Assembly (NCBI RefSeq): GCF_036971445.1 | Contig: NC_091482.1 | Coordinates: 61,752,001-61,816,000, forward strand | Source of the DNA: Narcine bancroftii | Lineage: Eukaryota | Direction: 5' to 3' | Length of the DNA stretch: 64,000 nucleotides | In this document: positions 1 through 64,000 of the stretch, piece by piece | How the letters are laid out: the number at the start of each line of letters is the position of its first letter | How positions within the stretch are numbered: position 1 is the stretch's first letter | Notes under the pieces: model-generated | Seen by the model: the letters and a program-made list of their open reading frames with translations, nothing else | Told to the model about the DNA's origin: nothing | Database searches by the model: none | Position numbers and translations under genes: made by a program

Positions 1-275
1 GGTTCCGAAACAGCTGCTACCCCTCCACTATCAGACTCCTCAACAACAAACTCAACCAGACTCATTTTGAAGACTCTTACTTTTGTACTTTGGTTTTTTT
101 TCCCCTCTCTGTTTTGCAGTCAGGGATTTACAATTCTTTATTTGTTTACATGTGTACATTGTGTACAGTTTTTTGCACATTACCAATAAGTGTAATTCTG
201 CCTGGCTTGCAGGAAAACAAAATCTCAGGGTTGTATGTGATGTCATGTATGTACTCTGACAATAAATCTAAATCT
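1..275 (+). mobile_element. 3' end of a Rex1/Babar-type LINE
   Basis: AACAGC...ATCAGACTCCTCAAC ORF end and GACAATAAATCTAAATCT tail. Confidence 0.6.
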
Positions 276-447
276 TTAAAGCACATTTAATAAGTGTATT
301 AACCCCATGTGTTGTGAAAACTGGAGGAAAAGGAAGGGCACTTGTGACTGCAAGACCCCACATCTCTCAAGCACTTTCCAAAATGAGCAACTTTGTATGT
401 ATTTTTATTTAACTGTAAGTCGTGATAGAAAATTTGTTTTCTTCTAG

Positions 448-476
448 GTCAAGAACTCACTACCTTGAATTACTTG
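448..476 (+). CDS. ZWILCH: ZWILCH internal coding exon (29 nt)
   Basis: ttttcttctag|GTCAAG...TACTTG|gtaagg; encodes (G)QELTTLNYL. Confidence 0.9.
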
Positions 477-564
477 GTAAGGATAATAAATAATATTTAC
501 AATTTGTGTCTAAGCTTTGTTTCTTATCTAATAATTTAGCTTTTATTAACATTTGATCCTGCAG

Positions 565-701
565 GAGTACTTTGTGAATTCCACCGTAAGTCTTGAAGAC
601 CAGTTGCTCCGTCTCCGTAAACTCCATCACATGCTCGAACTGCTACTGTGTTGCAGTGCCTTTCTCAATTTGAGCCACGAGAAGCTCTTTGCATTGACAC
701 A
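565..701 (+). CDS. ZWILCH: ZWILCH internal coding exon
   Basis: tcctgcag|GAG...ACACA|gtaagc; encodes EYFVNSTVSLEDQLLRLRKLHHMLELLLCCSAFLNLSHEKLFALT(Q). Confidence 0.95.
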
Positions 702-1377
702 GTAAGCACTCAGTTTGTATATTCTATGTAAATAATGATGTGTTTGCAACAAGTATTGCAGTGTCACAGAAAAATGCATCATTTAATTATTTCTTTTAAT
801 CTCTTTAATTGTAAAAATATATTTTTTAACTGAACAATGCCCCATAAATGGTATTTCACTCTGAATACTCTTCTTCCTGCTTGGATTATAAATGTGTTCA
901 CATCAAAAGATACCTCTGTTGTCCTTCTCTGAAACCTCAGGATTATAATTTTTTTTAACTCCTTTTAAATGTTAATGTGATTTAGGTCATGTTTTTTTTA
1001 AAGAACCAAACTACCATGGCTCAATTTAAGATAATCTCTCCCTCCAAGTCTTGCAAAATGACTCTGGCTCTTCAGTTTGATTAAATATTCCTGGAATGTG
1101 GCTTTCCATGTAATACTCTATTTGTATAATCTTTCTTTCGATTTGAGTTTTGTTTTATTGATGGTTAAATTGTTTTTGTTTTGGAAAGTGTGTTTAATGA
1201 TTGAGTTCCAAAGCAAATCTCAATTAGGATGGATTTTTCTTTCATTCCAATCCTGCACATTTCTGTAAAGAGTTTGAAATATAGAAAATAAATAAAAATA
1301 CATGCAATATATCAAAGGGGTGCTTTTTACAATCAATGCATTTTAAACAGAATGTTGTTTGTCATCTATATTAACGA

Positions 1378-1580
1378 TTGGTTAGCACAACACAATTATA
1401 GTGCCAGCTACCGAGTTTTGAACTTGGCGCAGTCTGTAAGGAGTTTGTACATTCTCCCCATGTTTGCATGAGTTTTCTCTAGGTGCTCTGGTTTCCTTCC
1501 ACCCTTCAAAAACGCATACAAGTTTTGCAGGTTAATTGGGATATTTGGGCAGCGTAATGTCTAAATTAAAATTAAAAAAA
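1378..1580 (+). mobile_element. HE1/V-SINE-like tRNA-derived SINE
   Basis: TGGTTAGCA A-box-like start; V-domain-like GTCTGTAAGGAGTTTGTACATTCTCCCC...GGTGCTCTGGTTTCCTTCCAC. Confidence 0.7.
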
Positions 1581-1584
1581 ATTA

Positions 1585-2255
1585 AAGTGTGAGGTGTTGC
1601 ACTTTGGGAGGAGGAACCAGGGTAGGATTTGCACAATAAATGGTAGTGGCGTCACGAGTAGAAAGGGACATAAAGAAAGCTTTTAGCCTATTGGCCATCA
1701 TTATTTCCATTGTGAAGTACAGGAGTTGGGATGTTATGTTGAAGTTGTACAAGACATTGGTGAGGCTAAAATGTGGAGTAATGCGTACAGTTTTGGCCAT
1801 CTACCTACAGGAAAGGTGTAAAGTTGAAATAGTGCAGAGAATTTACAAGGATGTCGCCAGGACATGAAGAGCTGAGTTGTAGGGGAAGGTTGATTAGATG
1901 AGGACTTTATTCCCTGGAATGTTGGAGAATGAGGGGAGATTTGATAGAAATTCTGAGGTATAAAGACAAACAGGCTTTTTCCACCAAGGTTGGATGAGAC
2001 AGGAAGTAGAAGGCATGGATAAAGGGTGAAAGGTAAAATATTTAAGGGGAACATTAGGGAAACTTTACACAGAAGGTGCTGGGAGTGGTGATGATGGAGG
2101 TGGGTTTGATTTTTGATGTTTAAGATAAAATTGGATAAGAACATGGATGGGAGGGTGTGGAGGGCTATGGTCCAAGGGCAGATTTGGGGACTTAGGCAGA
2201 ATAATAGTTTGGCATGGACCAGAGAGGCTAAAGGGCCAGTTTCTATGCTGCTCTA
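1585..2255 (+). mobile_element. CR1-type LINE 3' fragment
   Basis: Degenerate RT C-terminus (YRSWDVMLKLYKTLVR; GAATGAGGGGAGATTTGATAGAA) and CR1-type 3' tail. Confidence 0.75.
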
Positions 2256-2727
2256 ATCCATAATTAAATTCTAATGCTGATTAGTTGGATCTCTTTTGAG
2301 TTGGCAAGAATTGGAATTTTACATTGTTTACACAGCAGTTCAGAGGATTGATATAGATGATTCCAAAGTATTGTTGTGAAATTATTTTTGAAATAAACTT
2401 CAATTTATGAAACCTGACTAGATTATAATTTCCCAGGTGATTATGATCCAAGGGAAGAATGGGAGAGAGGAAAATACAAAATGAAGGAGGAAGCCCAATA
2501 ACATTGGTTTTTGGATTGCTTTGACAAAAAGATAGAAGTTGGCCTGAATGGCATCCAGAAGTTTACTGTTTCATTTGAAATACACATAGATTAGTGGTAC
2601 TGATTGAGAATGGAAATCAATTGGATACTTTACAGGTTGAGGATTTAGTGTTGAAACTATTGTTGCAAATTTATTATCTTTGATTATTATAAAAAAAGAT
2701 ACTGTACTGCATCTCCCCTTTCAACAG

Positions 2728-2823
2728 ATCCTGCTCCAGATACTACAAGGACAATCCACTAGATGAACAACATGTTTTCCAGTTGCTCATCAGACCTATG
2801 GCCATCAATGCTTTCTATGAAAG
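2728..2823 (+). CDS. ZWILCH: ZWILCH internal coding exon
   Basis: cccctttcaacag|ATCC...GAAAG|gtaagg; encodes [31 protein letters not shown]. Confidence 0.95.
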
Positions 2824-4172
2824 GTAAGGTTCAAAACTGAAATGTGTAAGTTGTCAATACAGAAGCAATGTATTTGATTAAAGTAACTCGAACAGGCATT
2901 TGAGTACAGTTTATATTAAATGCTTTGCTATGTATATTTTTATTGTGTTTGATTTCTGGTAGGAGATGAGACAGGGTCATAATCTTGCAGTCTTTAAAGC
3001 AACAAGGTAGTGTATTGGTGTGGATAGAAGACTGGAAGGTGAACAGGAAATTGTAGGTCATTTTTTTAATTGGCAAGATGGTGTCTCACAGAGATCAATA
3101 CTGGAGCTTCATCTTTCAGAACATAAATGACAGATGAAAGCAGCAAGATGTAGTTAAAAATAAGGAGTCGCTCATTTAAGATTTTTTCTGACAGTGTCAA
3201 ATCTTTGGAACTATTCAAAGGGCATTGAAATCAGAATCTTTGAATATTTTTTAATGCAGCTAAGTTTGTGATAAATATGGTGTTAAAGATTAGTGAGTAG
3301 ATGGAATGTAGAGTTGCAGTCATGGGGTAATCAGCTACACCTTGTTCCTAATTCATATCTGTTTGTGAGAACTTGTATGCCTCACCTGTAAGGAACTACT
3401 GAACAGAAAGCATTGGATGTTAAGTAGGACATGCAGAAGGGAACTCCTTAAAGGTAAATATTTTGAAAATAATTGTTTAAAGGCAGGGAGGGGCTAAAAT
3501 GAAGGATGCAATATATGAGAAAATAGCTATGGACCAAACTGCTGGGAGAGAGGTGAAATATTAGAAGGGCAGATGAAAGGAGATCAGGCAGTAAATTATA
3601 ACAGTATGTGTTATTAGCATCATGTGAAGAACTGTAAAGGGAAGCGTGAGCAAGCATCGATTTGCAATGATGGGAGTCTATTTTTGTAATTTAAAAAAAA
3701 ATACATGATTTACTATGAGCACCATTATATGTTTTTATGACCTGGTATTTTTTGAGTGACCAAGTGAAATTGTGCACACAGTACGGGCAGTGTACTTCGC
3801 CTTTGAACATCTGATGATGAGAGATTCAAATCATGGCTGTCAGGCAGAAGTTCTGTAAACATGCTTGACAATTGGTGGTTATGGCATACTCATCTGACCA
3901 CTGGATGAAGACTCGAGTATCAGACCTGAGAGAAAATAGCAATAAAAACTCTTCATATTTGCAAATAGCTTCCAAATAATGAATGTATTTAAGGCAGTGG
4001 TTCATGATTAGCCAGGACATCAAAGGTTATGGGGAGAAGGGCAGTGGAGCTAAGTGGGGAATATTGATCAGCTCATGATTAAATGGCAGGGCAGACTCTT
4101 TGGGCTGAATAGCCCATTTCTGCTTCTATGTCTTGTGGTCTAATTCTGGGTTGTTTTTTTTTTTCATTTTAG

Positions 4173-4291
4173 TGAAAATCCCATTATGTGGAGAATGGAG
4201 ATTGTCAGTGGCCACGGGCAGAAAGAATTAAAAACAATATGGCAGTTGAACACCAAGCCACCGGTAGATCATGTGACATTTAATACCCCAG
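4173..4291 (+). CDS. ZWILCH: ZWILCH internal coding exon
   Basis: ttttcattttag|TGAA...CCCAG|gtattt; encodes (S)ENPIMWRMEIVSGHGQKELKTIWQLNTKPPVDHVTFNTP. Confidence 0.93.
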
Positions 4292-4544
4292 GTATTTTCC
4301 TTGATTTGTTAATACCCTCAACAGTGAGAAGGGATCTTTTGCCGACAAGCTAACTGGTTATCTCGGACATTCATAAAACCATGTAAAGAGTGCAATTTAC
4401 AGAGTATGGGATTATAATGAAAAGGAAGATTAGCATCAAGGGCATGGGAGCATTGTTATGGGCCTCATTCATGAGCCTTTTGGCTGCAGAGAAGAAATTA
4501 TCTTTAAGCCTAATGGTGTATGCCTTCACAAGATGGGAGGAGAG

Positions 4545-6400
4545 AGTCAAGTCAAGTTTATTGCCATCTAATTGTACAAGAACAACCTGACGAAACAGCA
4601 TTCTCCAGTCCTCGGTGCAAAATGTGCAGACACATAACCAGACATAACCCTCATACAGACAAATAATACATATGCAGGAAAAATATTTCATCTATACAAA
4701 TAAATAAAATATATTATCACTTAATTAAGAGAGCCTTGGATGGTTAGTGTGAGTAGTTCCTTTGGTCGTTCAGCATTCTCACTGTCTGTGGGAAGAAGCT
4801 GTTCCTCAGCCTAGTGGTGCTGGCTTTGATGGACCTGTATCCAACGAGAACAGCTAAAAGATGCTGTGTGCAGGTTGGAAGGGGTCCTCAATTATTTTGC
4901 GTTCCCTCTTCAGACAGCGATCCCAGTAGATCATATCGATGAAGGGAGGGTGAGACTCCATTGATCCTCTCATATGGTCCTGTGGATTGACTGCCAATCC
5001 ATTTCTCTGCAGCAACTGTAACCATATTGATACTGGGCAGGGTGCTCTTGATAGAGTTCCTATTGTAGGTTGGCATAATGGTGGCTAATAGCCTTTCCCA
5101 CTTCAGTCTTCTCAGGAAGTTCAGTCGCTGTTGCACCTTCCTGACAAGTGAGGAGATGTTGAATGTCCACGATAGATCACTAGTTAACTCCAAGGAACTA
5201 GGTGCTCTCCACTACTGAATTGTTATGTGTAGTGGAGGGTAGTCATTCCTGGTCCTCCTGAAGTTCACATTCATCTCCTTGTCTACATTGAGACTCAGAA
5301 TGTTACTCCTTCACTATTTTATGAAATTTTCCGCCTCTTTAGTGCGATTGATCTTTATTGCTGACGAAGCCAACTACTGTTGTGCCATCTGTAAACTCAA
5401 TGTCACTGTTGGAGTTGGATCTGGCAGTGCAGTTGTGGGTTGTAGCGTGAACAGGAGCGGGCTGAGTGTATAACCCTGAGATTCACCAGTGCTCAGTATG
5501 ACATTGCTCAGCGTTCTGCTACCAACTTTGCGAAAAGACCATAGTCTATCTGGGAAGTCCAGGATCCAGTTAGAGATGGGTGTTGAGTCCCAGTGAGGAC
5601 AGCTTCTCCACCAGCCTCTGGGGAATGATTGTGTTAAACGTTGAGCTGAAGTCAGCCTGGTGTGTGAGACATTGTTTTCCAGGAGGGCCAGGATGGATTA
5701 AGGGATTTTCAGAGAATGTGATTATTATGAAAAGGAAGATTAGCATCAGAACAGTGAAGTGACAAGGCATTGTTGGTGGAACGGTTTCTTCTATAAGCGA
5801 ATTAAAATGGATCCACCTCTAGGAGGTGTGCTTTGATGCATTCTATCACCAGACCCTCGAAGCATTTCATTATGGTGGAGGTCAGTGCCACAGGGTGGCG
5901 GTCATTGAGGACTGTAATTGTGGCCCTCTTGGGTACCAGGTAATGGTGGCTGTCTTGAATCCTGCAGGAATGATGGACTGCTGCATAAGGTGTTGAAGAT
6001 GTCCGTGAAGATCGCCATCAATTGATCTCCACAGTCCTTCAGTACCTGACCAATTATGGTGTCTGGTCCTGCCGCTTTGTGAGGGTTCACCTTTTATAGG
6101 GTTCTCCTTACCTCAGCTGTATTTCTGCAGGGGGCCTGTTCATCAGGGGGACATGGCTCTTTAGCGTCATCCTGTTCTTCTCATCAAACCATACAAAGAG
6201 GATGTTCAGAAGGGAGGCATCATTGACCTTAACTTGCAAGGTTCACTTGTGATCCGTTAGTCCTGATCCCCTGCCACATGCGCCTTGTGTTACTGGTGTC
6301 GCACAGCTGTCTGGATCTTCTGTGCATACCCCTGCTTTGCCTTCTGGATTGCATGGGAGAGTTCAGCCCCAGCTGATCTTAGTGCCACTCTATCCCGAGA
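4545..6400 (-). mobile_element. Decayed Rex1/Babar-type LINE
   Basis: Minus-strand RT remnants [43 protein letters not shown] and DLSWTFNISSLVRKVQQRLNFLRRLK; tail AATAAACTTGACTTGACT. Confidence 0.8.
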
Positions 6401-7278
6401 TTGTGTCTGGATCATGTCGGTTGCCTTCCCTAGACAGTGGGGGACATAGATTGAGTCCATGGAGGGTATTCATGGTCTCTAGTATTGACAAAAAGTATAC
6501 CAATTGATTTTCATGTTGTTTTGGGGACATAGATCAGTTGGGCCAAATTGAATTCAAGATCATTTTGTCGTTTAGAAACTCGGGGATCAGAATAAACCAT
6601 TTGGCCCTTCGATCAGGACTGTTAGCATCATAATAATGTATAGCTGCTCTCATTCCTTAATCCTGAATATGCTACCTCGGCATAAATCTATGAAACTATT
6701 TTATGTTTAACCACTAGTGAATCCCCAGTGTGTGGTTGACTGGGAGCAAAGTCTTTCTGTGGGCAAGGCTGCATGTGTGTGGTGCAGGTTCAATTTATGG
6801 ACCATTTGCTTCACTCTTGTGATTTCTTTATATGAGAGTTTATTGTCATAAGTAAGTACAATTACAGATGCATCCTCTAAATGTATCTCTTGGATGAATC
6901 CTTTAGGCTGATTTGTAACCTCTTCAAATGAGAAATATTTTTCTGTGTATTCGATAGATCTTTTTAGGAAGCTACCCAACTGAATTAGTGTATAAATTGC
7001 TATATGTACAAGAGTATTTGCTGTGATCTGTAGTTTAGTCATAATTTAGATTACATCATAACTGTGTTACTCTTTAAAATTGTACTTCATATTCTGACTA
7101 TAACATTACATATTTTAATATTTATGGGCATTTTATGTGCTGGGTTGCATTAAAGTTTATCAAAGTACATTTGAAATTGTGCATAGTCCTAAGAAAACTG
7201 TCACATTATTTCCAAGTCTGAGAAATCACTGTTTTAAAATTATGTACAGCTAATTTTATTTTTTTTTATATATATAAG

Positions 7279-7373
7279 ATCTGCCAAATGATGAAGCAAC
7301 TCTGAGTAGTGATTGCGAAGAGGCATTTTATTACAACACAGTAATTAGCTGCAGTCAAGCACATTTCCTGTAA
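7279..7373 (+). CDS. ZWILCH: ZWILCH last coding exon
   Basis: tatataag|AT CTG...TTC CTG TAA; encodes (D)LPNDEATLSSDCEEAFYYNTVISCSQAHFL*. A donor AAAG|gtaaat follows at 7390/7391. Confidence 0.92.
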
Positions 7374-8373
7374 AACATTGCAGGAAAAAGGTAAATCTAT
7401 CAGTATATTTTTTTCCAGACTTTAAGGATGAATGTTCAATAATATTGGATCTTGTATTGTACGTGGGGAGTAACCTAGCCTACCACAGGCACTGACTGAA
7501 GTTGGGCATTGGACCCTCTACATTTTCTTTTGTATTCCATTACTACCCAGGACAAAGTCATTGGCCTGAACAATAAAAAATGTAGATGTTACAAATCTGA
7601 AATAAAAAGAATTGCTGGAAATGGTCAGTGGATTAAGCAGTATCTCTGGAGAAATAACAATATTAGAATATTAAAATTACTGTATCACTAAAAGTAGGAT
7701 CTAATTGTTATTTCCAAAAAATTAAACACTGGCGCACCATTAGATAAATCCAAATATATTGTGTAACAATTATTTCATAGGAACTCTTGTACCTGACTGA
7801 GGTTTTAATTTTATATTTGTTGCTTGAAGATTCCAGCTTTCATGGGGAATTTTATTTGAACAAGGCCCCTGACAACTGTTGTTTATCAGCAATACGTTAC
7901 AATTGATCAATTAAAATATATTTGAATCCAGAGATTGTATACCATTGAGTATTTGATGTATACTGGGTAAATGTACATCAGTTGTTAGTAATCAAAAGGA
8001 AAAATATTGTTCAATGTGACTGACTGAATATTTATGTATCCTTGTGATGTTGTCTTCATCCTGAAGACTTCTCTGCATAGTAAGACTGGTTCATTATTCA
8101 GCAGGCACTTTTTGTTAGCACACAATAATATCACTGATGTCACCATACTTTATTGTGCTTTGCGTCTTATGTTTTTTAATGATTCTAACGTCAAAATGTT
8201 TGTGTATGACCTTGGACTGAGTTATTAAGAAGAAATATTGCTTGTAGTATTTATTAACTTGCATCTTTAGTGAATTATTTCTAATATAATTTTGGATAGC
8301 ATTCAGTGCTAATTAGGGAAGGAACTGTTTTATATATAATCCTTTTATTGGATGTTGTGCTCCTTTATCTCAG

Positions 8374-8465
8374 ACATGAAGGCCCGAATGATGGTTTTGT
8401 ATACAAATCAATTTTATCATTCCAAGATTTTACTCTCAATAAAACGGGCAGTATCTGGAATTGAT
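8374..8465 (+). other. ZWILCH: Putative non-coding terminal exon of ZWILCH with poly(A) signal
   Basis: Acceptor gtgctcctttatctcag| ends at 8373; AATAAA at 8438-8443; pairs with the post-stop donor at 7391. The 3' end is approximate. Confidence 0.5.
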
Positions 8466-8610
8466 GTTAGTGAAATACCACATCCAATTTTTAATGATTT
8501 TTTTTTCGCATTTTAACAAATTTTCTGAAGAAAAAAATCTTTTGTTAGCCATCCATTTTTTGTTTCATTATGCATATTACATTGTATACCACAACAGAAA
8601 TCTTAATTTC

Positions 8611-8723
8611 TCATTGTCTTCGAAGTAGGAACATCAGTAAAACAGCACTCAGGAGTATACAAAGGATGCACACAGTTGGGACTACAATCTCAGTCACCAT
8701 CTCCATATGATTGATAAGAGGAT
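8611..8723 (-). CDS. LCTL: LCTL terminal exon 13 (transmembrane anchor)
   Basis: cttttag|AT CCT...; encodes (D)PLINHMEMVTEIVVPTVCILCILLSAVLLMFLLRRQ*. Confidence 0.95.
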
Positions 8724-9809
8724 CTAAAAGTCAAAAGAAAAATGTATAATGCAAACATTGCTTTTAATTATTTGAGAAATAATGTAATTTCACTAAATCA
8801 AATGAATTTAAGGCTGATAATATTCTACCATTTGCTTGTTTAGGGGGGAAAAAAAGCTGGGTTACATCTTTTGCTGAGAATATTGACAGCAGTGTTCTGC
8901 TTTTCTTCCACTTTTAAAGTAAAACTAGATTAACTGAAGCATTAAATTCCTTTAAAGCAAATGACAGAAAAGATGATACCTTAAACTGTCTGTTGGACAG
9001 AAATCTAATCCAAGACATTCATCATTTTCACATAGTAATGTATGTAAAAATATTATAACTTAATTTATTTGACTGTTTTCTGCTTAGTGTATTTGGATTT
9101 TGTGTGCAAAATTCAAAATATCCATTTTTGATACTGAGATGGTAACCTGTGTATTAGAGCAGTGTAAACAATCTTGCTCTTCCAATACTCTACCTCAAGT
9201 CAATGTAACCAAATGTCTTTGTATCTATCACATGAAGAGGTCAGCTTCTCTCACTGTTTTCTTAACATATAACAAACCATATAACAATTACAGTATGGAA
9301 ACAGGCCATCTCGGCCCCTCTAGTCCACACCGATTTTGCCTCTTCTTTCTTTCTTGGTGTTCCATCATCCCAGTTCCCATTTCAAGACCCCTACCCACTC
9401 ATCGACTCCACGGTAAACCTGTGTACATCCTGCTGTCTCAGGCTCCTGAACAGAGTTCTTAGACTTCCTCTGTCTCTTATACAGGCAAACCCCGCATTAT
9501 AAGGAGTGGAGGTTGCTTTCCTAGAAACCAATCTGTACCAAGCTTTTCTGTAATGCAAAGTTGTCTCAATTGCAGGAAATAAGGGCAAGTTGAAAAAAAC
9601 TGTGTACATATTTTTCCCCATATAAATTCCATGGAGTGAGTTTTATTTCTTCTCTCTAATTATTAGGTAGTGATTTGTGAATTTACTCAGGGTGAGTTTC
9701 TTTCAGTTGAATGGCAGTAAGTCAAGGATTGCCTGTGTTCTCTGCCAGATTTCGAGTATCTGTTGGTTCAGCAAGATCAAAATACCCAGCAGGCTCTATT
9801 ATGGGCATC

Positions 9810-10560
9810 CAATGCACTCATCTTGTCTGTCTTGTTGATTTATTTTCTCTCTGGTGCGAGAATAACAACCTGAGTCTCAACCTGGATGGGATGATGTGTA
9901 CTTGAAGAAGACCAGGGTCAACCATTCTCCACTGTACATTAACAGCTCTGTAATGGAGAGAATAGAGAGCACCAAGTTGATCTATCCTGGGTACAAAACA
10001 TCTCACTTCTCAAGAAGGTGCAACAATGACTGCCCTTCCTGAGAAGACTGATGAGCGAGGCGACTGGCCACCATCCTGTCAACTTTTTACTGGAGCTCTA
10101 TCAGTCACATCCTGGCTGGATGCCTCCCAGACTGGTGCTGTTGCTGTCAATCCACAGGACCATAAGAGCGGCAGAGAGGATCACTGGGGGTCTCTTCCCT
10201 CTCACTGATGGGATTTACTGGGATTCTGGTTTAAAGAGGGCTGACAAAATCAGTGAGGGCCCCTCCCACAGCATCTTCCAGATACTCCCTTCAGGAAAGA
10301 GATGTAGGAGTATCAGAGGTAGAACCACCAGGCTGAGAAGCAGCAGCTTCCCATGGACAGTGAGACTGTTGAATATCTGAATTAATTGGTCATCCCAACC
10401 CTTTGTGACTTGACTATTTATTTAACAACGTTTAGTAATATTGTATGTAAGTACTGTGCATGTGTATTGTTTGTCTGCCACGTGTCATACTGAGGACTAG
10501 AGAATACTGTTTCATCGGGTTGAACTTGTACAATCGGATTATAAATAAATTTGAACTCAT
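9810..10560 (+). mobile_element. Rex1/Babar-type LINE 3' fragment
   Basis: WCENNNLSLN and HSIFQILPSGKRCRSIRGRTTRLRSSSFPWTVRLLN motifs; AATAAATTTGAACT tail. Confidence 0.75.
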
Positions 10561-11327
10561 CACCAACATTTTTCAATACAATATGATCTCAAACCATTTT
10601 CTGTCCATTCATTTTCTGTTAACTCATTTTGTACTTATTTATTGACATTCTTACACTGGAAGGAAATCTGCTTGCTCCCTTTCAACAAAGCATTGTTGTC
10701 TGTCTATACAATACATAACCATTCCTCTTTCCAAAAAGTTTTTGTTCTTTTCTCACCTGAAGGATTTACTTTCCCCAGCTAATCTCCTGTTCTTTACCCT
10801 TTGTAGAAAGTACTTCTTTAGTATTGGGACCAGTGCTGGCTGTGGAGTTTACATGGGGGGGGGGGGGGGGCAGGTATTTCTCAGCAATAGAGCATTTGAC
10901 TGCATTTCCTAAAGATAAGATAGTGTATAGTTTAGGCAACTATAAATTTCCTTCTTGTGGATATGAGAGAGATTTCAGGATAAGTTGGGGGGGGGGGGTG
11001 GGTTTGATGAGCCTCATGGCTCCTGCTGTGTTATTCGAATGGCAAGCATTTGAACTACCTGAAAATAATGGATGCTGCCTGACCTGCTGATTGTTTGCAG
11101 AAGATACTTGAGAATATTGCTTTGTTTTCAAGGCAAATGGGAAAGCATTGAAATCAAAATGTATAATGTTTTATAATAATTGCATATGATTATTTTTGAG
11201 AAATTTCAAATACAAAAGGACAAAATAATACCAAGCTAATTTAGCCAAAAAGGCTAATGTGCACATAATTTTTGATTTGTTTTCAAGACTTCATCTTGGT
11301 ACTGAAATGACATCAATCCCTTAGTAC

Positions 11328-11401
11328 CTAAACTTCATCATGCACTGGCCAAACTGGTGGCAAATATGCCTGGTTCTCATTTGTTCGGTCTGTTCTTCCA
11401 G
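11328..11401 (-). CDS. LCTL: Candidate alternative LCTL exon encoding a soluble C-terminus ...PPVWPVHDEV*
   Basis: Branch-like gctaat, polypyrimidine tract and acceptor (ttcttttttatttgcccttttcag|). Phase matches exon 12; reads (A)GRTDRTNENQAYLPPVWPVHDEV*; TAG is followed directly by gtacta (possible donor). Confidence 0.7.
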
Positions 11402-11864
11402 CTGAAAAGGGCAAATAAAAAAGAACCCATTAGCCCATGAGCAATGCCTCCTCTTCCTATACCTTCCTGAATTTTTTAATGTAACTCTTGCTTTAAAGGG
11501 ATGATATACTTTTTATTGATTTTAATAAAGAATGTACAAATTTTTAAAAATATTTCTAAAGGAAAAGGGACGATAAAAATTGATGCATTGTTCATCTTTA
11601 TGGGGTTTTTTTTGGAAGTTAAGAAGTGTGTGGAAAATACAACTTTTAGTGGTGCATCGTACACTGGTGTGCTTGTTTAATAGTATTAGGCCTGGTAAAA
11701 CCTTTAAACATGAATTATTGACATCCAGATTTTAAAAAATTTAATTCAAGCAAAGTAATAATAAAATATGAAGAATGTCATGGTAAGCCATGTCAGTACA
11801 TTATTAATGGAAAAAATGAAGTTTCGAAACTTGAACTTTGAAATAAATAAGTAATTAAATAGAA

Positions 11865-12609
11865 TTAAATTTGTGGAATATCCTGGAACAAATTACTGGA
11901 ATTCCATCTCCTCAGGTGCCAGAATTGTTTTTATTGGGAAAATTAGCAGATATAAGACCTAAAGTGAGCCTGTCGAAATATCAATTGAAATTTGTTAAAC
12001 ACATTTTAGCATTGGCCAGGAAATGCATAGCCATGACTTGGAAATCTGATTCCCAACTGAGTCTGACCTGCTGGAAGTCAGAAATACATAGTTGTGTTCC
12101 CCTAGAGAAGATTACTTACAATCTTATAAATTGTTGCATGTTTTTAAGAATGTGGAACCCGTATTTAAGATAAATGGGGGTTAACCTTTGATGATCCCCC
12201 CCCCTCCGATCTCCAAAATCACTATCTCCAGTATTGTCCCTGGCGATGTCTATGTCAAGACATTTATTCCTTAAGGGAGGAATTAAGCTCTGGATGAATC
12301 ACAATGTTTCATCTGAATGTAATTCTGGAAAACAGATGATTTTGTCACATCATATGGGAAAATTACCTCTTTTTTCCTTTTCCTTTGGGGAGGAGATCTT
12401 TTCCTTTTCTGTTTCCTACTTAAGGATTGGCACGGTGTGCAATTTTGCATTTTTAAACACTAGTGCAGAATTTCATAATGTGTGGATTCTTCTTTCTTGG
12501 TATATCAACATGTAGTTCGGTTTTGGTCCTTTATATCGGTGATGGTTCCTTGATTTTTGTTTGTTTTGTAACTCCATGTTGATTGCAAATCCTTAATTTA
12601 AAAAAAAAA
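11865..12609 (+). mobile_element. 5'-truncated L1-clade LINE (ORF2 C-terminus, 3'UTR, short A tail)
   Basis: LALARKCIAMTWK...SEIHSCVPLEKITYNL...WNPYL; A-run at about 12599-12609. Confidence 0.75.
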
Positions 12610-12961
12610 CCACTGGAGGAACTGAAAGACCATCATCAGTGGGAGAAAAAGAATGATAATTTTGGGCTGAAGCCCTTTTTATCAAGACTCTTGAAGCATT
12701 GATCATTCTTTTTCTTCTGAAGATTCATCCAGCAGAATGTGTTGAGGTTCAGATTCCAGTGCCTGCAGGACCCTTTTGGGTCTCTAGGGGAGAAGCTAAA
12801 TGTACTTAACACCCAAGAAAAATATTGTCCTAAAATTGAAGTTTTTAAAAGGTAGATCAGGTTTGTACAATATTTGAGAAAATAAAGATGATTTTGCTGT
12901 CCTATTGTGAAATTAACTGAAAACTGACAACCTGCAAGGCTACAGCATTTGAAAGTAAGAG

Positions 12962-13418
12962 TACCGTATCTTTAAGTGTATAACTCTACCCCCATTTTTC
13001 AGCCTAATTTTAAGGGTTTTATGGTATATCAGGTGTACATGTTGATTCCCATTTTTCAGGCTGTCCAGGCCTCCCAGGAATAACCAAAAAAATTAAGTGG
13101 GGTGGGGGGAACCTCGGTCTATCAGGCAGGAGCAGCAACGGCCCGCGGAGCTGGAATGGTGACATCATGCTCCCAGTGAGAGCATGAACCTCGGCCTACA
13201 AGGTAACAGTGGCGACCTCAGGGTCCCAGGTAGGAGTGGTTATGGTGGTGCCCAGAGTGGGGAGGAGCTTCCAGCATCAGCTTGTGTGTCAAATTGTCGT
13301 CAATCTTGTTTTTCGGTGAATTTGTTTCAAACTGCATCTGCCGTATAAGTTGCCCCTCCCCCCCAGATTTTTTAAAATAGTGTTTCGCAACTCGACTTGT
13401 ACATCGAAATGTACATTA
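12962..13418. mobile_element. Tigger/pogo-like non-autonomous DNA transposon
   Basis: Imperfect terminal inverted repeats TACCGTATCTTTAAGTGTATAACTC and CGACTTGTACATCGAAATGTACATTA, with TA ends. Confidence 0.5.
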
Positions 13419-14914
13419 ACTTAAATTGCTCTATTATTAGTTGGCAAAAGATTGTTATTCTGTGAATTTATGGGATATATTCATTTTGTCGCTTACAAGT
13501 AGAGGAATGGTCTTACATAGCTTAAAATGATTTCCAGGTAGATTGGAACATTATTTCAATTTATTTTAGCTTTAGGGATTTGGAGTCAAAACAATAGCTA
13601 TCCGCTCCTCCTTTTAAGCAACTGGAAAATTTAACTATTAATTCACTCTGCCCACCTTTTCTGTTGCATAATTTAACCTTTAGTTTTGCTGTTTCCCTGT
13701 CGACTTGAAATCTATATACTGCAGGACAGTAATAACTCTTTCCCTTGGACCATTTTCTCGTTGAGAGTAGGTTGTTAATCAAACTCTGATCATTCATTTA
13801 TGTCAACCCTACTTGTTTAACTCCTCATTGTTTCCTCCCAAAAACATTTACGAACCTTTCTGATGTCACTGTGACATCCAGAAATAGGACATTAGAGCAA
13901 AATATGAACTGAATCATAACCTCTTCAAGCATTTGTCTAGGGTCATTTCCAGGGAGAGTGTTGTGAAAGTGAATGTCTCTGCAATTTGGTTGTAGTTTTA
14001 ATCTTCAGCCCTTGAGATGATTAGTATTAAAATTATAATATTGCTTTAGAAAGGGAGTATATTAATCTGTCAAGAAAATATAATATTGCTCCAAAATGTG
14101 ACAAAGCTGACAAACTTTACTTCTTGTCTGTAATTTATAAAATCTTATTTGAGCTTTACAAATGTCCAGAAGCAAGCATGATGAACAGGGAGCATATGTT
14201 CTCCTCATTATCACTCTGTTCTATTTCATTAATGGTAGCTTTTCACTATTGCTGTGAATGTTGGGGCCAACTTATTTTTCACTCTGGGTAAACCGTACAG
14301 AAGTGATGAACCATCTTCTTAAATAGCTGTAGTCCTTTTGGTGAAGGAACTCTGATGCTTTTGGGCTGAGTTTTAGGCTTTGTTTTATGTGACCATGAAG
14401 GACCCATGTCACATTCCAAATCAGGACATTTTGTGACTTCAAGGGAAGTGCTGCTAGAAGTCTCTATGCACTTTGTAGATCGTCCACACTGTAACCACTT
14501 GCCTAGATAACTTCATGAATGATTCATATATTAAGATGCAATGCTTTTTACACTTTTTGCTCTTTAATTTTTTTGTCTTTTGTTTCTCTATGTTCCCTTT
14601 TCAAACATTAATAAAAAACACACCACTGAGGAGATTTGTCCATGTGCAACTTCGTCCAATTTGTACAAATTTCATCTTTCCCCAGAACAGATCCCAGTGC
14701 TTCTGGAATCTGAAATCCATCTTACTAACCATTTATTCATCCAATGTCTCTTCCTACTTCTACTCTTGCTAACAATTGGTGGAGATATTACTACCTTTTC
14801 AGGTCCTATTTTTCATTGTTAGTTCCAAATCGCCATATTCAGCTCGTAGGACTTTGTTTTATGTTTTTCTTATTAGTAGCAAGGATATGTACCATGACAT
14901 TTGGCCCTCCCTAT

Positions 14915-15347
14915 TGTAAGGTAAAACATCATGAGATGGGAATGTGTAAGGAGTTACCCTGTACAGGGCTGTAACAAGAAGGGGAGGTGTCCTTGTACTC
15001 CTGTTAGGTAAAACATCATGAGATGGGAATGTGCAGGGCTGTAACAAGATGTGAATGCATCCTTGTACTTACAAGATAAGAGAGACATTGATGGATTGAG
15101 AGGCAGGAAGCTAGCAGGGAAAGGATAGCAACAGTTTTAGTCATTGGACAAGTAATGATATGATGATGTTCTAAGCACGTATCCAAGGGTATAAAAAATC
15201 ACCATTTTGCTGATAACGGCAGAATGCATTCTCCGACTAACATGGTTAGTTGCAAGTGTTACAATCCGGTAATAAAGAACAAAGAACCCTGATTTCGACT
15301 CAGTCTGGTGTTTGTCTCACTCATTCATGAACAAAGCAGACCTAACA
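14915..15347 (+). mobile_element. Solo LTR (Gypsy/ERV type) in LCTL intron 12
   Basis: TGTAAGG...CCTAACA ends; TATAAAA at 15190 and AATAAA at 15271-15276; flanks CTAT/GTAT; start repeated internally at 15002. Confidence 0.75.
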
Positions 15348-17346
15348 GTATGTAGAACATTCAACACTTGTTTCAACATGTGTCTTGGAGTTTCAAATGC
15401 CTTTTTGTAAATTTTGCAAATAAACCTCTATCACTGCAGCCTCCTGTTCTTCTTCTCATCTGTGAAGCTGAGCTACTCCCCCAGGGAATATACCTAATAA
15501 ATATACCTTTTAGCAAGGACTATCACCCCAGGGGATACCATAGAACAGTAAAGTACATCAACAAGCTTTTCACACACCTATCCAGTGGGTGCCACAGGAT
15601 ATACTTTCGGCACATGGGCACCACGGACACTAAAGTTTCCCTGATTTCCCACACGTCAGAGCTAACCATAAATTATCCTAATTTAAAATTAGGAGGTAGG
15701 TCATAGCAATGAAAAATGGTTGGACAACACCCCTGAAGTGATGTGCTGTGACGAGGATAATGAAATCTCAACAACCATGATAGTTTCCAATTGTGCAAGG
15801 AATGGCTACAACAATCGAAATGTATTTCCCTTGCTGCCCTTTGACCTCCCTGATGCCAGCCTTGATATCAGAGAGGAATCACTCAAACTTAACCTGGAAT
15901 TCACTTTTTTTCCATCAAAGCTGTAATGAAGTTTGGAGTTAAGAAATCAAACTTGGAGAACGGGATACTGGTGAGTAAATGTTGCTCAGTGGTACTTTTG
16001 ATGGCATTTTATGTCATTTATCTGATGATTGAGAATTGGCTGGGCAATATTCCACATAGATGCCAGGAATTGACAGCTCACTGAGCTGGCATCTCAAATA
16101 AGTAACTACCCAGGTTTCCCACATAACACAAGAGAAACATTCCATAGGTCTGAACTGCACTTCTAGGTAAGTGATTTTTTTTTCTAGTCTCAGAGATATT
16201 TCCTTTTCCACCCACCCTTCTCCACTACAGAAATTTAATTTTCTTCTATTCAAAGGGTCACAGACCTAAAACATCCAATATTTTTATTTTCACAGATGCT
16301 CTCCGACCTGCTGAGTGTTTCCAAGTATTTTCTATTGATTACTGGCTGTAAATAATCTTGTAAAATTTTCTTTGTTTAGCTAATGTGCCCTTTAACGGGA
16401 TACATTAAACTAGAGCAGGGGTCGGCAAACTTTTTAAACCATCGAGCTCTTCATGGAATCCTTGATCTCTCATCATCCCCCAAGCATGTAAAATAAATAA
16501 ATATTATCAATGAAATTTTTCTCTATAGCCTAGACATTTTTTGACCCTTGGCCTAGAGGGATGGCCAGAAAACAATGCATGTGATGCAGTGGATGTGATT
16601 GTACTGGGGAAATTCACTAGTTTAGGGGAAAGATTAGATAAGATGGCCCTGTTTTCCTTGCAATGAAGCAGGATGAGGGATGAAGTAAATATAATTATAA
16701 GAGACATAGATAATCATTGTGTTCCAATGGTAGGATATCAAAAACAGGGACATAGCTATAAGGAGAGAGAAGGGAGATTTAAAGAGGATATTAATTTGTT
16801 TTAAACTTAGAAAGTGGTTGATATCTTGACCATGCTGCAAAATGGATGGAATTGGGTATAATCGTGACTTTTGAGTTGTTTAGGCAGGCACTTCAATAGA
16901 CAAGGCATAGAAGGATGCGGGTCCTAATACAGACAAATATGATTGGTGTGGATGGGCAAAAGGGCAGAAGAGCCTGTTTCTGTGCTGGGGCACTGGGGGC
17001 TCACTCAGGCCAAAGCAAAATCCAAAGCCTTTACAGAAGAAAATAAGTGGCACATAATGGATGACTGCTGTTAATGAATCAAAGTACACACTGCTTCCCA
17101 TATTTTGATAAACATATAACTGTTCAATGGTGCAGGAAGGCAATAACTTGTGCCACAGAAATAAAAGCCCTGTTTGCTTGTGACAGAAGGTTTTCGATGT
17201 TCCAGCGGAAAGGTATTGAGCAGCTCTAGAAAAATGACCCCAGTAGTAATTCCTGTCTTTGGGCTCTGACCAGAGCAAGATTAATGGGCTGAATGGCCTT
17301 GCCTCAGAATGTGTTTCTAAAAGCTGTTGTGACTCCATTCACCTAC

Positions 17347-17410
17347 CTGCAGCAAGCAGTGCATTAGTGGTTGAGCATGCCTCCGCAGACTTGCGCAGCC
17401 AATTTTCAAT
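17347..17410 (-). CDS. LCTL: LCTL exon 12
   Basis: IENWLRKSAEACSTTNALLAA; ttttctctggccag| ... G|gtaggt; 64 nt. Confidence 0.92.
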
Positions 17411-18468
17411 CTGGCCAGAGAAAAGTAGAAAGCTTGTTTAATGAACATCCTTTGAATAAAAATTGACATTTTACAGCTAAACAATATTCAAGAGGTTGCC
17501 TAAACTGATACAGCTGGGGTGACTTCCACATTCTCTCGTGATACAGGAGGCCCTTTTGCTCATCAGGTCTATGCCTGTGCACACACATTAATACTATTTC
17601 TTCATTAATTTTCCCTGGAATCGATTCTCACTGTATTCCCATCAATTAACCTACCAACCACGTGTCTTTGCAACATGGGCAAAACTGAGCACCTGGAAGA
17701 AATCCACACTGTTATAGAAAGGAATGTGCTGACTCTCCACTGAGGAGCTGAGTCCATGGGCAGATGGCCTCCTCCTGCTCCTAGTTCCTTTGTTTTTATG
17801 AACTCATGCAGTGAGACAGTAACTCTAGTACTGTGCCACTGTTAAATTATGCTCTATATCTATTCAACAACAGCGTTCTTTTATGCCAGGTTTAATTAAC
17901 TTTATCAGGCATAAAATGGTAAGATTCTTCCTAAGGCTATGGGAATGAAATGCACATTGAAGCTGCCTTTCCTTTTAAATCAATACCTTTCTCCTCCACT
18001 GCTGAATAAAAGTGAAATACAACAGCATAACATGCACTGAATCAGTGTTACTGAATTAGAGTTGTTAAGCAACTTGGTAAATTGTAAGACCACCCCAGCC
18101 AGCTAAATTCAACAAGACACACGTGAGATGCTGGAAACGAGCAAAAAAACTCCGAGTCGAACAGCATCAGTGGGAGAAGAAAAATGGTTTTGACTCAATA
18201 AAGGGTTCTGAGCCAGAAGGTTGATTCAGAAACTGATATTCTCCCACAGCTTTTATTCTTTTTATTGTCTTTTTGTTTTTATTGTCTCATTGGATATTCT
18301 GTTCTATTTACTCATCAGCTTCTGCATAAGATATTTTAAGTCTAAGCACAAAGTTTTTTCTTTTTTTCCCCACCCAAGTTTAAATCAATTTCATACAGAA
18401 TGGCTTCATGAACTCAATGAATTTCTAGAAGTGAGCATTCTTGTGGTTAAAGAAACAGTTTTACTCAC

Positions 18469-18668
18469 TTCTCTCTGGTTGGGAAATCCATTGGAGCTGA
18501 TCATCATCCTGTAATATTGAACCGAAGCCTTAGGATATCTCCTCTTGTGCATGGTTTTAAAATCAATGTAGTAAAGGCCAAATCTTTCTGAATATCCTTC
18601 GTCCCATTCAAAATTATCCAGCAATGACCAGGAAGTGTAACCCTTCACTTTAACTCCATCTTTAACAG
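18469..18668 (-). CDS. LCTL: LCTL exon 11
   Basis: (A)VKDGVKVKGYTSWSLLDNFEWDEGYSERFGLYYIDFKTMHKRRYPKASVQYYRMMISSNGFPNQRE; ttacag| ... GAA|gtgagt. Confidence 0.96.
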
Positions 18669-19049
18669 CTGTAAGGTTTCAAAATTAAACATGTTTACAA
18701 AAAAAAATCATTTGACATCACACCAAGAGATGCTGGAAACTTGTAGCGATTTCAAGAGGACTTGTGCTCAATGCACAAGCAGCATTGTTTCAGAAGAAAA
18801 AGTCATGCCAAGAAACAGTGTATTTCTAGTTTACTGTTTGTTTGATATTGAAATAACTTGATTTTTTTCAAAAGTTCTGTTAGCGTTGATCATTCCTGAT
18901 CTCTCAATTGCAGCGATGAGCTGTTTATTTAATAATTAGAAAAAGTCGCTATGCCTCCTACTGTGGCATCATATCTCTGCCTATTGTTTAAAAAAAAATC
19001 AGTTCCCTCTCGCTCTCTCTATAATGAAAGATGTAATATCAAAACCCCA

Positions 19050-19800
19050 GAGACAATTAATAGGTTTGAATATCAATTTATGAAATCATGTTTGCCTAAC
19101 CTACAGGAGTTCTTTGAGGATATGATTAGTAGAAGAGATAGGGGAAACTGATGGATGTCGTGTTTTTTCTTAGATTTTCTGAAGGCTTTTGATAAGATAC
19201 CACAGAGGAGGTTGCTCAACAAGATTGGACCATATGGAATTGGGACAATGTCATGGACTGGGCTGATAATTGGTTAACAGAGCAAAGACAAAGTTGGCAA
19301 GAGTGTCTCGTGAGGTTATGCAGGGATCAATGTTTGTGCCCAGTTGTTCATAATTTCTCAGTGATTTGGCTAAGTAGGAAAGACGAAATGAAGCTTCAAG
19401 GGAATAATGACAGGTGAGTGGATGACAACAAGGCAAAGCAATGACTAAGACCTTGATGAAACTGCAGTTGGATTATAGATAACATTTCTGGCCTCCTTCC
19501 ATTAGAAAGGATCAACTTGCCATTGAAGAGAACTGCAAAGAATTACTAGACAAATTCCTGGTACAACAGGTTTATATGAGATGAGAGTTTTAGTAATAGA
19601 CCTGTATTCTCTAATCTTTTACAAGATTAAGAAGTGATCTCATTAAAACGCATCAGATTCCCTTGAGGTCTGACAGCTAATACAGGATGGTCTAGAAAAG
19701 CCTCACCCTGTAGACTATTTACGACACAGATGAAGAGAACCCTCAAAGACATTGGTGAATCAGGAATTCTCAACCATGGAGGTTTCTGGAGGCTCCATCA
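19050..19800 (+). mobile_element. Old CR1-type LINE fragment
   Basis: KSCLPNLQEFFED and GATTTTCTGAAGGCTTTTGATAAGATACC (DFxKAFDKIP) RT motifs. Confidence 0.7.
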
Positions 19801-20644
19801 TCAGCACTCCTTGTATTCAGAGAGTCTCTGCACCCTTTCCAGCTTAATGATATCTTTTCGATAGCTGACCAAAAGTATGCACAATAGTTATGTGTGATCT
19901 CACCAACATCCAGATGAAGGATTTTGGCATGAAGCATCATCAATTATTTTTCTCCCACTGATGCTGCTCGACCTAAGTTCCACCAGCAGATTGTTGCTCC
20001 TGTACTCAGTGTCCTGACCGAAGAAGGTATTTGGCACATTTGCCTTCATCACCACTTGCATAGAACTCAGTACCTATATCCCAAGTCTTTTTGTCCTGTC
20101 CAGATGTAAACATGTTTTGTAATTAACACTCTTTGAAGCTGCAAGATGTACTGAGGACACAGGGGTAGCTGTTCAAGGCACAGTGGTGAGATTTAGTAGC
20201 AGCTATCTACTCATTTATTCTGACAGGGGAGCAATTTGGCCTATCAAGTCCCTGCTGACTCCGAGCAGAACAATCCCTTGACTCCCATTTCAACCCCCAC
20301 ACACCCCCCCCCCTTCTCTGTATCCTTGCAACTTTCTCTCCCCTCTCCTTTTTTTTTGTCAATTCATCGATTAGTGAGTGTATGGATTTTGAGGGGAAAA
20401 TGAACCCCCTGAAGTTGTCACAGGAAAAACATGCAAATTCCATGTAGACGGCCCTGTCAGAAGTGGACCCAGGTTGCTCAAGGTGTGAGGGAGTAGCACT
20501 AACTGCTCCACAGCCGCACCCTCTAATCTTTAGAACATCAAAACTAATTTAAAAGGAAATTCTTCCTGCTTTCTCATTTTTTGTTCACTCCCAGGGCAAT
20601 TGTTGTTACATGGAAAAAGCCTCATTTTGATATGAAGAAACCAC

Positions 20645-20771
20645 CTTTCAGAATCTCGTTAACATAATTATTCATGTACTGCATTCGCCACTTGTCGCAG
20701 AGCTCTGGACATTGCCATTTTTCCGATACTCCATTTTCGGTTATGTAGATTCTCGGGTCTCCATATCGACT
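20645..20771 (-). CDS. LCTL: LCTL exon 10 (ITENG nucleophile motif)
   Basis: SRYGDPRIYITENGVSEKWQCPELCDKWRMQYMNNYVNEILK; tttcag| ... G|gtggtt. Confidence 0.95.
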
Positions 20772-23151
20772 CTGAAACAAATCAGAAAGCAACAGCATGG
20801 CAAATTAAAATTTCAGTCACTCAAATTCATCTTAATATAGAGGATAGTTTCTGATAGGTTAGCACAACAAGAGTTTGTACGATGGGATTTTCTGCCATCT
20901 TGTTAAAAAAATTGAAAAGACTCAGGTGTCAAAAGTCTGCTTGGAAACATGGGAGAATTATTACTCAACACAAGGGGACATTATTCAGTAGTAAGTGATA
21001 ACCTTCAATCTTCCTGATTACTCTGCAATCATGTAAATACATTTTGTTATATGTAGTCATTGTAAATGTAATATTTTTGTTTCAAAACCTCTCATCTTCC
21101 TTGCCAACATACATCAGGAAGTAATGACAAGTCCTCAGTTGCTCAAGCCTTCCCTTGTACATTTTGTGAAAAAAAATTTAGCAAAAGATGATCCCCTTGC
21201 ACTCTTTTATAAATGTACATCTCTATGGCCAGGATTATATAACTGCTGTAGCACTACTCCCTATACTGTTGTCTTAGTTATTTCCTTGTTATTTATGCTC
21301 TACCGGCTGTATGTATGATAATAAAGCCGTTCATTTTTTTGGGGGTTGGAAGCAAGTGATCATTCTCTCCCAAATTCACATTGTATAAATTTGACATTAC
21401 AAACTGGATTACTTATTGAAACATCCAAGCCTCGACCTCATTGGAACAGACCAAGCATCTAGACAGGTATCCCATGTCACAAAATCTTAGGCCTTGAAAT
21501 TTGCAAAGTATTGCAGAATTTATGGAGAGAAGACTACACCTGGTGATGTGTTTTAAGGTGTACCCAAACTGGCTGTTGAGATTGCTTTTTAAAACAGAGC
21601 ATGACATGGAGCAGAAGATACCTGATTAGAAATGAATCATTTCAGCTGGAGTTGATCCCTCACCTGGTGTATTATTTTAAATGTGTTTGGTGATATGTAA
21701 TGAGACAAAAAGTCAGGCTTTTCACATATATTAAGCTATTTATGAGATCAACCTTTGATTCTTTTTCAGATGTCCTGGTAGCAGGAGTTTACATCTCCCC
21801 TTCACCTCAAATTCATGATATTAACAAAAATTAAGTGTTGACTTTCCTTTTAGAAGTTTGTTTTCTTTGCTATCTTATTTGTTTATTTAATGTTTACCTT
21901 AATAAAGATATTTTTCTGGGTTTTTTTTGTGATTTGTAAATGATGCTTGGCATTATTTTCCATCTTTCAAAGCTTCAGTAACAAACCTGTTCCTGAGTCC
22001 GCATTAAATGAGACCCAGTATAATGGAAAAATAGCAAGTTGATGTGGCTTCTTCAGCACCATGTCCCAATCCTGTGATCTTTTAAGACCAAAGGATCTTC
22101 GATCTGGTTGGAAGAACTCTGCCATGATCTGTGGAAAGAGAAACCAGTGAACATTTTGGTTTTCAACCCACAATGTTGACTGGTTTCAGCCAGTGCCTGT
22201 TTTTTTTTCTGATGAAAGCCCCAGGCCAAAAATGTTGGTTACCCTTTACTTCTTATGGATGCTGTGCAACCAGCTGAGTTTCTTCAGCACATTTGTGTAA
22301 TCCCCTTGACCCCAGCTTCTGCAGATTCTCTTAACTCCAAACAAGGCTTCTGGAGGAATAGGGATATGGCATTTTATAAAATAAGGACATATTTGTGTTT
22401 TTATTAACTCAGACCAATTCCCTGAAATGGTTTTACAGCTAATTAAATGATTTGTCATGATACAGAAAACTTGACCATCTATTTGCTTGCCCCAAGGTCC
22501 CACATGAAGCAATCTGACCACCAGTGATGCAAGTCAAGAGATGAATATCATCTTGGAAACTGAGAGAAATTCCTTCACTCTATAGTATTGCCCTAGAATT
22601 TTTTGATCTTCCTGATAGCATTCTGGTTTAAAGTCTCAATCAAAGACAAGATCTCTGTTGATGTCTCATTCCCACAACATCACATGGGTCTATTATGTTT
22701 TCAGCTTTGAAGTCACCCCAGCCTATGTGGCTTTGACGAGGACATTACCCACTGAGAGATGACCACACATGTGAAGTTAAGACAACAAAACGAATGGTCA
22801 AGCTTATTTTCTACTTAATGTGGCCCAGTTGGAAGCAGCTAATCGGAGTTAAAAGATTATATGTTTAAGTCTCACTACAGTGCAGCACTAAGAGAGAGAC
22901 ATTAAACCAAAATGCTATCCAAGTCTCTTGGGCAGAAAAAAAGTTATGTGAGACCTGGTCCAGATTTAAATCCCAGTGAAAGAGCAGATCGTGTGTTTAT
23001 TGGACTTTCTGTACACAAATGAATGATTTGAGTAAATATGACTTTGACTTGCAACACTCGAGCAAGTCATGGGTTCATTAAATATTAATCCTTTTTGCAT
23101 TACTCCTAAAGTAACAAATTGATCTATGCATCTCTGATTTGCAGCAAATAC

Positions 23152-23426
23152 CTTTATGAAATTCAGGATTCTCCTGAAGCCCCAGGGTACTGAATAGAGC
23201 CACTCGGATCCTGGGTCTGGCCACTGGGGATCAACGAGCTCCAATAAGTCGCGATCGGTGTGATAACTTGGTCCCTTGCTATGATGGTAATTCTTGTGAG
23301 TGATGTAGCGAGTTGTGAAATGACCCAGCCCAAAAAAGTCTGAAGTGCCTTTGATGAAGTGTTTCTCCTGTGGAGTGAAGGCAGGCAACCTCGAGCCACC
23401 CAGACCTTCCTGTGAACTCTTCCTCC
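23152..23426 (-). CDS. LCTL: LCTL exon 9
   Basis: (G)RKSSQEGLGGSRLPAFTPQEKHFIKGTSDFFGLGHFTTRYI...WLYSVPWGFRRILNFIK; ccacag| ... AAG|gtattt. Confidence 0.96.
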
Positions 23427-24244
23427 CTGTGGATGGAGTAAACACCAGAGTCGGTCAGAGCTGAGGACAAAGGTTTGACAGTTTGAACAATACCACTGAC
23501 TCATGGCCACATTTTGTTCTGGATTTCCTCTGCTGTGAGAATGAATTGGATTATTTCCTCAAAAATTACCTGGATGAGGCTCAATCAAACTCTCCCACAC
23601 ATTGCTAATTTGAAAGAGTAGAAAGGAGTGCAATAGAAGTTGGTGGAAACAACTATGACAGATGAAAAACTGTCCCCTTAGTACCTTGCTGAATATATAA
23701 AAACTTCCATGGAAAGAATTTCTACGCGCTTTTCTGATGCTACATAGGACATTGAATCTTTCCCTTCTGTCCATGATTTTAAGAGGCATTTTACTTCCTA
23801 TGCAAAGTCATTTCATTTGACACACAGGAACAACAACTGTAGGCTTCACAAGTTGCATCCACTGTTCGTGCAGATCATTAAGGTAAATCTCTGCCTCAGC
23901 TGTCCTGTTGTAAAAGGCAAGCTGAAATCAAATGCCATTGACATCCACTTTGGAATGTTCTCTGGGGTCACCTTTCCCATACTGTCTATTAAAATCAGTA
24001 ATGAGCTGAAGAAACTAAAACTGTAAAATTGTCCCATTTCACACAACGTTAAAAAACAAAATGCATCATTTGCCTGGTGGCATTTTAGACTTCTAAATTA
24101 TGGAAAAACTCAGAATTATGAATATCTGTTTCTGGGCAGATCAATTTACTCTGGGCTTTGTGTTTGTCATGCCAGGTTAAAAAGTGAAAGAGTGTGACTG
24201 TGTGAGCACCATTACTTTATTTTCACCTATTATTTTACACTTAC

Positions 24245-24406
24245 CAATGCAGTCTTTCATAACTTGAGGGTAGTCCCCATTAAAAATGGGGTTAGCAAAC
24301 CATCCGAGGTTAAATTGGATGTAGCGCTCCCCAGCATCAATATCCTTCCGGCTTGTGATGTCAACTGGCTCTCCCCACTCACTTGTGATGGAAATACCCA
24401 CCATGC
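24245..24406 (-). CDS. LCTL: LCTL exon 8
   Basis: (G)MVGISITSEWGEPVDITSRKDIDAGERYIQFNLGWFANPIFNGDYPQVMKDCI; attaaag| ... G|gtaagt. Confidence 0.95.
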
Positions 24407-25578
24407 CTTTAATATTAAAAGAATGTTTAATAATTACCACACAAGTAGACTTAGAATTGGAACAAAAATGTTTCAGTTGTGATTTTTTTAATTGCAATGG
24501 TTCCTGACCTGAAGCATTTCCACAAGATGCTCAGCATCCATTAGTCCAAGATCCCCTGGCTTTACATTTAAAGCATCCGATCTGAAGCCCCCTGTCCTGG
24601 CCATTTGCTTCTTGTTTCTCAATATGCTCATTCATTGCTCAAATTTGATGTTTTATTTCCTAAATTCTTCTGACAGTTTTCATTGATTCATTTTTGTGAT
24701 CTGACTGTAGCTGGCAAGGCCAGGGTTTATTATCCAACTCTGTTTGCCTTTGAGAAAATGGGGTTGAGCTACCATCTCGAACTGTTCTAGCCCTTGTGAG
24801 TGTGTTCCCATGGTATTATTGGAGAGGTAGTTCCAGGATTTAGAACCCATGAAATGGGTGAATAATGTAAAGATGTGAAAGATGAGATTGTGAACTTGCA
24901 TCCGATGTTTCTTGCTGTCAAATAGAAGAACTTGCATTGCAGCTTGGTAACAGAAACTGCTCTGCTCAAGACTGCAGAGAATTCTGAACACAGCTCAGGT
25001 TGTTGCGCAAACCAATCTCCCTAGACACCGTCTATACCTCCTGCTGTCTCCGGAAAGCTGCCAATATATTTAAAAAAACCAACCCAGCCCAGTTACACTC
25101 TCTTCTCCCCCTACTGTCAGACAGAAGAAGCACGAGCTTAAATGGTAAAAGATGAGACACTCGTGCAGTTTTAGTTGCACTTTTCTCTACACCCTGCACT
25201 TTGTTATACATTTTCTCTGCACGCTTCGATATTATAATGTTTTTACAATAATATTGTATTATTGAACTACCTGGTGTACTTGAGCACTGGTTGACTTGTA
25301 TGGATGGCATGCTTTAAAAAAAATTACAATACATGTCAGTATGTATGATATACGGAAATATGTGCTGAGATCAGGACTAACAGATCTTCCTGAAGGCTTT
25401 AATAAAAGTACTTCAGTCAGGATATTGAATCTCATAAATGCCACTTGAAAATGTTGAACCTTCGCTTAAGTTCATACAGCAAAAGGTAGGTAACTTATGC
25501 AGCACACTTGGTTATAGTTTACTCCTGTGCTGTACGTTTGTATTGTGTTTGAGACTTCTTAATTTTGAGAAGCAGTAC

Positions 25579-25633
25579 CTTTTTGGCGGCTGCGCCAGAG
25601 TCTGTCATACGTATGCCAAGCTGTTGCATGGGC
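25579..25633 (-). CDS. LCTL: LCTL exon 7
   Basis: AHATAWHTYDRLWRSRQK; tttcacag| ... G|gtactg. Confidence 0.94.
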
Positions 25634-27002
25634 CTGTGAAACAGAAGTCAACACCCACAGCGTTATTAAGATCAAGGGTTCATTACATTTTTCTCCCTCA
25701 CAATCATGTTTACAGTTTGTACCCACCATAATTATCAGAAAATTAATTATTATCATTGCTCCAAAAACACACTTCAGAGGATCTGAGTGAAAGCTTCATT
25801 CAGTGGTGACACTTGCCTTGGTTTGTGGCCCATGGGTTGAAGCCATATTGTAGCAATGGGCTTGACTGATGTTTTGATGGAATTCTGAGGTAGTGTTGCC
25901 CTGCCACAGGTCCCAGGAACCAGAATCATATACTCCTCACACCCTGGCCTCAACCACAGCCAAAACAGACTAGTTTCTGATATCCATTGTCCTTTGTTTT
26001 CATGTGAATTGAAAGGATGATAATTGTGATGTATTTCATTGGCTCTGCTACACAAGGATCTCTTCAGATCAGGAAAGGTGCTGTGTAAAACATTGAGAAT
26101 CCAACACAAGATTGCCCAGGAATCCTATTGGTTTGGCATCTACTTCAGGACACAAAGGTGCTGGAGGAACTCAGCAGGTCAGGCAACATCCATGCATAAC
26201 AACAGGGAGTTGAAGTTGGGGCCTGAGACCTTCTTCAGGTATGCCGAAAATCAGGTAGATATCCCAAATCTTATTCGGGCAAGGCTTCGGAGTACAGGCT
26301 AGCAAGTGATGGGTGGAAACTAAGAGAAAGGAGGTGATAGTGGGAGAGGCATAGGGTTGAGAATGAGGTCTCTAATAGAAGGGAAGAAGCCGTGGAGCCA
26401 GAGGGACAGCAGAACTGGGGAGGGGAGTTGCCGGGAATTGATGCCATCTGATTTGACATTACAAGGTGTTCCTCCAATTTATGCCATTGGTTTGTATGGG
26501 TGCTGACTGGCCTGCTGAGTTCCTCCAGGATCACGTGTGGTACTAATTTTCCAGCAACTGCAGACTTAATGTTTACCTGGTTTGGCATCTAACTCGCTCG
26601 GTTCTCCCTTTAAACTCACCAGGGCTCCATTCCTGATACTGATGAAAGTTTATTGACATGTATAAAGTACAATGTACAGTTGCACCAAAATTCTTACAAT
26701 GCAGCCAGCTACACTAATGACAATAGTATAAATTAAATTACCACAATATGCCAAGACAGAAAAACAGATAATATTCACATTCCCACTCTATTACCACCCT
26801 CCCATTAAACAGCTGATTAACAAAAAAATTATACCATAGTGTAACATCAAAATTGAATTATAGGTTGTTTGTTATATTAAAAGGAATAACATCCAGTAGT
26901 CCAGAAAATCTGCCAGTTCACCACCACTAGTTTTAAATACCAAATCAGAATTTACTGATCTTTTATTTCAGTGACAAATGATTTTTTGATAGATCAACTT
27001 AC

Positions 27003-27098
27003 CTTAATAATGTTATGGGCTGCCCTGTAAGCTCCAATTCCTTTCAGCTTTAACCCTGGTGCATGATGTCCCATCTCATATCCCTCTACAGCTATAGA
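27003..27098 (-). CDS. LCTL: LCTL exon 6
   Basis: SIAVEGYEMGHHAPGLKLKGIGAYRAAHNIIK; ttgtag| ... AAG|gtaagt. Confidence 0.96.
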
Positions 27099-28384
27099 CT
27101 ACAATATCAAATACATAAATATCAGTTCAAGACAGTTCACATATTTCACATTTATTTCATTGTCATCTGAAGGTCCTAAGGAGTGGGAATCCCACAGATG
27201 AGCTGCAGATATTCAATCCATCTCTGTCTTTTCCTAAATAGGGACCTGTGGTCAATTGAAGCAAGCAGCAAATGGCCCTTAGGGGCAAAGTGATAGAGGT
27301 CTGGAAGAATGAGAGTGGAGTGGAAGCAAAAACAGCATTTTGATGTATACTTAGGCAGGTAACCAAATGCTGGGAATCTGCAATTAGGCTGGTGATTCTT
27401 TACTGACCACAGATATGATGGGCTGAATGGCCTTTGACATCACCATTTTTCTTGAGAAACAGTAGATTAATGTTAAAATAACTTGGAAATTATCTTAAAA
27501 AAGTGCTCATTAGATTTTAGGTGTTGTACCCTGTTGGGAGCAGATCAACCCTAAACCTGAGGTCTCTTGTTCAGGATGATGCTGTTGGCTCCATTTTTGT
27601 TGGGTTTTTTTTATATATATAATTTCTTACACATGATCTCAGTTATTATATTAAACACAAAGCAATAAAAGGTTATGCGTGTGAGATAGGGAAAAATTAG
27701 ATTATGGTGGAGAAGGTCGGCACAACATTGTAGGCTGAAGGGCCTATACTGTGCTGTAATGTTCTATGGAAACATCAGAGAATGTAGTATTAGACTGGCT
27801 TCAATCATAAACATTTGGAAAGTGAAGCTTGAAAAAAATTGATCAAGATTGAAGTGAGAAGAGGAGATAGCAAAGATAAACAAAGAGGGAGAATGAGTCC
27901 CAATCCACAATATTGACTATTTATCTCCATGGATGCTGCCTGACTCAGAGTTTTTCCAGCTTCTCTGTTCACTGTGATAAACTGCTCTTAATCAGGTTTG
28001 TGGCACTGAAATGTGCTTGCTGCCCTGGGGAGCCTGTTCTTCCTGATTTTACAGTTGTGTTTGGATATGCATGATAAACTCATGAGGAACTACATTTTAC
28101 AAAGAAACTTCAACATGGAAGCAAGCTTTTCAATCTGTGCACATCCAAAGGACTGTTTCTTACTAGTATTTTAGTTTTTAAAGTTTGTCAGTTGTGTTTG
28201 TTTTAACTTGAAAACAAGAAACTTTAAGTCCAAAGACCTTTGTAGGAGAGAACTGTTAGATATGTTCATGGTTCATTTATCACAGCAGCTCCAAGAAATG
28301 ACATTAACACGCCAGTGAGATGCGTGCGGGAACTGAAATGTTATTGTAAAGTGCAAAAGTAAATATCCATAACACAAAACATAC

Positions 28385-28513
28385 CCAGGGGTTGTTGAAA
28401 GTTATCCAATGCTTTACTCTGTCACCAAATTTCTCAAAACACAGGTTGGCATAATCATTAAAGAAGTTAACCAGACTGCTGTTCTGCCAGCCACCATATC
28501 TATCTTGGAGGAC
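28385..28513 (-). CDS. LCTL: LCTL exon 5
   Basis: [43 protein letters not shown]; ttttag| ... TGG|gtatgt. Confidence 0.96.
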
Positions 28514-29334
28514 CTAAAATGATAAAGCGTTTTAAAGAGATAAATACAGAATGAAATACACCTATGACTGTGCAGTGAAGCAAAATTCAAATGCCATTTA
28601 CAAATTTGCTGATACCATAGTTGTCAGCAGAATCACAAATAGCAATGAGAAAGTGTACATGAATGAGCTAGGTCAGCTGGTCACCCAACTTTGCACTCAA
28701 CATTAGCAAAACTAAGGAACTGATTGTGAATTTCAGGAGGGGGAAACCAGGAGAACACAAACTAGTCCTCATCGAGGGGTTAGCAGTGGAAAGAACTTCA
28801 AATTCCTGGGTGTCAACATCCCTGAAGATCTATCCTGGGGCCTCTGTGTCGATGCAATCATGTAGAAGGCTCATCAGTAGCTATACTTTTTGTGGAGAGT
28901 TGGTATGTTACCAAAGGCTCTTGCAAATTTCTACAGGTGTACCATGGATAACATTCTGACAGGTTGCATCACTCTCGTATGAAGGTGCACAAGACAGGAA
29001 AAGACTACAAAGAGTTGTGAATTTGCCATCAAGGGCACCAGCCTTAACTTTATTAAGAACATCTACAAGAGGCAATGTCTCAAGACAGCAGCCTCCATCC
29101 TCTAGGACCCTCACATGCCCTCTTCTCACTGCTACCATTAGGAAGGAGGTACAAGAGCCTGAAGACGAACAACCAGTGGTACAAAAACAGCTTCTTCCCC
29201 TCCACCATCAGATTTCTGAATGAACAATGAATCATGACACTACCTCACTTTCTCTTCTTTTGCACTAACTATTTTTTTTTTAAATGTAATAGGAACTTTT
29301 GCACCTGTAACCAAAATAATGAATTTTGTGACAT

Positions 29335-29337
<3 letters not shown>

Positions 29338-29379
<42 letters not shown>

Positions 29380-31778
29380 CACACCATAAATCACATTAGC
29401 CATGATATACACAATTTCTTTTTCACACATATACAGTGACTTTTTCTCCCCCCCCCCTTTCCTCCCAAACCACCCCCCCACCCCCCCTCTCATCCATTTT
29501 AGGTATACAATCTAGGTTGCATTAATCCAGTCAGACAATGTTGTCATTCAACAAAATTACACCAGAAATTCTACTGAGTCCATTCTTTTCTTTCCTTCTC
29601 CTTCCATCAACTTAGGTAATGTTTGTCCCCGGTAGGTTTTCGCTATTGTATTTAATGTAAGGCTCCTATACTTGTTCGAATATTTCAATATTATTTCTTA
29701 ACCAATATGTTATTTTTTCTAATGGAATACATTTATTCATTTAAATTTGGTAGTTTATTCCTTTTAATTTGGTTATGTATTCCATTAATATTTAAAGACA
29801 TATAGTTCAGCGTAGCCCTTTTATATTTTGTTTATCTTCTCTTTCCGTTTTTCCATCATTACCTTTCCTCCTTTTCCATTTCTGTTTTCTTATTTTCAAC
29901 TCTTTATAAGACAACATTCCTACAACATCCAACATTTTCCTTATTCTCCTATTTCTATCTTATTTATTCCCAATCTCCCATTCACCTCCTGAGTTGTCCT
30001 TTATCCCTTGTCGGACAACCACATCTCCCCTCTCCATTTGGATTTGCGAATCCACTCGCAAGCGTCAACTGATTTTGCAGTGACCGCTATTTCCCCCCAC
30101 CCCGCCTCCCCCAGAAAAGATTTCACTTTTCATATGTCACAAAGGTCACTCTTTTAATTCCCTCCTTATTCTCTCTATTTCATTACCTTCCCTTATTAAT
30201 TCTTGTCTATACTATCTATATTTTCCTCTAAGTACAGATACATTCACGTATGCTCCTTGTCTCTATTCACTCTTATACCTCTTTACCCGCATACATATCA
30301 ATCGTGATCATTTTTACTCTCATTACCCGTCTTCATCCCTCAGTCTATTTTTGTCTTTACCCACATACATATCAATTGTGATCATCTTAACTCTCATTAC
30401 CCGTCTTCCTCCCTCAGTCTATTTTTGTAATTGTTCTGCAAATTTTCGTGCTTCTTCTGGATCCGAGAATAGTCTGTTTTGTTGTCCTGGAATAAATATT
30501 TTCAATACCGCTGGATGCTTTAGTATAAATTTATACCCTTTCTTCCATAAAATCGCCTTTGCTGTATTGAACTCTTTTCTCTTCTTTAGGAGTTCAAAAC
30601 TTATATCTGGATAAATGAAGATTTTTTGCCCTTTATACTCCAGTGGTTTGTTGCCCTCTCTTACTTTTTCCATTGTCTTCTCCAGTACCTTTTCTCTTGT
30701 AGTATATCTTAGGAATTTTACTACAATAGATCTTGGTTTTTGTTGTGGTTGTGGTTTAGAGGCCAATACTCTATGTGCCCTTTCTATTTCCAATTCTTGC
30801 TGTAGTTCTGGACATCCTAGGGTCTTAGGGATCCACTCTTTTATAAACTCCCTCATATTCTTGCCTTCTTCATCTTCCTTAAGGCCCACTATCTTTATGT
30901 TATTTCTTCTGTTATGGTTTTCCATTGTATCTATTTTTTGAGCTAGTAGTTCTTGTGTCTCTTTAGTTTTTTTATTAGATTTCTCCAATTTCTTTTTTAA
31001 GTCTTCTACCTCCATTTCTGCTGCTACTGCCCGCTCTTCCATCTTGTCCATTTTCTTTCCCATTTCTGTTAAGGTCATCTCCATTTTATTTATTTTCTCT
31101 TCTGTGTTGTTTATTCTTTTTCTTAAATCCTTAAATTCCTGTGTTTGCCATTCTTTAAATGATTCCATGTATCCTCTAATAAGAGCAAGTATATCCTTTA
31201 CCTTGCCTCTCTTTTCTTCTTCTATTTCACCATACTCTTCCTCTTCTTCTTCCTCTGGGTTGGCCATCTGTTGTTTCTTTGTTGCCCTTTCCTCCTCTTC
31301 TTTCTTGTTTCTGTTGTCTTCTGTGGTCTCTTCTTGCTGCAGGTGTTCTGCAGCTGTCGTTGCCGGCTGTGGAGATCGACTCCCCAGCTGGTCCCCCCTC
31401 CCGTCGGTGTGTTTTTTTTCATTCGCATCGCGCATGCGCGAAACTTCGCGCATGCGCGGTTGCGCACTTTTACTCGGCTCTGCGAGCCATTTTTGTAGTC
31501 CATTATTTACCGACCTGAGGGAGCGGGTTTCTCTCTCCGCAGCGGGCCTCTTCGGACAGGTAAGGCCTTCACCTTTTTCCTCCTTTGTCTTCTCTTCCTC
31601 TCTTCTTACCGTTGCTTTCGACTTTTCTTTTTTTGTCGCCATCTTCTTTCCACCTTTATACTCACTTTTCTGTAACTTTTATTTCTGTGCCTTTGTGTTT
31701 TCTCTTGTTTTTCCCGACTTTTCTGGAGAGGGCTGGAGTTCACCGTCCGGCCACTACTCCATCGCGTGACTCCTCCCC
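29338..31778 (-). mobile_element. L1-clade non-LTR retrotransposon with both ends and intact ORF1 but almost all ORF2 deleted (HAL1-like, non-autonomous)
   Basis: Duplicated AATTTTGTGACATGTT at 29322-29337 and 31779-31794 (last TT overlaps the tail). T44 tract at 29336-29379; 5' end GGGGAGGAGTCACGCGATGG; ORF1 30419-31642; ORF2 stubs 29742-29819 and 29612-29740. Confidence 0.93.
30419..31642 (-). CDS. L1-type ORF1p (Transposase_22/L1TD1-like: coiled coil, RRM, CTD), 407 aa
   Basis: Heptad coiled coil followed by ENHNRRNNIKIVGLKE, IERAHR, PRSIVVKFLRY, IFIYPDIS, KRKEF and HPAVLKIF, all hallmark L1 ORF1p motifs. Alternative start at Met126 (31267). Confidence 0.92.
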   Translation of the reverse strand: MATKKEKSKATVRREEEKTKEEKGEGLTCPKRPAAERETRSLRSVNNGLQKWLAEPSKSAQPRMREVSRMRDANEKKHTDGRGDQLGSRSPQPATTAAEHLQQEETTEDNRNKKEEEERATKKQQMANPEEEEEEEYGEIEEEKRGKVKDILALIRGYMESFKEWQTQEFKDLRKRINNTEEKINKMEMTLTEMGKKMDKMEERAVAAEMEVEDLKKKLEKSNKKTKETQELLAQKIDTMENHNRRNNIKIVGLKEDEEGKNMREFIKEWIPKTLGCPELQQELEIERAHRVLASKPQPQQKPRSIVVKFLRYTTREKVLEKTMEKVREGNKPLEYKGQKIFIYPDISFELLKKRKEFNTAKAILWKKGYKFILKHPAVLKIFIPGQQNRLFSDPEEARKFAEQLQK

Positions 31779-31866
31779 AATTTTGTGACATGTTCATGAC
31801 AATAAATTCTGATCCTTCTTCTGCACTTGCTTTATCATTACAGTCTCTTTCCAGTGCCCTCTAGAA

Positions 31867-32246
31867 CAGTGGTTTTCAAACCACTCCCCAATTCACATTC
31901 CACCTTAAGCAATCCCAATGCCATAAATGCTCTGTGATTAGTAAGGGATTGCCTAAGGTGGTATGTGAGTGGAAAGAAAAAGGTTTGAAAAACTACTGTT
32001 TTAATCGTACCTAATTGACTCGTTATGTGCATGGTTTCATAACTCCAAAGGAATGGCCAATGACAATTTTTCTCAACCAAAGTATTTCAGTAACAATTGG
32101 GTCTGGAGTAGTGGTTCTCAATCTTCCCTTCCCTTCCCTTCCCACTCACAGACCACCTTAAGCCCCTTACCAATCACAGAGCACTTATGGCATAGGAATT
32201 GCCTAAGGTGGAATGTGAGTGTAGGGGGGCAGTTTGAGGACCTCTG
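31867..32246. mobile_element. hAT-Charlie-type MITE with long inverted arms
   Basis: Ends CAGTGGTTTTCAAAC and GTTTGAGGACCTCTG; 8-bp flanks CTCTAGAA/CTTTAGAG; related pieces near 45415-45476 and 53292-53416. Confidence 0.75.
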
Positions 32247-33373
32247 CTTTAGAGCTAATTAATTTGTTTCAACCTAACCAGGAAATCCATCCAGATCAAT
32301 TGGTATCTACAGGCAGATCATGGCTCTGTATTTATATTAATAAGGCCAGAATGCTGAAGAGTAAAGACAGTCTGTGTCCTGCATCCCCAGAATTGGACCA
32401 AAGTTGGAAGAAAACCCAAATTGTACAGCTGTGAAGAGAGACGATCAAAGACCAAGTTGAACCCAGCTCTTTCCTGATCCCCTTCCCATCAATGATGTTT
32501 GACAAGACTGTGAAATTCTCAAGACACTAACACATCGATGCCCAAAAAAGTTTAATCTCCAAAGTCTCTGTAAATACTCAAAGGTATTGAGTTAAAAACA
32601 TTAGAAGAGTATTTTATCTATCCAAAAAAAGTGATCATAATCCAAATCTGGGGAGGGGCCTGTTCATGTGTCATTTCAGCAATTTCAATAAACCACTGAC
32701 GCAAAAACACTGCAGTAAAGGAGAGAGCAGATGGTGGGAACATGTCAAATTTTGTATTTCCCATCCAAAATCTAATTGTAAATTACCTATTGGAATTGAG
32801 GGTAGCCACGGAGAATGTAGTTCAAGTGTGACTTTGATACATGAGAAATGGCAATTAAAGGTTAAAGAGACTTCTCAGTCAGGAGGTCTCTGCATCTGCA
32901 CCATTCCACCCTTACAGATGCCCTTCTTGGAAAAGATTGCAATTATTTAAGGTTTAATGTCAAGAAGAATTAGACAGGGTTTCTCGTGATTCTTTGGAAA
33001 AAGAACAGCCCCTCTTGCTCAAATGAAATCTGACCCTGGGTGAGGCATAGGACATGGAATATGGATGTTACTCCCAAAGTCAGCATTTATTGTCCTTTCC
33101 TGACTCGGGTTAATGTGGAGCCAAGCACATCAGTGGGTCTAGAGTAACATACTAGGCATGGAGAAGTGGATGCAGTCATTCCTCTGTGAGGGCAGTTAGT
33201 AAGTAATGTTCAAAGAGATTTTGGGAAAATTGGAATATAAAAGCAATATAAAATCCTTCAAATTTAAAAGGTTTGTCTGCACTCAGGGAAAAATAGGATG
33301 GGATTTATTTGTTCTCACACATTGCAGGCAGGTTTATTGCCTTTGAGAAGATGATGTGGGAAATCTTGAATCA

Positions 33374-33589
<216 letters not shown>

Positions 33590-34227
33590 TCATTTAAAAA
33601 GAGAGTATTTCTTGTTCTACACTGCTCTAACCTTCCTAGTCTGTGCTCCTTTCTTTGTATCCTTGGACCTCCTTTCATAACTATATAGACAGTGGTGCAA
33701 TATTAATAAAACTAAACTGCTGAATGGGGCAGCAGCGCTGGAGATTTGGTAGGGGTGGGGAGGAAGGGCTGAGAGTGTCATTGCTCAGTGAGGATTTTTA
33801 ATATTCAGGTAGTACTTCAGCATCAGTGAGATTGGGGGTATACAGCGGTTACCCGACCCCACACAGTGCAGTAGGTTTGGATACAGGGCTGGCAGAAGTC
33901 AGAATGCCAGGCCAGTTCTTCACACCTGGGCTGTCGCAGCTGTTGGGCAAGCACACAGTCTCTGCCTCTTGCCCTAAAGGATTCTGAATGGAGAGTGAAC
34001 TTATAATTATATGACAGATTAAAATCCTCAACTCCTACCACTTTCACCCTGATTAACACCCTTACACTCTCTGCCAACAATACACCACTCCATGGGTACT
34101 AAAGTGCAAGTCGGGACTATGCTACGGGGAGGGATTCTGCTCACTTCCGACAACATTAATATTAGCATGTTGGCCTTAAGAGAAGGCAGATGCCCTTCCA
34201 GCAGATAAGCAAAGTGAGTGGTGCTAC

Positions 34228-34315
34228 CTTTTATCCCCGTGGGGATGACTCGAGGCCAGGAAAGAGAAAAACGATAATGATCGACCTTCAGTTCCTTTAG
34301 CAAGGCAATGTCCTC
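34228..34315 (-). CDS. LCTL: LCTL exon 3
   Basis: EDIALLKELKVDHYRFSLSWPRVIPTGIK; ttgcag| ... G|gtagca. Confidence 0.96.
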
Positions 34316-34649
34316 CTGCAATAAACCCAAGTGTTAACCAGGCATTATATGCATGAGAATTATCAGTATTAATTGACTTGGAAAATCATTTCATTAAAAA
34401 GCCAGGTAGCGTGAGCAAGTATCTTCACCAATAAGGCATGTTACTGGAGGATAATTACAGACAGATTTTGTGCTTAAATTCAGATTCATTTTCTGAATTT
34501 GACTGACAGTGGCCGATTCAATCAAATCCATTACGTCTTGGAATAGCATTTAACCATAATCACACCTCAAACATTCTATTGTCTATAAAATGCCTCAAGA
34601 TGTTCTGAAAAGCTCTGTGTGAATACCAGATTCTGATACATGCCCTTAC

Positions 34650-34810
34650 CTTGAATTTATAATAGCTTTCACATGATGAATCCCCGGTTTCATTCAGGAA
34701 TACTTTTCCTTTTTTATGCGTGAAAGCATCCCAGATGCTGAGTCCTTTCCCATCTTGATTCCAAGCCCCTTCAGTCTGATAAGCTGAACTGCCCACACCC
34801 CAGGAGAAAC
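34650..34810 (-). CDS. LCTL: LCTL exon 2
   Basis: (G)[53 protein letters not shown]; gtttcag| ... AAG|gtaagg. Confidence 0.96.
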
Positions 34811-36528
34811 CTGAAACCGATACAGTACAGTACCCCGTTAGCCAGAATTCAATCAACCTGAAACTCAAACTACCGGCAAAAAACACTGAGGCAACAAACA
34901 AATAAATTAAAATAAATAAGACTGAGTAGATGGACCCTGTGGGGGATCACTTAGACCTCGTTGGACATGCGCAAGTTTGCCCCGCTGAACTGGCAATGCC
35001 CCCTCAATGTGCGCGCTTTCTTTTCGCTGTCGCCACTTGCTTGGCAGTGCTTTAGGTGTATTAGTCAGGCTTTATCTGTAAACTTGGATGGGGGGGGGGG
35101 TTTAATTATGACAACGGAATGGTTAGTGTAGCAGCAAGTGCAACTGTTACAGCGCTAGGACTGTGGTTCGAATTTAAATTTTGTAAATTACAGGAATTGC
35201 CCAATTAAAGTACATATTCAAAGACTATAATAATGACATTTTTTTCAAATTAATTTACATTTGGCACTGTCTTTTGTCTTTTAAATGGTGTTTTCTTAAT
35301 ACAGGTGTATTAGGCATTGGAAGAGTGAGCCTCAGTCCACCGGAAAATTCATAAATCCCAACAGCCGCGATCCCTGCAAGTGCATGATAATGGGGATTCT
35401 AAGGTATTTAACATTCATTACATTTTTCCTTGAGAATACGCCAACTTGCTTGAAAGTAATATTATCTAATATTTCTTAAGTTTATCTTTCTTTATAACAC
35501 AGGAGACTGTCTTTTAGCCCCTTGAATGAATATTGACGATTAGAACAGTCCTATCATTCCCATTCCTTCACTGATCTCCTGCACATACCTGTCAACATGC
35601 AGATTCTCCTGCCTCCTACCTACATCTGGAGGAAAATCACATGGCCACAGGGAGAAACTTGGAACTGGAGCCAAGGTCAGGCTCAAACCCAGGTCATTAG
35701 TGATGAGGCAACAGCTGTACCTGCCACCCAAAAGTGCTGCCCATACACATTCCAGCACAGAAGTACTGCTTGACACCACTCTGAAGTAATTTTGGAAATT
35801 ATTTGTGGCTGGTTTCATCAGTGATAAGAAACTAACAAACCATTCAGGAACCGCAGCTAGATAGGCCCATTCACCAGCACATCCCAGGCAGAGCACAGAT
35901 GTTACAAAAAAGCAGAGAGGACAAATTTTCAGGCACTGAATTGGGTTTTAGGAGCCTCTAAAGAGGAGAAAGTGTCCAGACAGATGAAAGCACAGCCTCC
36001 ATTCCTACAGTGATGGCTGTAAAGCTGTGAGTGTTGGGGGAACTTGGGTATCTCAGAGGGGTGGAGGACCAGAAGAGGTTACATGGATAGCGGAGTGTCA
36101 CAGGCAAGGGGAACAGACACAAAATCCCTAGAGGAATTTGTAAACAAGGATGGGAATTATACCATCAAGATCTTACTTAGCCTGATGCCAATGTAGCTTC
36201 CACAAACAGCCCCGGGAGTGGAATGAGAGAGGATTCAAATGCAAATCAGATACATTTCTGGTATGAAATAACATCCGAAAGGATGTGTGCAGTGTGCTAG
36301 AGGGGAGCAGATAAGATTGGACCTGATATTTCCAAAGGGCTGTACTCAGTCAATTAGTCTATATTCAATGGAGCACATAGGAATAATAGGGGTTTCATAG
36401 ACTACTCAGGGAGAAATCGTCAGTATGGATACAGAGGCTATGGAATCCTGAATTAGGAATCACAGGTTAAGATGCAAGATCAACTACTTGGGAAGTGTTT
36501 TTTTTTTAATTTACAGTAGTGGCTGCTC

Positions 36529-36656
36529 AGTTATTTGAGGCTGAGATTGGTCCATTTTGGGGGTTATAACAAACTGAGGAACATTGGAATAAAGTTATTT
36601 GAGGCTGAGATTGGTCCATTTTAGGGGCTATAACAAATTGAGGAACATTGGAATAA
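36529..36656 (+). repeat. Tandem duplication, 2 x 64 bp
   Basis: AGTTATTTGAGGCTGAGATTGGTCCATTTT...GAGGAACATTGGAATAA occurs twice with 3 substitutions. Confidence 0.9.
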
Positions 36657-37388
36657 AGCAGGAAAGTTAATATTAAAGTTGAATGATTTGATGGGAACGG
36701 CGAGGAGGCTCAAGGCACTCGGTCATTGCTGAGAGCTGTCTATCATTGGAGCTTTATTCATCTCTTGCCCGGATCTGTTGTGAACTCATTAGTCAATGAC
36801 CACTGAGAATGGTGCAAGATGAACCAGACAGGTCCTGTAATTATAGCAACATCCTAAGGCCTTTTCAATATTGGTTAGAAAATTAAACCTTTATCAAATT
36901 AAGATTGTGAATATACTTTTCATAAAGTTTTCCCCTGAATTTTGACGGTAAACATGCATGCTGTACATTACAGGGACCACCATCCTTCAGTACTGACAAC
37001 TCCAAATGATGCACAAAAACCCAGCATCTGGTGTCAGACGCTTCCTTTTCTAAACTTGTAAGATTTTGGAAAATGTCAAAGGGCTCAGTTTATTCTGATA
37101 AACTGTCGAACCAATAAACTTTGAATAATGAGAAAATTCCAAAACTGAGAAGTACCAGCATTAATGTGTAGGGCAGGGAGGGAGCAATTCTTGGTTATTC
37201 TTAAATGCGTCATGAAGTGTTGGGTCATTGACCAGAAGAGGACATTCTAAAAAGACAGACTTGTTCTGAGTGCAAAACTCATCACTTAATCACATAGCAT
37301 CTTTCAAAACAGCATCTGAAAAGTATTAACTAATTTAGTATATATTGCACCATTTCAGAACTCTGTTCAGTTCCCTGAACATCCTTAC

Positions 37389-37497
37389 CAGCAGGGAAAG
37401 TCCCATAGTAGAAGGATTTCCCCTGGTCTTTAGTCCAATCGAAGTCCAGAGACAGGCACAGGGGGACCACCAACAGGAGAATCACAGGCTGCATCAT
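37389..37497 (-). CDS. LCTL: LCTL coding exon 1 (signal peptide)
   Basis: MMQPVILLLVVPLCLSLDFDWTKDQGKSFYYGTFPA; donor G|gtaagg. Confidence 0.92.
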
Positions 37498-40400
37498 CCT
37501 TCAGTTCAACTCACCCCAGCACTCGCCTTTCACCTGTCCACGCACAGACAGGGCATAAGAATCCCACAGAAAATTAAAACAAACAGCAAGAGCACCCTGT
37601 AAAGTGAAGGCTGAGGAGTAAGCTGACAGATCTTTCAGATTCTGAATTAATTTGATAGGTAAATGTGCAGAATATGTGCCCCCATACAAAGGAAAACCAG
37701 ACACTAATGAATCCAGTAGTGGATTCAGGCCAAACTTTCAAATTTCCAGAGTGTGAATATGCAAAGCTTATTCCCTGGGTAATGAGCACACAATGAGGAA
37801 TATTCCCTCAGACTAGATCCTCTAATTAGAAAGCTAGGATCACCACCCCTTCCCCAGACAGAAGCTTCTGGGCCCATTCCATCAATGACCCTGTGTGCAG
37901 ATTTCTGTCAGTGGCTGATGGTAAATGTGCATCACCTTGACCACACTTGCCATTTTCAGACAATACTGTGGTATAATCAGGATTTCATTACTTTTTGATA
38001 TTTTCTTTTCAAAACACATTTCATAACTACTTAGATTTGATGTCATAAAAATAAATGGCAAATTATTAATCTACTCTGACATTAAATATTAAAATTCTCT
38101 TTGCAAAATGCCTCCTGAACTACTGCAGGTTTTGCAAGTTCCAACATTTCACTGTTTATCTGCATTATTGCTTCACCATTGAAATGGATGATAGAATATT
38201 GTTTGTTTAAAGATTTAATTATTTGTTAATCAAGTAGAAAAAAATTCCAGTGTAATTTATCATTGGAGATGTATACATTTCGATTCTAGCTTTAGCGACA
38301 TGAATAACAATCAGAAATGGAAATAGTCTGATTGATGAGCAGAAATTGGAATGGTTCTGGGAGGGAGGAACATCCTCAGAGAATGAGGAGTGGTAGTGCA
38401 TTGGAAATCAAGTAGAGATATATCATTAATGGGAACAATAATTCAGGAAGGCAAATTAAAATTCCCAACAAACAGTGAAATTCCATCTGAATCTGTGTGT
38501 GTTGATTGCACACTTACCTCACCACTGTGAAAAAATATTAAGCAAGTGCTGTTTGCAGAGTTGTGGGAGAATAGTCCTTACCCACTTAGTTGGACCAGAG
38601 TAACAAAGTCTGCATAAATATATTTGGTTAATTACTCTCGCTTGGCAAATGAGATTAAACACCTGAGCTACTATAAATGATCTTACCTGTTAACCTTTCT
38701 TAATTTCTCAGGCTGGAGAGGTGACACCAACACCAAACGTTCGCAGAATAAACCCAGCCTGCAGCTCTACAATCCAAAAAAAATAGAACTTTGGAGAACA
38801 ATCAAGCAAACTACTCGTTAGCTCGAGAGAGAGAATATCCTTTGTAACTCAATGACGCGTTAACAAATTTAGCTGAACTTGACAGATTTCTTTGTAACAT
38901 CTGAGCTTCCCTTGTAAGCAAACTTTCTAAGCTGTATTTGAACCAGCAACCGTTGTGTTTAGTTTTGATGACAATACTTCATAGTGTATGGGTGGTATTC
39001 ATAGGAATAGTTCCGAATGGAAGCAAATACTTGCTATTATATCTGGACTGATAACTGATTGGAAACTGCTGTCCACTGGCAATCACTGAAAAATCAAGTT
39101 TAACCTCTCTTCCAGGCACTTGTGGCTACCACAATACCAGCGACCAGGGTTCGATCCAATGCTATCCGTACTGTCTGCATGGGTTTTGGGGGCTGTTGGT
39201 TAACTGGTCCATTTGGGCAGCATGGGCTTGTGGGCTGGAAGGGCCTGTTACCGTGCTGCCTGTCTAAATTTAATTGAATTGCATGATTTCATCATTAGAT
39301 TAGATCACTCCTTTGAAAAATCCTACATCCAAAAAGACCTATTGCAGCAATCCGAAAGTTCTAATTACAGTACAAAATTCCAGTTGGGTTATTACATTTT
39401 TCAAGCATAAATTCATTACAATTTTTTTTGGCTTTAGCCTTTCAATAGACTTGAAATAATTAAGGCACAGTTTCGGTCACAGGACAAGAGACTACATTTA
39501 AGTTGCTTCAACAGCTGAAAACGTCAGATTGCCCTGTGTCTGAGTGCTGGAATGTGGATGGGAATAAATCATCATGTGACAGTTACATCAACAGCCCTAC
39601 CAACCATCTATAATTTTGCATTGTGGTTCAGAGTTGTACGATTGAATTGGTTTGGATTACCCGTGCGTGGGTCAGTCTCACAAAAATAAGGGTCACCAAA
39701 ATTCTCACAGCTGGATTTGAGCTGTTCTATTTCTGTGTCAGGTTCACAATAAATTTTTGCCATGTTGAAAATTGATGCTCTCATCTTTCTCTTCGAACCT
39801 GAGGGATTTTCCACAGCAAAGCACAAGCCCATTTGGAAATAGATTGGTCCAAGCCCTACTGTGAATTGCTGCCAGTTACAGCAAGCTTGTGACTGATATG
39901 TTGTCTAGACAAAGTTGGGCCCAACATGTTTTGCCAGATTCCCAAGAGCAAATCTGTCACATCATAAATTTCTGCTCTACACAGTGTCAATCGGCACATT
40001 CAAATGGAGCTTTACAACTACAAAGAATTGGAGGGATAGGTTATATTAGATACTATTTATTGTCATGTAATAAAACAGAAATGTATTACACAGAATTGCC
40101 TTTAGTCTGCTATAAGGCAGACAAATATTTGCCATTACATTAGCATTCCCCAGCACCCCTTACAGTCAGAGAAAGAGGCAAAAGGGAGCCCCCCCAGTCA
40201 TTGAGTGTCTGTGGATTTGCCTCCAGTGCTCCCATAACCTCTGCAGCCACACAAGACTTGGTTTAAGTCATTGGCCCAAATATTTGTGACAATGAAGAAA
40301 CCTTCAGTGCCCAGGGCCCTTTGGGAGCATCCTCTTGGATCCCAGCTTCCATGAGCCAGCCTACAGCAGCCCACAGCATGGCAGGTCCCTTGACCTTAAG

Positions 40401-41744
40401 GTGCCAGCAACCTGTATGGGTACCTCACCTGCAAGTCGCCAAAAGCTTACCACTTATGTATATTCTTCAGCTGCAGAGCCCACCACTAATCTGCCACTGC
40501 AATTACCATCTTCAGGGTCATCTCCCCTGCTTCTCTTTCTCAACAGTCTGCTGCTCCCCTGGAATCTGCAATATTTGTTGCCATTCTGACCTACCTGTGT
40601 AACCAGCTTACGTTCCACGGGTTCCCATTGACACACATTTTGTTTGTAGTACTTTTCTGGACTAATTGTGTACAAAATCCAGCAGATATCTTCAAGCCTA
40701 GTCAGCAGTCCACTTATGAGACGTTGGCGAGGTTTTTTCCTGCTGTGCGAAGCAAGGGGAACACCTTGAAAATGCACGCTAACATCCCCTTTAAGGAATG
40801 GCTCCAATTTTGGTATTTTCAGGACCTCTGGAGTTTTCTCATTGCATTAGTTTAAAAGAACCTGTGTGAAGCTCCTGGAACTTGATTCTATAAGTTTCAA
40901 TAATACTGTTTGGTTCTGCAGTATACTGTATACTGTTTAGTTCTCTGGGATGCAGTGAAAGGTAGTTAAAAGAGCTGCTTGATTGTATTGATGGTTTATC
41001 TGTCAATTATTAACGGAAAGGATGTACTGATAAATCTGACTGGATTTTTGAAATCCATTACTGTTGTAAAGTTTATACGAACAAAACATTTGAATGCCAC
41101 ACTCTTAAGAAAAATCTCCCACCACTAATAGAAACATAGAAAATAGGTGTAGGAGGAGGCCATTTGGCCCTTCAAGCCTACACCACCATTCATTTTGATC
41201 ATGGCTGATCATCCACTCAGTACCCTGTTCCCCCCTTGTCACAAGTACTAAATCTCTCTTAAATATAGCTATGGAACCGGCCTCAATCACTTCCTGTGGC
41301 AGAGAATTCCATAAGTTCACCACCCTCTGAGTGAAAAAATTCTTCCTCATCTCAGTCCTAACCAAATCAATACCATTTCATACCTTGGATCTAAATAGAA
41401 ATGTTCTCTCTTTAGAAGAGTCGCAAACTCTTTCAGAAGAGGGATCTCCAATTCTAACTCTCTGTCTCAATTTCATTTCCTCTGCCAGAGATTCTGCAAG
41501 TGCCCGTGAAATGAGCTCAGGCAGTCTGACAGGGTGACCAGACTGCAAATGCAGGCTGATCCAAATTGATTGCAAAACAGTAATCAAAACCCAAAATCAC
41601 AAAATATTGGGAACTTACAAGTTACACAGCATGTGGGAAAGAGTTACATTTTTAGGTCTTCGCGTGGTTCATTAAAACAGTGGATATAGAAGTGATGCTG
41701 TGATCAATTTATTCCTTCCCTGATCGATGTGATCTATTGTTGAT

Positions 41745-42082
41745 CGTCATCATCGAGGAATCCTTCCACCCCACACACAGCATTTTTCAGCTGTTCCCAT
41801 CAGGAAAGAGATTCAGGAGGATCAAAGCCAGCACCACCAGGTTGAGGAACAGCTTCTTCTCACGAGCTGTGAGAATGCTGAACGTCCAAAGAAACTGTTC
41901 AGGTTAACCATCTATAGCTCTCATATTCACAAAACAATACTTATGTTTATTTAAATATATAAATACTTGTCCTGTATGAGTGTTATGTCTGGTCGTGTGT
42001 CTGTGTGTTTTACACAGAGGATCAGTGAACACTGTTTCATCGGGTTGTATTTGTGCAATCAGATGACAATAAACTTGATTTA
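41745..42082 (+). mobile_element. Rex1/Babar-type LINE 3' fragment
   Basis: Same 3' end as 10250-10560 and, inverted, 4545-4930; GACAATAAACTTGATT tail. Confidence 0.7.
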
Positions 42083-44523
42083 ACTTCCATTTTACACCCA
42101 ATCACAGATGGCACCCATTCGGTTTTCTCCTCCTTTCTCAGCATCTTACATTAAAGATCAAACAAATGTTAAATGTTGTCAACTTTGTTCCTCTCTCCAT
42201 AGCTTCTGCCGAATTTCTACAAATTGGTTTTTATTTTTGACTACTTGAATTATTTTTTTTCTAGCCCAAGTACATCAGTCTGTCATAGTGAAGCAAGTGT
42301 TATAAAACTGCAGTCACTTCACAATGATTGGAGCAAAACATTGGGTGACCATCCTGACCCATTCTGGTCACCTGCAATCCCCTCAGGTGGGATCGATTCA
42401 GAGAATGGGAATCAAATCGAAAGTGGCCCTTGAATCCAAAGGACAAGTCATTTAACAAGAGTAAAGACAATGCCTCCAATCAATTACTCTCTTTTGGGAT
42501 GGTGATGGCTTTCACACTGAACACATTGCTTCTATCTCTGTGACATTATATTTGCATGTTTAAGCTAACAAGCCTGGGTAATGCATCAAGGTACAATTAC
42601 ACTGATGGAAATGACTGTGTGGCATCCACGTGTCACAAAAGCTCATAACAGTTCACAATATTTTAATAGCTATGATTGATGATCTGCAATAATCAGGACC
42701 ATTTTCACAAACACCAGCACATTTATTAAAACAAGAAACAAGAAACCATGAAACAACTTAACTTACGAATGATGTCACACTCACTCTCTCTCCATAACCT
42801 CCCTCACTCGAGGGTGTTCAAAGCTTTGCCTGCTTAATCCTTGATGCTGGAGTGAACAGCTTGGTTTTTCCAACCCCAAAGAGGTCACAAAATACATTCA
42901 ACAGCAGTCTGTGATTTAAACAAGTCCAGTATTTTTGCATGATTCCTTTGTGCCATTCCTCTTTACTCCATTCCTTTTCTAGTTCTGGATACTGAAGGAC
43001 ATTCCCACCTACCTCTTTTTATGCTCCCCATCTGTCATGTTTCAGACTAATCAGTCAGTTTTAAATCAAACCCAAGTGGAAAGCAAAGGAGCACAGAGTT
43101 AATTCTAAATGGAAAGGCCTTCACTAGCCAGGTCACTGGGCTCTTTAGAATGCACACTATTCAATTCTAGATGTTAATTCTTACAATTAATAAAAAATGA
43201 TTTTCATAGTTTTAAATACCAACCAAATCATCAAGGTCTCATAACAAGAGTCCAAACTTGCTTACTGCTTCCTTTTGTATAAACATGTCAATTTTGGTGT
43301 CATTAACATTAAATACCTACATGCTTAAGTTTACCATGGGGTCCGTGTTTACCTACATTTTTAACCAAAACTGTTTTCATAAACTGAAATTACAGTTCCC
43401 TGCCTGTGGAGTTCCTGCACCAGTATCAATGCCAGTATTGTGGCGACATGTTTACACAAGAATTTGTAATAAGATTGGAAACAAGAATTTATCATTTGAA
43501 AATAGTACCCAAAATACATTTGCACTCCCCTCCCCCCAAACCAATGGCCCAATAACACTTTACCCTCTGAACTGACTTGATAAAGAACTTGAGTGTGTAG
43601 CCAGAGGATTGCCATTAGTTCACATGCTTCTCAGGAAAAAAAAACAATGACATGGAAAAACGGAGGGCATGATTGGAGCTTGCAGAGAGGTGAGGCTCCA
43701 AATGAAAACTCATGAAAGAACTGCAAGGTGTTGTTGTACACCACACTAAATGCAAGAGCAATCTTGGATGGTCCCAAGCACTTTACTGGGAGGGGGAAGA
43801 CAGTTAAAGATGGTCGAGAGGTTGACTGAAAAAAACACTGGCTAACATCTAGAATAAAAGTGCAAAAAACCACTCAACATCAAGACAAAATTCATGAAAG
43901 GATCTCACTCCTTGGGAGAATAGCAACTTGACCTGATTCTTGGAAACCACTTTTAGGAGTGGAACATTATTTCAGAGGGCACCTTTGTGGAGGTCAATAG
44001 TATTTCAGTACTTTTTTTTTTTCTCCACAGGCTTTTTATTTATAAACTACTGCAATAGTGGTTAGGCACGATTGGAGATCCTAAAGTGATGCACAGAATC
44101 AATACAAGATCTTGAGGCCAAGGACAGACACTGCATTCTACGAAAATAATCCAGATATCCAGCTGAGTTTGTGGCTTATTGTTCCAAAACCTCAGCACCA
44201 ACATTCCAGAAAAATTCAGAATTGTGAAATTCCATATCTCATTTCTTGTTTCCACACTTCTGATTTCATTTTCTCAACTCCCAAGGATCTCCGTTTTTTC
44301 TCCCAACAACACCTTTATTCTGCATGAAGGTCATTCCCATCCCCACTGGAGCTTTCTTTTCTCAGTTTCGATCAATGAAATGCAGCATGAAGACAAACCT
44401 CTCAAGTTTCAAATTCCATGCAAAGTTTCAAAGGTTGATGTCTGTCCTGCCCCATTGAATTGAGCCGTCCACTTGAAAAAAAAAATTGGTTCTCTTTTGC
44501 AGTCTTGGCACAAAATGATCCAT

Positions 44524-44537
44524 TTAACTATATTCTT

Positions 44538-44568
<31 letters not shown>

Positions 44569-44643
44569 CTGTCTCACACGAGTAACAAACTGGGAAGTGC
44601 CCAACTGAAGTGTGGTTTGATTGATGGTACGTTCATTGTCTAC
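44524..44643 (-). CDS. SNAPC5: SNAPC5 last coding exon (acidic poly-Glu tail)
   Basis: atgcag|GTA GAC AAT GAA; VDNERTINQTTLQLGTSQFVTRVRQDEEEEEEEEEEEYS*. Confidence 0.92.
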
Positions 44644-46038
44644 CTGCATCAAAGGAAACATTCAGCAATGGAAATTGATAATTGTCCAATAGACAGAAAG
44701 CTATGACGAATGTTAAAGTATGGTTGCACCTCAATGACAAGATGAAACAACTATTCTGTAAAGCATCCATTGAATGATACGCTTTGCTTTCTGTCCCCTT
44801 TTCCAATTATTGAGTTCAAAACTGATCGAGGAGATGGGTCTTGGGGACGGGGGCTCAAATAATAAAAGTATGTAGGCTTAAGCAAAGCCGAGAGAACTTT
44901 CGTTTCTATGAAGTACAGCACTGAACTGAGAATCTAGATCACATACAGGTGACCCTGCATTATTGGGGGTGGGAGCGGGGGGAAGAATGGCCCAAATCAT
45001 AATTCACCACAGAATGAAGCGCCATCTGCACACACGTCAAAATTGAAAATATATTTACTTCCCCCCCCCCCCCCCCACCACAAATGTCATGAATGATGAG
45101 TGAAATTATTCTGCATCTGAACTGAGAGATTTCTGGTTACCCACTGGCCATAATGGGGGTCACCAGTATTTGAACATAGGTGTCATTCACATTCATTGTT
45201 TATGTCTATCTAAGTGATGGTCAGCTGCCTTCTTGAAATGCTACAGTCTGGAAGGGGTAAAGGCTTTGGGTACGGAGTTCCAAGCGTTCGACCCAGTAAC
45301 AGTGCAAGACTGGTGAAAAATATCCACATTGGGATGGTTTTCAACATAGATGATGTTCCCATGCCCACTGCACTTGTCCTTGGTGACAGCCTTACAGATT
45401 TGGGAAAGACTACGCCATAGATGCTCTGCGATTACTTAAGGTGGTATGAGTGGGGGATAAAGGTTGAGTACCACTGATTTAATGTGTGCCGTTGAATACA
45501 CATTATTCAATTAAATACACATTAAATGGTATGATGCTCTAGGTGGTGAAAATCGAATGGTTGGTCTTATCTTGGTCAGAGTAAAGTTTCTGAGTGCTTT
45601 TTGAATTGCACTTATCCAGGTAAGTGAACAGTACCGGTACCTTGTCACACCCTGAATTTGTACCCTACAGATGGAAAGACTCGAGTGTCATGAGGCGATT
45701 CAAATGACAGCGTAGGGCAGAATCCAAGAGGAAAAATTAGAAGGACACACAAAGCAACAACTGGAGAATCAGAATAGAACTGGAAGGAAACAGGTCCACA
45801 ATGATGTATTCAAAGATCAATTTCTTTAACATTACTACCCTGTTCTAGGTTCCAGCAATATTTTCTCCAAAAGTGGAACAGAATAAAGAAATGAAGGGCC
45901 GAATCAAGAAAATCACATCAAGCACCAGACAGCACAAGTAAAAGAGCCACAACCAAAACAAGATTACATGCAATCACAGTTATTGCCCAACACAGCAAAT
46001 TTTAATCAAATATTTACAACATAAAGCACACCACTCAC

Positions 46039-46131
46039 CTCCACAGATTCAGGGACCTGACCAGCCTCGCCATTGCCAACGGGGTCACCTTCTTTGGTCA
46101 TGATCATGGATCGCAAGGCCAACTCTTCTAC
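46039..46131 (-). CDS. SNAPC5: SNAPC5 second coding exon
   Basis: ttacag|GTA GAA GAG TTG GCC TTG; VEELALRSMIMTKEGDPVGNGEAGQVPESVE; donor GAG|gtgagt. Confidence 0.94.
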
Positions 46132-46531
46132 CTGTAATCACAACACACCCACAATATCAAAGACACATCACAACAACCTGCGGATATCCACATTAACAAT
46201 GACTTGCATTCACACTACGTTTTAAATACACTAGTCATCCCAAGTGTCATCAATGATAACCATCTTGTATATGAAGGGGACATAGAGACTGAGAGCTATT
46301 TAGAAACTGCCATAATTCAACATGACCTGCAAGGCTATGGATCAAGTGCTGGAATACATTTAGTTTGGGTTGTTCTTTTTTGAATGACAGGAAAATGGGC
46401 TCAATGGCCATAAACTCTTATTAAATATAATCAAGGATGTGATGCTTGTTTTTTTTCCTCTTTACATGTTGTTGTTGGGGTTTGTGAACTTCATCCAACC
46501 TGGAAAGGGAGTTCCTCGTTTGTGTGTTTAC

Positions 46532-46621
46532 CTTGAGTCGGTTTAATTGATCTTGTAACGTGGTTTTGATTTTCAGTAGAGCTTCCTCTTCCTTTTTCAG
46601 CTCCTGCAGCCGACTCAACAT
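46532..46621 (-). CDS. SNAPC5: SNAPC5 first coding exon
   Basis: ATG at 46621, in-frame upstream TGA at 46646-46648; MLSRLQELKKEEEALLKIKTTLQDQLNRLK; donor AAG|gtaaac. Confidence 0.95.
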
Positions 46622-47769
46622 TCTAAGCCCCACGAGTTTTACAGCTCAGAAGGAGGATGTACGACTCACTCAACGATCACTGCTCCCTTCCGAAAGGGTG
46701 CACTCCTACCAAGAACAGCAGTGCACAGGAGGATCAGGAATAGCAGCTTCGGTCAGGTACGCTGCTAATTTAAATCAAAAAAGCAACATGACGTGAAACA
46801 ATTTCCACAATTCAGTCAATACCTGAAAGAGAAAGATTGCTCAGTAGTCACAGCCAACATTTTAGTTAATCTTCACTGATTTGAGAGAATCCCGATCCAT
46901 GAAGATGAAAATTGATAAACAGTATCTGGAATGGGCACTGAGAACTTTGAGTACCTTTGTCAAAAGTCTGGCATAAATGGCTGGAGTCCACCAGTGTAAA
47001 CTGATCACCCCATCTGTGGCTGCATTTGCAGATCCCACACCAGCCTCTTCAGTAAACAAAGAACTAGAATGGAAGCAATGCCCTTAGGTGTCCAGTAAAG
47101 AAGAATTAAAGCTGTACACTACAGATGTTTAGAAACTTACAATCTAATGGAGATTTTTAAAATTATTTGAAATAGAGGATGCAGAGAAATTACAGGGAAA
47201 TCTATGAGAATATCTGAAAGCTTTGAGAGCCAAGACATTCACCAGTGAAATTATGATTATTGAAAACATTGGGAGAATAGGTCAGGTTAGGATCAGTGTT
47301 CTTTAAAAAAAGGGTGGTTAACAGTGAACATAAACTTGATAGGTCAGAGCTAGATTCTATGCTATGACAGGAGAATACGGTGCAAAAGGTTGAATAAATA
47401 TGGAAACAATTCATAAAAATAGCTTGGCAATACTGTATTTTCTAAAAACAATGATTAGCTTTCTCATAGATCAAATTTGGACATTACTGCATTTGCTGCC
47501 CTTAAAGTTGTGGTAAATCAACTTCAACTGCTCTTTCTGAGGGTATTTAAAGGTTGACCCAAGAATGTCAAACACATTTGATAAGGACAGCATATTTCCT
47601 GATGAATCAGATTTCTTGAGTTTTTACAACCCGATCTTTGTGACTCAAGCCAAGCTCCTGATTTTCCAAATTATTGGTATTAAGATTCAACATATGACAT
47701 GGTGGGATAGGAAAACATAAGAGACCGCAGATGCTGAAATCTGGAGGAAAAAATAAACTGGTGAGAGAT

Positions 47770-48590
47770 CTCAATGGGATGATTTTCTAACTGGAGACTG
47801 TGACCACACCTTGATGCTCAGTCCATTGTTGTTTGGTATCTCAATTAACCATTTGGAAATGTTTCCAAAATGAGAGGTGTAACAGGCAGTGATGCAACAG
47901 GATCTAGGTCAGTTGGAAATGTGAGCTAAGGAGTGTCAAATGGAATTTAATTCTGACAAGCATGAGGTGCTATACTTTGTGAAGTCAAACCAGGCCAGGA
48001 CTTAAATGGCTTTGGATAGTGGCATAGAACAGAGAGATGAGAGGGGCAGACTCAGGTGATGGGGTGGTGAAAGAGACATGCTTACCTTCTTTAGGAATAA
48101 GAGTTTAAAATTTTGAATCCTCATAATATATCTGTACAATGTAAAGCCACAATTGGTTGTACTATCTGCCGTTCTAGTTGCCCAGTATAGGAAGAATAGC
48201 TAAAAGTTTGAAGGGATTCAGAGGAGATTCACCAGGACATTGCTGGGACTGGGAGGCTTGAGCTTATAGGGAGAGGTTGGATAGGCTGAGTTTTGATTGC
48301 CAAGAGGTATAGAAGGTTGAAGAATGACCTGAAAGATTCAGAAAATCATGAGGCCATGATTACCATCTCATTCTCAGGGTAGATGGTTCTAGAACTAGAA
48401 CAATAAGGGAGGATACTTTTTCATTCACAGTTCTTATTTAGAATGAGCTGCCAGAGGAACCTATAGAACTGGGTCCAATGACAGCATTTATGGATAGGAA
48501 GAGTGTGAACCAAATGCATGCAAATAGGACTAGCCCAGAATGCCAACTTGATGAGCATGGACAAGTTGAGCCAAAGGGCCTGTTCTATGG
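47770..48590 (+). mobile_element. Decayed CR1-type LINE
   Basis: ATGGAATTTAATTCTGACAAGCATGAGGTGCT and CAGAGGAGATTCACCAGGACATTGCTGGGACTGG motifs shared with 1585-2255. Confidence 0.65.
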
Positions 48591-49384
48591 GATAGGAACA
48601 CAATTCTCCAGACTATCAGTCCAAACCTAGCAAACATTGAGAAACAGGAGGTATTCTGCAGATCAAGAAGCATCCATAGAGAGAAATAGACAGTCAGTTT
48701 TGGTTCGCAACACAAGTGGCACGGGGCAGCCCTCCAGCCAGTCAAGACTGCTCCACATTCAGTAACATCATGGCTGATCTGACCGTGAACTCAGCTCCAT
48801 TTATCTGTTTCCGACAACTCAATTTATTTATTATTAAAAAACCTATTTGAAATGCATTCAATGAGGCAGTTTCTGCCAGTGGAAAAAATACCTTTCTGCT
48901 TCTATCTTATCTATTACAGTCATAATTGACTCAATAAAATCCCTGTCATCCTTCTAAATTCCAGTGAGTATGGTCTCATGCTACTCCAAACTCTCATAAA
49001 ATAATCCTATCATTTCCAGAATCAATCTGGTGAACCACCTCTGCATCACCCCCAAAGGAAGGACATCCTTTCTCAAGGAGATGAGAACTGTACACAGTAC
49101 TCCTGGTGTGGCCTCGCCAGGACATTCTACTCTTGCAGCAGAATCTCCCTGCTCTTATGTTTAATCCCTTTTAGCAAAGATGGCCAACCCATTTACCTTC
49201 TTGATTACACCTCAACTAACATTTTGCAAGCCGGCATAATCAAAGCAAATCTAAGTGTACAGTGAAGATATTTGGCGTGTAATTGAATTCTTCCACTGAG
49301 GAAAAGATGCTGACTGATCACATCATGGTCTGGTGTGGCAACTCAAGTGCCAAGGCACACAGAAGGCTACAGAGCACTTCACTG

Positions 49385-49845
49385 GTAAATCTAACAAGTG
49401 AAGCTTCAAGTGAACCTGTAGGGGTAATGTACTCCTGACACAGCCTCTCCATCTGAAAAGAGCGGCCACATACTGAGAGATCATTTCATTGAGCACCTTC
49501 ACTCTACCCACTGCAATCACAAGGACCAACCATTTCAATTCCACACAATGCCTCCACACAGTCATGTCTGCTTATGGTCTCAGGAATTGCCAATTGTAAA
49601 TTGGAGGAACAACACCTTACATTTCATCTGGACACTCTGACCTTTATCCCTCCAGCTCCCCATGACCAGTTTCTTTCTCTTCTACTGTCCCACCTCTGAC
49701 CAATTGGCCCGTACTCTCCCTCCACCCCACCTTTTTGCTCAGGTGCCTGCCCATTTCCGCTCCTACCTGACGAAGGGCCCAATCCAAAACGCTGGTGACC
49801 CTTCATACCCTGTGGATGCTGCGTGACCAGCTGAGTTTCTGCAGC
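49385..49845 (+). mobile_element. Penelope-like element 3' fragment abutting the CpG island
   Basis: Degenerate GIY-YIG C-terminus (GATCATTTCATTGAGCAC; AAATTGGAGGAACAACACCTTACATTTCATCTGG) and CCTGACGAAGGGCCC...GATGCTGCGTGACCAGCTGAGTTTCTGCAGCA tail. Confidence 0.65.
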
Positions 49846-50230
49846 ACGCCGGCAGCCCGGCCACTTGCAAGTCTCCAGCCGCACAGCCCAAGGACCTTCA
49901 AGGCTCCGAGCCCCGTCCGTCAGCGACCCCTCCCCGCCATCGGCGGCGCACCGGCACGCCATCCAGCCCCGTCCGTCACTTCCGGGAGCCCGCGCATGCG
50001 CGCTCGTGCCCGCTCCGTCCCCCTGGCAACCGCGTCGCCGGCCACCGATGCCCACTGCAGCCCAGCTCCCGTGACCGCGCGGCCGAGTCGGGATTCAAGC
50101 GACAGAAAGATCCCCCGCCGCTGATGTAAGTTACACGTTCACACCAGTCGATCCGAACTAGGGGCCCCGGGGGGTGGTGGGGGGGGGGGGGGGTGGCCAT
50201 TCGGCCCGTTAATGGCCTCCCGTCTGGAGG
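49845..50230. promoter_or_regulatory. CpG-island promoter, probably driving SNAPC5 and possibly bidirectional
   Basis: Sharp GC/CpG-rich segment in AT-rich DNA. ETS/GABP motif CACTTCCGG (49977-49985), NRF1 palindrome CGCGCATGCGCG (49991-50002), RFX-like CCCTGGCAAC (50021-50030), YY1-like CGCCATC twice. Confidence 0.75.
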
Positions 50231-50923
50231 GAACCTCAAGCATCACTTCATGCCCTTTTAATTGTGGTTTCATTGCAGCCAAATTTATTCTGAGCGAAAA
50301 GTGTGTCCAGTCTTAAACTTTCTCCACCAATCACGACACCCCTCTTTTGTTCGGACGCCCGCCGACATGCCGGTTATGTTTGACCTGCTGAGTTTCTCCA
50401 GCATTGTGTTCTTACTTCAACCATGGTGTCCACAGATTTTCTTAAATTTTTGGTTCTTGACGACTCGATCTGAAGAAATCTTCAGCAGACTTTTTATAGA
50501 AAGATATAGTCCACTATATATGCGTTGTAGGTTAGATTTCACTAGAGGAATGATTCTCTGCAGTTGAAACTGAGTTGGGCTGTCACCAGATTCTAGTATT
50601 TGCAGCGTCTTTTGTATTCTATTTGATTCTAGTATTTGCAGCTGTTAATATTAAAATGATTCCCCCCACCCTCCACCTTGTAATTTTGACTGGAGAGCAG
50701 GCAGAGTGTCAGTCATTTGTGCCAGATTGATTATTTTAGGGACTATTAAAACAGAACCACATGGTTTCAAAGGTGCCTTGATGGTGATTGTCTTGTCCTG
50801 CTTAGTTGACAGCTGGATTTTCCAGTTATCTCTGAATTTGTTTTATTGAAGGATAGAGCTGGAATTTAGCCGACAGCTCAAGTCTTCTGTGTTGGCTTAT
50901 TTAAGAACATGTATTTGCAGAAA

Positions 50924-51180
50924 TGAGTTTTGTGTGCCCGATGGAGATGTGGGGGGGCTGGTAGTCATGGTGGGGAGCTGGCTGATGGAGGATCTCAGTT
51001 TTCTTCAGGCTAACTTCCAGGCCAAACATTTTGGCAGTTTCCGCAAAGCAGGACGTCAAGCGCTGAAGAGCTGGCTCTGAATGGGCAACTAAAGCGGCAT
51101 CATCTGCAAAGAGTAGTTCACGGACAAGTTTCTCTTGTGTCTTGGTGTGAGCTTGCAGGCGCCTCAGATTGAAGAGACTG
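50924..51180 (-). mobile_element. Internal fragment of an RTE-clade LINE reverse transcriptase
   Basis: Open frame SLFNLRRLQAHTKTQEKLVRELLFADDAALVAHSEPALQRLTSCFAETAKMFGLEVSLKKTE, including the FADD motif. Confidence 0.85.
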
Positions 51181-52017
51181 TGATTTATTGCTTACTGAAT
51201 TTCTGATTATAGGCTCAATTTAAAGATTACAAATGTATGAATTACTTTAAATATCTAAATGAAAAATATACTTTGAAAAGTTTAATAATCATTTTGATGT
51301 GAAATTTATTCCTGTTGATCTTTTGTAAATTTCAGTCCATGGATTTGTAGATTAGCTCGAAGATATTGCCTTCTGTCCACCGCCAAGCATATTAATACCA
51401 TTTGGTGAAATACCTGAAGCTTCAAATTATCTTGTATGTCTAATGCATTTGTGGCTCTCTTGTAGTTTTACCAGCAGATCCATTCAGGCTTAAGAGGATA
51501 CTGGCACAGTTTGTAAAGAACCCAGTTGATCTGTACTCAAAATGCATACAAAAGAGGGCCTAGATCCTATTCTCCCATGGGTGCATCTTTCCACCCACCT
51601 CTTTCCCTCCACTCCAAAATGAAATTGTAATTTTAAAAAAATTCTCTCATTACCAGGTTTTTACTTTTCAATATCCTTTAAATCTGGCTTATAGTTAATG
51701 CATACACTCTGCTTTAATTTGTAATTTTTGCATTAATCTGATTGCCTGGCAGATTGTCCGTATGTCTGGCCCAATTCAATCCTGGATTGTGTTCATAAAA
51801 GTATTAAAAGGTGGTTTTGTAGCACGGAGTCCCTCACAAGTGGCAGGATGTTTGCCTGTTGTATAGAAGATGATTCTCACTATGGGAATTCTGGGCCCAA
51901 ATGCCATATGTCCCTGTGTTCCTTAAAACAGAGAGGATAAGATTTTCTCTTCAATATTTTTATAAGATTACCTGGTCTGCTTTAATACAATATTATATAA
52001 TACACATAATACACTCA

Positions 52018-52023
52018 TTTATT
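52018..52023 (-). terminator. Candidate poly(A) signal ending a roughly 5-kb ANKRD34C 3'UTR
   Basis: Minus-strand AATAAA, preceded in transcript direction by two TGTAAATA Pumilio-type elements (52204-52211, 52251-52258) in non-repetitive AT-rich DNA. Confidence 0.4.
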
Positions 52024-53424
52024 TTAAGAAAATACTCTATGCACAAATTACTGTAATACTCTACTTGCCTTCTGTAAATAAACACTGGCTATTATGATAA
52101 TTTACATCCAGAACAGGTTGCAAACCTTTTCAGGAACCCTCCAAATGATGTCCATCTTGTAGTGCAGGCCATCATTAGCGTATTTCAACTTGGAAAATGT
52201 GCTTATTTACAGATAATAAATGTACAATATTAAGAAAATACACATCATGTTATTTACACAATGACAAACAGAAGAGCACGACAGACAAAAGGTTCGTCTT
52301 TTCATATCCTTGCGAATTTAACATCCTTCAGAATGAAAGCTTGGGTTTGAGGGAATCTTGCCTCTAACAAACATTTAAAGTGCTTTAGACAGAAAAAACA
52401 CACGGATCTTGATGTACTTTGAGACCGCAAACTGCCAAGTACAATTATCATTCTGATTTTCTACTTGAGAACAGGTAGACAAAAAATATTTACTTGTATA
52501 TATTTTCTCATTAAACAGAGCAGCATTAATTTAAATTTACTCACAAGGAATACTTTGAAAGACTCATACTAATACAACAATTTATATTGTAAAATTATGC
52601 TCCAAGTGTAAATTATATTCATGAACTTTTAGTTTTTCACAAGTTTGAGACATTACGATTTTTAACAGAGTAAGTGGCTTGATGAAACAAAGCAAACTTT
52701 CCTTAAGCCCATCAACTTCAATTTGATGGACTGCTGACCTCTCTAGTAATCCTTGGAATTATTAAATAACAATACAGCAGAATTTACTGAACTGTGTTTC
52801 AGAGACAACATGACTGTGGGAGGTTAGAATTCAGCAGAAGTGGAGGCCTGGATGTTCATGAACAAGATGATGTTGATGGTGATATATATTGAAGAAATTG
52901 ACCTTTCTTGACACTGGTTTGATTTTTATCATCACTCTTGCAATTTCTAAAGTGATGTATAGGTACACAAGAGAACAGTTGTTCTTTACCTTTATCTATA
53001 TACATCTTTAGCACGAAAAGTTATAAAGATTCTATGCCACTATTTTGGGCATATTTTCCCCTGGACCTGAGCCAACATCATCTTACAACCAATATCATTT
53101 GAAATGGAATAATGATCTTCATGGCAATGTGCTCTGTGCAGACTGGCTTCCCTGTTTCCTTCATTTTGAGCTGTAACTGTATTTCTGAAGAAGGTTTGTG
53201 ATGTCCTGAGCTCTGGAGCATCATTTGAAAAAAACCAATATGTGGATGTCCCAACTAATTAGGAAAACTATATTATTGCTTGTTGCTAGGGCGGTGGTTC
53301 TCAACCTTGTTTTTCCTACTCACATACCACCTTAAATAATTCCTTACTAACCATATGGCATCCTATTCTTTGTACTTTATGGTTAGTAAGGGATTACTTA
53401 AAGTGGTAGGTGAGTGCAAAAAAA

Positions 53425-54015
53425 GGCTGATAACCTTTTATGCTAGGGGAATTAAATATAAAATAGGGAGGGTGTGCTTCAGTGTGTATGGATCTTCAAA
53501 ACCATATCTGGAATACTGTGTACAGTATTGGTCTCCTTATTTAAGGAATGATAATGATGGAAGCAGCTCAATGAAGGTTTATTCGATCTGGAATGGCTTG
53601 GTTGCCTGACTAGGGAATGTCGAACAGGGTAGCTGATATCATCAGGAATTTGAAAGTATGAGAGTGGACTTGATTGAACAGAAAGTTTCTGAGGAGTATT
53701 GAAAGGATGGATGTAGGACAAACACTTTCTCTTGTGGAAGAATTAGAACTGGGATCGGGGATCAATTCGTGACAGAAGTGAGGCAATTTTTTTTTATCCT
53801 CAGAAGGCCATAGGTTTTTTGAACTGTCTTCCTCAAAGATTGATGGAAGCAGAATCTTTGAATATTTTTTAAAACAGAGGTAGATAGATTCTTAATAAGC
53901 TCTGGGGTGGCCTGTGAAGCTTCTGAAGGGTAGGTAATTGCAGAGCTGAGAGTGTAATCAGATTTGCCATTAAATAACTGAACTCTCTTGAGATTCAGAC
54001 AGCCTACTCCTCTAA
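53425..54015 (+). mobile_element. CR1-type LINE 3' fragment
   Basis: ARGIKYK...PYLEYCVQYWSPYLR motif. Confidence 0.7.
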
Positions 54016-57000
54016 GTTTTGCATGTTTGTAAAAGAAGAATAGTTCTTTTTTTAATGCTAGATTATTGATTGTGTTTTATATAGGCATTCTGAATAATGA
54101 CAGGCAGAGAAAACTTTTTAATACCTGCCTCCATTCTCAAACCTATTCCTGTGCATAAAAGAGTATTTTTATTGTCCTAAGGATCATAGAAAATAACAAC
54201 CATCATTAAGTGGAGGCATAATCAAAAAATACCTACAGAAGCAAATCAGAAGCTGGAAAATATAGAATTGGATAGCAGAAATAGGTGATTGTGGATCATG
54301 TGATCACCCATGTCTTTCTCCTACTGAGAACCTTATACACAAAAGACATCCTTTGGATCTGCTGAACACACCACTACAATCATGTTCTATCAGCCATGCA
54401 AAAGAGAACACGCATTGTCATTTCCTTTCCTTTTAATGCAACATGACATTTTAACTTGAGGCCAACTTCTATTTGGACCCCTAGATGCAGAAAAATATCT
54501 AAAACTTGCCTGAAATAAAATACAGGTTACTTAAAATCTACAACATAGAAAATTAGGTTATCAGGGTTCAAAAATAATTTACATTATATTTCAAGATATA
54601 TCGCAATTAACAATATGGATTAAACCACAGAGAAATACTTGTTTGAAAACAAGGGAAGCCAATCCTACCTCCACTTAATGAATTACACAATAAGCACATG
54701 ACTGTGGAAGAGCTGGGAGGGTTTGACATCATTCTGAGACTAACACCTCATCAATGTGGTTGTGTCAGCAAGGAGCAGTCATTTGGCCAGATTTCAATGG
54801 GAAAATTTGGCACCGAGGGTAGGGTGTTGATATTAATTTTAAGATCTATTTGTTAAAAATTTTCCAAGATGATATCATTTTGTAAGTAATCATTTCTTGG
54901 ACAGTAGGAGAGGCAGAAATCTCTCAGGCATCATGTTGGGAAATCATCTTGGTGCCTGCAGGTCACTAGTTCTGTTCAATTTTAAATACAGTAAGTCCTC
55001 GGATTTAGTAATAGCTGTTTTCTACAGATACCCATATTGTATCAATCTACATACACTTGCTATAAATCTTTCATTTCATCAAGCACTAACAATACTCATA
55101 ATTAAATGAATGGACTATCCACTGTACCCAATCATTAATGAATACCATGAAATATTTTATTATTATAACTATCTTAAAAAAATATAATGCTACCATTCAA
55201 CAAGATCAACTAGTTTGCACCTAAAACTTTCCTTGCTTTATCCACAAATTCCTTGATTCTTTTAACATCTGGAAATCATTAAATCTGTTTGCAATGTTAT
55301 CTATAATTTGAGCTTCAAAACTCTGTGGCCAACAATTTCACTATGCTTTGAATTAAGAAATTCCCACTAACTTTAGTACTAAATGGCTTATTCCTTATTT
55401 TGAGACTGGTTGAGATTTCTTGAGATACTGTTGAGTCTTTAAAGAACTTTGTAAATTTCATTAAGATCACTTTCAGTTCTTTCAAATTATAGAGAAGAGA
55501 TCCCTAGCTTACTCAAACTTTCTTACTAAGGTAAGAGCATCTACATCAGGAAGCAATCTGGTGAATCTTTACTGCTTCCATAGCATGTATGTCCTGGAGT
55601 ATACAGTATATGAACTATCTGAGGTCACATCAAGGCCTTAGTAAGAGATCTTGCAGATTTTTTTGCAATACAAGTCAATATACCAATGACCTTCACAATG
55701 GTGTTCCCTGTGTTGGCTTTCAATAACTTGTGTACAAGGTAATCTAGGTCCCTTTGAACAACAATATTTCCTGTTCTCTCCACATTTTAAAAAGTACTCA
55801 GTATTCCTTTTTTTGCTGTTAAGGTGGAAAACCTCAGATCTTTAAAAATTGTTCTCCATATATCACGTCCACCCAATCACTTAACTTGTCTATATTTCTT
55901 TGCAGCCTTCTTTATCACTCCTCCCTTCCATGCCCCCATCCTTAATTTTGTGTTAAACGGAACTTGGAAATAACACATTTGGAATTTTTAGCCAAATGAT
56001 TCATATAAATTCTGAATAGTTAGGGTCTAAGCACTAATGTCTATAAAACTTCACCAGTCTCAAGCTGCTATAGTTCACCTAAATCCTTTGCTCCCACCTT
56101 GCTCACCATTTCCTCATTGAAATTCTTTTAAAAATGTAAATACATGTTCCACTGTTCCTACATCTACTCTAATAGATCTGTTCAAGAACTCTAGAAAGCA
56201 TGATTTCCCTTCAATAAATCTTTGTTGACTCTACTTAATCATATTTCCCAAGTATCTTTACTTTATTCCATATATTTAATTATAAATTTCAAGTCTCTCT
56301 ACTGCTGATATCAGGCAGTTGATTAATTACATAGGCTGTGCTCCAATCTGCAGGAACCATGCCATTTTGGATAAGTAGAGCACCTACTATCTCCATTGTC
56401 ATCTCTTTCAAAGTTCTGTGATTTACATGAGTAGACCCTCGCTTTTTCAGAGTTTTCAATTTCCATAAATTCTCTGCAAACCTTTTTGCCATTCTTTTTC
56501 TTTTGTCATTTGTTCTCCAGTATGTTCAGGAGGGTTGTTTGTATCTATCTTCATGGAAGAAGACACAAAATATTTATTAAATTTCTCCACCATTTTCTTA
56601 TTGGCCATTATAAATTCTCACATCCCTGTACGTAAAGGACCTACATTTTCTCTCCTTAATCTTTTACTTTGTACATACTCACAGAAGTTTGTCGCTGACT
56701 GTCAATTGATGCAAGTGTCCTTTGCACTTTGTAGCAGAAGACTAGCATTCATTTTCAGGGGATAACTAATGAGAGTCTTGTGCCTCCCGTTGGTAAGGTC
56801 AATGAAGTGTGTAATGGGACCAGTCCTCTGAAATCAATGTAGTCAAATAGCTCATATGATATAGATGAGAAGCCCTTATTGTTAATTTCATGACCCTAAT
56901 ATTTGAAGTTCATCTCTATTTGATTTGTAAATATCCACCATATATATTCAAGTATCTAACCCAGCTAGCCCAGCTCAATGCATTGTGTCATTCTAAAAAA

Positions 57001-57077
57001 AATATTAAACTTGTTTGACTGGAATTAGTCTTACTTTTCCAAAGAATCCATAAACTGAAGATAACACAAGTATATTG

Positions 57078-58754
<1,677 letters not shown>

Positions 58755-59620
58755 TCAATAATATATCTAAAGTTTTAAGAACTTCCTCAATGTGCACAAA
58801 TTAAATAATAACCTCTAATTTGTCTGCCTGGTGTTACAAATGTAATATGTTATAGGTTCATGGGTTAGAGACTGAGGATCAGGAAGGTTCAAGAACAGAT
58901 CATCTTAGGAAATTGTGGGGCAGCTTGAAGAGATACGAGGTTGACTCTCACACATTATGTACTTTCATTGCTGTTTATACAATCCCACAGTGTGTGCAGT
59001 TCTGCTCACTCAGGTGTAGAGAGGATATCAAAAGTTGGAAGAGGTCCAGAGGAGATTTTACCAGGATGTTGCCAAGAATAGAGGGCTTGGGTTAGATAGA
59101 CTGGGTATGTATTCCCTAGAGAATAGTGTAGGGGTGACTTATAGAATGATAAAATCATAAACAGTATGAACAGTGAATGCTTACAGTCTATTTCCAAGGG
59201 TAGGTGAGTTTAGAACTGGAGGGCTTAGTGGAGAGAATAAATGACAAAAAGAGGTTTTCATTTGTGACTGAAATTAAAGTGAATTCTTTTCTCATTGATG
59301 GTTGCAAATACTTGAACTCTCTTTTGAGTCATACTACTGCCCAGAAATTCCAACATACAAATGTGCTGGTAAAACTCAGCAGGTCACCCAGCATCCTTAC
59401 TGCTCTTACCTGATTGGAACTGTCTGTGGTGGTTAATCCTAACTTGTGCTTCACTTGTTCAAGAGAGCTTGCTAGTCACAGTTAAGCAGAAGCCTGTTCC
59501 CTTCCATAGTAGCTTAAGCATCATAGCATTTCAACACAACATAGTTATATTCAAACTGTAAAGATGTTCATGTACAGGCAATCAGTTATAGACCTTCAGA
59601 GAGTCCAAGTTAAGATAAAG

Positions 59621-60950
59621 ACACGAGAAACTGCAAATGCTAGAATCATGTGCAAACAAAGAGAAGCTGGATGCACTCAATGGGCATCCTCGGAAAAAAA
59701 TGTGGATCAGTGTTTTGGTTTTTGACACTTTTACGAGACTTAAATTAGGAAGGGGAGATTTCAAGCATTAAAAAGGAGGAGAGGGTGAGGGAAGGGCCAA
59801 GAGATAACAAGGTGGAAGAGGTGAGACATGCAGTGGGGTAGGGGTGGCGTCCACAGGGTCATGGGGATCTGTGAAAAGCAAATAGAAACATTTAATGTTG
59901 TTGGTTTGTAGATGTACAAGTTTTGATATATGTGGCTCAGGACTAATAGGTCTGTGTGGGAAAGGGGAGGCATTCAGATCACTGGCAAGCAGGAGTTTCA
60001 GCTTCGGCATCAGGGCAGAGTAAAGATGTTTCACAAAGTGGTCACCCAATCTGGGTTTGGTCTCACTGACGTAGATGAGGCCTCATCAAGAGCACTGAAT
60101 GAAGTAGATAAGTTTGGAGGAGGTACACTTGGAAGATATCTGCCTCACTTTAGAAGGTCTGTTTATGCCCCTGGATGGAGGTGAAGAGGAAGATGAGCAG
60201 GCAAGAGGGAGGTAAGGGGGAGATGAACAGAGAGGGGGGAAGTGAAGGAAAGGTAAATGGGCAGGAAGAAAAGTGGAGGTGAACATGCAAGAGGGAAAAA
60301 TGATCTAGGGAGTCACAGAGAGATTGGTTCCTGTGTATAACTGGAAAAGGGAAGGTGTGACAGGTGGTGGGATCACAATGTAACTGGTAAAAGTGTCAAA
60401 GAATAATGTGCCAAAAGCAGAGGCTGGTGGGATGAAAAGTGAGAACCAAAGAAATTCTGTCCTTGTTCTGACTGTGGGGTGGTGGATCAGTGTGGAAGGA
60501 AATGAGATAGAAGAGATGTAGGTGAGGACTTTATCAATGACAGGATGGAGAAAGCTGCATTTCTTGGAGAAAGATTGTCCTTGAGTGGTAGCCTCGTACT
60601 GAGAAGTAAACGAGAAATTTGGAATTGATGCAACAGTGAAGGAGTAACTGGGAGAAAGCAACAGTATCCTTACCAGAGACAGAATGGGAAAAGATGTAGT
60701 TATTTCCCTATAGCTGGGGCCCAAGTGTGTGACCATGGCTACATCCTGATTTGGACAAAATGGGAAGAATGAAAAGAGGAGTTGTAAAGGGAAGAACAAG
60801 TGCAGGAGAGTGTTGGTGAGGGGAAACAGATCAGAAGGAAACAAAGGCCCTGAGGTATGGTAAAGAAGAGGAGGTAGGGGCTGATGAATGGAATTTGTTA
60901 AAATGGGAAGAACCTGGACATGTTTCCTGGTTGTGGACAGCAGATGGCGC
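59621..60950 (-). mobile_element. Decayed Penelope-like element (RT C-terminus and GIY-YIG endonuclease remnants)
   Basis: CTSSKLIYFIQCS...GDHFVKHL (GIY-YIG) and QDVAMVTHLGPSY (RT) remnants, plus the same terminal repeat as 49760-49845. Confidence 0.75.
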
Positions 60951-63466
60951 AACAGTCCACGTGAGTCTTAGATCGGGGCTCTGCGTGGTTGCGTCTGCCC
61001 TCAAGGATGCTGCCTGCTGCTGATGTTGGAACATATGCTTTAGAGGGTCACCACATATATTACATTACAGCCGTTAGATAATGCACTAAAGCATTTAACG
61101 AATCAGTGATGAAAGGGCAGCAAATGCCAAAACGTATGAGAATCATAATATTAATTTCAATTAAATTGGAGATGTTAATGAACGCTGTCAGGTATGGATG
61201 AGCTAGTTCTGACCGATTGACAAGTCACAGCTTCCTGTTCCATGATGTTCATTTGAGAATCCTTGTTTTCATTTATATCCCCTTTCGGTGTTACCTTATC
61301 TTTAACTGTTTTATGAAATCGTAGATCTGTAGCATTAACAAAGAATACTGTCTATTTAGCCAATCGAATCTATGCTGGTTCTTTAAAGAGGACCCATTCT
61401 CCTCTTTCCACATATCAATGAAGATCTTTTTTTTCTTGTGCCTTTGTTAATGGACCTTTCAAGGCCTCGATGACTCTTTTCCCATCTCCCATACAACCAG
61501 CGATTTCTAGACCAAATGCTTGCTGCTTAATAAAGAATCTCCTTGACACTTTAAATCTGTTTCTTGCTCATTTAACCAGCCTTTACCCTATCCAAAGAGG
61601 GATAGATCTCCTCTCAACTTGCCTGAACAAGATCAATGCATGCAATCTAGCCGTGAAGCTGAAATCTTCCACCCCATCGCTTAATCCTCTCCTTTACATA
61701 CTCTCTTCCGTCGCTTCACCTCCATTTCTTGGGCCTTCACACTTGCTGAAAGAAAAAAAGCCAATCCCATGAAAGGCAATTAATGAACAAAATTATTCCT
61801 GATTTTCTTAATCGTTTTTATAGTCCAATCTACGCATTTCTGTTTCAATTAAAGTATTTAATTGTAATTAAAATCAACTTTTAATTTATAATAATCCAAC
61901 GTGACCAAAAATGCATAATTCTTGCAGAAAAACAAGAAATATATTTATTTCACAAGGAATGGCTATTAATTCAGTAAATTCAGAACATCAACACGAATTT
62001 GATTTGATATTCAGAATTACAAAGTGCTGGTGCAAACCCCCCAAAAAGGCGTCTTTGCCCCACTGGTCTATTAAATGGGAAGAGTGCCGAACATCAGATT
62101 CCATGGTGACGGTCCCTAAGTGGACGTGCGCGTGTAAAGAGCGAAGGCTGGAGAAATAGAGGAGCCGGATGTTTTGTGGCAGGGACAGGCGGATCATGGA
62201 GTGGAAAGAGGGACAGATGAGATGTCGAGAGAAATAGAGACGGACAGGCAGGAAGCATTGGGACGCATACCAGAGCAAGAGCCAGTTCGTGTATTAGTAG
62301 CTGTCCGCGGTGCTGATGTGCTAGTCTTCCACCAACTCTTCCGTTAACTCTGCTGTTTGCTATCTGCTTTCAGCTCCATGCACAGCCCTAATCTCGCCGT
62401 TCACACGCTACCTATACATATAAACCAACCAATCCCAATCAACCTGAAACTTTAGCTCTGCCTCTTTCTCCATAGATGCTGCTTGACCCACAGAATTTCC
62501 AGCACTTTGATGTACATTTATTGGACTTTGGGCGGCCGTTCCACCTCCACTCTCACCTCCTTGCTCTCCTCTCCCTTGGGGTCTCCTTCCTCCCTTCCCC
62601 GGTGCGGGGTCGCCGTGCCGGGTTCCTCGATGGACAATGTGTTTACTGTTCGCCAGTGTGTGTGTTCGCTCTCATTCCTGCGCAGACGGGGCTGCTACCT
62701 TACGGTGTGGAAAGCACAGCGCCAGTGGGGGAAAGTCAGCTCTCCCCAAGCCTTGTGTGAGATGCTAGAAGGGGGTGGGGGGGGGGGGTAGGGAATCTGT
62801 GGGTGGTGCTGCGGCCGTTGAACGAGAAGCAGGGAGCCCTCGCCTCTATTTCCCCCTAGTTTGGGGGGGGGGGCTTTCGCCGAGGGCAATCATCAATGGG
62901 TAGGGGAAAGGCGTGTTCACGAGCAGATAGAGGGATGAAGTAGGAATGGTATAGAAGCTCCAAAATGCACTTGCAGCGGGTGGGGTCAAACCTGCCCCGA
63001 TGTCTGTTCCCCCGACAAGGATCGCAGCTCCCGACTGAATGTTTCATTCTTGTTTCACTCGGCACGTCCAGCGACAACCAATTGCTTAAGTTTTCCGAGG
63101 GACGAGCGCGTCAATGTTGCGGGAACCCAGCCGTGCCCCACTGAAGAAATATTAAAATCTGATCCTCGCAGAAGAAAAGCAACCCTCAGTGTTAAAATCA
63201 CGCCTACACCAAAATGCTTCGCTGCTGTCGAACTCCGCAATATCTTCCCCCGGGGGATAGAGGGAGATCGGGGACTGTTAACAAAGTAAATCTATAAATA
63301 TATATATAAAAAGATTAGCTAACTGGGGTGTTAAAACAGAAATCGCAACAGATTCTTGCTCATCGTTCATGAACCACCGGTAGAGCTTCATTTAATAACA
63401 TTTAACATCGCTTCTACATTCCATTTATTTTTTTTTAAAGGGTACAAAAATATTAAGCAGACTTAC

Positions 63467-64000
63467 GTCTTGGGACGGAGCTCGACAGCGCTGCGGCGTT
63501 GAACAGACCATGCTGTGTCTCAAGAGTCTTGCTCAATTTTGGCTTTTAATCCAAAAATTAAATATCGAGAAGTCGATTTATTTCCCGACTGCGGCAGCAC
63601 GGGGTGAGGAAAGCAATGTGTGAGGGGTTACGTGTGCAGCTCCGACAGGTCCTGAATTGTATTTACATTTTGAAAGGTGAGGTGAGTAGTGGAATGTTGC
63701 AGCTGAGACCTATCTGGATTATTTCCCCTCTTGGGTCTGAACAGCGTTGTTCTAGTTTGCCCTGGGTTTCGGGTGAGCTCAGATGGAGAGATAGGGTTTA
63801 TAAATAACCTTTTTTTTTTCATTTGTCGGAAGAAGTACGATGGTATGCGCGTCATACACGTCATCCCCAAAATAAGCACGTAACCAGTGTGGGAAGTATT
63901 TTTGCCCCTCTGCTAATATCTGCTGAAAATAACCCTTCTGTGTAAATATCGCTTCTTTATCCACGTAACCAGTCCTGATGTGTCTGTGTTGGAGGGAGGG
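63467..64000 (-). other. ANKRD34C: Putative non-coding upstream exon of ANKRD34C
   Basis: Consensus donor GAC|gtaagt at 63467/63466 in a CpG-enriched region (about 62050-64000). The exon 5' end cannot be determined. Confidence 0.55.

Follow-up and report, generated by a model that had tools for sequence, protein, structure and literature searches.

The lactase-like gene LCTL of the ray Narcine bancroftii carries in its last intron a 74-nt optional exon, for which we will use the term "exon X". Its inclusion replaces the transmembrane (TM) segment of the protein with a short tail ending in the tetrapeptide HDEV. The gene lies in a window of 64,000 nt (NC_091482.1, positions 61,752,001 to 61,816,000), and the same tail is found in gene models from chimaera to frogs. 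We propose that LCTL/gamma-Klotho already had exon X as a cassette exon in the ancestor of jawed vertebrates. Skipping would give a type I membrane protein, while inclusion of exon X would turn exon 13 into 3'UTR and give a soluble luminal protein of GH1 fold with the free C-terminus W-x-x-H-D-E-V. By analogy with known ligands of the KDEL receptor (KDELR), this end would be a low-affinity ligand in which His(-4) favours binding and Val(-1) weakens it; some of the isoform would return to the ER and some would be secreted. We give such a weakly bound, partly retained and partly released luminal LCTL somewhat better than an even chance, its KDELR binding and localisation being drawn from the literature.

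The LCTL gene and its two protein forms

LCTL has been rebuilt on the minus strand of the window from 12 upstream exons running from 37497 to 17347 (1576 nt, with AG/GT ends and a phase 1 end). Coding exon 1 (37389..37497) contains the ATG and a hydrophobic, signal-peptide-like segment with a KD19 hydropathy peak of 2.0 at residue 1. One GH1 domain extends across exons 2-11, which lie within 18469..34810 and comprise exons 2-5 (34810-34650, 34315-34228, 33549-33440, 28513-28385) and exons 6-11 (27098-27003, 25633-25579, 24406-24245, 23426-23152, 20771-20645, 18668-18469). Exon 12 (17347..17410), the upstream exon shared by both forms, ends in the phase-1 donor CAG/GTAGGT. The coding part of exon 13 (8611..8723) encodes the TM helix and a short cytosolic tail, with a KD19 peak of 2.89 at residue 538.

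Conceptual splicing of exons 1-12 to exon 13 gives a protein of 562 aa, and of exons 1-12 to exon X a protein of 549 aa ending in VWPVHDEV, the same figures as in the initial annotation. Over all of its 562 aa, the membrane form matches the RefSeq lactase-like protein of this electric ray, N. bancroftii (XP_069766826.1), at 100% identity. The identification as LCTL is based on a single GH1 domain (Pfam PF00232, E 8.7e-166, residues 32-499), an N-terminal hydrophobic segment, a C-terminal TM segment, and LCTL orthologs as best matches. The GH1 domain is intact in the exon X isoform. An N-terminal hydropathy peak is present in both forms and the TM peak in the 562-aa form alone; with one N-terminal peak and no TM peak, the HDEV isoform fits the soluble luminal class by hydropathy. 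With the skate isoform as query, the structures near LCTL are Klotho, beta-Klotho, and cytosolic beta-glucosidase. For the skate HDEV isoform, AlphaFold2 with an alignment of 38 rows gave a model too poor to interpret, with a mean pLDDT of 44.9 overall and <50 in the tail.

The GH1 acid/base motif of the window LCTL reads NNP, with the Glu missing, and in a regular-expression search NEP occurs in 0 of the 276 LCTL rows with the motif, among the matches listed. The nucleophile motif ITENG is kept in the window protein and in 292 of 316 first regular-expression matches, among the matches listed. Since the acid/base Glu is absent, ordinary glycosidase activity seems unlikely, and the soluble isoform is probably an LCTL without such activity.

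Exon X and its splice signals

Exon X occupies 11328..11401 on the minus strand and encodes the TM-less tail ending in W-P-V-H-D-E-V, the TAG stop being its last 3 nt. A candidate branch-point-like CTAAT (11429..11433, minus strand) is located ~30 nt upstream of the acceptor. It is followed by a polypyrimidine tract and the AG acceptor (11402..11424, minus strand), and the tract, with 18 of 20 pyrimidines, is the highest of the 15 acceptors scored (the gene's exon starts and two remnant candidates). Directly after the stop lies the weak 5' splice site GTACTA (11322..11327, minus strand), and the gene models of two teleosts imply TAY after the stop as well. The donor has 5 of 9 consensus matches, the same as the donors of the constitutive exons 3, 7, and 10. 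The branch-like motif, the pyrimidine tract with its AG, the 74-nt exon ending in TAG, and the GTACTA after it had been read in the initial annotation and are seen again here. Exon X therefore has the acceptor, the open frame in the upstream phase, and the donor of a cassette exon, and both its inclusion and its skipping occur in paired X1/X2-type models of several species (gene models, not reads).

Intron 12 is 8623 nt long and contains 263 YAG sites, of which 20 have a pyrimidine score of 14/20 or better. Among those acceptor candidates a KDEL-like ending is found in the 11401 frame only. When the intron is dinucleotide-shuffled 500 times, a KDEL-like motif arises in 7 shuffles, and the motif followed by GT in 0. 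A profile built from six orthologous tails scores 47.7 at the exon X site and 22.7 at the runner-up (127,936 window positions). A chance ORF has been set aside in view of the profile score, the shuffles, and the conservation of the tail, and we regard it as almost certain that exon X is real. Read-through into intron 12 (527 aa) has been set aside as the source of the alternative end, as it lacks the conserved tail.

Conservation of the HDEV tail

For comparison, 459 proteins among the matches listed have been gathered by two productive protein searches and three cluster look-ups. Of these, 29 were excluded (22 unnamed, 3 multi-domain lactase-type, and 4 mis-clustered RPL4/TIPIN proteins) and 430 named LCTL rows were kept. 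The rows are gene models, neither species nor reads, and all counts refer to the matches listed. They comprise 205 plain TM forms, 128 TM forms with a 15-residue insert, 49 forms with the exon X tail, and 48 others, among the matches listed. The exon X tails come from chimaera, sharks, rays, paddlefish, tarpon, both teleost paralogs (including zebrafish lctla), coelacanth, frogs, and newt. The proposal that a real and conserved exon removes the TM anchor is thus borne out by 49 of the 430 rows, among the matches listed, together with the hydropathy profile, in which the N-terminal peak alone is left.

All 49 exon X tails among the matches listed end in HDEV. They represent 29 distinct tails, and in 29/29 of these (among the matches listed) the HDEV residues and the W at -7 are unchanged. 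Variation among the distinct tails is found at -5 (five residues), at -6 (four residues), and at -8 and beyond. The tails are 24, 21, or 19 aa long, every one in frame to the same stop. Among the matches listed, the tail is present in 8 of 34 chondrichthyan rows and in 0 of 36 rows from turtles, crocodilians, and tuatara, and both of the 2 lungfish rows are TM forms. A loss of exon X in amniotes is only a lead, because the amniote rows of the set are those of turtles, crocodilians, and tuatara, not of mammals, birds, or squamates. When the 44-residue tail region of one protein (P0123) was used as a query, 18 candidates were returned, 0 of them at E<=10.

The exon had been called hidden, a description that does not hold, since RefSeq, GenBank, and UniProt already list the isoform in many fish and amphibians. 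Annotated HDEV isoforms include XP_032906538.1 of Amblyraja, XP_038668855.1 of Scyliorhinus, XP_073762540.1 of zebrafish (lctla), and XP_075431493.1 of Ascaphus. Among the 15 listed of the 16 members of the cluster, the sole Narcine row is a TM form that bears no isoform label. No account of a TM-less HDEV isoform of LCTL has been found in the literature covered, which leaves out most subscription papers. The isoform is deeply conserved and annotated in databases, and apparently undiscussed in the literature.

Two proteins labelled Lampetra planeri (P0038 and P0046), on a 28.9-kb contig, have C-termini nearly identical to those of percomorph lctlb. They are probably teleost contamination and have therefore been left out of the lamprey evidence.

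HDEV as an ER-retrieval signal

The KDELR contacts residues -1 to -4 of its ligands, with His at -4 stacking on W120, and HDEL binds with a KD of 0.26 µM compared to 1.9 µM for KDEL; His at -4 raises the affinity about tenfold (PMC8248988, available passages). In the available text of PMC2140024 the PROSITE retrieval motif is given as [KRHQSA]-[DENQ]-E-L at the C-terminus. Exon X tails do not match this motif, 49/49 of them ending in V (among the matches listed). Section 7 of the same paper describes an AKDEX screen in which L and F are favoured at -1, M is less so, and I gives >20%; V is not named in that section. HDEV is among the binding variants in the available part of a review, as the weakest of four (PMC12328878), while the word HDEV is absent from the main text of PMC2140024, which the review cites for it. 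By analogy with these ligands, HDEV would act in retrieval only weakly, if at all, and falls outside the canonical class, which makes a stably ER-resident isoform less likely than a leaky one. Of the soluble ER-luminal isoform proposed in the initial annotation, the soluble part stands with the loss of the TM segment by hydropathy. The ER part is weakened by the non-canonical tail, its rank among the four binders, and its failure of the PROSITE motif.

If HDEV nevertheless worked efficiently for retrieval in fish and amphibians, the isoform would be a stable ER resident. The invariant HDE core with its high-affinity His would agree with this, fish KDELRs might tolerate Val, and many luminal proteins remain in the ER without their motif, according to passages of PMC2140024. 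We consider a stable ER resident improbable, given that HDEV fails the PROSITE motif, that it has been ranked the weakest binder (PMC12328878, available part), and that 0 of the 49 tails among the matches listed end in HDEL although it is one base change away. The lack of any move to HDEL would be expected under selection for weak binding and equally under a constraint on the RNA.

A C-terminal D-E-V also corresponds to the class III PDZ ligand type. This candidate has been set aside, as a protein with the signal peptide would have its tail in the lumen.

Nucleotide-level constraint within exon X

Gene models suggest that the last 24 nt of exon X (11328..11351, minus strand) are conserved as DNA. 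The 3' half of the exon is read in an alternative frame in 3 of the 430 rows among the matches listed, those of a pufferfish, a darter, and a piranha, and 3/3 of these mis-framed reads are the window's own +1 peptide. Chance agreement amounts to 3 of 1536 encodings for each, and the three are not independent. Identity of the +1 peptide implies that every third codon position is fixed in the 3' half of exon X, and hence DNA identity between ray, piranha, pufferfish, and darter. As a control, 10 of 26 synonymous sites of exon 13 are identical between ray and frog, with 8.9 expected. Exon X also contains TGCATG (11344-11339, minus strand), which the gene models imply in 3 teleosts as well and which matches the RBFOX element. 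The same nucleotides of exon X probably carry splicing-control elements. Matches to GHFTTRY/GHYTTRY in the alternative-frame scan are main-frame coincidences from exon 9 and were discarded.

Conservation at the DNA level makes an RNA-only reason available for part of the peptide conservation. The isoform could then be real and simply secreted, like the splice form of alpha-Klotho, with HDEV fixed by overlapping RNA elements and/or by a partner other than KDELR. The identity of all three alternative-frame reads, set against the 10/26 of the exon 13 control, and the TGCATG within the exon agree with a role of the RNA, while simple secretion gains from the sub-optimal Val at -1 (PMC2140024, available text) and from the precedent of alpha-Klotho, for which a secreted form made by splicing is described in passages of PMC6267267. 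We see this reading as possible but rather unlikely. Two of the 29 distinct tails among the matches listed have Ile at -5, where GCATG is not encodable, and still keep HDEV, and the frog X1 gene model implies another third base in the Val codon, both of which argue against RNA as the only reason. Furthermore, the invariant block consists of exactly the four residues that KDELR reads, plus W, which also counts against this reading.

Onward splicing and the 45-nt exon

The initial annotation has exon X spliced on to exon 13, and gene models of two species agree with onward splicing at the stop or next to it. In the piranha model, the +1 reading of exon X continues without a gap into exon 13, with the junction directly after the stop. 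In the tailed-frog X1 model, the HDEV end is followed by a 45-nt exon and then by exon 13 in a shifted frame. Together the two models suggest the order exon 12, exon X, 45-nt exon, exon 13, with exon X internal in these models. An AATAAA at 10643 in intron 12 means that a transcript end within the intron is also possible.

By the usual rule, nonsense-mediated decay (NMD) acts on an mRNA whose stop codon precedes the final exon junction by more than 50-55 nt. Assuming that exon 13 is the last exon, the exon X stop is 0 nt from the last junction, or 45 nt with the 45-nt exon in between, and exon X does not qualify as an NMD poison exon. With the stop at the exon end, the exon X mRNA is predicted to escape NMD by both routes if exon 13 is last.

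Regulated unproductive exons typically show DNA-level conservation, an in-frame stop, and a weak donor, as exon X does. Inclusion might then serve as an off-switch that lowers membrane LCTL, the truncated protein or mRNA being unstable or irrelevant. The isoform also has the look of a minor one, with 49 of 430 rows among the matches listed, and the three unnamed proteins of full length encoded on short contigs are all TM forms (0/3 with the tail). We hold an off-switch to be very improbable, since the stop at 0 or 45 nt falls within the NMD-immune zone, every change in tail length is in frame to the same stop, and the GH1 domain (residues 32-499) is whole.

Both the constraint on the nucleotides of the exon X 3' half and the 45-nt exon, a third alternative exon, go beyond the initial annotation. 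In bony vertebrates the 45-nt exon adds 15 residues before the TM exon and gives a third LCTL isoform, found in 128 of 430 rows, including those of turtles, among the matches listed. The frog exon, as derived from two frames, has its best window match at 8907-8863 (26/45; next 25, over 127,910 positions), which is also the best protein-profile match in intron 12, not in the whole window. The candidate at 8863..8907 on the minus strand has GG before it and no GT after it. It is probably a decayed copy of the 45-nt, 15-residue exon, in the expected place and without AG and GT, a modestly supported assignment. A live 45-nt exon shifted by 3 nt (8910-8866), for which an AG and a weak GT are present, was rejected because the 15-residue insert occurs in 0 of 34 chondrichthyan rows among the matches listed.

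Other exon combinations are seen in the models. Many models of 274-306 aa from turtles, amphibians, and teleosts are short because exon 10 is joined to exon 13, with exons 11-12 skipped in frame. The phases in the window permit the exon 10 donor at 20645 to join the exon 13 acceptor at 8723, and this form is either an isoform or a recurrent modelling artefact. In two shark models (P0006 and P0135), exon 12 is skipped and exon 13 is out of frame, giving another TM-less end.

Comparison with known systems

The literature passages covered here describe LCTL in its membrane form only. In the mouse, lens sutures require KLPH, which is described as a membrane glycoprotein of type I (PMC13168428), and a review describes all three Klothos as single-pass proteins (PMC8465397). 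This membrane form of LCTL/KLPH/gamma-Klotho (GH1, PF00232) has exons 1-12 in common with the exon X isoform, which has no TM segment. The annotated HDEV isoforms of LCTL have the same exon position, phase, and W-x-x-HDEV end as the window and are unexplained computational models. Splice-derived soluble alpha-Klotho is likewise a TM-less form of a Klotho-family protein made by alternative splicing (PMC6267267). It is described as secreted in the available passages, whereas LCTL has a separate conserved exon, a retrieval-like tail, and a whole single GH1 domain.

Like the KDEL/HDEL signals of KDELR1-3, the HDEV tetrapeptide sits at the free C-terminus of a soluble protein of the lumen and has H-D-E at positions -4 to -2. 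On the other hand, the LCTL tail has Val at -1 and not Leu or Phe. It also has an invariant Trp(-7), whereas the upstream positions of ER proteins are reported to be unconserved in passages of PMC8248988.

Zebrafish lens proteomics lists both paralogs, Lctla and Lctlb (PMC12232379, available part). The tail peptide has 0 matches in the supplement of that study, where the entries are at protein level. As both zebrafish paralogs are present in the lens, a conserved soluble isoform would alter the reading of fish and frog mutants and of antibodies.

A broader and doubtful proposal is that regulated splicing switched ancestral gamma-Klotho from a membrane co-receptor to a soluble form resembling a lectin or a chaperone. 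In this proposal HDEV would be a selected low-affinity KDELR ligand, acting as a timer or stress-release signal and overlying an RBFOX-type element, and the switch would have been lost in amniotes. If this is true, jawed fishes and amphibians would share HDEV as a fixed physiological signal, whereas in the available sources it is met solely as a weak test variant. An invariant non-canonical tetrapeptide also offers a natural test of how weak a selected KDEL-receptor signal can be. A TM-to-soluble splice switch and a KDEL-like tail are each known and the isoform is in databases, which lessens the surprise, and its possible absence in amniotes lessens the medical reach.

Other features in the window

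Upstream of LCTL on the same strand, a single ORF of 558 codons (57081-58754, minus strand) encodes N-terminal ankyrin repeats (Pfam Ank_2, E 1.4e-30) and presumably resembles ANKRD34. Intron 4 of LCTL contains a coiled-coil-rich ORF of 419 codons (30422-31678, minus strand) that has no Pfam match at E<=0.001 and that we take to resemble LINE ORF1. LINE reverse-transcriptase-like fragments are located near 4900-6500.

What the first reader, a model, noticed from the sequence alone, without database searches (positions are those of the whole stretch)
29322..31794. Recently mobile ORF1-only L1 derivative (HAL1-like) that still shows the scar of its ORF2 deletion
Seen in sequence: a 2.44-kb element between identical 16-bp direct repeats, with an uninterrupted 44-nt poly(A), a complete 5' end and a stop-free 407-aa ORF1. 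Where a multi-kb ORF2 should be, 26 codons of the APE endonuclease N-terminus (ATLNYMSLNINGIHNQIKRNKLPNL, 29819-29742) are fused out of frame to the ORF2 C-terminus (MNKCIPLEKITYWLRNNIEIFEQV*EPYIKY, 29740-29612). That C-terminal stub resembles PLEKITYNL...WNPY in the separate L1 fragment at 11871-12173. The stubs look decayed: AGG sits where the ATG is expected (29817-29819) and TAG where the W is expected (29666-29668). Established: HAL1 ('half-L1') elements encode only ORF1 and are mobilised in trans by L1 ORF2p. Inference: stub decay next to a perfect TSD, pure tail and intact ORF1 means the deletion predates this insertion. That points to a replicating non-autonomous family that keeps its own ORF1p and borrows ORF2p, possibly an independent chondrichthyan origin of the HAL1 strategy.
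Basis: partly seen in the sequence, partly recalled or inferred. Interest (0 to 1): 0.85.

Follow-up and report, generated by a model that had tools for sequence, protein, structure and literature searches.

The report
Half-LINE-1 jumping gene in a ray
A young copy of a LINE-1 jumping gene, probably from an electric ray, kept its RNA-packaging gene but lost almost all of its copying enzyme, so it most likely spreads by borrowing that enzyme, as mammalian 'half-L1' elements do; whether it has sister copies is still untested.

Summary
Observation confirmed, with small corrections. A 2,441-bp minus-strand L1 lies between exact 16-bp target-site duplications. It has a 136-nt 5' UTR, a 407-aa ORF1 folding like human L1 ORF1p, a 599-nt spacer, only 208 nt of ORF2 (endonuclease start joined out of frame to the C-terminus), a 232-nt 3' UTR and a 42-nt A tail. 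Closest ORF1 relatives are Narcine bancroftii gene models (91%, 89%).

The insertion looks young and ORF1 differences are mostly conservative (2 of 19 radical, 47% expected), while the ORF2 remnant has a stop at a conserved Trp and probably a lost ATG. This favours a deletion older than the insertion: a HAL1-like, ORF1-only element moved in trans (0.72). The decisive test, the same junction at other loci, could not be run, and no parent ORF2 was found.

New details: an extra A clips the ORF1p tail after its last helix; a 22-bp near-repeat straddles the junction; a 74-bp spacer duplication is 7% diverged.

ORF1-only LINEs are a known kind (HAL1, HeT-A, Ag-Sponge). The new part would be an independent, recently active, non-mammalian L1 case. 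Interest 0.45.

The parts
31779..31794 (-). 5' copy of the 16-bp target-site duplication
   Evidence: Exact match to 29322-29337. Site reads TG/AACA, only a partial fit to the TT/AAAA motif.
31643..31778 (-). 5' UTR, 136 nt, starting with a G run; probable internal Pol II promoter (inferred)
   Evidence: Length within the fish L1 range 113-267 nt; start resembles the mammalian consensus 5' end (PMC5381506 passages).
30419..31642 (-). ORF1, 407 aa: disordered N-terminal 140 aa with basic start, 104-residue helix, RRM, C-terminal domain
   Evidence: PDB E 5e-13 to human ORF1p; model; 11 of 11 Foldseek hits at E<=0.001 are human L1 ORF1p; Narcine relatives 91/89/69%.
30419..30426 (-). 5-A run and early stop that clip the ORF1p tail
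   Evidence: Two nearest full-length relatives continue 7 and 3 residues further.
30280..30428 (-). 74-bp tandem duplication over the ORF1 end and spacer start; units differ at 5 of 74 sites, both carry the 5-A run
29820..30418 (-). Inter-ORF spacer, 599 nt, retained
   Evidence: fish L1 mean 536 +/- 132 nt.
29742..29819 (-). ORF2 N-terminal stub (first strand and helix of the APE endonuclease); no ATG at the expected start
   Evidence: 8 of 8 PDB hits are L1 endonuclease residues 8-28, best E 0.85; Atlas lead Exo_endo_phos on 13% of one cluster, rank 19 of 30; start-codon candidates.
29728..29771 (-). 22-bp imperfect tandem repeat straddling the deletion junction (frame changes at 29741)
   Evidence: TRF score 69-70; 7 of 2,000 dinucleotide shuffles reach 60 and 2 of 2,000 reach 70.
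29612..29740 (-). ORF2 C-terminal stub, 42 codons, with a stop at 29666-29668
   Evidence: 57% identity, E 3e-4, to unnamed protein P0027; Trp at the stop position in P0027 and in the 11859 fragment. That this motif is the fish L1 ORF2 C-terminus is recalled; PDB and Pfam did not confirm it.
29380..29611 (-). 3' UTR, 232 nt, with G-rich tracts; no AATAAA next to the tail; no stable fold
29338..29379 (-). Pure poly(A) tail, 42 nt
29322..29337 (-). 3' copy of the target-site duplication
28514..33439 (-). Host intron (GT...AG, 4,926 nt; 2,469 nt without the insertion) of a glycoside hydrolase family 1 gene, same orientation as the element

Best explanation
The element is a recent insertion of a non-autonomous, ORF1-only L1 derivative (HAL1-like) in an electric ray genome. 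Step 1 (shown by structure): an ancestral fish-type L1 lost about 3.55 kb of ORF2 in one deletion, keeping 5' UTR, ORF1, spacer, two short ORF2 ends and 3' UTR. Step 2 (inferred): the near-repeat at the junction points to a template slip or homology-guided repair rather than splicing. Step 3 (inferred from stub damage beside a young insertion): the deleted form existed, and its ORF2 remnant decayed, before this copy inserted. Step 4 (inferred from HAL1 and ORF1mneoI work): it is transcribed from its own 5' promoter, makes its own ORF1p, which coats its RNA in cis, and captures ORF2p from a related autonomous L1 in trans through its poly(A) tail and L1 3' end. Step 5 (hallmarks shown): target-primed reverse transcription put a full-length copy, with a 16-bp duplication and A tail, into an intron of a GH1 gene. 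ORF1 is kept because the ORF1p-coated RNA is the efficient trans substrate.
For: Youth: exact duplication, pure 42-nt tail, CpG o/e 0.64 against 0.13 and 0.15 in the flanks; only 3 of 52 windows of 2.4 kb reach 0.5. ORF1 constraint: 2 of 19 private changes are radical against 47% expected for neutral change (p about 0.001); two other Narcine copies show 8 of 18 (Fisher p 0.03); a three-way comparison gave 0 of 13. This caps post-insertion mutation near 0.5% (95% bound 1.5%), at which a stop in the stubs has probability 0.04-0.11, and stop plus start loss 0.0005-0.005. An autonomous source copying itself in cis would have needed both sites intact (inference). Only 3.5% of random deletions would spare 5' UTR and ORF1 and remove at least 90% of ORF2. 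The 74-bp units differ at 5 of 74 sites and both carry the extra A, so this sequence was ageing before it inserted. Precedent: an ORF1-only L1 RNA is mobilised in trans and needs functional ORF1p (PMC11260458); rat HAL1 has about 7,500 copies and arose by ORF2 deletion (PMC2241872).
Against: No second copy of the junction was seen: the window holds none and the host genome was not available. No parent ORF2 was found (2 candidates each, none scoring), so stub divergence cannot be measured and the lost ATG is unproven. With the stop alone the contrast is weak: stubs carry 13% of the stop targets. ORF1 constraint may date from the autonomous ancestor, since the ORF2 status of the compared gene models is unknown. 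The spacer duplication may predate the deletion or come from a switch between two templates. The junction near-repeat fits a one-off slip equally well. There is no AATAAA next to the tail, unlike the L1s surveyed in PMC5381506.
Confidence: 0.72

Rival explanations
1. One-off deletion. A full-length autonomous L1 inserted here in cis, and ORF2 was lost either during that reverse transcription (template jump) or later by genomic repair. The stop and start changes then arose in place.
For: Near-repeat at the junction typical of slippage or templated repair; template switching by ORF2p is described (10.1101/2025.02.02.635956 passages); no second copy seen; only one solid lesion, with 4-11% chance after insertion.
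Against: Needs one or two disabling hits in 208 nt while 1,224 nt of ORF1 took almost none, and needs breakpoints that by chance remove nearly all of ORF2 (3.5%).
Confidence: 0.17
2. Dead-end trans passenger. A single deleted or spliced source produced one or a few daughters in trans, like a processed pseudogene, with no sustained family and no selection on ORF1 after the deletion.
For: Explains stub damage before insertion equally well; L1 proteins mobilise other RNAs in trans, and spliced L1 RNAs do integrate (PMC5860796 passages).
Against: A source old enough to damage its stubs at rest should also have damaged ORF1, which is not seen. Described SpIREs lose 5' UTR or ORF1 sequence, whereas both are whole here. 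A rare event is less likely to be met in one 64-kb window (inference).
Confidence: 0.09
3. Assembly artefact: a full-length L1 was collapsed or mis-joined.
For: L1 copies are repetitive, and a short near-repeat lies at the join. Reads were not available.
Against: Both flanks and the duplication are consistent; no N in the window; the likely source is a chromosome-scale VGP assembly; a collapse would not create the stop codon.
Confidence: 0.02

Closest known systems
HAL1 (half-L1) of mammals, including rat RNHAL1
   Same: L1-derived, encodes ORF1p only, arose by ORF2 deletion, several independent origins, presumed mobilised in trans (PMC5753468, PMC2241872, PMC13756887 passages).
   Different: Host is a ray, not a mammal; parent is a fish-type L1 with short 5' UTR and long spacer; no shared ancestry implied; multi-copy status untested. 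The defining paper (PMC2923044) was not held, so how much ORF2 remnant mammalian HAL1s keep was not checked.
ORF1-present bipartite non-autonomous LINEs (HeT-A, Ag-Sponge; ORF1-only telomeric Jockey elements)
   Same: Both ends and ORF1 kept, ORF2 lost by internal deletion, repeated convergent origin (PMC5786205, PMC13534243 passages).
   Different: Different LINE clades (Jockey, CR1); HeT-A is telomere-targeted, this copy is intronic with a TSD.
ORF1mneoI reporter (engineered human or mouse L1 5' UTR plus ORF1)
   Same: Same logic: own ORF1p in cis, ORF2p in trans; needs functional ORF1p (PMC11260458 passages).
   Different: Engineered and mammalian; the element here is natural and keeps spacer, ORF2 stubs and 3' UTR.
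Autonomous fish-type L1
   Same: 5' UTR 136 nt, spacer 599 nt and 3' UTR 232 nt fall in the fish ranges; ORF1p fold.
   Different: ORF2 is 208 nt instead of about 3,770; ORF1 is longer (1,224 against 780-1,059 nt); no AATAAA before the tail.
SpIRE (spliced integrated retrotransposed element)
   Same: Internally deleted L1 with TSD and poly(A) (PMC5860796 passages).
   Different: The SpIREs in the passages read lose 5' UTR or ORF1 sequence and are dead ends; here these parts are whole and ORF2 is lost.

Membership tests
L1 clade | ORF1p with coiled coil, RRM and C-terminal domain | tested here: met
L1 clade | Target-site duplication and 3' poly(A) | tested here: met
L1 clade | APE endonuclease at the ORF2 N-terminus | tested here: inconclusive
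   8 of 8 PDB hits are L1 endonuclease at the right position but best E is 0.85; no Pfam hit; weak Atlas lead.
L1 clade | TT/AAAA endonuclease site | tested here: inconclusive
   Site reads TG/AACA; the motif is the mammalian one.
L1 clade | AATAAA just before the tail | tested here: not met
   Nearest AATAAA/ATTAAA is at 29656, about 280 nt upstream; feature stated in PMC5381506.
Autonomous L1 | Intact ORF2 (endonuclease and reverse transcriptase) | tested here: not met
   208 nt remain, out of frame.
HAL1-type non-autonomous L1 | Encodes ORF1p but no ORF2p, with both L1 ends | tested here: met
HAL1-type non-autonomous L1 | Derived from L1 by deletion of ORF2 | tested here: met
   Two stubs in the right order and place; parent not recovered.
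HAL1-type non-autonomous L1 | Multi-copy family sharing the deletion, with independent insertion sites | not testable with these tools
   Host genome absent; none in the window; the only open DNA collection scanned is prokaryotic.
HAL1-type non-autonomous L1 | ORF1 under purifying selection after ORF2 loss | tested here: inconclusive
   Constraint is seen on the lineage but cannot be dated against the deletion.
HAL1-type non-autonomous L1 | Mobilised in trans by ORF2p of an autonomous L1 | not testable with these tools
   Needs the partner element and an assay; precedent.
Mammalian HAL1 families (by descent) | Mammalian host and mammalian L1 parent | tested here: not met
   Relatives are from Narcine and Hemitrygon; architecture is fish-type.
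SpIRE | Junction at splice donor and acceptor of the parent | not testable with these tools
   Parent sequence not available.
SpIRE | Loss of 5' UTR or ORF1 sequence | tested here: not met
   Both whole.

The most novel reading that the evidence does not exclude
ORF1-only elements are the dominant young L1 form in the electric ray genome: a long-lived, still active lineage that outnumbers its autonomous driver, has split into ORF1 subfamilies up to 30% apart, and has kept ORF1p under selection since losing ORF2. A hint only: four other Narcine ORF1 gene models were found but no close ORF2 relative (weak searches with short queries).
Probability: 0.2. Interest if true: 0.7.

Novelty: new member of a known kind. 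Interest (0 to 1): 0.45.

Why it matters
If the family is real, the half-L1 strategy has evolved outside mammals from a very different L1 architecture, which argues that escaping cis preference by keeping ORF1p is a general option for L1. Most HAL1s are old. A young family with a visible scar, a traceable parent and probably polymorphic insertions would let one ask directly how such parasites start, whether ORF1p drifts from the parent's after ORF2 loss, and whether they suppress the driver. If it is a single deletion, it is an ordinary damaged L1 copy.

Tried and rejected
Search for the parent ORF2 or for gene models that span the junction: C-stub and ORF2-frame read-through each gave 2 candidates and no scoring hit; only 'longer' proteins were searched and short queries are insensitive, so this is weak. 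The HMMER scan with the C-stub gave 3 hits at E<=0.001; I kept P0027 and dropped P0026 and P0028 as low-complexity repeats. PDB and Pfam did not identify the C-stub, the 11859 fragment or P0027 as ORF2. Cluster look-up could not be made, so accessions and copy counts of the relatives are unknown. No Atlas result exists for the C-stub. The GTDB scan gave 1 locus from 262 pattern matches, a 32-residue match in a stop-rich frame of a bacterial contig, rejected as chance. Rfam: 0 matches in the window. 3' UTR folding is weaker than shuffles (199 of 200 fold as well), so no structured recognition element is claimed. The 11859 fragment was rejected as parent or driver: different family, decayed upstream, no TSD found. 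PMC2923044 was not held. PMC5203782 passages and PMC4161310 passages added nothing on non-mammalian cases. No complex prediction was run, since ORF1p trimerisation is textbook. Repbase, Dfam, viral and metagenome contig collections stayed unchecked; no supplements were read, and TE libraries in supplements could already list this family.

Full report
Observation. The element lies on the minus strand from 31778 to 29338 (2,441 nt) between exact 16-bp repeats found nowhere else in the window. Parts: 5' UTR 136 nt, ORF1 1,224 nt, spacer 599 nt, ORF2 remnant 208 nt, 3' UTR 232 nt, A tail 42 nt. The window has no other copy: BLASTN finds only the element's own internal repeats and matches of 20 nt or less.

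Context and host. The insertion sits, in sense orientation, in an intron (33439-28514) of a glycoside hydrolase family 1 gene and doubles that intron. Of 24 ORF1 relatives found, the best three are Narcine bancroftii gene models (91, 69 and 89% identity), a fourth Narcine model matches the N-terminal third, and a stingray protein follows at 46%. The host is therefore inferred to be Narcine or a close ray. The genome itself was not available.

ORF1. It matches human L1 ORF1p by sequence (E 5e-13) and by fold: a disordered first 140 residues, a 104-residue helix, an RRM and a C-terminal domain, with 11 of 11 Foldseek hits at E<=0.001 being human ORF1p. One blemish: a 5-A run ends the protein 6 residues after its last conserved Phe, against 13 and 9 in the two nearest full-length relatives. 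The cut follows the last predicted helix, and both units of the 74-bp duplication carry the same run while differing at 5 of 74 sites, so the short end looks older than this insertion and tolerated (inference). Private changes are mostly conservative: 2 of 19 radical, after setting aside the frameshifted last residue, against 47% expected under a neutral model (p about 0.001); P0001 and P0003 show 5 of 7 and 3 of 11. For that count P0003 and P0006 were trimmed of non-L1 tails. This shows constraint on the lineage but does not date it.

ORF2 remnant. The N-stub aligns with residues 8-28 of human L1 endonuclease in 8 of 8 PDB hits, but the best E-value is only 0.85. The C-stub matches an unnamed protein at 57% (E 3e-4; 1 kept of 3 hits) and the second L1 fragment in the window (0 of 2,000 shuffles reach the score). 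Both have Trp where this copy has a stop. That this motif is the C-terminus of fish L1 ORF2 is my recall; PDB and Pfam did not confirm it. Against a fish ORF2 of 3,773 +/- 71 nt (PMC5381506 passages) about 3.55 kb is missing. The junction lies within a 22-bp imperfect tandem repeat that 7 of 2,000 shuffles approach (score 60 or more) and 2 exceed. This suggests slippage or templated repair, blurs the breakpoint, and means the last N-stub codons should not be counted as decay. No parent ORF2 was recovered.

Did the deletion precede the insertion? The insertion is young: exact duplication, pure tail, CpG o/e 0.64 against 0.13 and 0.15 in the flanks. ORF1 caps post-insertion mutation near 0.5% (95% bound 1.5%). 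At those rates a stop in the stubs has probability 0.04-0.11, and stop plus start loss 0.0005-0.005. The start loss is inferred: AGG is one of three codons one change from ATG and has the best context. A random deletion would spare 5' UTR and ORF1 and remove 90% of ORF2 in 3.5% of cases. Together these favour an older deletion and trans mobilisation, without proving a family. These are rough models with assumed mutation weights.

Mechanism. Most likely the element is transcribed from its own 5' promoter, makes ORF1p that binds its RNA in cis, and captures ORF2p from an autonomous relative. An engineered ORF1-only L1 RNA behaves this way and needs functional ORF1p (PMC11260458 passages). Rat HAL1 arose by ORF2 deletion and has about 7,500 copies (PMC2241872 passage). 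Shown here: anatomy, insertion hallmarks, ORF1p fold. Inferred: promoter activity, expression, trans capture, family status. Confidence 0.72; one-off deletion 0.17; dead-end passenger 0.09; artefact 0.02.

Comparison and novelty. HAL1 is defined as an ORF1-only L1 derivative with several independent mammalian origins (PMC5753468 and PMC13756887 passages). PMC5786205 groups it with HeT-A and Ag-Sponge (passages), and ORF2 loss is repeated in Drosophila telomeric elements (PMC13534243 passages). The element works like a HAL1 and meets the structural definition; the family criterion is untested, and it is not a mammalian HAL1 by descent. I saw no report of a non-mammalian L1 case in the listings of eight searches (30 of 32 listed; 17: 15 of 1,457,179; 25: 28 of 30; 36: 25 of 89; 37: 25 of 349; 43: 30 of 56; 53: 30 of 164; 68: 15 of 30). 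These were listings, not full texts; the defining HAL1 paper was not held, Repbase and Dfam were not checked, and no supplements were read. Other papers seen as passages only: PMC4161310, PMC5203782, 10.1101/2025.02.02.635956, PMC5860796, 10.1101/2025.02.26.637739; PMC5940361 was seen only as a search listing.

Verdict. A real, well-formed, young ORF1-only L1 derivative; probably a member of a new, independently arisen HAL1-like family in an electric ray. New member of a known kind, interest 0.45; one BLASTN of the junction against the host genome would settle it.

Noticed in passing
window 11859-12173 (+), decayed sequence upstream to about 11700: 3' end of ORF2 from a second, unrelated L1 family; 104 open codons, no clear tail or TSD.
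   Followed up: partly
window 31429-31458: Perfect 14-bp inverted repeat inside ORF1, CpG-rich, resembling an NRF1-type palindrome (motif recalled); the coded stretch is shorter in the 69% relative P0002.
   Followed up: no
window 29338-31778 (-): Ten AATAAA/ATTAAA sites in the sense direction of the host intron could cause early polyadenylation of the GH1 gene.
   Followed up: no
window about 18500-34950 (-): Multi-exon glycoside hydrolase family 1 gene, lactase-like by recall.
   Followed up: partly
window 57078-58754 (-): 558-codon ORF with N-terminal ankyrin repeats, ANKRD34-like by recall.
   Followed up: no
window 4545-5308, 9860-10554, 41749-42085: Three old copies of another repeat, 65-72% identical, probably CR1/L2-type LINE remains (recalled).
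   Followed up: no
window 31859-31985, 32138-32254, 53296-53435: Short palindromic repeat family, MITE-like, one pair just upstream of the element.
   Followed up: no
window 48000-51600 and 60000-63600: Two CpG-rich regions outside the element, likely promoters or young repeats.
   Followed up: no
window 36529-36658: 64-bp tandem duplication, 95% identical.
   Followed up: no
P0001-P0004, P0006: RefSeq ray gene models named FAM122B, GrpE-like and tRNA-specific adenosine deaminase 1 isoforms are largely exonised L1 ORF1, so those labels mislead. P0001 has Tyr at a conserved Asp.
   Followed up: partly
P0027: This unnamed 163-aa protein seems to join the end of an RT domain directly to the ORF2 C-terminus (motifs recalled), so it may itself come from a spliced or deleted L1.
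   Followed up: no
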